A DNA stretch of 58,712 nucleotides from a virus (Duplodnaviria; Caudoviricetes). This document shows, in pieces, positions 1-58,712 of this stretch (positions within the stretch are counted from its first letter, which is position 1; each line of letters begins with the position of its first letter). The notes beneath the pieces were generated by a model. That model was given only the letters and a program-made list of their open reading frames with translations, was not told where the DNA came from and did no database searches. Where the stretch lies: positions 1-58,712 of the IMG/VR virus record IMGVR_UViG_3300046705_000051; one strand, 5' to 3'. Both the position numbers and the translations under genes were made by a program.

Positions 1-1
1 C

Positions 2-127
2 GCCGCGACCGGACAGCTCGTGGCCTCTACCCGTCGCGGCGTGTCCGAGCGGTACGCCGAACGCAAGGGTTCCGAGGCCAGCCTGACGCCCTACATCCGC
101 ATCGCAGCGTTCTACGACCCGTGCGGG
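2..127. repeat. Terminal direct repeat (126 bp, identical to 58587-58712); circular-assembly overlap
   Basis: GCCGCGACCGGACAGCTC...GACCCGTGCGGG is present at both ends; the ORF starting at 58386 reads through the junction to a stop at 199. Confidence 0.95.
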
Positions 128-195
128 ATCGTCCTGCAAATACGTCGGCCCAAGTGGCGTGTCGGTACGGGCTATCGCGCTGCAACGGGTGCGCC

Positions 196-570
196 ATGAC
201 GCAGATCCTGCGCACCACGCGCCTGCTGCCGACCGAGGCCGTGCTGTGGGAAGCATACCAGGGCATCGGCGGCACGGGCGCACCGAGCTACGCAGCGGCT
301 GTCAGTGTGCTCGCGAACGTGGTCCCGTACGACGCGGTGAGCGAGGCCGAGGGTTCCGGTGACCGCTACGTGATTGCGCCGGATGGCACGCGCGAGGTCG
401 TTGCGTTGACGCTGTACATCGTGGGCGATGCGATAAGCGTGCCGAACAAGGGCGACCGAGTCACGTGGTCGGGCGCAACGTACGTCGTGGTCGAGAAGGT
501 GACTGTGTCTGGGCTGCTCTACACGGCAGCCGAGCCGGACCACTTCGAGATCAGGTGCAAAGCCGAATGA
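196..570 (+). CDS. Head closure / head-tail joining protein
   Basis: ATG at 196 overlaps the upstream stop; GDRVTWSGATYVV motif; synteny. Confidence 0.6.
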   Translation: MTQILRTTRLLPTEAVLWEAYQGIGGTGAPSYAAAVSVLANVVPYDAVSEAEGSGDRYVIAPDGTREVVALTLYIVGDAISVPNKGDRVTWSGATYVVVEKVTVSGLLYTAAEPDHFEIRCKAE

Positions 571-977
571 ACGCGCGCATCCGCATCCGCAACGCGGCCG
601 AAGTCGCGCGCAAGATCGAGGCGCTGGCGCGGGCGGGCGGCGACAATTTGGTCAGCGGGATGCGGGTCGTCGGTGAGACGATCATGACCGACGTGAAGGC
701 CAGTCGGCCGGGCTCGGGCGTGCCGGTCGATACCGGAGCACTGCGCGCGAGCGCGCGAGTGGCCGGTCCCGATAGCGGCGGGACGGTGACGCTGTCGTTC
801 GGCGGCGCGGCTGCGCCGTACGGTCTGCGCCAGCATGAGGAACTGAACTACCGCCATCCGGTCGGTGAGGCGCGCTACCTCGTGCGCGGCCTTGAGCGAT
901 TCGAGGCGGGCGGCAAGCCAGAGCAGGCGTTGCGCGAAGTCGCTGAAGCCGCGATCCGAAAGGCGCGGAACGCATGA
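567..977 (+). CDS. HK97 gp10-like neck protein
   Basis: VPVDTGALRAS motif and YGLRQHE...ARYL; ATGA overlap. Confidence 0.8.
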   Translation: MNARIRIRNAAEVARKIEALARAGGDNLVSGMRVVGETIMTDVKASRPGSGVPVDTGALRASARVAGPDSGGTVTLSFGGAAAPYGLRQHEELNYRHPVGEARYLVRGLERFEAGGKPEQALREVAEAAIRKARNA

Positions 978-1411
978 GCCTCGTCGAGGATGTCCAGATG
1001 TTTCTGGCCGGCCGTGCGATCGTCGATATCCCGATGAGTGGCCTGCCGAACGATTGGCCGTCTGTCCAGCGTGTCGTGCATGAGGGATCCGCGCGGCTGG
1101 TCATCATCACCGAGGACGGCGGGTTTGAGCCGGAGACGCCGAGCTTTGCGGGCATTGGCGACAGTGCGATGGAGGAACCGGCCGTGCAGGTCCGGGTGCG
1201 TGGCGCAAAGGGCGAGGGCGTCGAGGCCGAAGCAAAGATGCTGGAGATCCGCGAGGCGCTGCACGGCCGCGTTGGTGAAGCGGTCGGATACACGAACTAC
1301 ATGCGCGTGAAAGCGCAGTCGGGCGTGCTGTACATCGGCATGGACGCAAAGGAACGGCCGGAGTTCACGCTGTCGTTTCGGGCTCGGAAGTCAATCGAAC
1401 TCGTGTCATAG
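974..1411 (+). CDS. Tail terminator protein
   Basis: EEPAVQVRVRG...IGMDAKERPEFTLSF; directly precedes the tail tube gene. Confidence 0.7.
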   Translation: MSLVEDVQMFLAGRAIVDIPMSGLPNDWPSVQRVVHEGSARLVIITEDGGFEPETPSFAGIGDSAMEEPAVQVRVRGAKGEGVEAEAKMLEIREALHGRVGEAVGYTNYMRVKAQSGVLYIGMDAKERPEFTLSFRARKSIELVS

Positions 1412-1429
1412 CACACAGGAGAAACCACA

Positions 1430-1855
1430 ATGGGCGTATTCGCACATGGCACGCAGATGTCGATCGACTCGACCCCCATCGGCGGGCTGCGCCAGATCAG
1501 CTTCCCGACCGAGGAAAAGGCGCTCGTCGAGACGACGGACCACGACTCCGGCGGCGATCGCGAGTACGTGCCGGGCCTGCGCGATGGTGGTACGGTCGAT
1601 CTGGAGTACCTGACGGAGTCGACCGACGATGGCCAGCAAGCTCTATGGGCGAATTACGGGTCGGCGACCAACGCGGTGGCATCGTTCGTCATCACCGTAC
1701 CCGGCAATCCAGATGTCACGTCCGACGAGTTCACGCTGTCGTTTCAGGGCTTCGTGACCTCCCGCGGCGGGTCGCTGCCGTTCGATGAGGTCGCGAGTCA
1801 GACCACGAGCATCAAGATCACGGGTCCGGTGACCCACAGCCTGGTAAGCGTCTGA
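1430..1855 (+). CDS. Tail tube (major tail) protein
   Basis: VETTDHDSGGDREYVPGLRDGG, FQGFVTS, SIKITGPV; AGGAG RBS. Confidence 0.85.
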   Translation: MGVFAHGTQMSIDSTPIGGLRQISFPTEEKALVETTDHDSGGDREYVPGLRDGGTVDLEYLTESTDDGQQALWANYGSATNAVASFVITVPGNPDVTSDEFTLSFQGFVTSRGGSLPFDEVASQTTSIKITGPVTHSLVSV

Positions 1856-2196
1856 TGGCTGCAAGCAAGGCCATACCGATCACGCTGAACGGCGAGGAAC
1901 ACACGCTGCGATTCACGAACCGCGCCATCGTCGAACTTGAGGACCGGTTCGGCATCACGATGGTCGATGCCGGCGAGAAGTTGCAACGCGGCAGCCTCAA
2001 GACAATCGCGGCGCTCGTGTGGGCGGGAATGCTGCACGAGCCGAAGGCGTGGTCGTTCGAGAAGGTGCGCGATGCGATCGACCTGACGGATCTCGAAACG
2101 CCGGCCAAGGCACTAGCGGACGCCATGGTCGCCGCGTTCGGCAAGGCGGAACCGGAATCATCGGAGGGAAATCAGGCGCCCGCCGTCGCTGCCTGA
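1855..2196 (+). CDS. Tail assembly chaperone (gpG-like)
   Basis: LNGEEHTLRFTNRAIVELED; lies between tube and tape measure; slippery site near its 3' end. Confidence 0.85.
   Translation: MAASKAIPITLNGEEHTLRFTNRAIVELEDRFGITMVDAGEKLQRGSLKTIAALVWAGMLHEPKAWSFEKVRDAIDLTDLETPAKALADAMVAAFGKAEPESSEGNQAPAVAA
2166..2172 (+). other. -1 programmed ribosomal frameshift site G GGA AAT
   Basis: X XXY YYZ heptamer in frame with the chaperone; the -1 frame is open to 2537. Confidence 0.85.
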
Positions 2197-2537
2197 CCCG
2201 CACGGAAGCGTGGTCGCAATCGGTGGCGGCGGGCATCCCCGATGACCTGTACTGGCGCAGCACTCCCGTAGAGACCGGGGCATTGCTGACCGCGCTGATC
2301 GAGCGCCAGTCCCGTCAGGAGCATGCTGCGGCGCTCCGGGCGGGACTTGTTGCAGCGGAGATCCGCAACACGATGCGCCAGAAGTCGTCCGACAAGGTGT
2401 GGCAGCCGCACCATTTCGTTCGCGAGAGGAGACCGGTGGATCAGCCACGGATCGTCAGTCGCGAGGAGTTCATCCAGCAAGCGGTCGCGTTCGCTACGGC
2501 GCATAACGCACGACTGCCACGCAGGGCGCGCGCATGA
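2166..2537 (+). CDS. Frameshifted extension of the tail chaperone (gpT-like part)
   Basis: GKSGARR...DLYWRSTPVE...; W-x-x-T-P-x-E motif; stop overlaps the tape measure ATG. Confidence 0.75.
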   Translation, partial: GKSGARRRCLTRTEAWSQSVAAGIPDDLYWRSTPVETGALLTALIERQSRQEHAAALRAGLVAAEIRNTMRQKSSDKVWQPHHFVRERRPVDQPRIVSREEFIQQAVAFATAHNARLPRRARA

Positions 2538-5272
2538 CCGTAGTCGGATCGGCGGTCCTCGAACTGCTGGGCGATTCCGCTCAATTCCGTCGCGAGATGG
2601 ACCGAGCCGCCAGTCGGTTCACCAAGATCGGCGGACAGATGGAGGCCGCAGGGCGCACACTGACGGCCGCGGTCACATTGCCGATTGTCGGGCTCGGCTT
2701 CGCTGTTGGCAAGGCGGCCATCTCGTTCGAGTCGAGTTTCGCCGGCATCCGCAAGACGATGGACCTGACAGAGGCCGAGTTCGGGAAGCTGGCGCAGGCG
2801 AACCGCGACCTTGCGAAAGCCATTCCCGTCAGCGTCAACGAACTGAACCGCATCGGTGAACTCGCCGGCCAGCTCGGTATCCGCGGTGTCGATAACGTCC
2901 TGAAGTTCGAGGACACGATCGCCAAGCTGGCGGTGACGACCGACCTGACCGCCGATGCCGCCGCGCTGTCGTTCGCGCAGATCGCCAACGTCATCGGGCT
3001 GCCACAGGACCAGATCGACCGGCTGGGCTCGGCCGTCGTTGGGCTGGGAAACAACTTCGCCACCGTCGAATCCAGGATCGTTGACTTCACCCAGCGCATC
3101 GCGGGCGCGGGCAAGATTGCGGGGCTGACGGTCGGCGACCTGACCGGCATCGCTACCGGCTTTGCGTCCATGGGCGTCAACGCGGAAGCGGGCGGCACGG
3201 CTGTACAGAAAGTGCTGCTGTCGATGGTGTCGGCCGTCGCACAAGGCGGCGAGGAACTGACGACGTTCGCGGACGTGGCGGGCACCACAGTGGGCGAGTT
3301 TGCCGACCTGTTCCGCCGCGATGCCGGTCAGGCGTTCGCGCGGTTCGTCGAAGGGTTGGGCCGTCAGGGTGACAACGCGATTGCCACGTTGGAAGCTCTG
3401 GGGCTACAGGACCAGCGTCTGATCCGCTCGTTCCTGTCGGCTGCATCGGCCGGCGATCTTCTGTCGCGTGCCATCGCGCAAGGCAATCGCGAGTTTGCCG
3501 ACAACAACGCACTGACTGAGGAGGCCGGGAAACGGTTCGAGACCGCGGCATCGCAACTGACGATATTCTGGAACCGCATCAAGGACGTGTCGATCACGCT
3601 CGGCAATGCGTTGGTCCCGGTCCTGCTGGACGTGGCTGACGCATTCACGCCACTGGTCGAAACTGTGGGCGCGGCCGCGAAGGCATTTGCCGGAATGGGT
3701 GTCGTGCGGGTCACGGCCGTGGCGCTCGCGGGCGTCGCCGCTGCCGTTGGCCCCGCGCTGATCGGGTTCGGGCTCCTGACCAAGGTCGTCGGCCTGACCT
3801 CTACCGCGTTCGGGGTGTTGGTCGGTCAGCAGCTCGTCCAGTTCACCGTCGCCACCGCCCGCGCTTTGCTCTCGGTCCATAGCCTGTCGGCCGCGTTTGC
3901 AATTCTCCGCAGCAGCGCCACGCTGTTTGGCGGCCTCATCTCGCCGGCTGGCGTTATAGTCGCTGGCATCACGGCTGTCATCGGTGTGTTCGCGCTCTGG
4001 CGTCGCGCGACGGCGGACCAGCGGGCCGAACAGGACCAGCTCAATACTACGCTCGACGCGACGAACGTCCTGCTGGACGAACAGCGCGTAGCCGGCATCC
4101 GTGCCATCGAGGCGCGCATCGCGGTGCTCACGACGGAGGCCGAAACGCTGCGTGCGCTCTCGGCGCGATACAAGGAAGGCTCGCGCATCAGCAAGGAGTT
4201 TGCCGAACAGGCGAGTGATGCAGAGCTGGCGATATTCCAGTTGCGCGGCCGGCTCGAGGAATTGCTACGTCCGGTCGAGGCACTGGCCGCGACGAAGCCG
4301 ATTAAGGTGTTGGAGGAAAACCCGGAGATCAAGGCGGCCATCGACGAACTGATCGCATCGTTGCAAACAGCCGCCGTGCTGTCGGACCTGCTGGGCGATT
4401 CGTTCAACCGATCGGAGGCTGAAGCGGATGCATACCGCTCGGCTGTCGAGGCGCTGGTCGAGGCCGGGCTGCAAGCTGCGGACGCGACCGGGTTCCAGAA
4501 CCTTACGCTCCAACAGTTGGCGGCCCGGTACAGCGAGATGCGGGGTCGCCTCGATGACGCAGCACGGACACAGCGCGAGCATACCGAGGCCATGCGTGAC
4601 GCGCAGCAGGCGCTGGCGCGGCAGGCGGCCGCCATCGACGCGATCGTCAACCCGCTGCGCCGACAGAACGAGCAAGTCGCGCTGGCCGTGCAGTTGTGGG
4701 CGCTCGGAATCATCAATCTGACTCGGCTGACGGAGGTCATGAGGGATGCCTACGGCGCGGCGGCCGAGTCAGTTGTGGCCGCGACTGAGCGTATCAGCGA
4801 TAGCCAGCGGCTTTTGTTCAGCGGCTTGGCGAACCTCGCCAGCAGCTTCGCCAGTTTTGCCGCCGATGGCCGCCAGTCGTTCAGCGAGTTTGCCGAGGCC
4901 GTGATCCGCGACATCGCCCGCATGATTGCGCAGTTCCTGGCACTCAAGGCCATCGCGGGGATCCTGACAGCCATCAATCCGGCACTGGGCGCGGGCTTCG
5001 CATCCTTCGCTGGCATCGGTGCGCGCGCCAGCGGCGGCCCAGTCGCGGCCAATCGCCCGTACCTGGTTGGCGAGCGTGGCCCCGAATTGTTCATGCCGCA
5101 GTCGGCGGGCAACATCGTGGCGAATGGCGGCGGGACCATCAGTCTGGACTTGTCAAAGATGCCGCCTGTGCCGACCGGTGGGTCGCCAGAACTCGCCGCA
5201 ACGCATGACTGGTACCGGCGCCTGTTCAGTCACCTGTACCTCGACTACGGCGATCGCGGAGGGTTGCGCTGA
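2534..5272 (+). CDS. Tail tape measure protein
   Basis: 912 aa, Ala-rich and helical; [11 protein letters not shown] and AEAGGTA motifs; C-terminal ASGGPV...[11 protein letters not shown]. Confidence 0.95.
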
Positions 5273-5790
5273 TGGGCACGTTTCCGCAGCCAGTGGTTGT
5301 CGCCGGAGATAACCCGCGCTTGCACTTTCGGGGTCGCCCAACGGCAGTTACCCGGCGAATACGGACCGTCATTGTCGATTCTATCCAGCGTGTGCTTGGG
5401 CGGGCGTGGACCCATGTCGGCGGCAAACGCGGATACATCCTTGCGCCATCTGTCGCAGACCACTATGCCACGGCCGCCGTAACGGTTCCACCGCTTGTTG
5501 CGAGAATTGTAGCAGCGATGAAGCATGCCGCTCCAGATAGGGTAAAGCGGATGGCGCCTGAGCCCGTGCTTAAGGTTCCTGTCCGCCATACGACGGCTAT
5601 GGACCTCGCTGCGGAAGCACCCACAGGATATCGTCTTGCCGTTTCGCAAATCACTGCCGATGACGGTCGACGATTGGCCGCAGTCGCATACGCACCACCA
5701 CGTGGCCTTCCCGTGCGGAGTGTTCTTGCCCCGTCGTTCAACCTCGAGGCGTCCATATCGCCGGCCTGTGAGATCTATCGCGACCGCCAT
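5245..5790 (-). CDS. Phage HNH-type (homing-like) endonuclease inserted antisense in the tail operon
   Basis: [23 protein letters not shown]-x-x-M-x-x-RC, [32 protein letters not shown]; AAAGGA RBS before ATG 5790. Confidence 0.9.
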
Positions 5791-5829
5791 CGCTCGTTCC
5801 TTTGTGTGAGTACGCCACGAGTCGTCTGT

Positions 5830-5858
5830 AGTATACCGGCAATGGTACGGGTACGCCA
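5830..5858 (-). promoter_or_regulatory. Putative sigma70 promoter of the HNH gene
   Basis: Minus strand TGGCGT-N17-TATACT. Confidence 0.5.
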
Positions 5859-5882
5859 CTATCGCGACCGGGGCGGGCTCTG

Positions 5883-6335
5883 ATGGCCACCGCCGCGCTG
5901 ACGGTACGCGACGCCACGATCACGTACACGCCGCCCGGTGGCGCGCAGGTCGTGCATCAGCTTGCGATCCCGCTGCTTCAGATCGAGCCGGTCGACCGCA
6001 TGGAACGCCACGACTGGTGGGCGGCGGACCTCGATAACCGTGAGGTCGTGACGGTCGGAGCCGGCGTCTACGAGATCATGGCGACCGTCAGGTTCGAGAA
6101 CGAACCGGCTAATCTCAAGGCGCTCCTGCGAACTGCGCTGCGCGATGATGTCACGCTGTTCTACACGCTCGGATCGACGATCTACCCGCTGCGGCTCGTG
6201 GCCGTTCTGGGTGCGTCCGGCGCCGACGAGACGCCGCTGGCTCCTGACCGCGACCGCTACGGGTTCGGCGAGTGGGAGTGTCGCCTGCACCTTCGACGCA
6301 CTGACGGCTCCACGCTGGACAGCCTGTTCTCATGA
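5883..6335 (+). CDS. Minor tail protein (distal-tail position)
   Basis: First sense gene after the tape measure/HNH; typical codon usage. Confidence 0.55.
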
Positions 6336-8554
6336 GCCGCGCCATTTCGCGACGGTACCGGATCCGGTTCGCGGAACGGGGCGCAAGCGACATCACGGCC
6401 TCGAACGTCGACTTTGTTCTTGAAGTCCCCGACATGGCGGAAGTGCCGGTCGTCGCCGGGTCGTTCGTGCATCCGCTGGATGGCGCAACCGAGATGCGGC
6501 CGCTGCATGTGCTCGGCGTCGACAAGGCGGGCGGGTTGATTGAGCTGTTCGCGTCGGGCGGCAGATGGACGGCCATCGGCCGGGTGGTCGACATCCAGTA
6601 CCAGCTAACGGACGACGATCCCGTCACGGATCCATGGACGACGTACGGCACAGGTCGCTGTTCGGGGCTGGACGAGATGGAGGGGCCGGGACTGTTCCGC
6701 GTTGAGATCAGCGACGAGACCTGGGTCGTGCGCAACGCGGAACTATTCGCTGAGGCTGACACAACGCAACTCTGGCCAATGGGCGTGCGCTTTCCGTGGC
6801 GCGGGTTCGTGGCTGCGCCGCCCGGCACGGGCACCGATGGTGGCAACACCGTGGGCGACGTGTACCGCATCAATGTGACCGGACCGGGCGGTGGCGCCGT
6901 CGACCGGGGGCTGGTCACCGATGAGTTGATCCGGTTCATCGAAAATGACCTCATCCCGTACGCGCTGCGCACCACGACCGCACCCAACTATCGGACGTTG
7001 CGGCTTCAGTACGGCACGCTGGACTGGGAGATCGTCGGCTTTGTTGGCATGACTGTGGGCAACAACAGCTTCGCGGTCGATGTGTTCTGGCCCGGCGTCC
7101 CCTTCAGCCTCCCGCCCGCGTCTGGCGATGCGTTCCTCTACGCTCCCACGCACGCACCGGCCGACGCGGCTCCGCTACACCTTGGCGTGCAGGACGACTA
7201 TCAGGAATGGGGCTACCCGTTCGACCCGAGTGTCGGCCCGTTCGGATCGGGCGGCTATCTGCATCCGGCCGATCTGACCCGCCGCGTCTGGGAAAAGTTG
7301 GGGGCTCGCTACAACGCCTCGAACCTGGACGCGCTGGAGGCCGACACGTCGTTCCCGTTGCTTGCGCCGTACGTGCTGGAGGTGCCATCCGACCCGCAGA
7401 AGTGGATGCAGGCCGAGGTATGGGGGCCGAACATGCTGCTTGCGCTGCGGGACAGCGAGGGCCGCATGAAACTGGCCGACCTACGTCCACCAGCGGCCAC
7501 GCTCGACCTGAGCACCTTTACATTACTGGCGGACCACAACAGCAAGCTGCATCGGTGGCGGCTCATCAGCCGTGAGGCGATCAACGCGGTTCGTTGGGAA
7601 TGGGCGACGTATACCGACACGGGCGACCCCGATCTGATCTCGCCGCCACCGTTCTTCAACCTGCCGCGGTTCGGTGGCGTTCTATACGGCACACGCGGCG
7701 ACGCCACCGAAGGGCCACGGCTCGACTTTCTCGCGCGACGGCATGACCACTTGGGCCCGCTCGAGGATCCCTACCTCGACTATATCGGTCGTCGCGAGCG
7801 AGCGTTCAGCGCGTACAGCCCACTGGAACCGCTCGACGCAGTATGGCCCGGAAACGTTGGCCGCAATCTGACGGTGGTCTGGACGAGCCGCGGTTGGCTG
7901 TTCGACGACGTCGCGGTTCAGGCGATCACCGGCTTCATTCTGGATACCTACCAGGATGGCCCGATGCGCGGGCGCTGCGAGGTCGGCGCGTCCGTGGCTG
8001 AAACGATCGAGGAGGGCGAGTACATCGTTGTTGACTGTGGATCCGTCAAGATCGCGAATCCGTTCACGGCCGCCCGGTTCGGCAAGGTGCTCGCGCTCAC
8101 GTTGTCGGTTACGCGCTACCCGGCGCACGCGGAGATCGAGTATCTGATTATCCGAGCCGCGCTGTTCTTCCTGTGCCCGGACCCGCTGGACGAAACGACG
8201 TGGCTGCTGAGTCCATTCGATCAGGCCACGACGGTACGTGTCGCGCTGGTCGCACCGGAGCCTGAGTCCGGCGAGGTGTTCAGCTTCCAGATGCGGGTGC
8301 GCAAGAATGCGGCGGGCGGCGACCAGATCAACATGACGGTCGCGCTCACCAGTAACGGCGTAGCGGTCGCGACGTGGTCGGAAACGGACATCTCGGACAC
8401 GTGGACGGTCTACGTGTTCACGCTGGACGCGAGCGAACAGGCTCTGATTGTCGACTGGAGTGCGCTGTTTCTGGACATCACGCGCGGCGGCTCGATTGAC
8501 TCCGACCCGGTGAACTGGCGGCGTCTGGAGATCAGCGAGATAGAGGCGGTCTGA
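6332..8554 (+). CDS. Tail tip / hub-like structural protein
   Basis: 740 aa, translationally coupled; position in the tail module. Confidence 0.55.
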   Translation: MSRAISRRYRIRFAERGASDITASNVDFVLEVPDMAEVPVVAGSFVHPLDGATEMRPLHVLGVDKAGGLIELFASGGRWTAIGRVVDIQYQLTDDDPVTDPWTTYGTGRCSGLDEMEGPGLFRVEISDETWVVRNAELFAEADTTQLWPMGVRFPWRGFVAAPPGTGTDGGNTVGDVYRINVTGPGGGAVDRGLVTDELIRFIENDLIPYALRTTTAPNYRTLRLQYGTLDWEIVGFVGMTVGNNSFAVDVFWPGVPFSLPPASGDAFLYAPTHAPADAAPLHLGVQDDYQEWGYPFDPSVGPFGSGGYLHPADLTRRVWEKLGARYNASNLDALEADTSFPLLAPYVLEVPSDPQKWMQAEVWGPNMLLALRDSEGRMKLADLRPPAATLDLSTFTLLADHNSKLHRWRLISREAINAVRWEWATYTDTGDPDLISPPPFFNLPRFGGVLYGTRGDATEGPRLDFLARRHDHLGPLEDPYLDYIGRRERAFSAYSPLEPLDAVWPGNVGRNLTVVWTSRGWLFDDVAVQAITGFILDTYQDGPMRGRCEVGASVAETIEEGEYIVVDCGSVKIANPFTAARFGKVLALTLSVTRYPAHAEIEYLIIRAALFFLCPDPLDETTWLLSPFDQATTVRVALVAPEPESGEVFSFQMRVRKNAAGGDQINMTVALTSNGVAVATWSETDISDTWTVYVFTLDASEQALIVDWSALFLDITRGGSIDSDPVNWRRLEISEIEAV

Positions 8555-11493
8555 TGGCGTACATCGACGAAGTCCTCGCCGACAGCCCTTGGGCCTACTG
8601 GCCGTGCGACGATCCCAGCGGGTTGCCGCAGGACGCCTCAGGCAATGCGCGTCATGTGACGAACATCGGGTGGAGCACGCTGTCACCCGGTGGCCCGCCG
8701 ACATATGAGCAAACGGGAGTGCTGCCGTCATATCCGGGCATCAAGTCCATCAAGATGAACCGAAGCTGGTTCGACTTGCCGGCCCTGAACCTTCAGGACC
8801 TCGACTTTACGTTGGAATGTTGGCTGCGCGTGGACACGCTCGCCAGCAGCCTCGTGCTGTTCAGTCAGGGCGAGTTCGGTTTCACGGATTGGCTGATCTA
8901 TACGACACTGAACGCCGAGGCCGCCTCACCGGGTTCCACGCCCGGCGATGGCGGTGTGGGATTCGGGTATTGGAACGACGACCTTTGGACCGCTGCCGGG
9001 CTGGTGGCTGTTAACGATACCGTGCATTTCGTGTTCCGCCGAGACCACGCATCGGACGAATCGGCTGTCTATCTGAATGGCGTGCAGGTCGCGAGTGGGT
9101 CGCAGGGTGGTAAGGCGGTCCCGTCGACCGTGTTCGGGTTCGGCAGCCTGAGCAACATCGGCAACTTCCAGACAGTCGGCCATCTCGCGGTCTATCTCGA
9201 CGCGCTGTCCGATACACGGATCCTCGAACATTACGAGGCGGGCACGACGTTACCCGCAGAGCCGGTCCTGACCTGCGACACGAGCACACCCAGCTCGATC
9301 ACAGTCGGCATCACGCCAACGTTCGGCGCGTATGCGCACGAGATCTACGTCTCGCAGGATCCCGTGTTCGATCCGGACACGGACAGCCCACTGTTTTCCG
9401 ATGTGAGTCTCGGACCGGCACCGACCTCGTTCGAGATCACGGGTCTGGACGAGGCCGAGGACTACTACATCGTCGTGCGGTCGCTATCGAGTGGCAGCCC
9501 GGCGGTCCGCGACTCCGAGACGTTGCATTGCCAGACATCGGCCGGCGGCGCAGCTCCCGCGTTCGTGAGCGTCGTTTACATCAGCGCAACAGAGGTCGAG
9601 TTTCGGCCTGAGGTCGTTTCCGCTGCACTCGAAGTGTTCTACGAGTGGCGGCTTTCGGCCTCAGCGAGCGATTGGTCTGCCCTGATTGGTTCATCGAGCG
9701 ACACGAGCCCGAGTCGGTTTATCGGTGCCGGCACGGGAATCACGGCGGGCCAGTTGCACAAGGTTCGCGTCCGGTTCCGGTACGCGGGCGGGCTGTCCGC
9801 ATGGACCGAGACGGAGTGGCAACAGCCCAGCGCGACCGCCACATCCAGCGCAGCGATCGGTCAGTTCACGGCGCCCGGCGTGGGGTTTGTCGTCACGAGT
9901 CCCGTGGATCTCGAATGGACGCTCAATGCCGGGTGGACCGCGACCGCGCTGGAAGTCTCGCAGGACGGATCGTCCTACAGTGTGCTGACGACTACCGGGC
10001 TGGGGGCTGGGTCGTACACATTCGACCCGGCGGCGGGAAGTTACGACGAGGACGCGCTGCTGTTTTTCCGGATCGCGGCCACCGGCGGCGCGGGCACGGG
10101 CCATATCTACACTGCCGTCACGGTCGATACAGACGATAGCATCCCGGTCAAGTTCGGCCCGCATCAACCGTTCCCCATCTCGACCACGGAATGGGCTAGC
10201 GTCCAGATCATAGGGACCGGCCCGGTGTGGCTCGTGCCAGGCTCCGACCCGCACACAGGCGGCGGGATCGCGGGCAAGAACGGGACGAATGCGTACCTGG
10301 TATTTCCCAGCGTGCTCGCGCACGAAGGCGACGGGTTCGACGCTTTTGTGTCGGGTGCGGCGCTGGCATCCGGCAACGCACTGACCTGGTGGATGAACGA
10401 GGAAGTCAGTGGCTCGTTTTTCGGCCTGCGGTATGTCGATGAGAATGGCTCGGCGATCATCGAGCTATCGTTCACGTTTGACACGGTGATGCCGCTCTAC
10501 CCGACATGCCACCCGACGAACCTGCGGGGCAGTGGTAGCTGGATACTGGGCGTAAACGGCGCCGGGTCCGATGGCGGCGGAATCGCCTGTGCTGCCGGGA
10601 CGTGGTTCGGTCAACCGTGCCAGATCACGGGGATGCCGCACGCCCTCGCGCTGTCGGTGCGGCGGATCAGCGGGACCGACGATTACGACTACACGGTGCA
10701 GGTCATTGGCGACGGCTGCATTGATAGCGCGAGCGGGACACTTAGCATCCCGGGCGGGTTGCCGTGCGGCTATTGCGTGCCGTATCTCGGCCGCATCGAT
10801 TCGCAGTTCATCGGCTATCCACTGCTTACGGGTTTCTGGTGGTCGCCCGATGGCAGTCAGACGTGTTCGGCGGGCCAGCCGTCCGGGATCAGCCCTGCCA
10901 CCGCCCCGTCCGGGTGCGACGTAAACTGCCAGTGCGTCACGATCACACCGGACACGCTGGCGCTGCTTGGCGCAGATACGATCAGCTACGAGATCACGAC
11001 GGCCGATGACGAATACTTCGCCAGCCCGCTCTACGTGCGTGACTACGAGCCGGTCAACCCGATCCTGGCCGATGAGAAGTTCACGCAATGCGGCCTGCCG
11101 GCCGGCAACTACCTGGGGCGCTACATCGTCGAAACAGCCAGCGACGTGACCGAAAGCGAGCCGTGTGCGTTTTCCATCATCGAGCTGGGGATCAGCGTAT
11201 GGGCCGGCTGGCGCACGGCGGCCGACTTCGCCGGCTCCGACCCGGTCGCGGACTTCAGCTATGCCGTCGTGAGTGGTGCGCTCGTCCAGTTCACGGACGC
11301 CAGCTATGACATGGACGGCACGATCGAGGCGTGGCTGTGGCAGTTCAAGGACGAGAACGGAACGATCCTCGCGACCTCGACGGACCAGAACCCGTCCTAT
11401 GATTTCGGCTCGATTGCGACGTACCAGGTCACGTTGACGGTGCAGGATGACGATCTGCACACGGATAGCATCACCGAAACGGTGTCGCTGTGA
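8554..11493 (+). CDS. Tail-associated protein: N-terminal LamG/ConA-like domain, FN3-like repeats, C-terminal PKD domain
   Basis: VLADSPWAYW, FTLECW, VYLNG, LAVYLDALSDTRILEHY; PVADFSY...VQFTDASYDMDGTIEAWLWQF...YQVTLTVQDD. Confidence 0.8.
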   Translation: MAYIDEVLADSPWAYWPCDDPSGLPQDASGNARHVTNIGWSTLSPGGPPTYEQTGVLPSYPGIKSIKMNRSWFDLPALNLQDLDFTLECWLRVDTLASSLVLFSQGEFGFTDWLIYTTLNAEAASPGSTPGDGGVGFGYWNDDLWTAAGLVAVNDTVHFVFRRDHASDESAVYLNGVQVASGSQGGKAVPSTVFGFGSLSNIGNFQTVGHLAVYLDALSDTRILEHYEAGTTLPAEPVLTCDTSTPSSITVGITPTFGAYAHEIYVSQDPVFDPDTDSPLFSDVSLGPAPTSFEITGLDEAEDYYIVVRSLSSGSPAVRDSETLHCQTSAGGAAPAFVSVVYISATEVEFRPEVVSAALEVFYEWRLSASASDWSALIGSSSDTSPSRFIGAGTGITAGQLHKVRVRFRYAGGLSAWTETEWQQPSATATSSAAIGQFTAPGVGFVVTSPVDLEWTLNAGWTATALEVSQDGSSYSVLTTTGLGAGSYTFDPAAGSYDEDALLFFRIAATGGAGTGHIYTAVTVDTDDSIPVKFGPHQPFPISTTEWASVQIIGTGPVWLVPGSDPHTGGGIAGKNGTNAYLVFPSVLAHEGDGFDAFVSGAALASGNALTWWMNEEVSGSFFGLRYVDENGSAIIELSFTFDTVMPLYPTCHPTNLRGSGSWILGVNGAGSDGGGIACAAGTWFGQPCQITGMPHALALSVRRISGTDDYDYTVQVIGDGCIDSASGTLSIPGGLPCGYCVPYLGRIDSQFIGYPLLTGFWWSPDGSQTCSAGQPSGISPATAPSGCDVNCQCVTITPDTLALLGADTISYEITTADDEYFASPLYVRDYEPVNPILADEKFTQCGLPAGNYLGRYIVETASDVTESEPCAFSIIELGISVWAGWRTAADFAGSDPVADFSYAVVSGALVQFTDASYDMDGTIEAWLWQFKDENGTILATSTDQNPSYDFGSIATYQVTLTVQDDDLHTDSITETVSL

Positions 11494-12407
11494 GCGCGCC
11501 CACGCTCGGCACGATCTTCGTCGATACCGACCTGTCGGTTGCGGTGCCCGTGGACGCGATGGCCGAGAATCCGGGCGTACGTGTGGACTACGCGGTCGGT
11601 GGTGAACCGCCGGAGGTGTCGCTGTCGTGGCAGGAAGCGGGCACGGTCAATACGCCCGGCACGGTCAACACACCGCCGCAGTTCCGCGGGAGTACCGTCT
11701 GGGTCCGCGGCGTTGGCGTGCTGGCCGATGGCGAGCAATCGAGCGGCTTCACGACGCCGGTTTCCATCGACATCGACAGTCAGCCCGGCTTCGACAGCCT
11801 GAGCGTCACGCTCGCGAACCGCCGGCCGGTCGTCACATGGGCGGGCAATGCGGACGCGGTGGGCGTGCGTGTGCAGTGGGTTGTCCACGACTCGGGCGAG
11901 GCCGCGCCGACGTTCACCGACTCGGCTGATATTGAGGAGGTCTACGCAGAGTACGAAATTGACGTGACGCTGGAACTGGGCCAGTCGATCACGATCGAGG
12001 TATCGGCGTGGTCCGCGTTCAGCAGCGGTGCGGTGGCTGGCGATGAGGGCGAGTCGGTCACGTCGACGTTGACGGCCACCCCATTCGCGGCATCGCCGGT
12101 CGATGTGCGGCTGATCGAGTCCAACGAGTACACACTGACGGCGAGCGACGGCAATGCGTACCTGCGGTGCAGCGATCCGACCGGGTTCACGTTGACGGTC
12201 CCGCTGCACGCGGACGTTCCGCTAGCCGTGGGCGTGCGGATCCATGTCGAACAGACGGACACCGGGCCGGTCGAGGTTGTGGGCGATTCGGGCGTCGTGG
12301 TCAACGCGCTGGATGGCCTGCTTACGACCAGCGGGCAATACGCGGTCGCGACACTGACGAAGGTCGCGACCAACGAATGGACGATCAGCGGGGACCTGGT
12401 GAGCTGA
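11490..12407 (+). CDS. Minor tail protein
   Basis: C-terminal YTLTASD...TLTVP...GQYAVATLTKVATNEWTISGDL domain typical of phage tail proteins. Confidence 0.65.
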   Translation: MSAPTLGTIFVDTDLSVAVPVDAMAENPGVRVDYAVGGEPPEVSLSWQEAGTVNTPGTVNTPPQFRGSTVWVRGVGVLADGEQSSGFTTPVSIDIDSQPGFDSLSVTLANRRPVVTWAGNADAVGVRVQWVVHDSGEAAPTFTDSADIEEVYAEYEIDVTLELGQSITIEVSAWSAFSSGAVAGDEGESVTSTLTATPFAASPVDVRLIESNEYTLTASDGNAYLRCSDPTGFTLTVPLHADVPLAVGVRIHVEQTDTGPVEVVGDSGVVVNALDGLLTTSGQYAVATLTKVATNEWTISGDLVS

Positions 12408-12571
12408 TGGGCTGCGGATGCGCGAAGCGAGCCGCGAAGCTGCTTGAAGCGGCGGACACGCGGAGCATCAAGGTACCACGGCCTGTGCGTTCGTTCTTGG
12501 AGCGCAAGGCGAGCACGGCCACGCGGTCCGAGGTCGTGAAGCGGGCCAAGCGGTTGAGGCGGGCGACATGA
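12407..12571 (+). CDS. Small basic protein (MGCGC start)
   Basis: TGATG coupling; MGCGCAKR. Confidence 0.5.
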   Translation: MGCGCAKRAAKLLEAADTRSIKVPRPVRSFLERKASTATRSEVVKRAKRLRRAT

Positions 12572-12608
12572 ACATCACACTGCATCTCGCGTTCTGAGGG
12601 ATACGACT

Positions 12609-13319
12609 ATGGCCTTCCAGTGTCCGGTCTGCGGTGACGATCACCCAACCGCCGTAGCGGTCGTCCAGGTTCGCGGCGCGCGCAAGCTTGCGGACCTGCC
12701 ACCGATGACGGTCGCGGAGTTCGTGGCGGCGTACCCGACCTACAGCGTCGATGTCAATCATGCCCGGAAGCCGCCCGCGATCCACATTGCCGCGAATGGC
12801 GAGCCCGGCCAGCTCATAATGGCGACGCTCGAAGACGAGCGGCTGCACCCCGGCAACTATCCGGTGCGGCTGCCGGATGGAACGTGGGTCACCGTCAACG
12901 GCGTGTTCAAGCTCGGGCGAGCCGTGCAGGACTTCGAGCGGTCGCGCGGAACGGCGGCGGCCCGCTTCTTCGTCGGCCGGTCTACGGTCGGACTCGACCC
13001 GCTGCTGATCGACGCGCTGATCCGTCCAGCATCGCCCGTGGTAGCCGACGCGGTGAAGGCCCGCAACGCGGCGTTTGCTGCTGCGCAGGAAGCCGCGAAG
13101 GGATCAGCCGATCCGGCGCTCACGAAGGCCGCTCGCGAGGCCGAAGTCGAGGCCATGGCGCCGCCGTTCCCGGTGACTGAGTACGAAGAAATCGAGTGGC
13201 CAGCGGGCGAGGTGCTGAAGGTGCCCGTGCGATTCACATTCTCGGACGGCACGGTTCGCACGGCGCAGGACTTCGCCGATGAGGAGAACACTGTCCATCG
13301 CGCGAGGCTGAGGCTCTAG
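12609..13319 (+). CDS. Hypothetical protein
   Basis: GAGGG RBS; N-terminal CPVC; 236 aa. Confidence 0.6.
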   Translation: MAFQCPVCGDDHPTAVAVVQVRGARKLADLPPMTVAEFVAAYPTYSVDVNHARKPPAIHIAANGEPGQLIMATLEDERLHPGNYPVRLPDGTWVTVNGVFKLGRAVQDFERSRGTAAARFFVGRSTVGLDPLLIDALIRPASPVVADAVKARNAAFAAAQEAAKGSADPALTKAAREAEVEAMAPPFPVTEYEEIEWPAGEVLKVPVRFTFSDGTVRTAQDFADEENTVHRARLRL

Positions 13320-13320
13320 C

Positions 13321-15042
13321 ATGGCGACGTTTACGGCTGAGGCCAACGGTGCGATGAACGATGACGCCACATGGGCGGGCGCGGGCGTGCCCGGCGTCAG
13401 CGACCAGACCGTGAACAATGGCTTCGTCGTCACTGTCACCGCGAACCATCTGACGGATGGCACAGGCGGCCACGATGTCGGCTCTGGCGGCGTCATGGAG
13501 GGCGATGCCGGGATCACGTTGCGCGCGGGCGGCGGTCGGATGGAACTCGTGGGCACGGCCATCCTGCGTCACAGCGGCACCGGCTCGGGTGCGTTCCTCG
13601 TTAGCCAGTTGGCGGGCCAGATCATCGTCGCCAACGGTACGGACGAGGATAACCGCGTGCAGATTCTCGGCGAGGACGCGACGAATCACATTCGGTTCGA
13701 CGCGGGCCACACGAACGACGGGACCGGCCGCATCCAGTTGGACCTCTGCCACATGGAGTTCGTCGGCAACGCCTCGAACGCGCTGTGCAAGTCGTACCTC
13801 GCATCGTCGGCGCGCGAAGCGTTCATCACGAATACGACCGCCGAGAATTGCGGCGAGTGGGAGATCGACGCGGTGTTGCACGGCGAGGCGATTTTCCGAT
13901 TCAACAACAACAACTTTTCCAGTCATGCGGGCGCGGGCATTATCCAGATCAACGACAACCCGGCCGCGCTCACGACTGGCGTGCGGGAAGTTCTGGACAA
14001 CTACACCGACAAGCCGCTGCCTGCGGCGGAATCCGCCGGGCAGAACTTCCGCGATTTCACGTTTAGCGGGAGTGTTGCGATCGGCGCGATGTCCATGCTC
14101 TCGGGCGGCAGCCCGCCCGCCGAAGTCAGCGGCAACCTGTTCGTCAAGGACACACAGCCGCGCCACATCTGGGCCGCGCCGTTCACGGGCAACTACTTCC
14201 TACAGGAGCCGATCGACAACGCGCATTTCTTGGGGATGGTCTCGACGGTCACCGGCACGTACGCGATCACGGGCAACATCTTCGAGGATCTGGGCACGTT
14301 CGGCAACGGCGACGGGTTCTTGATCCCATCGGGCGCGGGCGTCGCGCACTTCGATGTCGACTACAACATCGCTGGCCAGAACCCATCTGGCGGGATCTCC
14401 TGCACGATCGTCAGCGCGCTAGGCCATACAGACAAGACCTTCCGCGCGAGACACAACTCGTTCCAGACGGCCTCCGGCGCGGTCGGCATTCAGGGCGGCG
14501 AAACGGTCGCGCTCGACGCGGACACCTGCACCGGTGTCTACAGTAACCTTGCGGTCGGGCCGGCTGTCACGGGGCTTGTAGTTGGGTCGGCTGGCGCACC
14601 GGCCGATGGCTACTACTCGGAAGCCGACTTCAACCTCGGGTGGAGCACGACCGGCGCGGCGTTCACCGACAATTACGGCGCTTTGGCGGACGCGAAGTTT
14701 GGCGTCTCGCCACCCGGAGCGAATGACGTAAACGTCGACCCGCAGCTCGTTGACGTGACGGTCAACTTTGCGGCGTGGGATGCGAGTCTCGGCGGTCCCG
14801 GCACGTACGCGAACGGGATGGCCGAACTCGCGCTGATGAACACCGCCGCGCACGACCCAAACTACACGCCGGCTGCCGCGATTGCGTTTTACAAGTCCAA
14901 GTGGGCGCCACAGAACTCAGTCGTCCAGAACGCCGGCCACGACGGCGTAACGATTGGCGCGGTTGAGTTCCTTGCCCCAGCAGCTACCGGCCACGGCCCG
15001 CTGATCGGCGGCCAGCGCAATCACCTAGTGAGGGCAGCATGA
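13321..15042 (+). CDS. G8-like/right-handed beta-helix protein (possible tailspike or adhesin)
   Basis: N-terminal G-x-x-N-D-x-x-TW-x-G-x-x-VP; repeated GN-x-F/NN-x-F strands; IGAVEF near the C-terminus. Confidence 0.55.
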   Translation: MATFTAEANGAMNDDATWAGAGVPGVSDQTVNNGFVVTVTANHLTDGTGGHDVGSGGVMEGDAGITLRAGGGRMELVGTAILRHSGTGSGAFLVSQLAGQIIVANGTDEDNRVQILGEDATNHIRFDAGHTNDGTGRIQLDLCHMEFVGNASNALCKSYLASSAREAFITNTTAENCGEWEIDAVLHGEAIFRFNNNNFSSHAGAGIIQINDNPAALTTGVREVLDNYTDKPLPAAESAGQNFRDFTFSGSVAIGAMSMLSGGSPPAEVSGNLFVKDTQPRHIWAAPFTGNYFLQEPIDNAHFLGMVSTVTGTYAITGNIFEDLGTFGNGDGFLIPSGAGVAHFDVDYNIAGQNPSGGISCTIVSALGHTDKTFRARHNSFQTASGAVGIQGGETVALDADTCTGVYSNLAVGPAVTGLVVGSAGAPADGYYSEADFNLGWSTTGAAFTDNYGALADAKFGVSPPGANDVNVDPQLVDVTVNFAAWDASLGGPGTYANGMAELALMNTAAHDPNYTPAAAIAFYKSKWAPQNSVVQNAGHDGVTIGAVEFLAPAATGHGPLIGGQRNHLVRAA

Positions 15043-15596
15043 ACCTCGGGGACTTTCAGGCAGGCGCGACCTTTGACGCCAAGTTCGTCACGGTCGACGG
15101 GACCGGCGAACCGACCGTGCTGTCCGGCTCGCCCGCCATCAGCGTCTACAAGGACAACGATACCACGCAGACGACGACGGGCGTCACGCTGTCGGTAGAC
15201 TTTGATTCGGTGGTCGGGCTGAACCACGTCCGCATCGTCACGACAGACGCCTTCTACACGCCCGGCAGCAACTTCCAGGCGGTCATCACAACCGGCACCG
15301 TGGACGGCGTGTCCGTGGTCGGCTACGTGGTCGCGACGTTCAGCATTGAGGCGCGGCCACCGGCTGGCGTGGTGCTGGGCGTGGCTGAGGCGGGCACGCT
15401 GTCGGTCACGCAGATGACGACGGATCTGGGCGAAGCGACGGCGGACCACTATGCCGGCCGGAGTCTGGTGTGGCTGGATGGCGCGCTAGCGGGACAGGCT
15501 ACCCGGATCACGGCGTACTCTGGCACGGGTGGCCTGCTGACGTACGTCGAGGTCACGGACGCGCCGTCAGCGGCCGACCGCTTCGTGATAGTGTGA
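15039..15596 (+). CDS. Virion structural protein (hypothetical)
   Basis: Beta-rich; ends APSAADRFVIV; coupled. Confidence 0.55.
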   Translation: MNLGDFQAGATFDAKFVTVDGTGEPTVLSGSPAISVYKDNDTTQTTTGVTLSVDFDSVVGLNHVRIVTTDAFYTPGSNFQAVITTGTVDGVSVVGYVVATFSIEARPPAGVVLGVAEAGTLSVTQMTTDLGEATADHYAGRSLVWLDGALAGQATRITAYSGTGGLLTYVEVTDAPSAADRFVIV

Positions 15597-15599
15597 TGA

Positions 15600-17858
15600 A
15601 TGGCTGAAACCTGGTATCTGCGGACAGGCACAGGCGAGGCGTGCGGACCGGGCACGCGTCGACCACTCAGCACGTCCGCAGGTACCACGGCCGCGACCGA
15701 AGATGTGACATCCGAGCACACGTGGAACCGCGTCGAGACAGCACGCTCGATTGTCACAGGTGACTGGTCGGTCACGCTGGATGTAACGACAGGCGCGGGC
15801 GGTGGTACGCCGAACCGGGTCACGGCTGTCGTCGAGCGGCGCAACAGTTCGTGCGTTGTGCAGGAAACGCTGCTGTCCGTCCAGTCCGGTAACCTCGGAG
15901 CCGGGACCACACAGGAGGTCACGCTCACGGCGACGGGCGTCGCACAAGTGGACTTCGACGCGGACGACATTCTGACTGTGCGCGTCGTGCGATCGCAGGG
16001 TGGCCGGACGCAAGTGGTCCGCTTCGACGACGACCCGACGACGGATGCGGATTCGCGACTGGTCACGCCGGCTGCCGAGATCCCGACCGACACAATGGCC
16101 GGTGCTGGCGTGGGCGTGGTGGCGACGGCCCTTAAGATCGCTGCCATCTCGATCACGGCCGGGCTCGGCATGGCGGGCGATGCTTCGGCGTCCCGCGTGG
16201 CGACGACCTCTGTCGTGGCTGCGATTGGCGTTGCGGCTGAGACAAGCCCATTCGAGTTGCTCGAACACACCGAGATGGGCCTGTACGGCGGTCCGCGTGC
16301 CGTACAGGTGTTTACGCCGAAGGCCGGCATGCGGTTCGCCGACGCGATTGCCGGAGCCGGGATCGGTGCGACTGCCAGCACGACCGCCATCCGGCCGGTT
16401 TCGATCACGGCCGGGCTAGGCGTGGGCGCGACGGTCAGCGAGACGAAGGTCGGGCTTGCGTCGATCGTCGCCGGGCTCGGTGTTGCGGCGGACGTGACCG
16501 GAACCAAGGTCGGGGAGACCGTAGTCGATGCCGGGTTCGGCATGGCCGCGGCCGTGGCCGTCACAAAGGTGGCGACCTCGGACGTGGCGGCTGGCATTGG
16601 CATCGGTGCGGATGCAGCCGCCTCAAAGATGGCCGCCACGAATGCGGTTGCGGGTCTGGGTGTCGGTGCGGAGCTGGTGCTCGGTGACGAGCCGACAGCG
16701 AGCGTTGCGGCCGGACTCGGAATGGGCGTCACGCTATCGGCGGCGACTACCCGGCTCGCGTCTGTCGAGGCGGGCGCAGGTATTGGCGCAAGCGTCGCGA
16801 CGACGAAGCAGGCCACCACGGACGTAGCTGCCGGGTTTGGCGTGGGTGCCAACCTGGCGACGGCCCGCACATCGGATGCGTCTGTCGCGGCTGGCGCCGG
16901 GATAGGCGCTATGGTATCGACGCTGCGGGTTGCGACAGTCGACGTGATTGCCGGCATCGGCGTGGGTGCCAGCGGATCGACCACGAAGATCGTGGCGACA
17001 GACGCCGTGGCCGGTCTGGGTGCGGCCGCTGACGTCAGCACACTGACGATACGGTCGATAGACGTAGCGGCCCGGCTCGGTGCGGGCGCCGATCTGTCGA
17101 CAGCAGCGGTCCGCGCCACCGATACCATCGCGGCGCTCGGCGCTGGCGCTCGACTGGACGTGAGCGACGAGCCGAAGGCCAGCGTGGCGGCCGGGCTCGG
17201 CGTCGGCGCAACAGTCACGGTCACAGCGATACACACGACGGATGTTGCGGCCGGGATCGGCATCGGTGCCAGCGCGACCATGCTGCGTACCAGCAGCACG
17301 GATGTCGTGGCGGGCCTCGGGCTGGGCGCCGCGGTGGATGAAAGCGCGCAGACGAGGACCGACGTCATCGCGGGCGCGGGTCTAAGCGGAACGATAGACA
17401 CCGTTGCTGTGCGCCAGACGGCGGCCACCGCGGGGGCGGGTGTCGGCGCCACGGTCAATGTCACGGCAATACGTCAGACGAACGTGGCGGCCGGGATCGG
17501 CGTCGGTGCGTCGGTCGATAATCCGTCGCTGCCGCGCACCAGTGCCATCGCAGGCATCGGCATCGGCGGTCAGGTCGAAACGTCGACTATCCGCACGACC
17601 TCGGTCATTGCGGGCATCGGCGTTGGCGCGACTATCACGGCGGGCTCCACTCGATCCGTTAGCTTTATGGCGGCGTTCGGTGTGGGTGTATCTGCTGACA
17701 CGGCGGCGAATCCAGTCGACCACCCGCCGCCGTACAGTGCGACACTGACGGTGACGCCAGCAATGAACGCGACTCTATCCGTGCGGATGGCGCAAGGAGC
17801 GTCTATGTCTGTTGGGCCGGCAATGACGGGCGGAATCGCCGTATTGCCCGAGGAGTAA
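15600..17858 (+). CDS. Repetitive fibre-like protein with ~20-aa AG-x-G-x-G-A repeats
   Basis: More than 25 periodic AG(I/L/A)G(V/I)GA units after a ~160-aa N-terminal domain. Confidence 0.7.
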   Translation: MAETWYLRTGTGEACGPGTRRPLSTSAGTTAATEDVTSEHTWNRVETARSIVTGDWSVTLDVTTGAGGGTPNRVTAVVERRNSSCVVQETLLSVQSGNLGAGTTQEVTLTATGVAQVDFDADDILTVRVVRSQGGRTQVVRFDDDPTTDADSRLVTPAAEIPTDTMAGAGVGVVATALKIAAISITAGLGMAGDASASRVATTSVVAAIGVAAETSPFELLEHTEMGLYGGPRAVQVFTPKAGMRFADAIAGAGIGATASTTAIRPVSITAGLGVGATVSETKVGLASIVAGLGVAADVTGTKVGETVVDAGFGMAAAVAVTKVATSDVAAGIGIGADAAASKMAATNAVAGLGVGAELVLGDEPTASVAAGLGMGVTLSAATTRLASVEAGAGIGASVATTKQATTDVAAGFGVGANLATARTSDASVAAGAGIGAMVSTLRVATVDVIAGIGVGASGSTTKIVATDAVAGLGAAADVSTLTIRSIDVAARLGAGADLSTAAVRATDTIAALGAGARLDVSDEPKASVAAGLGVGATVTVTAIHTTDVAAGIGIGASATMLRTSSTDVVAGLGLGAAVDESAQTRTDVIAGAGLSGTIDTVAVRQTAATAGAGVGATVNVTAIRQTNVAAGIGVGASVDNPSLPRTSAIAGIGIGGQVETSTIRTTSVIAGIGVGATITAGSTRSVSFMAAFGVGVSADTAANPVDHPPPYSATLTVTPAMNATLSVRMAQGASMSVGPAMTGGIAVLPEE

Positions 17859-17881
17859 CCTCACACTACCGGAGGGGCAAA

Positions 17882-18472
17882 ATGTTTCTGGTCGATGCAG
17901 CACTCAACGCCGCGGCGGACGCTGTGGCAGATCTGGCTGACTTCCTGTCGGTGCACTCGGCGTTCAGCACGTCGGGCGCGAACGAGGACACGGGCGGGAG
18001 CTACGCGCGAGAGGCCGCGACATGGAACGCGGCATCGTCGTTGCAGGCCACACTGAACGGCGACGTGGACATCACCGTGAACGCGGGAACGTGGAAGTAT
18101 GTCGGGTTCCAGTCGCTGGCGACGGGCGGCACGTTCTACGGGATGTTCCCGATCGGCTCGACTGGCTTCAAGAAGGTCTACGCCATCGCGTCGACGGACA
18201 CGATCCACAGTGAGGCGCACGGATTCAGCGACGGCGACATCGTCGTGTTCTTCGGCGACGCGCTGCCGGGCGGGATCACGCAGGGGACGGAGTACACGGT
18301 CGACAACGCAGCCACGGATACGTTCACGCTCGACGATGGCGGCGCGGTCACGATCACGGATGAGGGCTTCGGCGTCGTGAGCAAGCTGGTCGCGGAAGTG
18401 TTCGGGTCCAGCGGCGTTCTGCGCGTCAACGGCACCACCTCGCTCATCAGTGCGGGCGGACTGAGGACCTGA
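17882..18472 (+). CDS. Virion structural protein (hypothetical)
   Basis: GGAGG RBS; SVHSA...GANEDTGGSYAR motif seen in phage tail accessory proteins. Confidence 0.6.
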   Translation: MFLVDAALNAAADAVADLADFLSVHSAFSTSGANEDTGGSYAREAATWNAASSLQATLNGDVDITVNAGTWKYVGFQSLATGGTFYGMFPIGSTGFKKVYAIASTDTIHSEAHGFSDGDIVVFFGDALPGGITQGTEYTVDNAATDTFTLDDGGAVTITDEGFGVVSKLVAEVFGSSGVLRVNGTTSLISAGGLRT

Positions 18473-18795
18473 TGTCAGTCAGCGCGTGGTTCGAGGGCAA
18501 CGACATGATCGTCGAGCTGCCACCGCTGGACGCCAACGGCGTGGCCGTCGAGAGCGCGACGGTCACGCTCACCATGCAGCAGCTCGACAAGACGGAGGTC
18601 GAGGCGGTCACGCTGGTCTGGCCGCTGGCGATGCCGGAGGTCAGCGCGGGCGTCTACCGCGTCATAATCGATCGGCTCGAACTCGACGTCGCCATCGGCC
18701 AGCTGATACGGGCGGTCGTCGATCTGGATGACGGTGCTGGCACGCAACAGCAATGGATCAAGGTGCTCAGGGTGCAGGAGCGCGCTCCGACCTAG
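18472..18795 (+). CDS. Small BppU-like structural protein
   Basis: Beta-rich, 107 aa, coupled. Confidence 0.45.
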   Translation: MSVSAWFEGNDMIVELPPLDANGVAVESATVTLTMQQLDKTEVEAVTLVWPLAMPEVSAGVYRVIIDRLELDVAIGQLIRAVVDLDDGAGTQQQWIKVLRVQERAPT

Positions 18796-18878
18796 AGAGG
18801 GGTGCCACGTGAAACACGTTCCGGTAGTCGCCGCGACGCTCGCGGCTGGTGGCGGGGGCGCAACGCTAAGGGGGACTG

Positions 18879-20675
18879 ATGGCGGCACACAAGATCCGCG
18901 TGATACTCGACCCGCAGACGGGCGAAAACCCGTGGTCGTTCCTCGTTCGTCGCTCGCCTGACAAGCCGGTCGAATCGGTCAAGGTCACGTACATCGACGA
19001 AACCACAGGCATCCAGTACGGCCCGGTGATCGCCTGGCCGGTCGACGTAGAACCGACGCCAACACCGGAACCGGAACCAGAGCCTGAGCCAACGCCTGAG
19101 CCAGAGCCGGAGCCGGAGCCGGGCACGACCGCGCACACGATCAGCCTGGTGGCGCAGCCGCGCGTGGCTGGCGGCAATGACTACTCGATTGACGCTACGT
19201 TGCGCGACGATGCGGGCGCGGGCGTGGCCGGCGTTGTCGTCACACTGACGGTCACGGGTGGCACGTTCGGCCCCGGCACGACTGTCGAGACTCGCACGAC
19301 CGATGCGGCCGGGCTGGTGCGGATCAACTGGGAGGGCGCGGCGGACGGCGACAGCCTGACCGCATCGGCACCGGACGCCGAGCCGGTCGAGTACGTTCAC
19401 ACGACCACGGTGATCGTGCCGCCTGTCGTCGATCCACTACCGCCACCGCCACCGCCGAATGGCGCGGACCTGACGCCGGCGAATCTGCGGTTGCTACTCG
19501 GGCCGATGGTTGCACGTGGAACAAACCCGCCGGGCTGGCCGACGACGTTCGACAGTCGGCTGGATGTGGCCATTGCGCGAATGGTGAGCGAGGTCGCGGC
19601 CGGTGGTTTCTCCGAGGTCATCGACGGCGGCGATCAGGACAATGCGCACTATGGCCCGCTGCGGCTGGTGGCCATGCGGAACATCCGGGCCGGGCTACCG
19701 CTCGACGAAAGCGAGCCGGGATTTGCCGCCGCGATGACCGTGACTCGTGACACGATCCGCAAGTACGCGATCCCGAACCTGAGCACGTTCAGTCAGTACA
19801 ACCGATACAGCAACTGGGCGGACTGCGAGCTGGTCGTGCTGCTGTACCGCGGCGAGAGCAGCGACAACGGGAAACTGGCCGATGAGTGCTTGCGTCATCT
19901 GCACATCGCCGCCGTCTGGGGCTCGGGATTCATCACGGCCGCGACGAAGTCACTGGAACACCAGTGGATGGACACGCGGACGGCCGCCATGGTGATGGAT
20001 GTCGCGATGTGCTGCGACCGGCTGGGCATCGCGTATGGGACCGTGCCAGCGAATTACAGCCGCTCGCAGTGGAACAAGCCGGCCGGGGTATCGTCGTGGG
20101 GCGAGTGGGTGCTGTACCTGGGCCAGTGGATCGCGGACGTGCAGGCCGAGTCCGATCGCCGGTTCGCCGGACAGACGGACGCTGCGGGCAATGCGGTGCT
20201 GCCGGGCGGCACGCGATGGAAGGGCAACTCCGCAACGGCGCAGCAGACGACGCCGCCCGAGCCGTGGGCCTTGGCGCTGTTCAGCAGTGCCATGCTCGCG
20301 GACGCACTGTTGCGCGCGGATCGCGAGTACGGCTGCGTGCAGTGCCGTCAGGTAGCGATCGCGCTGGCGCCCGTGGTGCAGCAGCAGTACGACCCGCAGC
20401 GTCAGGCGCTGCCGTACCTGACCGCGCCAGCTCCGGCCGGGGGACGCTTCACCGGCACGAATCAGGATTACGACCTGAACAACTTCTGGGTCGGCCCGCT
20501 GCTCATCATGCACGGCCTGACCGGCGAGGCGTGGATGCGCGACATCGCCATCGGGCTGATGGCAAACTCGCGACTCGGTGCGTGGGAATGGCGGTTCAAG
20601 CAGGCGCAGCAGTTGGGCTCCGCTACGTTCCCGCAGACGGGCGAGGCGATTCTTGCAGGACTGAGCTGGCGCTGA
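18879..20675 (+). CDS. Multidomain protein: Pro-Glu linker, Ig-like (Big_1-like) domain, poly-Pro, helical C-terminal domain
   Basis: PTPTPEPEPEP linker; ATLRDDAGAGVAGVVVTLTV...TTDAAGLVRI; PPPPPP; Trp/Tyr-rich helical C-terminus. Confidence 0.6.
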   Translation: MAAHKIRVILDPQTGENPWSFLVRRSPDKPVESVKVTYIDETTGIQYGPVIAWPVDVEPTPTPEPEPEPEPTPEPEPEPEPGTTAHTISLVAQPRVAGGNDYSIDATLRDDAGAGVAGVVVTLTVTGGTFGPGTTVETRTTDAAGLVRINWEGAADGDSLTASAPDAEPVEYVHTTTVIVPPVVDPLPPPPPPNGADLTPANLRLLLGPMVARGTNPPGWPTTFDSRLDVAIARMVSEVAAGGFSEVIDGGDQDNAHYGPLRLVAMRNIRAGLPLDESEPGFAAAMTVTRDTIRKYAIPNLSTFSQYNRYSNWADCELVVLLYRGESSDNGKLADECLRHLHIAAVWGSGFITAATKSLEHQWMDTRTAAMVMDVAMCCDRLGIAYGTVPANYSRSQWNKPAGVSSWGEWVLYLGQWIADVQAESDRRFAGQTDAAGNAVLPGGTRWKGNSATAQQTTPPEPWALALFSSAMLADALLRADREYGCVQCRQVAIALAPVVQQQYDPQRQALPYLTAPAPAGGRFTGTNQDYDLNNFWVGPLLIMHGLTGEAWMRDIAIGLMANSRLGAWEWRFKQAQQLGSATFPQTGEAILAGLSWR

Positions 20676-20744
20676 CTGACGGGCGCGGTGATACTTCGCT
20701 CACAGATGAATGATACCCACACCTTATCGTAAGGGGCGAGAGCC

Positions 20745-21026
20745 ATGAGCATGAGCGAGGACGTCGCACGGTACATCAAGGCCGGACTGGCCGCGGAGCA
20801 TCACACATGGGACCGCGCAGAGTTCATCGACCACATGGGTGCACTGCTGACGAAGCTGCGCGCCGACAAGGACGCGGTCCCGGCCGTCCGGTTCGGTCTG
20901 AGCGAGGACTGGACGCTCGTGGTCTGGCACTTCCTGCTGCGCAACGACGTGGGGACGCGCAGCCATGAGGATTGCGAGCCGGATGAGTGCTTCAATATCA
21001 GCCACCCGTGCCCGCCGTTCTGCTGA
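20745..21026 (+). CDS. Small protein ending in HPCPPFC (putative signal/precursor)
   Basis: AGGGG RBS; C-terminal FNISHPCPPFC; TGATG-coupled to the membrane gene. Confidence 0.65.
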   Translation: MSMSEDVARYIKAGLAAEHHTWDRAEFIDHMGALLTKLRADKDAVPAVRFGLSEDWTLVVWHFLLRNDVGTRSHEDCEPDECFNISHPCPPFC

Positions 21027-21709
21027 TGGAAGTGTGGGCGCAGGAAGTATCGCACTTCGCCGGGCTCTTGCCGCTGGCGGCTGTCGCGTGGCTGTCGCTC
21101 CGACGCCCGGTCGAGCCAACGGCGGTCATTCTGGGCGCGGTGTTCGCAATGTCCTTCGCCCTCGACATGACGGGCGCGGCCTTGGGCGATGCGGGCGTCC
21201 CGAACCTGTGGCTGACCTACATCCTCGCGCCCGTGCAATTCGGCCTGCTGCTGGCCGTCGTGATGCCGGTCCGCTACCGCCGCATCGTGTGGGGCTTCTT
21301 CGGCCTGCTGGTCGCCGCGTCGTTCGCTCGCGCGACGTTCGACGCACCGGAAACGTTCGTGCATGTGCTCGGCGGCGCATTCGTCGCCTTGGCCGCATGG
21401 ACGCAGCCGGCCTTCGAGCGCTACCGGACGGGCGTCATGCTGTACTGTGTGGCCACGATACCGGGCCTGCTGGCGATGGGATTCTTCACCCCGGGTTGGA
21501 CAGTCGAATGGCTGGCCGCGTGGGGACTCTATCAGGTAGTGCGAGTGTCGGCGCTCGTGTGCGTTGCGTGGTCGATCCTCGCGTTTCCCCGGACGCGTTT
21601 GGAGGTTATCCGTGACCGACCACGAACTGTTGCTGCTGGCGAAAGAGGTCTTGCCGCCAGCCACGTTCATGTTGCTCCTCGGCGCGGTCATCGTCCGGCA
21701 ATTTATTAG
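21026..21709 (+). CDS. Multi-pass (about 6-7 TM) membrane protein
   Basis: Successive hydrophobic segments; NLWLTYILAPVQFGLL. Confidence 0.75.
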   Translation: MEVWAQEVSHFAGLLPLAAVAWLSLRRPVEPTAVILGAVFAMSFALDMTGAALGDAGVPNLWLTYILAPVQFGLLLAVVMPVRYRRIVWGFFGLLVAASFARATFDAPETFVHVLGGAFVALAAWTQPAFERYRTGVMLYCVATIPGLLAMGFFTPGWTVEWLAAWGLYQVVRVSALVCVAWSILAFPRTRLEVIRDRPRTVAAGERGLAASHVHVAPRRGHRPAIY

Positions 21710-21926
21710 CTGGCGGCGCGAGTCGCCTCCGGTCGCACGTCCGACGCTGGTACCGCCGACGCTCATGCCGCCGACGCGGGATGATCCGTGCGACGGACTG
21801 CGTCAGGAGATCGTCGCGTTGCGCGGGTTCATTGCCGGTTTGCACGACGGCACGCGGGCGCACATCGAGAAGGAAGTGCAGGACGCGCGCAACCTGATTC
21901 TGGGGCAGCGTCGCAAGGAGGCGTAA
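21612..21926 (+). CDS. Single-TM protein with an LHD motif
   Basis: GGAGG at 21601 then GTG; TM ATFMLLLGAVIV; LRGFIAGLHDG. Confidence 0.65.
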   Translation: MTDHELLLLAKEVLPPATFMLLLGAVIVRQFISWRRESPPVARPTLVPPTLMPPTRDDPCDGLRQEIVALRGFIAGLHDGTRAHIEKEVQDARNLILGQRRKEA

Positions 21927-22276
21927 TGGATGCGGAAGTCATTATTGCAGTCGGCTTGCTGATATCTGCCATCGGCGCTCAGTACGTGGCGTTAAAGAGG
22001 GAGCTGCGGCTGGACCGCGAAGCGCGTCTGGCGGCCGCGGGTGCGGCTGCGAAGGCGGTAGAGGAAGCACTCGTCAAGGCCGCGGCCGAAGCAGATGCGA
22101 AGCTGACGGCCGTCGCCGCCAACGTGCAGAAGGTCGAGCTTGCGACGAACAGCATGAAAGATGCGCTGGTCGAAGCGACAAGGGAGGCCGCGCTGGCGAA
22201 GGGCAAAGAGAATGAGCAGGCGGCACAGGCGGCGCGGGAGGCGGCGGCGAAAACCCCATCGGAGGAATCGAAATGA
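21926..22276 (+). CDS. Single-TM coiled-coil protein (holin/antiholin-like)
   Basis: N-terminal TM followed by an Ala-rich coil; lysis-region position. Confidence 0.5.
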   Translation: MDAEVIIAVGLLISAIGAQYVALKRELRLDREARLAAAGAAAKAVEEALVKAAAEADAKLTAVAANVQKVELATNSMKDALVEATREAALAKGKENEQAAQAAREAAAKTPSEESK

Positions 22277-22491
22277 CAACGATCATGCTGGCGACACTCG
22301 TGCAGGAACTCGGCTCGACGCAGGGTCTGATCCTGCTGATAATCTGGATCCTGCTCATCGGCTGCGTACTCTGGGCCGTCCGGTGGGCACTCAGTCAGTC
22401 GGGGCTGCCGGCGCCTGTGCAGACCGTCACGCTCGTGGTGATCGCGCTGGTGATCCTGCTGGTCGTGTTGACGCGGTTCGGGGTCGTGTGA
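22273..22491 (+). CDS. Two-TM holin-like protein
   Basis: 72 aa with two strong TM helices around LPAP; GGAGG RBS. Confidence 0.55.
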   Translation: MTTIMLATLVQELGSTQGLILLIIWILLIGCVLWAVRWALSQSGLPAPVQTVTLVVIALVILLVVLTRFGVV

Positions 22492-23363
22492 CCGAGGTCG
22501 ATCTTGTGGTGCAGGGCGGGGGCAGCACGGGCCTGTTCCAGGCGCACCTGTGGGCCGAGCTGGAAGCCCGCGGCTACAAGATCCGCAAGGCCATCGGCAC
22601 GAGCGTCGGCGCCATCATGGTGAGTGCGCTACGGGTGATGAGCGCCGAGCAGTACATCGAGATGTTCGAGGGCATCCGGACGCGCGACGTCATGAAGAAG
22701 CCCGCGAAGTGGCTGGAATGGACCGCGTACGCCGGGCTGCGAAACCACACGGGGCTCTACGACTGGACGCCGCTGGAGAAACTGCTGCACCGGCACCTGC
22801 CGTGGTCCGAGCAACCGCAAACGTGGGTGACGCGGGTCAATGCAGCGACGCGACAGGTTGACTCGCCGCTGGCGTGCGCAAAGACCGTGTTCGAGTCAGC
22901 GCTGATGCCGATCATCGGACGGTCTGCAACGTGGTACGATGGCGGTCCGCGTGAACAGGTTCCGCTGTCGCAGGGCCTCCAGCATGGCGTGGGCAGCGAT
23001 GGCACGAAGGTGGTCATCCTGCTGACCTCGCCGTTCCGTGAAGTGCCGGCGCAGGATCCGCAGCCGCGCAATGGGCTGGATGCCATCATGTCCGTGCTCG
23101 ACGCGACGTTGCGCGAGGGCAAGGTAAACGACCTGACCCCGTACCTGCTGCTGAACTGGCTGGCCAGTCAGCTCGGACCGCTGCCCCGGCCGGGAGAGCC
23201 ACCCTACGGCGGCGGGCGGTACGTCTACTACCCGACCGAGATCTGGGCGCCGCTGCGTGATCTGGGGCCGGCAATGGACTTCGACAGCGAGCAGTGGAAG
23301 GAAGTACGGCGGCAGGAAGCGGCGGCATCGATCGAGCGTGGGCCGCTGGTGGACGCATGGTAA
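22488..23363 (+). CDS. Patatin-like phospholipase
   Basis: LVVQGGGSTG oxyanion loop, GTSVG nucleophile, YDGG catalytic Asp; GTGA overlap. Confidence 0.85.
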   Translation: MTEVDLVVQGGGSTGLFQAHLWAELEARGYKIRKAIGTSVGAIMVSALRVMSAEQYIEMFEGIRTRDVMKKPAKWLEWTAYAGLRNHTGLYDWTPLEKLLHRHLPWSEQPQTWVTRVNAATRQVDSPLACAKTVFESALMPIIGRSATWYDGGPREQVPLSQGLQHGVGSDGTKVVILLTSPFREVPAQDPQPRNGLDAIMSVLDATLREGKVNDLTPYLLLNWLASQLGPLPRPGEPPYGGGRYVYYPTEIWAPLRDLGPAMDFDSEQWKEVRRQEAAASIERGPLVDAW

Positions 23364-23373
23364 GCGAGGGCGC

Positions 23374-23886
23374 ATGATCTACGACCGCGACTTCTGGCAC
23401 GCGCAGCACGGGCAGGGCCACCGGATGACCGGGCCGGACCCGGTTGCGCTGGTCATCATGCACCATGCCGCGGCGCCGGACATCCCATGCGGCGTGGGCC
23501 GGGATCGCGAGCGGGCCGTGCTGCGCTCGATCGAGCAACACCATGTGCGGGTCAATGGCTGGGCCGGCATCGGATACAGCTTCCTCGCGTTCCAATCCGG
23601 CAACGTCTACGAGGGCCGCGGATGGCAACGGGTCGGCGCGCACACCCGCGGGCGCAATTCGACCGCCTACGGGATCTGCATCGTGATCGACGGGACCGGG
23701 ACCGCGCCGTCCGTGGCGGCAATCGAGGGCTGCCGCGACATTATCACCGAGGGCATCCGGCTGGGTCACATCGGTGCGGACTACCGCATCGGCTGGCACG
23801 CGCTGTACGCACAGACTGCGTGTCCAGGCGCGCGTGTGATCGAGCGGCTGGGCAAGCTCGGGCCACTGGTAGAGCCCGCGGCGTAA
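23374..23886 (+). CDS. Endolysin, N-acetylmuramoyl-L-alanine amidase (Amidase_2/PGRP-like)
   Basis: VIMHHAA, GWAGIGYSF, YEGRGW, GAHT, H...TACPG. Confidence 0.92.
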   Translation: MIYDRDFWHAQHGQGHRMTGPDPVALVIMHHAAAPDIPCGVGRDRERAVLRSIEQHHVRVNGWAGIGYSFLAFQSGNVYEGRGWQRVGAHTRGRNSTAYGICIVIDGTGTAPSVAAIEGCRDIITEGIRLGHIGADYRIGWHALYAQTACPGARVIERLGKLGPLVEPAA

Positions 23887-23890
23887 GCGT

Positions 23891-24070
23891 GTGCAGGTCG
23901 GCGACGAATACATCGACTCCCGCGACCCGCGCCATCGGCGGTGGACGCTCGTGATTGCCGCGGCACGTTTCGGCGGCGTGGCGGTTGTCTGCCTGTCGTG
24001 CGCGGATCGCCGGCTGTGGGTGCCGCTGGCGGTGTTTCGCGAGTACTACGTGCCGGTGGTGACGCCGTGA
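23891..24070 (+). CDS. Small hypothetical protein (59 aa, not in ORF track)
   Basis: GTG...MQVGDEYIDSRDPRHRRWTLV...FREYYVPVVTP*; fills the gap after the endolysin. Confidence 0.45.
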   Translation: MQVGDEYIDSRDPRHRRWTLVIAAARFGGVAVVCLSCADRRLWVPLAVFREYYVPVVTP

Positions 24071-24078
24071 GTTTGGTA

Positions 24079-24107
24079 TTGCGCGCACCCGATTCAACTC
24101 GCATTTT
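24079..24107 (+). promoter_or_regulatory. Putative promoter of the ncRNA
   Basis: TTGCGC-N17-CATTTT; same -35 and spacing as the two immunity-region promoters. Confidence 0.55.
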
Positions 24108-24112
24108 GTGGA

Positions 24113-24548
24113 GGGGCTTCTGACACCGTTTGCCCCGGCGCTGAAAGCTAGGCAGACGCCAAACAACGGGATGAACTCGTGAGCGCTCCAACCCAAAGCC
24201 GGGCAACGCTGGGGAGCGACCCGGTCCGGACCTGATCCTCACGAGAAGGGGCTGAGGCGTGGCCCCGAAAGGTTAACCCCGGACGGCCGGAGGCGCAGAC
24301 GACGCCAATGGGTACGGGCCGCCACATGCTTCCCCTAGCCTCAACTCTACAACTCTCCGCGATGGAGCAGGGCCGCTTAACGAGGTCCGGATAAACCCCC
24401 GTCCGCCCTGTAGAGACGTTTCGGCCCATCGCGAGGAGCTAGGTGTCACGGTTTTGGGGCCGCAACCCTCACGACGGGCCGAAACGCAAACGGTTTGACG
24501 GCCTGCCGAGCCTGAAGGTAACGCGGGCCGTTCATGTCCGCTACGGAC
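24113..24548 (+). ncRNA. Large structured ncRNA candidate with multiple pseudoknots
   Basis: No credible ORF; more than 12 complementary helices (see findings); G-U pairs and GNRA loops favour the + strand. Confidence 0.7.
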
Positions 24549-24550
24549 CG

Positions 24551-24739
24551 TCATTGCAGCAGCAGCCGCTCCACGGACAGCCGGACCATCGGCCCGATCG
24601 GCATCTGCCCGCGTTCCATCTTGCTGACGGTCTGCGGGTGGATGCCAAGCCGCATTGCCAGTCCAGCCTGCGACAGCCCGAGCCGCTTGCGCAGACGCTT
24701 CAGGGTGCCGCCGTCCCATTCGCGCGTGTCGTCGGTCAT
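24551..24739 (-). CDS. XRE-family HTH protein
   Basis: LKRLRKRLGLSQAGLAMRLGIHPQTVSKMERG. Confidence 0.85.
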   Translation of the reverse strand: MTDDTREWDGGTLKRLRKRLGLSQAGLAMRLGIHPQTVSKMERGQMPIGPMVRLSVERLLLQ

Positions 24740-25439
24740 CGGGACCACCCGGACCGTGCGACCTTGCGGCATGGGCGGCTCGGCGCAGGGTGCCGCTCGA
24801 TCCACGACCGACAGTCGGGGCAGGTCAGGAACTGCCAGCCATCGGCGAGGTCCCTGCGGCCGTCAGCCAACGTCAAGTCGCGGTCGGTAGCGTCGGCCCC
24901 GCAGAGCGTGCGCGCCACCCGCGCCGTTTGCTGTAGCCCCCTGATCCGGCGCTCCACCAACTGGTCGCCCGCCAATCGGATATGCGTCATCGGTCAGCCC
25001 TCCTCGGTGGCGTCTGGCGAGCGCTCCTCGCCCTCGTCCCATGCATGCGTGTTCGCGGCCTTGTCCGTGCACGTCGGGAACGATTCCGGTGACGTGCCGA
25101 GATAGCGGAACGCGCCACAGCGGTCGCAGTAGTCGTGTTCGTGGTCGGTGCCGGCCGCACCGATGAGGATCGTGCCGCCGCAGCCGTGAAGCGTCCGTGT
25201 GTCCGCCGCGTGCCGTGTCATCGGTCGGTCCTCCCGGTCAGAGTGCTCGGCGCGTAGCCACGGTCCGTCCACTCGCCGACCACGATGCGGCCGCCGTCCT
25301 CGGAGCCGTCCGCTCGCACCATCTCGGCGCGTGCCTCGGCCACCAGTTCCTCGGCCGGAAGGTCTGCGTGCTCGGGGCCGGTCAACAGCAGCTCGGCCTG
25401 CCCGTCGTCGCTCATCCAGTATGCTGCGCGGAATGTCAT
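24736..25439 (-). other. Three small coupled leftward ORFs (24736-24990, 24994-25221, 25218-25439)
   Basis: GGAGG RBSs and ATGA overlaps; two contain CxxC; they lie downstream of the leftward promoter. Confidence 0.6.
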
Positions 25440-25488
25440 CGTCGTGCCCCTGTCTCGTCGGGAGCCCCATCGTCTCCCGCACACAATC

Positions 25489-25517
25489 AAGGTAAGTGCA
25501 GGACTTAGGCCGCGCAA
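25489..25517 (-). promoter_or_regulatory. Leftward promoter (PL-like)
   Basis: Minus strand CCCC-TTGCGC-N17-TACCTT. Confidence 0.65.
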
Positions 25518-25559
25518 GGGGTACGTGAGCGGCGGGCGGAAATTGTTACAATCGGGGCC

Positions 25560-25757
25560 TCACGCTGCGCAGAGGGACGCGAAGGAAAGGATCAGGATCG
25601 GCAGCGTGACCAGCAAGGTGAGCGCGCACCCGAGCTGCTGCATCTTGCTGGCCGCGGCCTGGACCTTGTCCGCCGGCCACTCGATGCCGCAGTGAGGGCA
25701 GGTCTTTGCGCTGGCGGCTACGTCTTTGCCGCATTCACGACAGGGTGCGAGTGCCAA
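25560..25757 (-). CDS. Zinc-ribbon plus TM protein
   Basis: MALAPCRECGKDVAASAKTCPHCG with a C-terminal TM. Confidence 0.75.
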   Translation of the reverse strand: MALAPCRECGKDVAASAKTCPHCGIEWPADKVQAAASKMQQLGCALTLLVTLPILILSFASLCAA

Positions 25758-25894
25758 CTGAGCCTCCGGGAGTGGGTAGACTGGCGACGTATGGCGTGAA
25801 TGCTACGCCTGTCGCATCATGTGGGTCCCCGTGACAGCCGGCGCACGGATGCGCCGTCCCCATGTTCCGAAACAGCCATGCGCGAGGCTGCGCC

Positions 25895-26224
25895 ATGGAC
25901 AACCCCCTGCCGCGAGGTGTGTACGCATGTCCGTATCGTGACGAGCACGGGCACGAAATGCTGGTAGCGGTCGACCGGCGAGGCCGGTGGATCACGCCAC
26001 CTATTCGGGTTTTTGCTCGGGATCATCGCCCGTCCGTCGTCGCGATGGTTTACCGCCTCCTCGACGAGTCTGACCCGGACGAGGTTCGTGCTCGTGCGCG
26101 AGGTCCGCCGGGACCTGCGCCGCCCGTCGCTCGATATCTTCCAGCAGTTGCCGGAACTCGCCGACCGCGTACTCGACGCCCTCCCGGAACGCAGGCCGTT
26201 CAGGCTGTAGCAGGTACGCCTTGA
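25895..26224 (+). CDS. Hypothetical protein convergently overlapping the repressor 3' end
   Basis: MDNPLPRGVYACPY...LLDESDP looks protein-like. Confidence 0.4.
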   Translation: MDNPLPRGVYACPYRDEHGHEMLVAVDRRGRWITPPIRVFARDHRPSVVAMVYRLLDESDPDEVRARARGPPGPAPPVARYLPAVAGTRRPRTRRPPGTQAVQAVAGTP

Positions 26225-26405
26225 TCGCTTCCCGGACCTTGCCTTCCCTGATCTCGATCGTGGTGCCAGCGTCCCGTTTCGCCTTCCAATCGGAGATGGT
26301 CGTCTGGCCTTTTCCGATCCGTTCGGCCGCCGCGGTTTGGGTCATCCTGTGATCGATCGTCGCCGCTAAGTAGCGACATACCAATGTGTTGTCGTCGAGT
26401 TGCAT
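26001..26405 (-). CDS. CI-like repressor (HTH)
   Basis: MTQTAAAERIGKGQTTISDWK; divergent from the Cro-like gene. Confidence 0.7.
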   Translation of the reverse strand: MQLDDNTLVCRYLAATIDHRMTQTAAAERIGKGQTTISDWKAKRDAGTTIEIREGKVREAIKAYLLQPERPAFREGVEYAVGEFRQLLEDIERRAAQVPADLAHEHEPRPGQTRRGGGKPSRRRTGDDPEQKPE

Positions 26406-26412
26406 ACGCCCC

Positions 26413-26441
26413 TTGCGCTTACCGGTAGCAAGTGTTAACCT
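26413..26441 (+). promoter_or_regulatory. Rightward early promoter (PR-like)
   Basis: CCCC-TTGCGC-N17-TAACCT with extended -10 TG. Confidence 0.7.
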
Positions 26442-26489
26442 AGTGCTAGCATCGCGGTATCGGTACTTAACGGGACGGTACAACTGGCC

Positions 26490-26747
26490 ATGACGAAGCG
26501 CAACAAGATAGCTCAGGCGCCACCCCTCAGGGCGCGACTCAAGGCGGCGCTGGCGCTCCAGGAAAAGACGCTCAGGTCGTGGGCGCGAGAGAACGGCTGG
26601 CACGACGCTCAGCTTTCGATGGCGCTCGCCGGGACGCGCGAATACGCGCACATCCGGGACGCGATTGCCGAACTGCTGCGGCTGCCCCGGTCCGAAGTCG
26701 ACCGCCTCCTCGATGACGAGCGTTCCGAAAGCGAGCCCGCCGCATGA
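26490..26747 (+). CDS. Cro/Ner-like HTH regulator
   Basis: LKAALALQEKTLRSWARENGWHDAQLSMALAG; first gene of the early operon. Confidence 0.75.
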   Translation: MTKRNKIAQAPPLRARLKAALALQEKTLRSWARENGWHDAQLSMALAGTREYAHIRDAIAELLRLPRSEVDRLLDDERSESEPAA

Positions 26748-29700
26748 GACTCGATCTGCCGTACACGCTCATCCGCCGCCTGTGGGTCCGCGTCGTCGTG
26801 CGCCAGCGGCTGGCCCGCATAGCGCAGGGGATGTGGCCATGAGCAACAAGGATCTGGCGTACCTGCTCATCGTCGCCACTGCCGCGGGCGTGCTGGCGTA
26901 CTTCGCCGTCCGGGCGTTGATCGGCGGCGGGTCATGAAGGCGCTGCGTTGGGCCGCGTTGAACGGTGCAATCGCAGGGCTTGCCGCATACGGCGTGCTGG
27001 CCGATGTCGCGTGGGCGCGCAACCTCTCGGTGTTTGCCATCTGGCTGGCGCTCGCCATGTCCGTGTTCCTGTTCCTCGCCTTGACGCTTGTCCTTGTGCG
27101 CATGGAGGCCGGTGACGATGTGCCGATGGAGGGCATGATCGAGGATCTGCCCAAGGGCCACAGCGTGCCGACATGGGTGTCCGTTTCCTTCGATGTGTGC
27201 TTCGTTGTTTTCCTCGTCGCCTTCGGCTGGTTCGCAACAGCCGCCGCGTGGATCGTCTGCGACGTTCTGACCCGCGCGGTACTCCGCATCGCGAAGGATA
27301 TCCGGCGCGTACATGAGACGCGGTTGCAGGAGGCGCTGCGATGAGGATCTACGACGACCGCCAGACCTGTTCGGAATGCCGCGACTACATGGACCAGGCC
27401 GCGCTCGACCGTCTGCCGCGCGACGCCTTCGTTCACCGATCCGGGCCGCTGGTTTGCACGGGCTGCGTGTGTGCGCGTGCGCTGGCCGAAACGCGAGCGA
27501 TTGCGATTGCGGGGCAAGGATGAACGCACTGGACCGGATCATCGCTGCCATCGAATCGCGCGCCGACAACCACGAAGCACGGGCGACGGATGAAGTGTTC
27601 GAGGAACGCCGACGCCTGACCAGCATGGCCGCCGAGCTGCGGTGGGCCAGCGCGATGATCCAGCAGGAAATGGAGAAGGCGCGGCGAACGGTGAGGCAAG
27701 CATGAGCACGCAAGCGCCAGCACGGACAGCCGCCGAGATCGCGTTCCAGTGCCGGGTCAACCGGATAGTCGACGCATGGGTGAGCCGGCGCATGAGAGAG
27801 CCCATGGGTTGGTCGTGGCGGATGGAGCATCCGGGATACTGGTCGGACGTGATGTGGGAGGCTGTTGCCGGCCAGACTGGTCGTGCCACGGACCCGCCGC
27901 CTGATGCTGCCATGCGCGCCGCCGTCATTGCAGAGATAGACGCAATCGTCAACAGTCTGGAAAGACGGAGGTCCGCGTGAACGACGTACTGATTGCGATT
28001 CGCGAGTACCTGAGCGGTGCCGGCGATGCCGGGCTGCGGCGGGTGATTGACGCACCGGCTGCGCGGTGGGTGAATGCCTACCGGGACTGGGACGGCGGTT
28101 GCACGCGGTGCCTCGTCGGGCACGTGCTCGACCTGACACCGAAAAACGGGTTGTTTCCGACGCGGGGCGAGGAGGAAAACGCCGCCGACACGGCCATCTG
28201 CCGACTCGTTGGTCCCGACGAGCCGTTCCCGCCCGCTCTCGTGTCGAACATCCACGCGATTGCGAGCGAGATCCTGACCGCCCGCGCGCTGTCCCGTATG
28301 GACGGCCCGCGGGAAGCCGTGGGAGCCTGAGCGATGACAGGCGCATACGTACGAATCCGGCGCGATGGCGAGTGGCAGAACGTCGAGTTCGACGAGCTGA
28401 CCGACGCCGAGATGGAGGCATTCGCAGAGCGCGACCCGGAATCCGGCTGGAAGTGGGCCAAGTTCTTCGCGCGCTTCATCCGCGACAACGTCGTCGTGAG
28501 CGAACCGGAGGCGACCGATGCCTCCTGAACCGATGCAGCCGCTCTGGGCGCAAGTCGCGCCCGGCATAGCCGGGCTCGCGGTCGGCGGGTTCGCGGCGCT
28601 GCTGTATCCGACCGTGCGCGATTCCGTGCGACGCAGATTGCAGCCGGTCCGCGAGCATCGGCTGTCCGGAATTAGTTGGGTACGCGCGCTCAAGCGGGCG
28701 GTGCGGCTATGAGCGCGTGGACGTACAACCCGGACACGGGCCAAGTAGACGAGCCGGGCGGCACTGTCGTTCAGCCGGGCGCGATCTCGTGGCAGCCGCA
28801 TGGTGTGCTGATTGCCTCCGCGCCTGTCCTCGCCGCGATATGCGTCCGACTCACGGAACGGCTGGAGTACCTCGTCGACGAAGGTCGGTGCGGCCTGCAC
28901 TCCGAGCTTGAGGGCGAGTGCATCGACTTGACTCGTGCCGCGCGCAAGGTGCTGGCCCGCGCGGAGGGCCGCTAGATGACCGTCGCCGTCTGCGCGATCT
29001 GTCTGGAGCCGCTGACCACGGGCGGCGCAGTGACGCCGGTCCACGCCGCGTGTCTCGCGTGTCAGCATCCGGCAGCCAAGCAGCGGGTTCTGGAGGTCGC
29101 GCATCGATGGGACCACGGGAAGCCTATGCCCGTCGTCGTGGAATGCGTTTGCACGGTCGAAGGCTGCGGCTTCCACACGACTATCACGGACGAACCAAAC
29201 GGCACGGATGCCCCGAATCAAAAGGGAGATGACCATGCCGAATAATCGCTATACCGCGTCCAACTTCAAGCGATTTCGCCGCGAGATGTTCGACCTTGCG
29301 GTCAGCCTTCGGGATGCCGCACCCGAGGCGGTCAAGCGGATCTACCCGCGCAAGGCGCGCGCGTACCTGCCGTACATCGGCGCGAACGCATTGTCACGGG
29401 CGCGGAAAAAGGACGGCACCGGTGGTCCGTTCGGCGCACTGCCAGCCTGGTTGGCGCCACTGACGCCTGACGAGCTGGCCGCCGCGCGTGCTCACGTGGA
29501 CGCCGTATTCGACCGGATCGAGGCTGAGAAGTGCGCCGCACCGCTGTGTCTGCATTCGGCCATGCGCGCGCAACAGGAGGCCGACAGTGCGGAGGATGTC
29601 GAGGAAACGGCGGCGCACCTGAGCGGCGATTATCGCGCGTGGGTGGTAGCGGTCGAGCGACAGATAGCTGCGGCGCGGGTTGCGGTGGTCGCTGCGGCGA

Positions 29701-30030
29701 AACACGAGCACGGGAGGCGGGCATGAACGCGGTCGGAATCTTCCTCATTGCGACCAGCATCACCATCAACGCGACCGCGTTTGTGCTCGCTGTCCTCGTG
29801 GTGCGCAACGGCCGGGCGATCGAGCGACGGTTGGCTGCGTTGAAACACGAGCACGCGAGGAAGCCATGACACTCCCTGCCATTGCCATCACCAGCGCAGC
29901 CGCAGTGCTGCTAGTCGTCGTGGCCGTGCGTGCGGTACGCAACGCTCTGGACGCTGACGAGCCGCTGGTGCCGCCGCTGACGGACGCGGAGCGGGAAGCT
30001 GCCGCCGAACGGATATGGAGGTCACGATGA
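26744..30030 (+). other. Run of small coupled early ORFs: 26744-26842, 26839-26937, 26934-27344 (TM), 27341-27523, 27520-27705, 27702-27980, 27977-28330, 28334-28528, 28518-28712, 28709-28975, 28976-29245, 29235-29726, 29723-29869, 29866-30030
   Basis: Nearly continuous tiling with ATGA/GTGA overlaps and RBSs; functions unrecognised. Confidence 0.65.
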
Positions 30031-30094
30031 GACGCATGATCGCAGCAGGTCGCTGGCGTGGCGAGCGCCGGGTGACGCGCACCGGGAGGCCAAC

Positions 30095-30730
30095 GTGAGC
30101 AAAGCGTTTCCGACGTACCACAAAATCCAGTCGGTATTCATGCGTGATCCTGCGACACGGCATCGCACGTTCCTGATGGGCGAGTACGCAGATCCGGCGT
30201 TCGGGTACCTGGCGGATGCTGACTGGCAATGGACCGAGAAAATCGACGGCACGAACATCCGCCTGTTTTGGGATGGGCAGTCGGTTACTATCGGTGGCCG
30301 AACCGACGCGGCGCAGATCCCGGCGTTTCTGCTGAATCGCCTCAACGAAATAGAGCCGTCGATCCGGGCGGTGTTCGATGGCGTCGACGATGTGCTGCTG
30401 TTCGGTGAGGGCTACGGCGCGAAAATCCAGAAGGGCGGCGGGCTTTACAAGCCGGACGGCGTGGACTTCATCCTGTTCGACGTTTGGATCGGCGGCATGG
30501 TGCTGGAGCGGCCGAACGTCGAGGACGTAGCGGCGAAACTGGGCATCGGCAGCGTTCCGTTGGTGGGCCAAGGGACACTGCACGATGCCGTCGAGTTCGT
30601 GCGCGGTGGTTTCGCGTCGCGCATCGGGACGGCTCAAGCCGAAGGCATAGTCATGCGGCCAGCCGTCGAACTGCGCACCCGTCGCGGCGACCGCGTCATT
30701 ACGAAGCTCAAGCACAAGGACTTCACATGA
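30095..30730 (+). CDS. RNA ligase family (Rnl2-like adenylation domain)
   Basis: TEKIDGTN, LFGEGYG, FILFDV, EGIV, ITKLK nucleotidyltransferase motifs. Confidence 0.85.
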   Translation: MSKAFPTYHKIQSVFMRDPATRHRTFLMGEYADPAFGYLADADWQWTEKIDGTNIRLFWDGQSVTIGGRTDAAQIPAFLLNRLNEIEPSIRAVFDGVDDVLLFGEGYGAKIQKGGGLYKPDGVDFILFDVWIGGMVLERPNVEDVAAKLGIGSVPLVGQGTLHDAVEFVRGGFASRIGTAQAEGIVMRPAVELRTRRGDRVITKLKHKDFT

Positions 30731-31011
30731 GCCCGCAGGAAGTGCTCCAACGGGCCGCCGCGCGGATCAACGCGAAGCCGGAGCCCGGTATCGACGCCCG
30801 CGAATGGTGCGACCGCGACTGCACGTGGTTCACGGTCGCGCGGCATCTCGCCGGCCAGATAGTCGAGATCGAGCACGCACCGGAGGCGGCTGCGCCGGGC
30901 TGGTCAGAGATGGTGCATCGCGTGCTCGGGCAGCGGGGACTGTTGCGCGAGGCGGAACTGGCGGCGGATCTGCTGGCAAAGGCGCGTGAGGCGCATGAGG
31001 AGAATCCATGA
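30727..31011 (+). CDS. Hypothetical protein
   Basis: ATGA-coupled at both ends. Confidence 0.55.
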   Translation: MSPQEVLQRAAARINAKPEPGIDAREWCDRDCTWFTVARHLAGQIVEIEHAPEAAAPGWSEMVHRVLGQRGLLREAELAADLLAKAREAHEENP

Positions 31012-31514
31012 GCACGATGCCACTATACGCGATTGCCGATGACCTGATCGACATCCAGGAATTGCTATTCGAGGCGGGCGGCGAACTGACGCCCGAGATC
31101 GAGAGCAAGCTGGATGGCCTGACGGGCGCGTTCGATGACAAGGTCGAGCGGGTCTGCCACGTGATCCAGTCCGAGCTGCGGGCGGGCGAGGCCGCAAAAG
31201 CAGAAGCTCGCAGACTGGAATCGCTGGCCCATGCGCGTAGTCAGGCAGCCGCGAATCTCAAGCGGTACCTGATGCGCGAGATGGTCCGCGTGGATCGGCG
31301 CAAGCTGGACCTGCCTACGTTTCGTGTTCGCGTGCAGGCCAATGGCGGCCGGCCGCGTATCGAATGGACGCGGGGACTCGCGATGTTGCCGACTGAGTAC
31401 CGGCGCGTCGAGATCATGCTGAACTCGGATGCCGCGTATGACCACTGGAAAACGACCGGCTCATTGCCGGACGGATTCCTGGTCGAGCGCGGTCAACATC
31501 TGAGAATATCCTGA
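31008..31514 (+). CDS. Siphovirus Gp157 family protein
   Basis: LYAIADDL...FDDKVE...KAEARRL...NLKRYL...GQHLRI. Confidence 0.85.
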   Translation: MSTMPLYAIADDLIDIQELLFEAGGELTPEIESKLDGLTGAFDDKVERVCHVIQSELRAGEAAKAEARRLESLAHARSQAAANLKRYLMREMVRVDRRKLDLPTFRVRVQANGGRPRIEWTRGLAMLPTEYRRVEIMLNSDAAYDHWKTTGSLPDGFLVERGQHLRIS

Positions 31515-31580
31515 GGAACGTGTCGGCCCAAGAAACGCGCTGAGCGTCGAGCGAGGCCGGCACACACGAGGAGGTACCTG

Positions 31581-32153
31581 ATGGCGATTTACGTATCGGA
31601 AGGCGGCAAGAGTACGATCCCGACACACCCCGCTGACATGTATCCAGCGGCCTGTATCGACATCATTGATCTCGGGCAGGTCAAGACGACATGGGACGGT
31701 AGCACGAAGGTCCAGCACAAGATTGTCGTGCGCTGGTTCTGCGGATTCTACGCAGTGCCGAGCGAGGATGAGGGCGAGGCCGAGCGTGCAATCGTTCAAC
31801 TGACGGCAGAGGAAGCCGCGAAGCATCCGGATGCCATGCCGCTATGGGTGAACCGGCGATTCACGGCAAGTCTGGCAGAGGCCAGCGCGCTCCGACCGTT
31901 CCTCGAGACTTGGCGCGGTCGCGCATTCACGCCGGACGAGCTCAAGCAGTTCGACCTGGAGTCGCTACTCAACGCGCCGGCCTTCATACAGGTATCGCAC
32001 AACACCAGCGGCACGCGGACATACGCGAATGTCGATACATGTGTTCGTTTGCCCAAGGGCATGGAGAAGGTCGAGCCGCCGCCCGGCTACGTGCGAAGCA
32101 AGGACCGCGACGACAAGAACGGCGAGAGCCCTGAAGACGACATGCCGTTCTGA
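31581..32153 (+). CDS. SSB-like / NGO0469-family replication protein
   Basis: AACIDIIDLG, FTASL...LR-x-FLETWRGRAFT, FDLESLL; acidic DDMPF tail. Confidence 0.75.
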   Translation: MAIYVSEGGKSTIPTHPADMYPAACIDIIDLGQVKTTWDGSTKVQHKIVVRWFCGFYAVPSEDEGEAERAIVQLTAEEAAKHPDAMPLWVNRRFTASLAEASALRPFLETWRGRAFTPDELKQFDLESLLNAPAFIQVSHNTSGTRTYANVDTCVRLPKGMEKVEPPPGYVRSKDRDDKNGESPEDDMPF

Positions 32154-33380
32154 TGCGTGAGGAGCAGCCATGCCGGCACAGCGCGGTCGATCCGACCGGC
32201 GTTGCAGGTCCCCGGAAGGCGTACCGCTGTTTCCACTGCGGCGCGGTAGGGCCGGCAGCGGACTCGTACCTGGAAGCGCTGGACGCCTTTCGTGCCGAGT
32301 TCAACCCGCGTGCATTCGACCGTTCCAGCGCTGCCCGCCATCGCGGGAAGCTGGCCGCCGAGCGGTCGCGGGACAACATGCGACGGGAAAGGGCGGGCAG
32401 CGCATGAGCGACCGTGGCGGTTGGAAGCCCTACGCGGTCGGCTGCTGGTACCACGACGAGCATGGGGAGATTGAGCGCATCGGCATGGGCTGGCACTGGT
32501 ATCCGCCCGGTAAGGTATGGCCGCCCGAGCGCGAGGCATACCCGACACTCACGGCTGCGATTGAAGCGGTCCGGAAGATGACGGAGGCCACGTGAGCGAC
32601 GACCGTGAGCGCGTTTTGACGCCGGCAGAGGTCGAGCAATACTGGCGCGACAACGCCGACCGCTGGCGGGAGATCCGCAGACTCGGCCAGTGCGAGCCTG
32701 CGTCACGGATGCCGTATTTGCCGAGCATGGCTGAGGGCAGCGAACGAATGAGGCGCAAGCGCGAAAGGATGCGAAATGGCAAGACTGACTGACGAGCGGG
32801 GGTTGGCGCTGGCCGTGTTCGCGCTGCGCTGTATCCGCATGGGCCGAAACGATGATGTGCCAGCGGCGGACGTGATGCTTGCGGCGGACCGGCTGGGGCT
32901 ACTCAGCCAAGGCGATGCCGAACGTCCGGCCGACTGGCTGCTGGAAGCTGCCGGCCAGCACACACTGACGAACGAGGACGCCGGTGACTGACCACATACT
33001 GGCGCACCGTGACGGCCCGCCGCTGGTGTTCGCCATCATCGTGCTGATGGGCGGCGCATGCCCGAAGTGCGGCCATGGTACGCGGGTCACGTCGGCTCGG
33101 TGGGCTCGATGCAAGGCGTGCGGTCAGCGGATGCGGCGGCGCACGAGCGAGGAAGTCGAGGCACTTATGCGGGAGCGGGACAATGGCGAGTGACGAACTG
33201 TTCGGAACCGAGACCCGCGTGTTCAAGGCGCGGTTCACCGGCACGCTGGAACAGCTCGGCGCCGTGCTCGAGGCCGTGCGCGCTCTGGAGGAGACCGGCG
33301 CGAAGGTTGAGATCCTGGAATGGCACGTCGCGAAGAAGCCGCGCGAGGGCAAGGCGGCGAAGGGTACGGCGAAGCCATGA
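32153..33380 (+). other. Small early ORFs: 32153-32407, 32404-32595, 32592-32792, 32776-32991, 32984-33193, 33183-33380
   Basis: Overlapping tiling; several CxxC motifs. Confidence 0.55.
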
Positions 33381-33949
33381 GCACCACAACTATCAACCTG
33401 CACGCGCTCATCGCGAGCCGGTACACCGACCCGTCGCATTACAAGAGCTACCTGAACGCACCGTTCGCGGTCAACGGTTGGCTGGTCGGAACGGACGGGC
33501 TTGGGATGCTGGCCACACCAGCAGCGCCGGCCGACGCGACCGTGATTCCTGCCCCCGACTTCATTGTTTCGCTGATCGACGACGACCCGTCCGGCGAGGT
33601 CGTGAGTCTCGCGGATCTGCGGACGTGGGCCGGTGATCCGGAGCCGATCGAGGAAGACGAGGATCTCGGAGAGCAGGAGTGCCACGCATGTGGCGAGACG
33701 CACATTTGCATCCAAACGGTACGGCTGCCGTTGCGCCATGGCTGGTTGTTCGGGCAATCACTGGACCGGCGACGGCTGGCGAACCTGCTTGAGAGTCTGC
33801 CGGGCGATGTGGTGCGCGTCCACAGTCAGCGCGGCGAGAAGCCGTTCCGGTTCTTCGGTGACGGCTGGCGCGCGCTGCTGATGCCGACCCGACAGTTGGA
33901 GCCGCTACAGGCGGTCGATGTCCGGTTCCCCGCTGAAGCCAATGACTGA
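33377..33949 (+). CDS. Beta-clamp-like fragment protein with inserted CxxC
   Basis: LVGTDG and ALLMPTR motifs. Confidence 0.45.
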   Translation: MSTTTINLHALIASRYTDPSHYKSYLNAPFAVNGWLVGTDGLGMLATPAAPADATVIPAPDFIVSLIDDDPSGEVVSLADLRTWAGDPEPIEEDEDLGEQECHACGETHICIQTVRLPLRHGWLFGQSLDRRRLANLLESLPGDVVRVHSQRGEKPFRFFGDGWRALLMPTRQLEPLQAVDVRFPAEAND

Positions 33950-34127
33950 CCGTGCAGGCCGGGTGCCCGTAGCTGTCGAAGGGGGACAGTCGAGCCGAGA
34001 CGGTTCGGGGGGCTTAAGGGCGAGACGTTGCGCTCGTCGCCCGGCTGACCGCGTGCAGGCCGGGTGCCCGATACGCTCGGGGGAGCGCGGGCTTAATGCG
34101 CGAGTTGCGGCTCGCCGCCCGGCCGAC
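33946..34127 (+). ncRNA. Tandem pair of three-way-junction RNA motifs
   Basis: GTGCAGGCCGGGTGCCCG...GGGCTTAA..GCGAG...CTCGYCGCCCGGCYGAC occurs twice, with different inserted hairpins. Confidence 0.65.
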
Positions 34128-34147
34128 GCGATTCACAGAGGGCGGGG

Positions 34148-34456
34148 ATGACTGATCTGATCGACATCGACGGCGACATCGGCGAAGGGCCGTTCACGTG
34201 CTGGTGCGGCGCCGAACTGAGTGACGACGACTTGCTCACCATGCTGGACGAGCTACCGCCGACGTGCGGCGGGACCGGAACGATGCATTGCCACTGCGGC
34301 GGCGATCAGTGCGTCTGCCACAACCACGGCGCGGTCCAGTGCGACGGCTGTGAGGACTGTGATCGAGAACGCGAGGACTATGATGACTGGTACTTCGGCC
34401 AGATGCTCGGCACCGATCTGGACGCCACCGAACCGGGGGAGCGATGCCGTGAGTGA
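34148..34456 (+). CDS. Cys-rich small protein
   Basis: CGGTGTMHCHCGGDQCVCHNHGAVQCDGCEDC. Confidence 0.65.
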   Translation: MTDLIDIDGDIGEGPFTCWCGAELSDDDLLTMLDELPPTCGGTGTMHCHCGGDQCVCHNHGAVQCDGCEDCDREREDYDDWYFGQMLGTDLDATEPGERCRE

Positions 34457-34823
34457 CCGTGCCGTGTTGCTGGTATCGACGCCCATCGAGCAAACGCTGG
34501 ACCGACTGAGCGCCAAGGCCGCCGAGTATACGGAGACGATGGGCAAAGAGTCGACGCCGGTCTTGCTGATCCGTTGGTGCGTGTCGGAGATGCGGCTCGG
34601 CATCAAGGCCGCTGAGGAAATGTGGGAAACCTGCGCGGCCACGTCGGACATGACCGGCTGGTCGCAGCCGACGTTGTCGAAGCACGCGGCCGCGATTGCC
34701 GATGGCGAGGACGTGCCGCACGAGTGGGCCGGGATGCAGGCGCGACTTGCTGCGGGTGGTGGCTATCTGATCCGGCCGTCGACGGTGCCGCCGAAGCCAC
34801 CTGCGCGGAAGCGAGCGTCGTAA
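34449..34823 (+). CDS. Hypothetical protein upstream of int (possible directionality factor)
   Basis: HTH-like TSDMTGWSQPTLSKH; stop abuts the int ATG. Confidence 0.45.
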   Translation: MSDRAVLLVSTPIEQTLDRLSAKAAEYTETMGKESTPVLLIRWCVSEMRLGIKAAEEMWETCAATSDMTGWSQPTLSKHAAAIADGEDVPHEWAGMQARLAAGGGYLIRPSTVPPKPPARKRAS

Positions 34824-36098
34824 ATGGGGCGGCGCCGAAAGGACGAATCCCGGTCCGGCCGCTGGTCGATCCAGGTCGGCGAGTACGGCGCGACCGTGCG
34901 GGTCCGTGAGCGCGAGCGTGGCGGCCGGGTGCAGCTCTGCTACTTCGACGTGGGGCTCGGTCGGCGGCGCTACCCCTACGCGGAATCGGTCCAGACGGTC
35001 CGGGACCGGCACGGCCGGGTTGACGCGCGGGCGGTCGAGGTCGTGACGCGCGAGGCGATGGAGCTGAATACGCGGCTGCTGGCCGAACGGCTGGAGGGTA
35101 GCCTGTCCGCGCAACGGCTCACGCTCGCGCAGGGATTCGCCCTGTTCCACGATCCGGACCGCGGGGCCATGCCGGTGAGCGTGAGCGCCCGTCGCCACCA
35201 CACGAACGCCAGACGCTACTGGATGCTGAACGTGCCGGGCGAGCGGCCGTGGAACCAGATCCTGCCGAGCGAGGTCGAGACCGCGACGCTCAAGCTGGCC
35301 CGGACCGGCAAGATCCCGACGGCTGAGAAGTACGTGCGCTGCTTTCGGACCGTGCACCGGTGGCTCCGCGACAAGGCGGGCTACGACACGTTGCGCGACC
35401 CGACGCGCGGGCTGGATCTGCGGCGGGTGCGCGAGGGCCATGAGGTCCGGCGTCCCGTCTACCGGCCGGCCGAGATTGAGGCGCTGATTGCCGTGGCGGC
35501 CGGCGTGGATCGGCGCTTCGAGTTCGCGCTGATCTGGGCCGCGGATTCAGGGGCACGCTCGGCGGCGCTCTACCGGGCGGTACGCAGCCAGGTTGACGAG
35601 CCGCTGGACGTCGCGCCGACGATAGAGCAGGCGCCGTACGGCCATGCGAATCTGGCGGCTCTCAAGGGTCAAGGCCGCGCGCTCACGTTCCTGACACATC
35701 GCCAGCGGGTCGTGTTCGATGCCGCGGTTGCGTCGTATCTGCGGGCGCTGGAGCAACGGTGGCTGGCCGAGCAACGCGACTACCCGCTGATCCCCGGTGG
35801 CCGGTTCCCTGATGGCGGCGTGTTCGGCACGGAGCTGGTGTCGCCCGTCTCGAACAAGATGATGGAGAAGTGGCTGCGGGCCGCCGAGAAGGCCGCCGAT
35901 GTGCCGCATGTGAAGCGCCGGGGCTGGCATGGGATACGCCGCGGCTGGGCCGAGTACACGCTCGACGAAACCGACATCGAGACCGTCCGGGACGCGGGCG
36001 CATGGGCGGACCGTGACGTACCGGACGCGATCTATCTCAAGCGCGAGCACTTCGGTCGGCTGGCCAAGTCGCGGCAGGCGCAGGAGGGGAAGCTGTGA
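34824..36098 (+). CDS. int: Tyrosine recombinase/integrase
   Basis: DSGAR (catalytic R), GWHGIRR (HxxR), GAW, IYL (catalytic Y); basic N-terminal arm-binding-like region. Confidence 0.8.
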   Translation: MGRRRKDESRSGRWSIQVGEYGATVRVRERERGGRVQLCYFDVGLGRRRYPYAESVQTVRDRHGRVDARAVEVVTREAMELNTRLLAERLEGSLSAQRLTLAQGFALFHDPDRGAMPVSVSARRHHTNARRYWMLNVPGERPWNQILPSEVETATLKLARTGKIPTAEKYVRCFRTVHRWLRDKAGYDTLRDPTRGLDLRRVREGHEVRRPVYRPAEIEALIAVAAGVDRRFEFALIWAADSGARSAALYRAVRSQVDEPLDVAPTIEQAPYGHANLAALKGQGRALTFLTHRQRVVFDAAVASYLRALEQRWLAEQRDYPLIPGGRFPDGGVFGTELVSPVSNKMMEKWLRAAEKAADVPHVKRRGWHGIRRGWAEYTLDETDIETVRDAGAWADRDVPDAIYLKREHFGRLAKSRQAQEGKL

Positions 36099-37228
36099 GC
36101 AGCGCCCGCATCCTGCAAGGCGATTGTCGCTGGTACATGCAACGGTTCGGCTGTCATGTGGATGCCATCGTCACCGATCCGCCGTATGAGCTTGGCTTCA
36201 TGGGCAAGGCGTGGGACCGGGCGGGCGTAGCGTTCGACCCGCGCACGTGGAAACTGGCGCTGCAAGTGCTGAAGCCGGGCGGCCGGTTGCTGGCGTTCGG
36301 GGCGCCGCGCACGCATCACCGGATCTGGTGCGCCATCGAGGACGCGGGCTTCGTGATTGAGGATACCGTGTCGTGGCTATTCGGGTCGGGGTTTCCGAAG
36401 CACAAGAGCAAGCTGAAGCCGTTCGCGGAGTTCATCTGCGTTGCTCGCAAGGGTCCGGTTACGGCGCTGAACATCGATGCTGGGAGGATACCGACAAGCG
36501 ACGTGCTGTCTGTCCCGCAGAGCGACCCGCACAGACGGGGACTCGGAGCGGGCGAATACTGCATCTCCACTCGCGATACCGCGAAGATGCACCAAGCGCA
36601 ACAGGCCAGCATCGAACGCACAATGCTCGCCGGCCGGTGGCCTCCGAACGTGGCGATGGACGAGAGCGCTGCCGAAATGCTGGACGCTCAGACGGGGACG
36701 CTGACAAGCGGGACGGGGTCCGTCAAGCGAGCGTCCGCCGCTGAACGCAATGGCAATCGTGGCGCGGCCTACGGTAGAGAGAGTCGGCCGGAGGGCACGC
36801 CTATGATCGAATACGGTGACTCAGGCGGCGCGTCCCGCTTCCTGTACGTCGCGAAGGCGTCACGGGCTGAACGGGAGCGGGGGCTAGCGGGGATGCCGCT
36901 CCATGACGCCGGGAAGTTCGAGGACGACGCCTACGAGTGGGCGACCGATGGGCGTGGGAATCCGCGTGCAGGGCGGACTCGTCTCCGCAACCCGCACCCG
37001 ACCGTGAAGCCCGTAGCCCTCATGCGGTGGCTCGTGAAGCTGGTCACGCAGCCGGGCGACCTCGTGCTGGACCCGTTCGCGGGCAGCGGCACCACGGGCA
37101 TGGCCTGCGTTCTGGAAGGCCGCGAGTTCATCGGGATCGAGCGGGAACCGGAATACGCGGCCATCGCGGAACGCAGGATCGCGAATGCTCTGGGGCCGTT
37201 GTTCGCTGACACGGACGGTGCCGCGTGA
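36095..37228 (+). CDS. DNA methyltransferase (N6/N4, beta class)
   Basis: TDPPY, HPTVKP, VLDPFAGSGTTG. Confidence 0.92.
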   Translation: MSSARILQGDCRWYMQRFGCHVDAIVTDPPYELGFMGKAWDRAGVAFDPRTWKLALQVLKPGGRLLAFGAPRTHHRIWCAIEDAGFVIEDTVSWLFGSGFPKHKSKLKPFAEFICVARKGPVTALNIDAGRIPTSDVLSVPQSDPHRRGLGAGEYCISTRDTAKMHQAQQASIERTMLAGRWPPNVAMDESAAEMLDAQTGTLTSGTGSVKRASAAERNGNRGAAYGRESRPEGTPMIEYGDSGGASRFLYVAKASRAERERGLAGMPLHDAGKFEDDAYEWATDGRGNPRAGRTRLRNPHPTVKPVALMRWLVKLVTQPGDLVLDPFAGSGTTGMACVLEGREFIGIEREPEYAAIAERRIANALGPLFADTDGAA

Positions 37229-37267
37229 CCGCCCTGAAACATCCGTTTCGCGTTTCAATCGGCCCCA

Positions 37268-37482
37268 ATGTCAAACACGATGTCAAACCGGCCTTTGCGC
37301 ATATACGCATGAAGCAACGACTTAGCGCAGTTTGTACGATTCCCGGGGGTGGAACTGTTATTCGGCCCTACACACACGCGCGTAAGGGTTGTTTCGAATC
37401 TAAAACGTCTGCGACCCAACGAAACTATCAGCCGCCTGATTCGGTCGCCATTCGGGGCAAAGGTGTGACCGGATGTCAAACA
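37268..37482. other. Candidate attP region
   Basis: AT-richer segment; ATGTCAAAC at 37268, 37280 and 37473; IHF-like AAGCAACGACTTA at 37312-37324. Confidence 0.55.
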
Positions 37483-37572
37483 GGGTCGGCGGCATGAACA
37501 CCACGGCAGGACCGGCCGCAGGCTGAGGGTCCACGAACGGCAGAGGCGAGCCCATGGAGGGGGCGAGGTAAG

Positions 37573-38127
37573 ATGCAGATCAGCGAGAAGGACTTCGAGG
37601 ATTGGGTGGTAGAGCACATCGGCCTGTTTCTTGGAGACGAGAGGGCGCGGGTGCTCTGCCGCCAAGTCCGGCTGCCGGACGGCGGCATCATGGACGTACT
37701 GGCCACGGTGCCCGACACGCCGTCAGGTGCGGTTATCTACCTGATCGAGCTGAAGCGGGACACGATCAACGAAGCCGCGCTCACCCAGCTATTGGCGTAC
37801 AAGGGTGTGTTCGAGACCTACGTGCTCGACGGCTCCGAGCGTCCGGGCGAGACCTGGTACACTGTCCGTGGGATCGTGGCGGCCCCGGCCATCACCGAAC
37901 AGGCCGAGAAGTGCCTACTCGGGCTTGACGTCGAGTTCATCCAGCTCAAGGTCACGGTTGCCGCTCGCCGTGACCTCGACTTCCGGTTGTCGACCTACAA
38001 CCAGGGCGATGCGTGCACCCTCTCGATGCTGGTTAAGGAGGCGGTCTTTGATGTCCTGATCCCAGAATCCTCGTGGCCGAACGGCGGGCTGAGGACCGAC
38101 AACGGAGGTGCGCCGTCCGATGGCTGA
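37573..38127 (+). CDS. NucS-like PD-(D/E)xK endonuclease
   Basis: SEKDFEDWV, RQVRLPDGGIMDVL, LIELKR, ALTQLLAY. Confidence 0.7.
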   Translation: MQISEKDFEDWVVEHIGLFLGDERARVLCRQVRLPDGGIMDVLATVPDTPSGAVIYLIELKRDTINEAALTQLLAYKGVFETYVLDGSERPGETWYTVRGIVAAPAITEQAEKCLLGLDVEFIQLKVTVAARRDLDFRLSTYNQGDACTLSMLVKEAVFDVLIPESSWPNGGLRTDNGGAPSDG

Positions 38128-39340
38128 TGGCCCGAGCTACGCGCGGTTGGCACGTACGTACTGGTCGGATCCGGATATCCGGGCCCTTCCGATGGAGTTG
38201 AGCCACCTGCTGATCTACTATTTCAGTAGTCCGCACGGTAACCTCGCGGGCTTGTACTTCCTGCCGTTCGTGTACGCCTCGAAGGAGGCCAAGCTTCCGA
38301 TCGAGGGCATCGTGGAATGGACGACCGGCCCGCTACGCCCGTTCGTCACCTACGATGCCGAGAGCGAGGAGATTCTGGTGCACCGCGCCGCCCGTCACCA
38401 GATCGGTGAGACCTTGAAGGCCGGGGACAACCGGGCCAAGATGATCGACCGCATTCTACGGGATACGCATTCGAAGCCCCTGGTCCGCAAGTTCCTCGAC
38501 CTGTACCGCGACTGGCCGGTCGCGGGCCCACCGGATGTTGTCGCCCCTCGGGGGCCCGCCGTGCCTCCCGAAACAACGAAACCTGTGGAAAACCGAGGGT
38601 CACAAAGCCCCTTGGTAAGCCCCTTGGTAAGCCCCTTACCAAGCCTAGTCAGTAGCAGTAGCAGTAGCCAAGCACCTACTAAAGCAGTAGCAGTCCAAGG
38701 GGCTTCGGAGCCCCAGACCGACCGACCGCCGACCGCGGAAGTTGAGGATATCGTCAGTCAGTTGGTCGTCTGCGCCAACCGCGGCATGGCGGCGAACCCG
38801 GCCATCGACCAGCAGCGGTTCCGGCCGATCGACACGAGCCACGGAAGCCGCAGCCATGTCGTCGAGTGGCTACAGCGTGGGATCCCCGCCGAGCTGATCC
38901 GCGCCACCCTCGACGACCGGGCCCGGTCGTTCCAGCCCAGCGGGCGCCACTTCCAGATCAGCACTATGCGCTACTTCGAGAGCGCCGTCCTCGATGCCTA
39001 CGACAAGCAATGCCTGACCAACTCGGAGGCCGGGCAGATCACGGTCGAGCTGCCGCGGAGCCCTGCCAAGCGCTCCGGGACGCTGACACGGGTCGATGGC
39101 ACCGATCCCGACGCTGAGGCGGCCCGCCGTGCCCGCCTCGAAGATCAAGCCATCCAGAAGTGGGCGGCAGAGCACCCCAAGGACGAAGCCGAGATCCTGG
39201 AGGCCCTATCGGCTGAGGTGTCAAGGGACTTCGGCGGCGGGCCGATCGGCGGCCGAACGATGGAACTGGTCGTCAAGTCCCGGTACCGGACCGCCGTCCT
39301 GGCCCGCATCACGCCGCCGCTAAAACTGGTGAAGCCATGA
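38120..39340 (+). CDS. Replication initiator (O-like)
   Basis: YWSDPD...SSPHGNLAGLY N-terminus; internal iterons in a Ser-rich linker. Confidence 0.75.
   Translation: MADGPSYARLARTYWSDPDIRALPMELSHLLIYYFSSPHGNLAGLYFLPFVYASKEAKLPIEGIVEWTTGPLRPFVTYDAESEEILVHRAARHQIGETLKAGDNRAKMIDRILRDTHSKPLVRKFLDLYRDWPVAGPPDVVAPRGPAVPPETTKPVENRGSQSPLVSPLVSPLPSLVSSSSSSQAPTKAVAVQGASEPQTDRPPTAEVEDIVSQLVVCANRGMAANPAIDQQRFRPIDTSHGSRSHVVEWLQRGIPAELIRATLDDRARSFQPSGRHFQISTMRYFESAVLDAYDKQCLTNSEAGQITVELPRSPAKRSGTLTRVDGTDPDAEAARRARLEDQAIQKWAAEHPKDEAEILEALSAEVSRDFGGGPIGGRTMELVVKSRYRTAVLARITPPLKLVKP
38605..38705. repeat. Iterons / replication origin
   Basis: AAGCCCCTTGGT twice plus AAGCCCCTTACC in tandem (38605-38640), AGTAGC x3, and an inverted copy CCAAGGGGCTT at 38695-38705. 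Confidence 0.75.
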
Positions 39341-39428
39341 CCGCCATCCGATCGGTCGTCGTCGAGGAACTGACAGCCGGCGGCATTGCCCCGCCAAGCA
39401 TTGCGGACCTTCTGCGACCGGGGGCGGC

Positions 39429-39935
39429 ATGAGCCGGTACGCCTACGCCGATCCGCCCTACTTGGGCCTCGCCGAGAAGTTCTACGGCGACCCGACATAC
39501 GACGCCATCGAGGCGCACGGGGCGCTGATCGAACGCCTGTCCGCCGACTACCCGGACGGCTGGGCGTACTCGCTGCACACGCCGACACTACGCCTGATCC
39601 TGCCGCTGTGTCCGCCGGACGTTCGGGTCATGGCATGGGTGAAGCCCTTCGCGTCGTTCAAGCCGGGCGTCAATCCGGGCTACGCATGGGAGCCGGTCAT
39701 CGTTCGCGGCGGACGCTCGCACCGCGGCCGGACCGAGCCGACCGTGAGGGACTGGGTGGCCCAGAGCATCACGCTGCGCCGCGGCTTTACGGGTGCCAAG
39801 CCGGAGGGATTCTGCTTCTGGCTGTTCGAGGTTCTGGGCATCCTGCCGGGCGATGAGTTCGACGACCTGTTCCCCGGAAGCGGCGCCGTCGGCATAGCGT
39901 GGGACAAATGGCGCCGTCAGACGAGGATCGCATGA
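39429..39935 (+). CDS. Short amino-methyltransferase-like protein
   Basis: YADPPY, WVKP, YAWEPV, AKP...DLFPGSG. Confidence 0.7.
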   Translation: MSRYAYADPPYLGLAEKFYGDPTYDAIEAHGALIERLSADYPDGWAYSLHTPTLRLILPLCPPDVRVMAWVKPFASFKPGVNPGYAWEPVIVRGGRSHRGRTEPTVRDWVAQSITLRRGFTGAKPEGFCFWLFEVLGILPGDEFDDLFPGSGAVGIAWDKWRRQTRIA

Positions 39936-40429
39936 AGCCCCGCCAGCGTCGCAAGCCATCAGGCGGACGGCCCACAGTCGGGGGCTTAGAACCGAGCCCG
40001 GCCCCTGTTTGCCGGGAGTCGGGCCTGCTGTTCCGGCTGGAACTGCCGCTGCCCGAGTCACCGAACCGGCGCAAGAGTCACCACATGGCGTTGCACCGTC
40101 AGGCCGGCGAATACAAGGCGGCAGCATGGGCCAGAGCGATTCGGCAGGCGAGGCCGTTGCACGAACTGGACGTGCCGATGCTGGTCGTCATCCGGTCACG
40201 GTTCTACCTGCCGAAGAAGCGCGACGACGACAACGCCAGTTCCAGCCTCAAGTGGGCCATCGATTCGCTCAAGTGGAAGCAGACCGGCCGCGTCGAGTGG
40301 AAGCAGGGCGCGTTCGACGAGAAGGGGTACTTTTACGACGACGACCCGGCGCATTGCAGCGTTGAGAAGCCGCACCAGGTCGTGCAACGCACGGACCACC
40401 GATTGGAGGTCGAGATATGGAACGGATGA
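39932..40429 (+). CDS. RusA-like Holliday junction resolvase
   Basis: LPLPESPN, RDDDN...K-x-x-IDSL, DDD. Confidence 0.7.
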   Translation: MKPRQRRKPSGGRPTVGGLEPSPAPVCRESGLLFRLELPLPESPNRRKSHHMALHRQAGEYKAAAWARAIRQARPLHELDVPMLVVIRSRFYLPKKRDDDNASSSLKWAIDSLKWKQTGRVEWKQGAFDEKGYFYDDDPAHCSVEKPHQVVQRTDHRLEVEIWNG

Positions 40430-41096
40430 GCACACCGACAGGCTACGAGGGCGTAACCGCCCGGATCGCAGCGATACTAGCCGACGACCCCGACGATGCG
40501 ATGGGATACGCCGCCGAGATCGTACAGGCCGAGATCGCCCCGCTGGTGGGGGTGCTGGAAATTGCCCGTCAATACGTGATTACCGCTGGCGTAGACTTCG
40601 GCAATGACGTGACCGCTAACCTGAGCAAGATCGACGCCGCCATCGACCGTGTGAGGCAGCCATGAGCGACCGTGAGAAGCTGGAAGGGATGAGCGCGGAG
40701 CAACTGGAGCGCGTGATTCGCTCACAGGACATCAGCACATCGATGGACGATGCTCTGTCCGAACTCGTGCGCCGCCTCACGGAGACGCAACAAGCTCTGG
40801 CAGAGGCGGCCACGGAGATCAACTGCGCGGGTCCGGTGGCCCATCGAATCCGGATCATGAAGCGAGAACACGGCGAGCGCGTCGAGGAAATGGAGCGCCG
40901 CCTCACGGAAGCGGAGCAGGAGCGGGACCGGCTGCGAGGTCGGATTGTGAAGGCTTCTGATGCACTGGCTGAGAACGACACGAACGAGGCATATCACGAG
41001 CTCTACGCCGCCGTTGATCCTGACTTTGCCAGTATGGTACATCCGTTCGAGCGCTGGCGTGAACATGCTGAAGCATTGGAGGCCCATGCCAAATGA
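40426..41096 (+). other. Two hypothetical ORFs (40426-40665, 40662-41096)
   Basis: Coupled, helical. Confidence 0.55.
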
Positions 41097-42504
41097 GAAC
41101 GCCGCGAGAGCGGAGCGGGCCGAGCAGGTTGACAAGCTCGCGGAGCGTTTCCGGACCTCCCTCCTCGGGTCGCACGGTCAGGGTATCGGCTGGGACGTGC
41201 TCAAGGCCCTCCGCGACTACGCCGCCGCGCTCCGCTCCGCAGATGCCGACCGTCCAGCCCGAGCCGCGGAGGCTCCGGCACTGACGGCGCTGCTGGCCGA
41301 TGTCGAGACGTTGCTGGCTGATGCCAGCAGCGGGCTGCTGAGATACTACATCGCTGACAAACGCCTCGCCGCCTGCCGTGCCGAACTCGCCGCGCTGACG
41401 ACAGAGCCGACCGAGCCGACCGAGCCGGACGCGAGTGCAAAGCGCGCATGGGGGATCGTGACCGCGCTGCGGGCGGACAACGACCGTATGCGTACCACGC
41501 TCAACTGGCTGGCGAATACGGTCCGGCTCGCGCTCGATTCGGGTATCGATCCGCCGAGCGAGCCGGAGAAGGAGCCGTGGGTCGGCGCCGTGTGCCGGGA
41601 TGCTACGCCGGCCGAAATCGCGCTCGCGGAAATGCTGGACCGCTTCGACTGCGTGGGGAACGGGTACTGCTCGATCTGCGGGCGACACCGGCTCTACAAT
41701 CTCAGGGGCGGCATCGATCCGTGCAGCAACGTAGACTGCCCGAGTCACCGCTGGCGTGCTGCGCTGGACGGTCCCCGCTCGTCAGATGTAGCGGCGGGCG
41801 GGGAGCGCGCTGAGGTGGCCGCATTCGCTGGACTCATGGAGGATCGTCTACGCCGACACGATGACAGACGCGGCGCAAGAGGTTGGAGGGTCGAGTCCCG
41901 GCACTTCCTGTTCGGCCGGCTGCGAGAGGAAGTCGAGGAGCTACGGGGTGCCGTCGTGCCCGACGCGATCGCTGAGGAGGCCGCCGACGTGGCCAACTAC
42001 GCGATGATGATCGCGGATGTGGCTGGCGGCCTGTCCGACCGCACAATCCGTGTCCTGCAACAGCGGCGGGCCGCCAACGTGCCGTCAGACGTACCCGGTG
42101 GCTGGCCGCCCGGCACACTCTCGACCGAACGCCTGCGCCGCGAAATGCCAGCATTGGCGGCCGTTGCGGACAGTGCCGCGGACGAGCTGGTGGCAGACGT
42201 GCAGGCTGGCGGGGAGCCTGAGCGAGAGCCTTACCGCGGCGACACGTTCCAGTCCATCCAATCCGGCAGCATGATGGACCCTGCGACGTGGGAATACATA
42301 CCTGACCCGTTCACCACAGCGCCGGCCACGAACACCGAACCCGCCTTCCACGAGCCTGCCCGCATTGCGCTCGACCGCCTGATTGCCGAACGCGACCAGT
42401 GGAAGGATCGCTGCGAGCGGCTGGCGGAGCTGGTTGAGGCGTTGGAGGCCAGGATTCGTATATTGGAGGAGTCAGCAAGCCAACAGTCGGAGAAGGCAGA
42501 ATGA
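41086..42504 (+). CDS. Mosaic protein containing a MazG-like all-alpha NTP pyrophosphatase module
   Basis: RLREEVEEL...EEAADVANYAMMIAD; CxxC segments. Confidence 0.55.
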   Translation: MPNENAARAERAEQVDKLAERFRTSLLGSHGQGIGWDVLKALRDYAAALRSADADRPARAAEAPALTALLADVETLLADASSGLLRYYIADKRLAACRAELAALTTEPTEPTEPDASAKRAWGIVTALRADNDRMRTTLNWLANTVRLALDSGIDPPSEPEKEPWVGAVCRDATPAEIALAEMLDRFDCVGNGYCSICGRHRLYNLRGGIDPCSNVDCPSHRWRAALDGPRSSDVAAGGERAEVAAFAGLMEDRLRRHDDRRGARGWRVESRHFLFGRLREEVEELRGAVVPDAIAEEAADVANYAMMIADVAGGLSDRTIRVLQQRRAANVPSDVPGGWPPGTLSTERLRREMPALAAVADSAADELVADVQAGGEPEREPYRGDTFQSIQSGSMMDPATWEYIPDPFTTAPATNTEPAFHEPARIALDRLIAERDQWKDRCERLAELVEALEARIRILEESASQQSEKAE

Positions 42505-43234
42505 AACGCGAAATCCTGAAAACGGTTGACCGGGCCTACCGATTCGAGGATGGCGAGTGGTACGCCGCGCGGTTCTTCGTCGAAGCTTACGGTGATCGAG
42601 TGATGTTCTATTTCTCGCAGCAGGTTCCGAAACGACAGTCGGCCCGGGCAGAGTTTTATACCGGTACACTGCTGGCCGTCGGCTACCGGAACCCACGTAA
42701 GACCGCGTGGTTCAAGGCCGACGAACCATCCATTGCAGAGGCTGCGATGATTGCTACTGAGGCGTTCGCCAACCTGGTGCTTGGGTGGCGTGGTAACGCT
42801 GCCGCAGAGGATTCAGCGGTTGAGATATCCAAGGAGATCGAGCAAATCTCGGCGAGCGTTTCTGCGCTGCTCTCCGATGACTGACCTCGCGTCGCCGGCA
42901 AAGTCGTTGAATGGCTGACACCGGCCGGCAATACCAGGGCGAGGCCGTCTACCTCAAGCGAGCCAACGCCGACCTTGCCGACCTGCACGCCAGCCCTGCC
43001 ACCCGGAGGGCCGTGGACCGTGCCGCACGCGAAATGCTGGCCGTCGAGCGCATGTTCCACCGGCGCAAGGGCGAGCGTCGGGCCGACCCAAAGCCGGTAC
43101 CGCCGCCCGGTCGCCACATCGATGCACTGCCGCTGCCGGAGTCGGTCCGCCACAAGCTCTGCGGTATCGCGATCGACCTCGCGACCGCCTATCGCCACTG
43201 CCACACCGGGTCAGCAGGACGCCATGCGGCATAG
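42501..43234 (+). other. Two hypothetical ORFs (42501-42884, 42911-43234)
   Basis: ORF tiling before terS. Confidence 0.5.
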
Positions 43235-43273
43235 GGGGTGGATAAGGTCGGCGGGATCCACTACTTATGCGCC

Positions 43274-43786
43274 ATGAGCCTGAATGTCCGACAAGCTCGA
43301 TTCGTCGAGGAGTACCTCCTTGACCTGAACGCGAAGCAAGCCGCGATCCGCGCCGGATACTCTGAGAAAACGGCCGAGGCGCAGGGATCTCGGCTGTTGA
43401 CCCATGTTGAGGTCGCCAAGGCGATAGCTGCCGCGAGGGTCGACCGCACCGGCCGGACCGAGGTCGATCAGGATTACGTGGTGGTAAATCTGGTCGAGAT
43501 CGTCGAGCGGTGCATGCAGCGAGCCCCAGTCATGGTCGGTCACGGCGAGAACCGCATGCAACTGATGGACGATGGCAAATCCGTCTGGACCTTCAATGCG
43601 AAGGACGCCGTGGCTGCACTCAAGATTCTGGCCAAGCATACAGGCGGATTCTCGGACAAGGTCGACATTGTGGGCAGTCTGTCGGGTGTTCTGGAGGTCG
43701 TGGTCAAGGAAACGATCGTGGACCCCAAGAACCGGATCTCGCATGCCATGAACGGCAACGGTGCCAACGGTAGAGCTGGAACTTGA
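43274..43786 (+). CDS. terS: Terminase small subunit
   Basis: RQARFVEEYLLDLNAKQAAIRAGYSEKTAEAQGSRLL. Confidence 0.95.
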   Translation: MSLNVRQARFVEEYLLDLNAKQAAIRAGYSEKTAEAQGSRLLTHVEVAKAIAAARVDRTGRTEVDQDYVVVNLVEIVERCMQRAPVMVGHGENRMQLMDDGKSVWTFNAKDAVAALKILAKHTGGFSDKVDIVGSLSGVLEVVVKETIVDPKNRISHAMNGNGANGRAGT

Positions 43787-45029
43787 GATCGCGCGGTGGG
43801 CACTGCCGCTGCGTCACCCCGCCCGGTACAAGGGCGCGAAAGGCGGACGCGGTTCGGGCAAGTCGCACTGGTTTGCCGAGCGGGCCGTCCTCGCCATGGT
43901 CAGGGATCCCGAGCTGCGGTTCGTCTGCATTCGCGAGGTCCAGCGGTCGCTCAAGTTTTCTGCCAAGGCGCTCATCGAATCCAAGATCCGCGGCCTTGGC
44001 GTACAGGACCAATTCACGATCCTGACAACGGAGATCCGGCGACGTGGCGGCACCGGCATCATGATCTTCGAGGGCATGCAGGACCACACGGCCGACAGCC
44101 TGAAGTCGCTCGAAGGGTTCCGGCTGGCATGGGTAGAGGAAGCGCAGTCACTGTCGCAGCGAAGTCTCGACCTGCTGCTGCCGACGATCCGAATGGACGA
44201 CAGCGAGATATGGTTTTCGTGGAACCCGAACCAGCCCGATGACCCGGTCGACAAGTTCCTGGTCGCCAATCGCCCGGCGAACGCAACGGTCGTCCATACC
44301 AACTACCGCGATAATCCGTTCTGCCCGCAGACCACGCTCGACGAAGCCGCGAGGATGCAGGCGCTCGACTCCGACGCTTATGAGCACATCTGGCTTGGCG
44401 GCTACGACATCAAGTCGGACGCCAAGGTTCTGGCCGGCAAGTACGTCGTCGAGGAATTCGACGTGCCGTACGTCGAGGTTCCCAACGCGAGCCGGTTCCC
44501 GACGCTCGACTACCAGTGGGACGGTCCGTACCATGGCGCCGACCACGGCTTCGCGATGGATCCGCGCACGCTGGTCCGTCTGTGGATCGGCCCGCATCCG
44601 AAATGGGGCAAGCGCTGCCTGTACGTCGAGTACGAGAGCTACCACGTCAAGCTCGGCATCGACCGCACAGCGCAGCAGTGGGCGCAGGACGTGCCCGGAT
44701 TCGCCCGCTACGTCGTCCGCTGCGAGTCGGCCGAGCCCGGCACGAACGATTACCTGCGCCGCCATGGTGTGCCGCGACTCGAAGGCGTCAAGAAGTGGCA
44801 GGGTTCGGTTGAGGACGGCATCGCGCACCTTCGCAGCTACGACAAGATCATCGTGCATCCGCGTTGCGCTCACACTGCCGAGGAATGCCGGCTGTACAGC
44901 TACAAGGTCGACAAGCACACGGGCGACATCCTGCCCGACATCGAGGACCGACATAACCACTGCATCGACGCGAGCCGGTACGCGCTTGCACCGCTCATCA
45001 AGCCCGGACGGAGGCTGATCTTTGGCTGA
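43761..45029 (+). CDS. terL: Terminase large subunit (PBSX family)
   Basis: GGRGSGKS, LKSLEG, WVEEAQ, PTIR, HNHCIDASRY. Confidence 0.95.
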   Translation: MPTVELELEIARWALPLRHPARYKGAKGGRGSGKSHWFAERAVLAMVRDPELRFVCIREVQRSLKFSAKALIESKIRGLGVQDQFTILTTEIRRRGGTGIMIFEGMQDHTADSLKSLEGFRLAWVEEAQSLSQRSLDLLLPTIRMDDSEIWFSWNPNQPDDPVDKFLVANRPANATVVHTNYRDNPFCPQTTLDEAARMQALDSDAYEHIWLGGYDIKSDAKVLAGKYVVEEFDVPYVEVPNASRFPTLDYQWDGPYHGADHGFAMDPRTLVRLWIGPHPKWGKRCLYVEYESYHVKLGIDRTAQQWAQDVPGFARYVVRCESAEPGTNDYLRRHGVPRLEGVKKWQGSVEDGIAHLRSYDKIIVHPRCAHTAEECRLYSYKVDKHTGDILPDIEDRHNHCIDASRYALAPLIKPGRRLIFG

Positions 45030-45702
45030 CGCGCCGCTGACCGTCGTCTGCGTCCTGCGCCCCGGCGGCGACTTCGATGCGTCATGGGTCTGGGCGCTCA
45101 AGCGGGCGTGCAACCGGCACATCGGCGTGCCGTTTGAGTTCCGCTGCATCACGCATGTCGAAGCACTCACGGCATGGCGCATCCGCCCGCTGTACGACTG
45201 GCCGAAATGGTGGTCGAAGCTCGACGTATTCCGGCCCGGCATCTTCCCCGGTCCCGTGCTGTATATGGACCTGGACACGCTGCCGGTGGGCGACATGAGC
45301 GACATCGCGTCGTACCGTGGCGAGTTCGCGGGCATCAGCGACTTCTACAAGAGCCGCAAGTTGGGTGAGCGTGCCCCGTTACAGTCCGGAGTGATGGCGT
45401 TCACGCCCGGCCCGGTATCGTGGCAGCTATGGGAACGGTTCGTGGCCAACCCCGAGGGCAACATGCGCCGGTACCGTGGCGATGGCGAATGGATCGCGGC
45501 GCATGTTCCGAAAGCGGACCGCCTGCAATCGCTCTATCCCGGCCAGCTCGTCAGCTACAAGGCCGACGCGAAGGCGGGTCCGCCAGAAGGCGCGCGGTTG
45601 GTATGCGGCCACGGTCGGCCCCGGTTCAACACTTCGGCAGCAGGATGGGCGCACAAGGAATGGAGTTCACTCGCATTCGCAGAGGAGAAGGTAGTTCTAT
45701 GA
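45022..45702 (+). CDS. GT-A fold glycosyltransferase-like protein
   Basis: VVCVLRPGGDF, WWSKLDVF, LYMDLD (DxD), QSGVM, HGRPR. Confidence 0.75.
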   Translation: MADAPLTVVCVLRPGGDFDASWVWALKRACNRHIGVPFEFRCITHVEALTAWRIRPLYDWPKWWSKLDVFRPGIFPGPVLYMDLDTLPVGDMSDIASYRGEFAGISDFYKSRKLGERAPLQSGVMAFTPGPVSWQLWERFVANPEGNMRRYRGDGEWIAAHVPKADRLQSLYPGQLVSYKADAKAGPPEGARLVCGHGRPRFNTSAAGWAHKEWSSLAFAEEKVVL

Positions 45703-45996
45703 CGACAAAGAAAGAGAGCGTTTTGTGTGATTGGTGCGCTGGTGAGCCCACCGAGGAACGTGTCCGTATCATACCGCGCACTGGCCCGGTCAGGGACGTA
45801 TTCCTATGCAGCCGCTGTCGGCCGTTGGCCGAGAATCATCCAAACATCCTCCGGGCCGAGACCGTTGTTCCGGCCCACCCGCATTCGCAGAGGAGGTAGC
45901 ATGATGTTCTGGGTCGTCGTACTCGGGGCTGCATCGTTGGCGTTCGGCGCGTGTGCCGGGTACTTGCTGGCAACCCGCAAGCATACCCTCGGGTGA
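45699..45996 (+). other. Two small ORFs (45699-45899 Zn-finger-like; 45901-45996 single TM)
   Basis: RBSs and overlaps. Confidence 0.5.
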
Positions 45997-46832
45997 TCCA
46001 CCTTCGGGCGCAGAACTGGAGTAGTCTGGGCGATGACACGTTCTGGTGTTGGGCCGAGCGCGAGTTTCCGGGCGCTGTACGGGCCGATACCCAGCCGGTC
46101 GCGGCGGCGGACCACGTGCTGCACTACGGCTTACTCGGACCGCCAGCAAGGGACGGCGCACGAACGGTTGCGCTGCTGTGGGAGCAACACACGGAGATGC
46201 AGCGTGAGGTCGCGAAGCTGGCCCGCGCCGACTACCGGGCGCAGATACGCAAGCTCAACGGCGCGGCTGCCGTGTGTGGACGCCGGACGGTCGCGAGCCC
46301 ACTGATGGTCGATGACTTCTCGGCGCACGGTCCGGTGGACGTGCTGCCGATCGGCGTTGACACGGACCTGTGGCGGCCGGCCCAACATGGTTTCGAGCGC
46401 GCCGAGATCCGCGAGCGGTACAACATACCGCAGGACGTTCGGCTCGGATTCTGGGGCGGCAACGCGCACCCCATGAAGGGCTGGGACCTGATGGTCCGGT
46501 ACGCCAAGGATCATCCCGCGACATGGTGGGTGATCGTGTTCAAACGACCGCGCGACCAGCAGAAACACGGGTTCCGCGGCGTCACCGTGGCGGGCGAGCG
46601 ACAGGACCGGATCGCGGAGATGATGCGGATGTGCGACTTCGCGCTGTTCACGTCCAGACTCAGGCCGTACGTCATCTTCGAGTGGGAGGCCATGTCCACG
46701 AACCTGCCGGTCGTGAACGTTGGCCATCCAGACCGCGAGTTCACGCCGCGACCGGACCCGCGAAGCGACGTGCTTGACCGCGGCTGGGACCGACACACCG
46801 CGAAGGCGACATGGCTGGAGTACCTGTCATGA
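45993..46832 (+). CDS. GT-B (GT4-like) glycosyltransferase
   Basis: VLPIGVDTDLWRP, HPMKGWD, CDFALFTS, EAMSTNLPVV. Confidence 0.8.
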   Translation: MIHLRAQNWSSLGDDTFWCWAEREFPGAVRADTQPVAAADHVLHYGLLGPPARDGARTVALLWEQHTEMQREVAKLARADYRAQIRKLNGAAAVCGRRTVASPLMVDDFSAHGPVDVLPIGVDTDLWRPAQHGFERAEIRERYNIPQDVRLGFWGGNAHPMKGWDLMVRYAKDHPATWWVIVFKRPRDQQKHGFRGVTVAGERQDRIAEMMRMCDFALFTSRLRPYVIFEWEAMSTNLPVVNVGHPDREFTPRPDPRSDVLDRGWDRHTAKATWLEYLS

Positions 46833-47596
46833 CCAGCATCGCGGCGCTCGTCTACGCCAGCGTCCGCCACGCTCGCCACCTGTGGGACAATCTGCGCGCA
46901 ACGTGTCCGGAGCTGGCGACCGGCGAGGCCGAGTTCCAGATCATCGCCAATGACGCGACCGACGAAGTGCTTGCGTTCCTGGAGGCCGAGAGCATTCCGC
47001 ATGTTGTCCAGACCAACCCGCGCCTGAGCCGCCCGGAACTGGAGAAGCTGGGCATCGGCAAGCCGGAATACATCCGACGCGTCTATCAGGGCTGGAACCG
47101 GGCCATCACGGAAGCGCGACACGACTGCCTCGTCCTGTTGAGCAGCGACCACGTCATGTCGCCCGGCTGGTTGGGCGTGCTGCGCAGCAAGTGGCACTCC
47201 GGCATCGCGCTGAGTGCGCTGACGGTCGAGCCTGGCGGCGTACACGGCGTGTTCCCTGCCCGGCTCGGCGGCGGCACTGGCGCGGTCCGTGGCGCTTACG
47301 GCCACACGCTGGCGACGTTCGATGCGCGTGGCTTCGCGGCCCATGCTATTGCTCTAAGGGCCGACCGCCTGACGCCGGGCGGTGCTCACCAGCCGGTTAT
47401 GGTCAGCCGCCGAGCCGTGATCGATGCCGGCCTGTACCCCGAGGGCAACCTGCACGCCGGCACGTTTGACCGCATCAAGGAATATGGCGACCGCCGACTG
47501 TTTCGGCTGCTGCGTGAACGCGGGATCCTGCACCACACCTACCACGGCACGGTGGCGTACCACTTCGGCGAGGGCGAAATGAGGGAGGCAGCGTGA
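46829..47596 (+). CDS. GT2-like glycosyltransferase
   Basis: IIANDATD, GWNRAI, VLLSSDHVMSPGWL, YGD, YHFGEG. Confidence 0.75.
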   Translation: MTSIAALVYASVRHARHLWDNLRATCPELATGEAEFQIIANDATDEVLAFLEAESIPHVVQTNPRLSRPELEKLGIGKPEYIRRVYQGWNRAITEARHDCLVLLSSDHVMSPGWLGVLRSKWHSGIALSALTVEPGGVHGVFPARLGGGTGAVRGAYGHTLATFDARGFAAHAIALRADRLTPGGAHQPVMVSRRAVIDAGLYPEGNLHAGTFDRIKEYGDRRLFRLLRERGILHHTYHGTVAYHFGEGEMREAA

Positions 47597-48642
47597 GCGA
47601 CATCTATTCGCAGCTCAAGCCGGCGTGGCACCCGGACCGACTGGCGGACCTGAAAATGGGCATCCGCCCCAAGCCGATTCACGTGCAGTTGATCCTGTCG
47701 GACCTGTGCAACCACGATTGCTCGTTCTGCGCGTATCGCATGTCGGCCGGCCTGTCCAACGAGCTATTCGCCGATGAGGCGGGCCGGGCCAACCCTCACC
47801 GCATGATACCCGCTGAGAAGGCAATCGAGATCGTGGACGACTGCGCTGAGATGGGCGTCGTGGCGCTCCAGTTCACGGGCGGCGGTGAGCCGACTGTACA
47901 CCCGCAGCATCGCGACATTTTCGTCCACGCCCAGAACCTTGGCATCGAAACCGCGCTCGTCACAAACGGCATCAAGATGCAGCCGAAGCACGAGGCGTTT
48001 CAGCGTATGACGTGGGTTCGGGTGAGTGTCGACGCTGGCGACCCGCTGACGTACAGCAAGGTCCGTCGCGTGCCGGTCGGCCATTGGATGAAGGTGTGGG
48101 CGAACATAGCGGCGCTGGCGGAGACGTACACGGGCACGCTGGGCGTCGGATTCGTGGTCACGCCGGAGAACTACAAAGGCATCGCGGTTGCGGCGCAGAT
48201 GGCGAAGGACGCGGGCGCCAAGAACATGCGGGTCGGTGCCGTGTTCAGCACGGCCGGCACGTCGTTCTACGGCGACCTGATCCCGGAGATATGCGGCGTG
48301 ATCGATAACGCCAAGTCGCGGATTGAGGGCAACGGCTTCGAGCTGGTGGATTTGTTCGGCCGCCGTCTGGGCGACCTCGAACACGGCCGGCCCACGGACC
48401 CGGACTGTCACTACCAATACCTGACGGTCTACATTGGTGGCGACCTGTTCGTCTACCGCTGCTGCAACACGGCGTACACGGAGGCGGGCAAGGTCGGCAG
48501 CCTCAAGGACCAGCGATTCAAGGACGCGATGCTTGCCTACGAGCCGTTCGACGCACGCGGTTGCCGCTTCTGTCAGTTTTTGGGGCAGAATCACGCGATC
48601 AAGGCGCTGTTGCACGAACCGACACACGTCAACTTCGTATGA
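47593..48642 (+). CDS. Radical SAM enzyme with SPASM/Twitch domain
   Basis: CNHDCSFC, FTGGGEP, TNG, RVSVDA; C-terminal C...YRCC...CRFC. Confidence 0.92.
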   Translation: MSDIYSQLKPAWHPDRLADLKMGIRPKPIHVQLILSDLCNHDCSFCAYRMSAGLSNELFADEAGRANPHRMIPAEKAIEIVDDCAEMGVVALQFTGGGEPTVHPQHRDIFVHAQNLGIETALVTNGIKMQPKHEAFQRMTWVRVSVDAGDPLTYSKVRRVPVGHWMKVWANIAALAETYTGTLGVGFVVTPENYKGIAVAAQMAKDAGAKNMRVGAVFSTAGTSFYGDLIPEICGVIDNAKSRIEGNGFELVDLFGRRLGDLEHGRPTDPDCHYQYLTVYIGGDLFVYRCCNTAYTEAGKVGSLKDQRFKDAMLAYEPFDARGCRFCQFLGQNHAIKALLHEPTHVNFV

Positions 48643-48977
48643 GTGCCTCGCCCGTGAAGGATTCGCTAGGGAGGGCATGCGTTCCGGCCTGCATCGATTG
48701 CCAGGAACTGGAAAAATGCGCTCGGTTCGGTTGTGGCGCGGCGGCCCTCCTCCGCATGAACGAGCGCCGGTGTAAGGGTGCATTCCTGAACATCGATAAC
48801 GGCAATGGGACCGGCCACACCTTCGAGTGCATACTTGAGGCGGGCCACGCGGGCCCCCATGGCGCTCTCGGAGATGGCGGCAAGCGACTGCGCTGGTCCG
48901 GCGCACCCGCGGCAGCGGCACCACCCCCACGGCTGCCGCAGTCGAAGCGGCCGTCGATCGAGGTGCCAAACTCATGA
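48639..48977 (+). CDS. Cys/His-rich hypothetical protein
   Basis: Coupled; C-x-LEAGHAGPH. Confidence 0.5.
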   Translation: MSASPVKDSLGRACVPACIDCQELEKCARFGCGAAALLRMNERRCKGAFLNIDNGNGTGHTFECILEAGHAGPHGALGDGGKRLRWSGAPAAAAPPPRLPQSKRPSIEVPNS

Positions 48978-49678
48978 TCTCCATCTGCGTCCCGTACTTT
49001 GACCGCCCGCAGATGCTGGCCGAGATGTTCGCGGAGCACGCGCGCCTGTACCCGGACCTCGACATCGAGTATAGCATTGCCGACGACGGCTCGGTCCCGC
49101 CCGCTATCGTGCCGGCTGCCGCTATCCTGACACGCCTGCCGCCGAAGTCGCATGCGTTGAATCCCTGCGTCCCGCTCAACTGCGCCGTCAACGCATCGAC
49201 GCGCGACATCATTGTTCTGACCGCGCCAGAGATCCAGCACCGGCAGCCGATCCTGCACGAGATGCTGAACCTGCTGAAGCATGAGGACGACTACGTGATT
49301 GCCTGCTGCCGGCATGCCGGACCGCAGCGGACGGCCGTATGGCTGGCCGGACCCGAGCTGGGCCAGACAATGAGCGATGCCGCTTTGCCACCGGGCGGCG
49401 GCCTCAACTTCCTGGTCATGCTCTCCCGCTCGCTCTGGCTGCGTGCTGGCGGCTTCGATGAGGAGTACAGGCAGGGCGGCGGCTGCGAGGATAACGACTG
49501 GCTCTGGCGCGTCTACGAGGCCGGGGCGCGGTTCCGCTTCACGACCGGCGTCGTCTGGCATCGGCGCGAGGGCAAGCGGCTGAAATGGCCGGCGAGCAAT
49601 CGTAAACTGCTGGAACGGAAATGGCCGGCCGAGCGACGGCGGTCTGTGGTGCAGCGACGAACGAGAGAGGCGGCATGA
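48974..49678 (+). CDS. GT2/galactosyltransferase-like glycosyltransferase
   Basis: ISICVPYFDR, ADDGS, GGFDEEY...GCEDND. Confidence 0.88.
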   Translation: MISICVPYFDRPQMLAEMFAEHARLYPDLDIEYSIADDGSVPPAIVPAAAILTRLPPKSHALNPCVPLNCAVNASTRDIIVLTAPEIQHRQPILHEMLNLLKHEDDYVIACCRHAGPQRTAVWLAGPELGQTMSDAALPPGGGLNFLVMLSRSLWLRAGGFDEEYRQGGGCEDNDWLWRVYEAGARFRFTTGVVWHRREGKRLKWPASNRKLLERKWPAERRRSVVQRRTREAA

Positions 49679-50336
49679 GCACGTTTGTGCGAGTGGACGT
49701 AGTGCCCGGAGAATTGCTGGCGGCGAATACGGAACTGGCCGCCGAGAAGGTTGATGGCGTCTGGCACGTTCGGGCGGCGGGTGAGGGCGATTTCGTCATC
49801 GGCCGAACGCCAACGGAAGCGGAGGCCGCGAACTTGCCCGCCCCGGATGTCGGCAGGGTGCTGATGATTCCGACACGGGAATGGGCTCGTGTTGCTGGCT
49901 GGATCGGGGGCGGGGCGGCATGACGGTGGTCACGGAGAGCCACGGACGGAAGTCCGTTGCGTGGATCGACCGGTACGGCAAAGAGTGGATGGCCTCTGTC
50001 TACAGCAGGGAGGAGATCCGGGCAGGGTGGAGGGAGGTAGACAGATTGGCGAATGCCGCCCGCGTGAATGTAAACCATGTGAGATTGCAGCCGGGCGCAA
50101 CCGGCGTGTATGCTGCAGCGGTCCATGATGAGGAAACCGCTCTCCGACTGACGGCGTTATATCGGCGTTACGTGTGCAACAATCCTCATGGCTGCCGTTG
50201 GACGGGTCGGCTGTGGCTGGCCGATGCCAACACTTCGCACACGTCACGGGGTCGGGTGCACAGAATCGTCGTTGACGTCCTCGGCCCGACAGCGCCATAC
50301 GATGGCGAGCCACCATTGTTTGCGGAGGAGCTGTGA
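49675..50336 (+). other. Two hypothetical ORFs (49675-49923, 49920-50336)
   Basis: ATGA/GTGA coupling. Confidence 0.5.
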
Positions 50337-51853
50337 TCGCCACGGCCGGCGACTACCAGACGGCGAAACGGATGGCCGACAAGCTGCGCGCCATCCCGAT
50401 CCCGGACGACCTGTCCGGGCTGTCTGTGCTGGATGTCGGCTGCGACCACGGCGGTTTCTGCAAACTCGCGTCCGACCGGGGCGCGGCCCGTGTGCTCGGC
50501 ATCGACCGCGGCCGTGACGTTCGGATCAACGGCGGCAAGCAGTTCATCGACCTTGCCGAGCGGAACACACAACAGGGCTGGCGCGGCTGCGAGTTCCGCT
50601 CGCTGTCGGTCGGCAAGGAATGGCCGGACCTCGGAGAGTTCGACCTCGTGTTCTGCTTCAGCCTGTACCATCACGTCTACGGCGAGGTCGGGCAGCATCT
50701 ACCCATCTGGCGGTGGCTCTGGCAGCAGACGCGGGGCGTTCTACTGTGGGAAGGCCCGGTCAGCACGGCCGACCCGATTGCGCGCGACCGAGCCAAGGGG
50801 CGCTTCGATTACGACCGCGACAGCATCTGGAACGCGGCGTCCAACTTCTTCCACGTCGAGCACATCGGACCCGCGCTGCACAGGCCGCACCGCGAGGTCT
50901 GGCGCTGCACGACGAAAAGAGTGCCCGATGATCGAGGGGACGATCCAAAGCGGGAGCGGGATGGCGAGCAAGGCGTTCCTCGACCCGTCGCGCAACCGAA
51001 TGGCCGAGATCCGCGACGTAACGGGCTGGTCGCCGTATCCGGGGACGTTGAACCTGTCGGTCGCAGACCTCACCGCGGCGATCCGGTCGCTCGGGCCACC
51101 GGGGGCCGCCATCGATCTACAGAACCCACTCGGCCCGCTCATGATGTGGCTCGCCGAGCTGCGCGCTACCGACAGCAGCAGCCACAACGTGTTCGTCGTG
51201 CGCCATCCGCGGACCCGGACCCGCTACCTGGAGATCGTGGCGCCGTATCGGTTGCGGACATTTCTGCGGGATGGCGACCGGGTGACTTTGACGATACTCG
51301 CGCCATCATCCTTGGCGGCGCCAAGTGCGTCTGGGACGACGTGAGGCGACTGGAAGCCATGCTCGGCCGGCCGTGGAACGGGCTCGTGATCGCGGTCAAC
51401 GACGTGGGCTGCGTCTGGCCTCGCCGGCTGGATCACTGGTGTAGCCTGCACGCGGAGAAGCTACCGAAGTGGCAGCAGATCCGACGCAAGCACGGCCATC
51501 CCGGCCAGTACGAAACGTGGGGCTCGCGCCAGAAGAAGGTCGACCACAACATCCAGCCGTGGGGCGGCGGTTCCAGCGGCTTGCTCGGTGTGACAGTCGC
51601 GCTGGACCACCTGAAATGCACGACGGTCATCCTCTGCGGGATACCGATGGACAAGCAGCCGCACTTCGCCGAATCGGTCGAGCACCAGCCGACGCGGGTA
51701 TGGAATAGCGGCGACAGTCACTGGCGGGTGTGGAAAAAGGACACGGTAAGCCGTAGAATGATGGATCGGGTCCGCAGCATGTCCGGCCGAACGCGGGACA
51801 TGCTGGGCGAGCCGGATTGCGAATGGCTGGGCTGCTTCGAGGAGGCCGCATGA
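50333..51853 (+). CDS. Class I SAM methyltransferase fused, via an off-frame-looking linker, to a Maf/MptE/sialyltransferase-like Rossmann domain
   Basis: VLDVGCDHG, FDLVFCFSLYHH; C-terminal AIILGGAKCVWDD, IAVND, GSSGL, VILCGIPMD. Confidence 0.75.
   Translation: MIATAGDYQTAKRMADKLRAIPIPDDLSGLSVLDVGCDHGGFCKLASDRGAARVLGIDRGRDVRINGGKQFIDLAERNTQQGWRGCEFRSLSVGKEWPDLGEFDLVFCFSLYHHVYGEVGQHLPIWRWLWQQTRGVLLWEGPVSTADPIARDRAKGRFDYDRDSIWNAASNFFHVEHIGPALHRPHREVWRCTTKRVPDDRGDDPKRERDGEQGVPRPVAQPNGRDPRRNGLVAVSGDVEPVGRRPHRGDPVARATGGRHRSTEPTRPAHDVARRAARYRQQQPQRVRRAPSADPDPLPGDRGAVSVADISAGWRPGDFDDTRAIILGGAKCVWDDVRRLEAMLGRPWNGLVIAVNDVGCVWPRRLDHWCSLHAEKLPKWQQIRRKHGHPGQYETWGSRQKKVDHNIQPWGGGSSGLLGVTVALDHLKCTTVILCGIPMDKQPHFAESVEHQPTRVWNSGDSHWRVWKKDTVSRRMMDRVRSMSGRTRDMLGEPDCEWLGCFEEAA
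50928..51344 (+). CDS. CTP-dependent riboflavin kinase-like (DUF120/RIFT barrel) protein, nested in the +1 frame
   Basis: GTIQSGSG, PYPGTLNL, LEIVAPYRLR, DGDRV match archaeal-type riboflavin kinase motifs. Confidence 0.75.
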   Translation: MIEGTIQSGSGMASKAFLDPSRNRMAEIRDVTGWSPYPGTLNLSVADLTAAIRSLGPPGAAIDLQNPLGPLMMWLAELRATDSSSHNVFVVRHPRTRTRYLEIVAPYRLRTFLRDGDRVTLTILAPSSLAAPSASGTT

Positions 51854-53274
51854 GCGAGACCGACGGCGTAGCGGTAGCGAACCGCGGCCATCAGATCATC
51901 CTGAACGAGATCGAGACGCTGGTCCGCCAACGTGTCGCGGCGCAGCACGGTCTGCAATATGGCGGCCAGCGAAAGATATTTGAAGTCGGCGGGTATCTCG
52001 AAAGTCCCACTTACAAGAACTTCCGTTCTGTGTACGAGCGCGACCCGATCGCCGGGCAGATTGTCGACATGGTAGCGGAAACGACGTGGCGCGCGCCGCC
52101 AGAGATCAGCGAGCCGGACAAGCCGGACGGGACGCCGTTCACCGAGGCGGTCGCTACCCTGGTCGACCGGCTCGGCGTGTGGTCGATGTTCGAGCGAGCC
52201 GACCGGCTGGCACGCATTGGCCGCTACTCCGTCGTTCTGATTGGAACGGGCGCGACCGACGACGTGCTGAAGCAGCCGATGCGCAACCTGCGTGGTCCTG
52301 ACGACGTGCTGTTCCTTGCGCCGTACAGCGAGGCACACGCGACGATCGAGTCATGGGTCGAGGATGGCTCCGATCCGCGGTTCGGCCTGCCGCTGACATA
52401 CAAGATCGACCTCGCGAGCGGCGTCACTGGCTTCATGCGCAACCGGCCCGGCACGTTGGAGGTCCACTGGTCGCACTGCCTGCATATCGCGGAGGGCCTG
52501 CTTGACGATGAGGTCTACGGCCGCCCGGCGTTACTGCGGATCTACAACGACCTCCACGACCTCCAGAAGATCAGCACATCGACGGCCGAGGCGTTCTGGC
52601 AGCGCGTTGCGGGGATCCTGCAAGCCGTGATCGGCGCCAAGCGTGAGCAGGCGAGCATCACGGATGCGGAACTGGAAGAACTGGACACGGCGCTCAAGGA
52701 ATTGTACCACGACCTGCGCCGCACGTTCTACGGGCAGGACATCGAGCTCAAGCGGCTGGCCGAGTCGGAGCCGAACCCGGAGGCCGCGGCCGATCTGTAC
52801 ATGACCCGCATCTCGGCCGGGTGCGGCATCCCCAAGCGCATGTTGTTCGGGAGCGAAACCGGCGAGCGGTCATCGACCGAGGACCAGAAGTCCTACCTTG
52901 GCAGCATTGCCGAACGCCAGAAGAACCACGCCGAGCCGCGGGCGCTGCGTCCGTTCCTGGACCGGCTGGTCGCTCGCAAAGGGCTGACCCGTCCGGGGGA
53001 GGAAGGCTATGACGTTGTATGGCCGACGCTGTTCCAGGTGCCGGAACTCGACGTCGCGGAGGCCAACCTGAAGCGGGCGCAGGCCGCCGCCGCTCTTACT
53101 CCAATTGGTGGCGACCCGACGCTGTCGGTTGAGGTCGACGAAGATCGTAATGTGTGGCTGATCCCTCGCACGGCCGACGATCCGTCACCGTATGCGAATC
53201 TGCCACCGAAGCCGGGCGAGGAAACGGACGAACCGCCGGCCGATACGGGCGGCGAAATGGACGAAGCCGCATGA
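51850..53274 (+). CDS. Portal protein (DUF1073 family)
   Basis: YERDPIAGQIVD, ADRLARIGRYS, RFGLPLTY, GIPKRMLFGSETGERSSTED. Confidence 0.9.
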   Translation: MSETDGVAVANRGHQIILNEIETLVRQRVAAQHGLQYGGQRKIFEVGGYLESPTYKNFRSVYERDPIAGQIVDMVAETTWRAPPEISEPDKPDGTPFTEAVATLVDRLGVWSMFERADRLARIGRYSVVLIGTGATDDVLKQPMRNLRGPDDVLFLAPYSEAHATIESWVEDGSDPRFGLPLTYKIDLASGVTGFMRNRPGTLEVHWSHCLHIAEGLLDDEVYGRPALLRIYNDLHDLQKISTSTAEAFWQRVAGILQAVIGAKREQASITDAELEELDTALKELYHDLRRTFYGQDIELKRLAESEPNPEAAADLYMTRISAGCGIPKRMLFGSETGERSSTEDQKSYLGSIAERQKNHAEPRALRPFLDRLVARKGLTRPGEEGYDVVWPTLFQVPELDVAEANLKRAQAAAALTPIGGDPTLSVEVDEDRNVWLIPRTADDPSPYANLPPKPGEETDEPPADTGGEMDEAA

Positions 53275-53919
53275 ATCCGGAACAGCTCGCCGCGCTCGGC
53301 CAGAACGCGCTGGCGTGGGCCAAAGCGTTTACCGCACTCAAGGCGGCGCTGATTGCCGAAGGTGTGCAGCCGGACGAGGCGGTCCGTGTTGCACGTGACA
53401 CCACGTCGATAGCCGGCATGTACGAGGCTGACTCGGGCGAGCCGTGCCCACTGTGTGGCAAGTGAGGGGAGCGATGGACAGAAAGTCATTTCTCGGGTCG
53501 GCGCTCACGCTACTGGCAGTTCCGTTCGTGGCGTGGCGAAGCCGGACCGAGGGCGTCCCCCTAGTGGGACCGTCCATCGATGCGAATGAATACGAGATGA
53601 ACCTCGCGTACGAAGTGGTCGAGCGGACACAGCAAGGCGATGTGACGATACTCCGGCCGGGTAAGCTGTATTCTGTCGGGCTGGTTCCGAAGCGCGACAT
53701 CCGCCCGTGACTGCCCTCCTGACCGTCGAGCAATCACTCGGCCCGCCGAACGTCGAGTGTCCCGAATGTCTGGGCTCGGGCTGGTCGTGCGAGTACCATG
53801 TCGGCAAGCCGTGGTCGGCCCATGTCGGCAACGAGCGAGGCTGTGCGCCAGACTGCGCGGGTCCGAGTATGCCGTGCCGTTGCAGGCCGGGCACTCGCCG
53901 TGCCGGGTACGTGCCATGA
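53271..53919 (+). other. Three small ORFs (53271-53465, 53474-53710 with Tat-like N-terminus, 53707-53919 Cys-rich)
   Basis: Coupled tiling between portal and head morphogenesis gene. Confidence 0.5.
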
Positions 53920-54917
53920 CCGCCCTCGCCGTCCAGCAGCTACCGCCGAAGTCCGGCCGACCACGCTCGCGGTTCTACACGATTGCGCAACGGATCGCGT
54001 CCAGGTTCGAGCCGGCCGTGGCTGCGGCGTTCCTGCGGTCGATTGAGCGGCTGATTGCGCACATTGACGAGGCCGACCTGCTGTCTGCGATTGCGTCCGG
54101 CAACCTCAACCTAATCGCGGGCGCTGCTGGCGCCGGCCGGTTGGAAGGCTTCATTGGCACGGACGAAACATTACGCCGTGCGTTGGCCAACACGGCGGCA
54201 GCGACCGGGCGCGCGAGTGCCGAGATCCTGAGCGATGCGAGCGGGCTGGCGTTTCGCTTCAACGCCTTTGATCCGAACGTGGTCATGTTTGCTCGCACGC
54301 AGACGGCGGAACTTGTGGTCGCGGTCGGTGAGGACGTGCGCGAGGCGATACGCATTGTCGTGGCACTCGGCAACGAGGTCGGGCTGACGGTCGAACAGCA
54401 GGCGCGTGCCATCCGTGAAGTCGTCGGGCTGCCGCCGAACTGGGCCAATGCGCCGCTCAACCTGCGTCGTGAACTGGAAGTCGGCCGGTTCACCCACACC
54501 CGCCGACTGTCCGCCGTCGAGAAGGCGCAGATTCGCAAGCGCATCCGGGAAGGCACGATAGACGAGGCGTTCATTTCGCGTATGGAGCGCCGGTATGCCG
54601 AGAGCTTGCGCAACCGACGCGCGTTGAACATCGCGAGGACCGAGACACTGCGGGCGAGCCACCACGGCCAGCGGGTATCGTGGCGACAGGCCACCCGCGA
54701 GGGCGTATTGCCGGCGACAGCGCGCAGGATGTTCATCGTGACGCCAGACGACAGATTGCGCGAAACCCATGCGGCGGTACCGGGCATGAACCCGGACGGC
54801 GTCGGGCTGGACGAGCCGTTCCGCACGCCGCTCGGCCCGTTCCTCGACCCGCCGATCGAGCCGAATTGCAGGTGCGGCGTCGGGCTCGTGTTTCCGGGTC
54901 TGGCTGGTGTGCTATGA
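53916..54917 (+). CDS. Head morphogenesis protein (Mu gpF / SPP1 gp7 family)
   Basis: RALNIARTET, DDRLRETH, PPIEPNCRC. Confidence 0.9.
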   Translation: MTALAVQQLPPKSGRPRSRFYTIAQRIASRFEPAVAAAFLRSIERLIAHIDEADLLSAIASGNLNLIAGAAGAGRLEGFIGTDETLRRALANTAAATGRASAEILSDASGLAFRFNAFDPNVVMFARTQTAELVVAVGEDVREAIRIVVALGNEVGLTVEQQARAIREVVGLPPNWANAPLNLRRELEVGRFTHTRRLSAVEKAQIRKRIREGTIDEAFISRMERRYAESLRNRRALNIARTETLRASHHGQRVSWRQATREGVLPATARRMFIVTPDDRLRETHAAVPGMNPDGVGLDEPFRTPLGPFLDPPIEPNCRCGVGLVFPGLAGVL

Positions 54918-55120
54918 CACAGCTTTCGCCACGCCAGACCGAGGTCGCCGCGCTCATCGCGGAAGGGTTGAGCGACAAGGCGATTGCGCGCGAACTCGAT
55001 CTATCCTACGGTACGATCCGCCAGTATGTCGTCCGCATTGCAAGGCGCCTGCCGGGCAGTGGTCCGCCAAGGTGGCGCATCATGAGCTGGTACATTCGGC
55101 ACCACAAGTCAGCCGCGTAG
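54914..55120 (+). CDS. Stand-alone LuxR-type HTH protein
   Basis: LSPRQTEVAALIAEGLSDKAIARELDLSYGTIRQY. Confidence 0.88.
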   Translation: MTQLSPRQTEVAALIAEGLSDKAIARELDLSYGTIRQYVVRIARRLPGSGPPRWRIMSWYIRHHKSAA

Positions 55121-55192
55121 CTGTCCACAATCCGCGAACCGTTAGCAAAACGCTAGTACAGTAGCCTACGCACTGCCGCGCACCTTCCATCC

Positions 55193-56383
55193 ATGGAGCG
55201 CGTAGACTTTGCAGTACAGGCGATCGGGGCGGGCCGTGACGATGAGTTCATGGGCCGGCCGCATCGCGTGTTCCCCGCCGTGCTCGTCAAGTCGCAAGTC
55301 CTGCAAAACAATCTCGGCCGCACGTACCTGCCCGCTGACGCCATCACGCCGGCATGGGCTGCAGCCGCCAACATGGCGCCGGTCCTGACGCTGCATCCGG
55401 AGAAGCGTGGCCAGCCGGTAAGCGGACGCGACCGCGGCATCCTGAACGCAAGCGGTGCCGGCTTCCTGCTGAACGTGCGCGCCGAGGGCGACGAACTGCG
55501 GGGCGACGTGTTCATTGACGCCGCCCGCGCCGAGGCGATTGCCGACCTGAAGGTGATCCTCGCGAAGCTGGAGAAGGGCGAGCCGACCGAGCTGTCGACC
55601 GGCTTCCCCGTGTCGATCGAGGAAACGAAGGGCGCGCACAATGGCCGCGACTACGACCGCATCATCCGCCCGGCCGGTTTCGATCATCTCGCGATCTTCG
55701 CGACGGCGACCGGTGCGTGTTCGATCAAGGACGGCTGCGGGCTGGGGGTCAACCACTCCGGTGACTGTACGGTCGCTGAGTACGCGGGAGCGGGCGCCAT
55801 GGACGATCCCCAGCCCGGCTGGCTGAAGCAGATCACCGACCACGTATCCGCACTGCTCCGCAAACACACCGACAACGCCGTACCCACGCCCGAGGCGGGC
55901 GATCCCAAGGAGGATGAGTCGATGAATCGAGATCAGATGATTGCCAGCCTCGTCGCGAACGGGCTTTGCAAGGACGACCTGGCGAAGCTGTCCGACGACA
56001 GCATCAAGGCCATGCACGCAGCGGCGAACAAGTCGGCGCCTGCGGCGACCACGACGAGCGATGACCCCGAGGAGGTTGCGATCCTCCAGCGTCGCATCGT
56101 CGAACTCCGGCAGCAGAAGGAGTCGCTGGAGGCCGAGACACGGACCGCGCTTCTCGCCGAGAAGGAGGAGCGGATGCGGCTGGTCGAGGAGCTGATCTTC
56201 AATGGCAACACGCAGTATTCGGATGATGACATCCGCGCCATGAAGATCGGTGAGATCCGCAAGCTGCACGGCACCGTGTTCCGCCGTCAGGACTTCACGG
56301 CCCGCGGCGGTCCGCGCACCGGCACGGCTTCGTTGAGCTGGACACCGCAGTCGATCTTCGCCGCTCCGAAGGAGGCCAACTGA
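55193..56383 (+). CDS. DUF2213-like capsid protease/scaffold
   Basis: PVLTLHP, ELSTGF, DHLAI...GACSIKDGCG; helical C-terminus. Confidence 0.8.
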   Translation: MERVDFAVQAIGAGRDDEFMGRPHRVFPAVLVKSQVLQNNLGRTYLPADAITPAWAAAANMAPVLTLHPEKRGQPVSGRDRGILNASGAGFLLNVRAEGDELRGDVFIDAARAEAIADLKVILAKLEKGEPTELSTGFPVSIEETKGAHNGRDYDRIIRPAGFDHLAIFATATGACSIKDGCGLGVNHSGDCTVAEYAGAGAMDDPQPGWLKQITDHVSALLRKHTDNAVPTPEAGDPKEDESMNRDQMIASLVANGLCKDDLAKLSDDSIKAMHAAANKSAPAATTTSDDPEEVAILQRRIVELRQQKESLEAETRTALLAEKEERMRLVEELIFNGNTQYSDDDIRAMKIGEIRKLHGTVFRRQDFTARGGPRTGTASLSWTPQSIFAAPKEAN

Positions 56384-56826
56384 TGGCAACGCGCAACACG
56401 ATCAATCTGCGCGGCAACGCCCGTGAGCAGGACTTCACGGCGGAGGTTGCGCTGGGTCCGGGGATGCTCGTCCAGCGGTCGGCCTCCGACGCGGGCGCGG
56501 TCGAGAAGCATGCAGTGGCCGGCGGCGCCGCGCTGCCGATGTTCGTGCGAGAGCAGCACGAGAACACGGCCAGCGGGACGGTCGGCGGCGTCGACAACGA
56601 CATCGCGGCGGGCGACACGGTCACGGTCCTGTTTCCGGGGCTGGGTGACGTCATCAACTGTCGCACGGCGGATACGATCCTGGCCGGCGAATGGGTGGAA
56701 AGCGCTGGCGACGGGCTCGTTCGGCTGGGGAACAGCGGCTATCGCATCGGTCAGGCGCAACGCGCGTCGGACCTGTCAGGAACTGTCGGGCGGGTCGAGG
56801 TCGTCATCGCCCCGATCGGACTCTGA
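56383..56826 (+). CDS. Capsid decoration/cement protein
   Basis: PGMLVQ, LAGEWVESAGDGLV; directly precedes the MCP. Confidence 0.7.
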   Translation: MATRNTINLRGNAREQDFTAEVALGPGMLVQRSASDAGAVEKHAVAGGAALPMFVREQHENTASGTVGGVDNDIAAGDTVTVLFPGLGDVINCRTADTILAGEWVESAGDGLVRLGNSGYRIGQAQRASDLSGTVGRVEVVIAPIGL

Positions 56827-56840
56827 GGGAGGCTGAAACA

Positions 56841-57875
56841 ATGGCAATTCGATCTGCGAACGGCCTTGACTCGATTCCGGCGGGCGCGCTGCGGTTTCTG
56901 AGGCATGACGACGCGGTACGCAACCGGCGCGAGATGTGGCAGTTCTACGCGGAGAACAACACGCTACGCGAGGACTCGACACGCGAGATCGACGAGGCGC
57001 TGGTCCGTGTGGCCCGCCGCGACCTGATCGGCGTGGCCGACCTCTCCGGCATGCGCAAGTCGCTGGACAATGGCGTCGGCACGACCGAGTACGGCTACGA
57101 CAAGATCGCGCCGGTCGGCAAGGCGACACGCAGCATGTCGATCCTCGATCACGGCGATCGCGATCTGGTCACGTTCAGCCGGACAGTCATCCCGGTGCCC
57201 GTGATCTCGTCGCAGTTCCGCATGGATGCGCGGCAGTTGGCGGCCGGTCGTGGCATGGGCCAGTCGGTCGACCTGTCGAACATCGAGGAGCATACGCGGT
57301 CCGTCGCGGAGTCGGCCGAGGACACGCTGTTCAACGGTGCGCCCGAGATCGTGCTCAACGGCAACGCGCTTGAGGGCTACACGACGTTCTCCTGTCGCAC
57401 GTCGATCACGATCGGGACCGCATGGGACAGCCTGACCGCTGGCTCCATTGCGGGCGCCGTGACCGACGTCCTGAACGCATGGCAGGCACTCCAGGACGAT
57501 GGCTTCACCGGCCCCTACATCCTGTACGTCCCGAGTACATGGGCGGCAGTGCTGGAGGAGGACTACAAGGCCGAGTCCGAGCGGACACTGCGCGAGCGGA
57601 TCCTCGCGATTCAGGGCATCACCGCCATCAAGGTCAGCGGCACACTGCCGGCCGATAATGCGGTCCTCGTCCAGATGACGCGCTCGGTGGTCGAGTACCC
57701 GCTCGGTCAGGAGCTCACGGTCGTCACGTGGGACGAGTTCGGCGGGCTCGCCTCGAACTGGATCATCCTGACGGTCGGCACGTTTGCGCTCAAGTGCGCG
57801 AACGCCCGCGCGCCGCTGTCTGCCGGTGTGTTGCCGGCGCTCACGACGGCGGCCGGAATCGCGCACCTGAGCTGA
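56841..57875 (+). CDS. Major capsid protein (HK97 fold, Linocin/DUF2184-like)
   Basis: PVPVISSQF, EDTLFNG, GFTGPYILYV, VLVQMT; head-module synteny. Confidence 0.85.
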   Translation: MAIRSANGLDSIPAGALRFLRHDDAVRNRREMWQFYAENNTLREDSTREIDEALVRVARRDLIGVADLSGMRKSLDNGVGTTEYGYDKIAPVGKATRSMSILDHGDRDLVTFSRTVIPVPVISSQFRMDARQLAAGRGMGQSVDLSNIEEHTRSVAESAEDTLFNGAPEIVLNGNALEGYTTFSCRTSITIGTAWDSLTAGSIAGAVTDVLNAWQALQDDGFTGPYILYVPSTWAAVLEEDYKAESERTLRERILAIQGITAIKVSGTLPADNAVLVQMTRSVVEYPLGQELTVVTWDEFGGLASNWIILTVGTFALKCANARAPLSAGVLPALTTAAGIAHLS

Positions 57876-57884
57876 GGAACAACG

Positions 57885-58379
57885 ATGCCAACGTTGACCG
57901 CGGAAGATCGCAAGATCGAGCACGCGCGGAGTATCGAGAAGAACCGCGCGATGGGCGTGATCGAGTACGAGTCCCGCGAGCCCGTGTCGGATCAGGTGTG
58001 GGAAATCGTGGACGGCAAGCATCACCTGCCGGGGCTGGGCAAGAAGCCGGGTCGGTCCGGCGCAATCGGGATCGGTCATCGGTTCCGCCCGACCGCGCGA
58101 CAGGTCGAGCAGACACTGGCCGGCAGGGGTGGCTTGCTCAACAAGGCCCGCCCGCTGACCGCGTCGGAGATGGACGGCCTCGGCCGCCGTGCGTTCGCGC
58201 CCGGCGCTGACATCGGCCTACGCCAGTTCCGCATGGCCGAGGGCACGCTGAAGTACGCCGACAAGGTCGGGCTGACCGAGGACGACTTCCGCGGCGTCGA
58301 GCCCGAGGGGACGGGCGGCTACTTCACCCGCCCGCAGGTCGAGGCGATCGCGGAGTCGCGCACCAGCCCGGCAGCGTGA
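57885..58379 (+). CDS. Hypothetical head-associated protein
   Basis: GAGG RBS; between MCP and adaptor. Confidence 0.55.
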   Translation: MPTLTAEDRKIEHARSIEKNRAMGVIEYESREPVSDQVWEIVDGKHHLPGLGKKPGRSGAIGIGHRFRPTARQVEQTLAGRGGLLNKARPLTASEMDGLGRRAFAPGADIGLRQFRMAEGTLKYADKVGLTEDDFRGVEPEGTGGYFTRPQVEAIAESRTSPAA

Positions 58380-58385
58380 GATGCG

Positions 58386-58712
58386 ATGGCGATCCGTGTC
58401 GAAGTGGCTGAGGTACAGGAGATCCTGGGCATCACGGTAGATGCCACCAAGATCCAGGGCTTCATCACGGACGCATCGCTGTGGGTCGACAACTACCTCG
58501 TCGGCAAGTGCGCCGCGTTGCCCGCCGACAAGCTGCCCGTCATCGAGAAGTACCTTGCCGCGCACCTGTACACGCTAGGTGCTGAGGCCGCGACCGGACA
58601 GCTCGTGGCCTCTACCCGTCGCGGCGTGTCCGAGCGGTACGCCGAACGCAAGGGTTCCGAGGCCAGCCTGACGCCCTACATCCGCATCGCAGCGTTCTAC
58701 GACCCGTGCGGG
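58386..58712 (+). CDS. Head-tail adaptor (DUF4054-like); continues across the circular junction to TGA at 197-199
   Basis: MAIRVEVAEVQEILG...IEKYLAAHLYTL...YDPCG then IVLQ...GAP*; LAAHL motif; lies shortly after the major capsid gene; ATGA overlap with the gene at 196. Confidence 0.7.
   Translation, partial: MAIRVEVAEVQEILGITVDATKIQGFITDASLWVDNYLVGKCAALPADKLPVIEKYLAAHLYTLGAEAATGQLVASTRRGVSERYAERKGSEASLTPYIRIAAFYDPCG
58587..58712. repeat. Terminal direct repeat, second copy
   Basis: Identical to 2-127. Confidence 0.95.

Follow-up and report, generated by a model that had tools for sequence, protein, structure and literature searches.

A three-gene block with homologues of a TCS-linked bacterial gene pair precedes the lysis genes of a soil phage

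Directly ahead of the lysis cassette of a soil phage, three genes (A, B and C) were confirmed in the sequence of the window, the whole analyzed stretch of 58,712 nt (Table 1). Genes A and B are homologous to a gene pair that is linked to a TCS on chromosomes of Gemmatimonadota, and judged by their sequences they represent two new protein families whose operon context is clear. We tentatively read the block as a captured sensory input module that has been rewired through C to gate holin triggering and thereby tunes the lysis time; for this reading we assume a probability somewhat short of even.

Table 1 Features of the window discussed in the text
Feature	Position (strand)	Size	Description	Basis or remark
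Intergenic gap	20676..20744 (+)	69 nt	between a tail-fibre-like gene (598 aa, end 20675) and gene A	
Gene A	20745..21026 (+)	93 aa	predicted cytoplasmic alpha/beta protein	ORF from ATG 20745 to TGA 21026
Gene B	21026..21709 (+)	227 aa	predicted seven-helix membrane protein	ORF and AlphaFold2
Gene C	21612..21926 (+)	104 aa	single TM, Pro-rich linker and coiled coil with LHDG	GTG start after GGAGG
Gene D	21926..22276 (+)	116 aa	N-terminal TM and Ala/Glu/Lys-rich coiled coil	holin, antiholin or spanin-like candidate
Gene E	22273..22491 (+)	72 aa	two TM segments	class-II-holin-like candidate
Gene F	22488..23363 (+)	291 aa	patatin-like phospholipase	Pfam Patatin E 5.4e-11; GGGSTG and GTSVG motifs
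Gene G	23374..23886 (+)	170 aa	N-acetylmuramoyl-L-alanine amidase endolysin	Pfam Amidase_2 E 6.4e-12; PHROG 1493 endolysin E 4e-23
LuxR-type HTH	54914-55120	68 aa	receiver-less	Pfam GerE E 1.4e-10, residues 3-46

Gene arrangement and lysis linkage

The gap in front of gene A was inspected for a sigma-70-like promoter or a terminator, and none was found. It contains two copies of GTGATA, common to the related locus L002 in an alignment, and the ribosome site of gene A, AAGGGG. Downstream of the gap the genes interlock. At the A/B junction, TGATG, the ATG of B and the stop codon of A overlap by one base; C starts within B, 6 nt after the GGAGG, with an overlap of 98 nt; the stop codon of C overlaps the start of D (TAATG), and the D/E and E/F overlaps are ATGA and GTGA, respectively. 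Translational coupling joins A, B and C to one another and also to the small membrane proteins D and E, the patatin-like lipase F and the Amidase_2 endolysin G. Location in the lysis cassette and TM content of C, D and E fit a putative small holin-type membrane protein. Genes A to E yielded no match to a holin family in Pfam or PHROGs at E<=0.1; for D a weak match to PHROG 3005 (E 0.058) was the only one, and for E no family was matched in Pfam or PHROG.

The A-B-C block was present in three further phage or metagenome contigs (L002, L004 and L005), each time directly upstream of lysis genes. All four loci have the TGATG at the A/B junction, a C start after GGAGG that overlaps B by exactly 98 nt, and a C stop that overlaps the next start; in three related loci the start codon of C is ATG, at the same position as the GTG of the window. 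An ORF with the PCPP(x)C motif lies directly upstream of B in five of five phage or metagenome loci, the partial locus L003 included. Between the window and L002, A and B show 84-87% identity, and the four phage loci represent about three independent lineages. Its recurrence in independent contigs, with the motifs invariant and the gene junctions the same, makes the block more than a chance arrangement. The first-pass annotation, made from the sequence of the window, had placed the three genes at the head of the lysis cassette, and the linkage proved strong, in four of four phage loci, a count that covers these loci of a B family with approximately 55 further representatives.

The lysis genes themselves vary from locus to locus. 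Amidase_2 and patatin genes occur in the window. By visual reading, L002 and L004 have a 151-aa gene for a putative M15-type peptidase and L005 a gene for a putative Amidase_2-like amidase. The upstream neighbor of the block is a tail fibre gene in three loci and a terminase gene in L005. The gene after C in L004 encodes a soluble 79-aa protein and no membrane protein, and in L002 and L004 the stretch from C to the endolysin showed no holin-like ORF with two TM segments. In phage and plasmid collections, neither a megablast search with positions 20000-24000 nor a tblastn search of A and B against 50,697 phage records gave a match. Scans of IMG/VR with B, the A family and the C family retrieved the record of the window only; with subgroup alignments L004 and L005 were obtained and nothing else, and three further scans added none.

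The junction of structural and lysis genes is a common site for accessory genes (morons). The block may thus be parked there for a membrane function unrelated to lysis, e.g., superinfection exclusion or envelope modification. The 69-nt gap ahead of A would suit such an insertion, as would a bacterial A-B pair (L006) that adjoins a pectate-lyase-like protein and has neither a kinase nor lysis genes beside it. We consider this explanation very unlikely, however: no promoter or terminator flanks the block, the stop codon of C overlaps the start of the first gene of the lysis cassette in every locus, and in L005 the block follows a terminase gene and is still joined to lysis genes.

Proteins A and B

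Protein B contains NLWLTYILAPVQF. An AlphaFold2 model built with 52 homologues (pLDDT 86.4) presents seven membrane helices and a disordered Arg-rich tail (residues 187-227); the topology is probably N-out/C-in. A phmmer search in 1.84 billion proteins returned homologues in 62 representatives at E<=1e-3. Gene B matched no family in Pfam, NCBIfam or PHROG, and neither the B profile nor the long B protein of L024 matched a sequence in the PDB. The LEV signature of the tail, encoded by GGAGG, is kept in just 20 of 52 family members. The helices pack compactly into a 7TM bundle in which the polar residues S43, D47, Q71, E109, Y140, Y169 and R173 are buried and conserved; B therefore suits a sensor or transducer better than a hole-former.

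All top structural matches of B were 7TM bundles of the GPCR/rhodopsin type (Z 12.9 to 8.7, rmsd ~4-5 Å over ~185 residues). The best match in VIA was a designed GPCR-like fold with Z 12.9 and an rmsd of 4.0 Å over 188 residues, and the best Foldseek match had an E value of 0.17. As the background of helical bundles reaches a Z of ~13, the likeness to GPCRs and rhodopsins is not clearly above background. B has in common with both groups a seven-helix up-down bundle and the probable N-out/C-in orientation, whereas sequence identities are 5-13%, and in contrast to microbial rhodopsins the helix 160-186 (TM7) of B lacks the retinal Lys, the conserved charged residue there being R173.

Protein A terminates in ...NISHPCPPFC and possesses neither a hydrophobic segment nor a signal peptide. 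Its family comprises 15 protein clusters, all of metagenomic origin, and P-C-P-P-(x)-C near the C-terminus is invariant; the alignment includes 32 phage and bacterial homologues. No family was matched in Pfam, PHROG or NCBIfam, and the PDB contained no sequence match. AF2 predicted a folded alpha/beta domain (pLDDT 79.9), for which fold searches were without match (Foldseek best E 0.66, VIA best Z 4.6). According to this model, A is a folded protein and not a secreted peptide, and the peptide sensing proposed in the first-pass annotation found no support. The Cys-Pro-Pro-x-Cys motif is possibly a thiol or metal switch. A complex prediction of B(1-200) with A gave a score of 0.00, which counts neither for nor against binding.

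The properties of A and B also bear on a simpler explanation: B, C or both may be plain lysis hardware, a holin, antiholin or other membrane-disrupting part, with no sensing and a likeness to a sensor pair by ancestry only. Holin families are very diverse and often unannotated, the block heads the lysis cassette in all four phage loci, and L002 and L004 leave only single-TM proteins or B as holin candidates. Yet holins typically have one to four TM segments, unlike the tightly packed 227-aa seven-helix bundle of B with its conserved buried polar residues; a strictly conserved soluble A with an invariant PCPPxC motif has no role in simple hole formation; and the searches in PHROGs and Pfam provided no holin family. 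This explanation was judged improbable.

A related four-gene operon in Gemmatimonadota

Among 401 Gemmatimonadota genomes, the B profile detected 17 places in 15 genomes. An upstream ORF ending in [PQ]CP[PI]xC stands beside the bacterial B at each of the 17 places: 15 have the exact motif, among them one ORF without a stop codon of its own, one has QCPPFC and one PCPIYC. In 10 of the 14 loci that could be evaluated, namely those with enough downstream sequence, B is followed by a gene for a single-TM kinase. HisKA_3 (E 1e-10 to 3e-5) was detected in nine of the ten kinases and HATPase_c also in nine, and the gene after the kinase encodes Response_reg and GerE domains in all nine cases tested. 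In the first-pass annotation, a bacterial system had been proposed, notably for Bacteroidota, in which a PCPPxC protein is encoded next to a B-like membrane protein, a HisKA_3 kinase with a single TM and a regulator of the LuxR type; it does exist, in Gemmatimonadota, and the co-occurrence of the first two genes with each other and with kinase neighbors was confirmed by these frequencies. Only weak Atlas leads were obtained for Bacteroidota. The bacterial kinases expose only about 10 residues outside the membrane and thus need an accessory sensor.

The bacterial operon and the phage block share the homologous A-B pair, the gene order, the invariant PCPP(x)C motif, apart from the two variants above, and a single-TM gene whose start lies at the 3' end of B or within it. 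The phage version differs in what follows: the HisKA_3 kinase and the REC+GerE regulator are absent after A-B in four of four phage loci, where C, which is not detectably related to kinases, and the lysis genes stand instead. In contrast to phage A, the bacterial A proteins possess one more conserved Cys (PGC), and their motif is followed by a ...S.LNG tail. Phage B and the TCS-linked bacterial B match mainly in TM1-TM4 (profile positions ~7-120, E 1e-10 to 6e-4), whereas the signature residues of the phage family in TM5-7 are mostly missing from the bacterial proteins, so the function of phage B may have diverged. As the bacterial system is real, a co-option of part of it by the phage has a factual basis. 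The major capsid protein of the phage had one weak match in the 401 genomes (27% identity), and a host in this phylum may be assumed only from the occurrence of the A-B homologues. A literature search on a 7TM-coupled HisKA_3 in Gemmatimonadetes, the PCPPxC motif, endolysins of Gemmatimonadota phages and phage kinase/holin lysis timing yielded nothing relevant. Downstream of one bacterial operon (L026) a tandem array of ERLDFxERLL was observed. As a regulon of the operon the array was rejected, for it occurs at L026 only.

Gene C and the proposed output

Protein C has one hydrophobic segment followed by ...LRGFIAGLHDGTRAHIEKE. It had been interpreted as a kinase reduced to the TM and the H-box, an interpretation that did not withstand the comparisons. 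Five C-family proteins gave no match to HisKA_3 (PF07730) at E<=10, although HMMER filters can drop very weak matches, and no match to HATPase_c was found; the protein ends 26 residues past the LHD string. Against the N-terminal TM and DHp part of the bacterial kinases, hhalign reported a probability of 1.3%, and an HMM of the kinase N-terminus placed no C homologue in the top 25 of 775 scored ORFs (1027 ORFs in total). Smith-Waterman alignments of C with the kinases reached p 0.01-0.06 against shuffles and were not co-linear save for L005. The conservation of LHD had been considered decisive for the truncated kinase in the first-pass annotation. H78 is kept in four of six aligned homologues, the clade of the window; in its place L004 has an E (FEDG) and L005 an S (LSQ), and these two are the only distant homologues of the six. 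That C replaces the kinase is suggested by position and architecture only.

The same annotation had joined the three genes to the LuxR-type HTH encoded at 54914 in a complete relay, with A as signal peptide precursor, B as receptor, and C as truncated kinase whose H-box histidine passes the signal to the HTH. The bacterial four-gene system, the LHD string in the clade of the window and the presence of a GerE protein in the window speak for it. Against it stand the predicted folded domain of A, which has no signal peptide, the histidine lost in both distant C homologues, a C protein with neither a HisKA_3 match nor an ATPase to phosphorylate it, and an HTH that, being receiver-less, has no phospho-acceptor. 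Furthermore, GerE was found in none of two other phage records searched (85% and 54% complete), and the HTH shows no special relationship to the operon regulators, one of which is its best match in only one of five host-type genomes; a tie between this HTH and the block was therefore discarded. On the evidence of the aligned C sequences, the loss of the histidine has largely refuted the relay, which we regard as extremely improbable.

A second role in host signaling would be that of a decoy. A-B-C would mimic the sensor complex of the host and titrate or poison the cognate HisKA_3 kinase or regulator, so that a late response to envelope or redox stress is blunted. In its favor, A and B have homologues in a TCS input pair of the host type, C occupies the slot of the kinase without a catalytic domain, as expected of a dominant-negative protein, and the clade of the window keeps an IAGLHDG string resembling the IARELHDD H-box of the kinases. 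Yet C lacks detectable kinase similarity in the profile comparisons above, the divergence of phage B in TM5-7 argues against a precise mimicry, a decoy does not require the constant physical and translational coupling to lysis genes, and no cognate host system can be named. A decoy is thus unlikely.

The tentatively favored reading, a captured input module that gates holin triggering, would operate as follows. A, B and C, made together with the lysis proteins, would form one membrane-associated complex; we infer that the three proteins bind one another. In A-B the phage would carry its own version of a sensory input pair, with B as seven-helix membrane sensor and A as its cytoplasmic partner. 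On Gemmatimonadota chromosomes this pair would feed the sensor-less single-TM HisKA_3 kinase and the NarL/LuxR regulator. In the phage, C, which crosses the membrane once and has a cytoplasmic coiled coil, would occupy the slot of the kinase. Because C has no ATPase domain and no conserved histidine, the output cannot be a phosphotransfer. Most likely it would be a protein-protein contact: C, perhaps with the basic tail of B, would act on the holin-type proteins of the next coupled genes, the presumed targets. The cue that A-B may read, the state of the membrane or envelope or the redox state, would then set the time of membrane permeabilization. In its most explicit form, that the sensory half of a host TCS was captured and wired via a kinase-less single-pass adaptor onto the holin as a receptor-gated lysis clock, the proposal is doubtful.

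In LiaF-LiaS-LiaR and BceAB-BceRS, envelope-stress systems of three components, an accessory membrane sensor serves an intramembrane-sensing kinase of the HisKA_3 type. As in the bacterial relatives of the phage block, the kinase has no sensing domain and relies on a separate membrane protein from the adjacent gene, with a regulator of the NarL/LuxR type. LiaF and BceB exhibited no evident sequence or fold relation to B, and the sensor described here differs as a 7TM bundle with a soluble Cys-motif partner; its phage version lacks both kinase and regulator. An adjustment of the lysis time beyond the clock of the holin itself is known for very few systems. In the lysis inhibition of T4, the antiholins RI and RIII act on the holin T, and, as proposed here, accessory membrane proteins of the phage adjust holin triggering to a cue; the proteins are entirely different, however, RI being a small periplasmic sensor, and T4 has neither a 7TM protein nor a Cys-motif partner. 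LytSR, which controls the holin-like cid/lrg, also ties a multi-TM membrane sensor of a TCS to holin/antiholin-like proteins, but LytS, with its 5TM Lyt domain, is a full kinase and acts via transcription in bacteria, without sequence relation to the proteins of the block.

If true, the proposal would add a new mechanism of lysis timing, a sensor module joined to the lysis cassette, and with it the first known case of phage lysis under the control of a 7TM sensor of the receptor type. Bacterial HisKA_3 signaling systems coupled to a 7TM protein would in addition emerge as a new class that has escaped annotation. The phage version represents a natural 'kinase-deleted' variant that could help to dissect the sensing by A-B and its dialogue with a single-pass partner. 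On the bacterial side, an undescribed cassette was uncovered that consists of a PCPPxC protein, a 7TM sensor, a sensor-less HisKA_3 kinase and a NarL regulator. One of the Gemmatimonadota genomes carries two tandem copies of B with a probable AraC-type HTH tail (HTH_18 E 1.8e-4 and 4.8e-3, below the Pfam cut-off), and in this genome B is probably fused to an AraC-like DNA-binding domain.

Gene structure and recurrence of the A-B-C block

The window is a complete IMG/VR record of 58,712 bp with a G+C content of 65 %, a completeness estimate of 88 % and a siphovirus-like gene layout (Table). Re-reading of the window settled the gene structure of the A-B-C block, and all sequence details reported for these three genes in the first-pass annotation were correct. 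Start/stop overlaps from A to F and the ten-base spacing between F and G join the seven genes into one translationally chained unit. Neither a sigma-70-like promoter nor a terminator was found flanking A-C. The gap 5' of A contains two GTGATA copies that are conserved in L002, a metagenome contig with a homologous block, and were not seen in the phage records L004 and L005; the pair could serve as a promoter or an operator. The patatin-like phospholipase gene F is placed between the holin-like gene E and the amidase gene G. No lipoprotein (o-spanin-like) ORF was seen in window 21926-22491, and the lipase might serve the outer-membrane step of lysis. Elsewhere in the window, a radical SAM protein (Pfam E 5.4e-18), an N6/N4 DNA methylase (E 1.1e-35) and a 506-aa protein with a SAM-methyltransferase domain may have a role in DNA modification.

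Coordinates of features in the window and in related loci
Feature	Locus	Position	Remarks
Tape measure protein	window	2534-5272	
Tail genes	window	end 20675	last gene, 598-aa fibre-like protein; followed by A-B-C block, then leftward genes
Gap with GTGATA pair	window	20676-20744	
Gap with GTGATA pair	L002	7635-7713	
A	window	20745-21026	93 aa, no hydrophobic segment, C-terminal HPCPPFC
B	window	to 21709	227 aa; start ATG shares one base with A stop (TGATG)
C	window	21612-21926	104 aa, one hydrophobic segment; GTG start within B, GGAGG six bases before
D	window		start overlapped by C stop (TAATG); one TM and coiled coil
E	window		72 aa, two TM; ATGA overlap with D
F	window	22488-23363	patatin-like lipase, Pfam E 5.4e-11; GTGA overlap with E
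G	window	ten bases 3' of F	Amidase_2 endolysin, Pfam E 6.4e-12, PHROG endolysin E 4e-23
B/C overlap	window	21612-21709	
B/C overlap	L002	8587-8684	
B/C overlap	L004	8599-8696	
B/C overlap	L005	8575-8672	
Terminase	window	43761	
Radical SAM/methyltransferase set	window	47593-48642, 36095-37228, 50333-51853	
Portal	window	51817	
Mu-F-like protein	window	53757	
GerE/LuxR HTH protein	window	54914-55120	68 aa
Major capsid protein	window	56691	
Kinase-less A-B pair and surroundings	L006	3848-11482	
Two tandem A-B pairs	L024	532-3517	minus strand
Small single-TM protein array	L026	9691-13100	
Orphan PCPPxC ORFs	L031	3145-3471, 9107-9520	

Four further A-B loci were recovered: L002 (29 kb, B 84 % identical to the window), the 1.2-kb fragment L003, in which ...SHPCPPFCD and a stop are directly followed by the B start, and the IMG/VR records L004 (55.9 kb) and L005 (45.9 kb, B about 40 % identical). 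The four full loci, including the window, share the gene order A, B, single-TM coiled-coil gene and lysis genes. Lysis genes are not the same in all of them: by-eye reading of the translations suggested an M15-type-peptidase-like 151-aa gene in L002 and L004, and two-TM proteins with an Amidase_2-like amidase gene in L005. The gene 5' of the block is a terminase in L005 and a tail fibre in the other three; with lysis genes constantly downstream of a varying upstream neighbour, the block travels with lysis genes and not with structural genes. Thus chained to lysis genes, it occurs in about three independent phage lineages. At such a position it could also be plain holin or antiholin hardware, a reading we consider unlikely.

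All four full loci have TGATG at the A/B junction, GGAGG ahead of the C start, and a C stop overlapping the start of the next gene. B and C overlap by exactly 98 nt in each, constant despite a B identity of only 40-47 % in the distant loci, and B always stops at the end of the TM segment of C. The conserved 'LEV' in the B tail is the GGAGG of C read in the B frame; an LEV-type motif was present at the same tail position in 20 of 52 B family members.

Two new protein families and their bacterial relatives

A and B represent two new protein families; together with C they had no match in Pfam, PHROGs or NCBIfam, and a limited literature search found nothing on this A-B system. A retrieved 4 clusters as single query and 15 as profile, all metagenomic and unnamed. 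As an invariant feature these 15 share only P-C-P-P-(x)-C, located close to the C-terminus; the two other cysteines of window A are not conserved across the family. The AlphaFold2 model of A is a small alpha/beta domain (pLDDT 79.9) for which fold searches gave no convincing structural neighbour. C was represented by 4 clusters. The B family is larger, a search of 1.84 billion proteins giving 62 representatives at E<=1e-3. The 20 B representatives checked came from metagenomes only, some of them from contigs of phage size, the longest 58,743 bp. In the AlphaFold2 model of B (pLDDT 86.4), seven helices pack into a compact bundle and the basic tail is disordered; the positive-inside rule predicts an N-out/C-in topology for the protein. 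Its top structural neighbours were all GPCR or rhodopsin-type 7TM bundles with Z 12.9-8.7, a range covered by the helical-bundle background, and Foldseek gave no match at E<=0.001. A membrane function of the A-B-C block unrelated to lysis appears distinctly unlikely. The metagenomic protein P0016, encoded on a contig of 1,168 nt, is a B homologue that breaks off within helix 7, with a DivIC/FtsB-like coiled coil following (Pfam DivIC, E 3.5e-12); either the assembly is chimeric, or the 7TM domain is naturally fused to a single-pass coiled-coil protein.

A bacterial operon of PCPPxC protein, B-like protein, HisKA_3 kinase and LuxR-type regulator had been put forward in the first-pass annotation. 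A pattern scan across species, each represented by one genome, picked out a Gemmatimonadota MAG with a B homologue. In a search centred on this genome, the B profile located 17 places in 15 of 401 genomes of Gemmatimonadota, the only phylum covered, which is a lower bound as the first screen was stricter. Genes were called by our own ORF and GC3 criteria, start positions being approximate. A small PCPPxC-type ORF lay directly 5' of B in 17 of 17 places (15 exact, one of them without its own stop; one QCPPFC, one PCPIYC). Where enough sequence followed, the gene 3' of B encoded a short N-terminus, one TM helix, HisKA_3 and HATPase_c in 10 of 14 places; each domain was detected in nine of these ten kinase genes, one of which is cut by a contig end. 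Response_reg plus GerE followed the kinase in 9/9 tested. These counts establish the four-gene system as real, at least in Gemmatimonadota. Bacterial A and B matched neither Pfam nor NCBIfam; Atlas look-alikes labelled Bacteroidota and Gemmatimonadota (scores 0.88-0.90) serve as leads only.

The four kinase-less places were L006, the disrupted L031 and two A-B pairs arranged in tandem within L024, a single MAG. The L024 B proteins (374-376 aa) carry a C-terminal part that is probably an AraC-type HTH (HTH_18, E 1.8e-4 and 4.8e-3, neither reaching the Pfam threshold), which would make them membrane-tethered one-component regulators. B thus behaves like a sensory input domain able to couple to different outputs. 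By sequence, the phage A-B pair is homologous to the input pair of a two-component system. The block might then be a decoy jamming host signalling, which seems improbable to us.

In L006 the pair adjoins a 530-aa pectate-lyase-like protein, and the genes around it encode a MarR regulator and thiol-redox proteins (Redoxin/TlpA-like, BrxC bacilliredoxin, AhpC/TSA); this single locus hints at a redox-related CPPxC motif. In L031 the main-pair A has lost its N-terminus and stop, two additional orphan PCPPxC ORFs lie a few kb away, and the adjoining ORF is, at a guess from position, a transposase. Downstream of the A-B-kinase-regulator operon in L026, seven small single-TM proteins in tandem have a C-terminal ERLDFxERLL motif in common, an array not seen in any other locus.

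Gene C, the LuxR-type protein and proposed signal output

C had been taken for a kinase cut down to TM and H-box. It resembles the bacterial kinases in position, these likewise starting inside or at the 3' end of B, and in architecture (short N-terminus, one TM, basic residues, helix), and the IAGLHDG of window C is similar to the kinase IARELHDD. Every homology test of this idea failed: HisKA_3 did not match any of 5 C homologues at E<=10, hhalign of C against the kinases gave a probability of 1.3 %, and with an HMM of kinase N-termini no C homologue was among the best 25 of 775 scored ORFs. Local alignments scored barely above those of shuffled sequences (p 0.01-0.06), and most of them lacked co-linearity. 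No more than two distant C homologues were at hand and, most telling, neither keeps the LHD histidine: L004 has E in its place, L005 has S. A conserved role of C in phosphotransfer is excluded. The most fitting label for C is that of a positional analogue of the kinase; it may descend from a kinase, though this is unproven.

Strict adjacency and coupling suggest mutual binding of A, B and C. B would sense a membrane, envelope or redox cue, because its buried polar residues S43, D47, Q71, E109, Y140, Y169 and R173 are conserved, A has a Cys pair and the bacterial kinases are sensor-less. In the phage, the signal would pass via C to the holin-type proteins and set lysis time. We tentatively favour this lysis-timing sensor complex, at somewhat less than even likelihood.

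The stand-alone LuxR HTH protein proposed as output of the module is real; a link to the module was not seen. GerE was not found in the two other A-B-C phage records searched (85 % and 54 % complete), and the operon regulator was the best match of the phage HTH in one of five operon-carrying genomes, at identities (30-44 %) expected of any LuxR-type protein. A phosphorelay to this protein is very improbable. Its gene occupies an odd site for a regulator, between a Mu-F-like head gene and a DUF2213 (scaffold or protease-like) gene.
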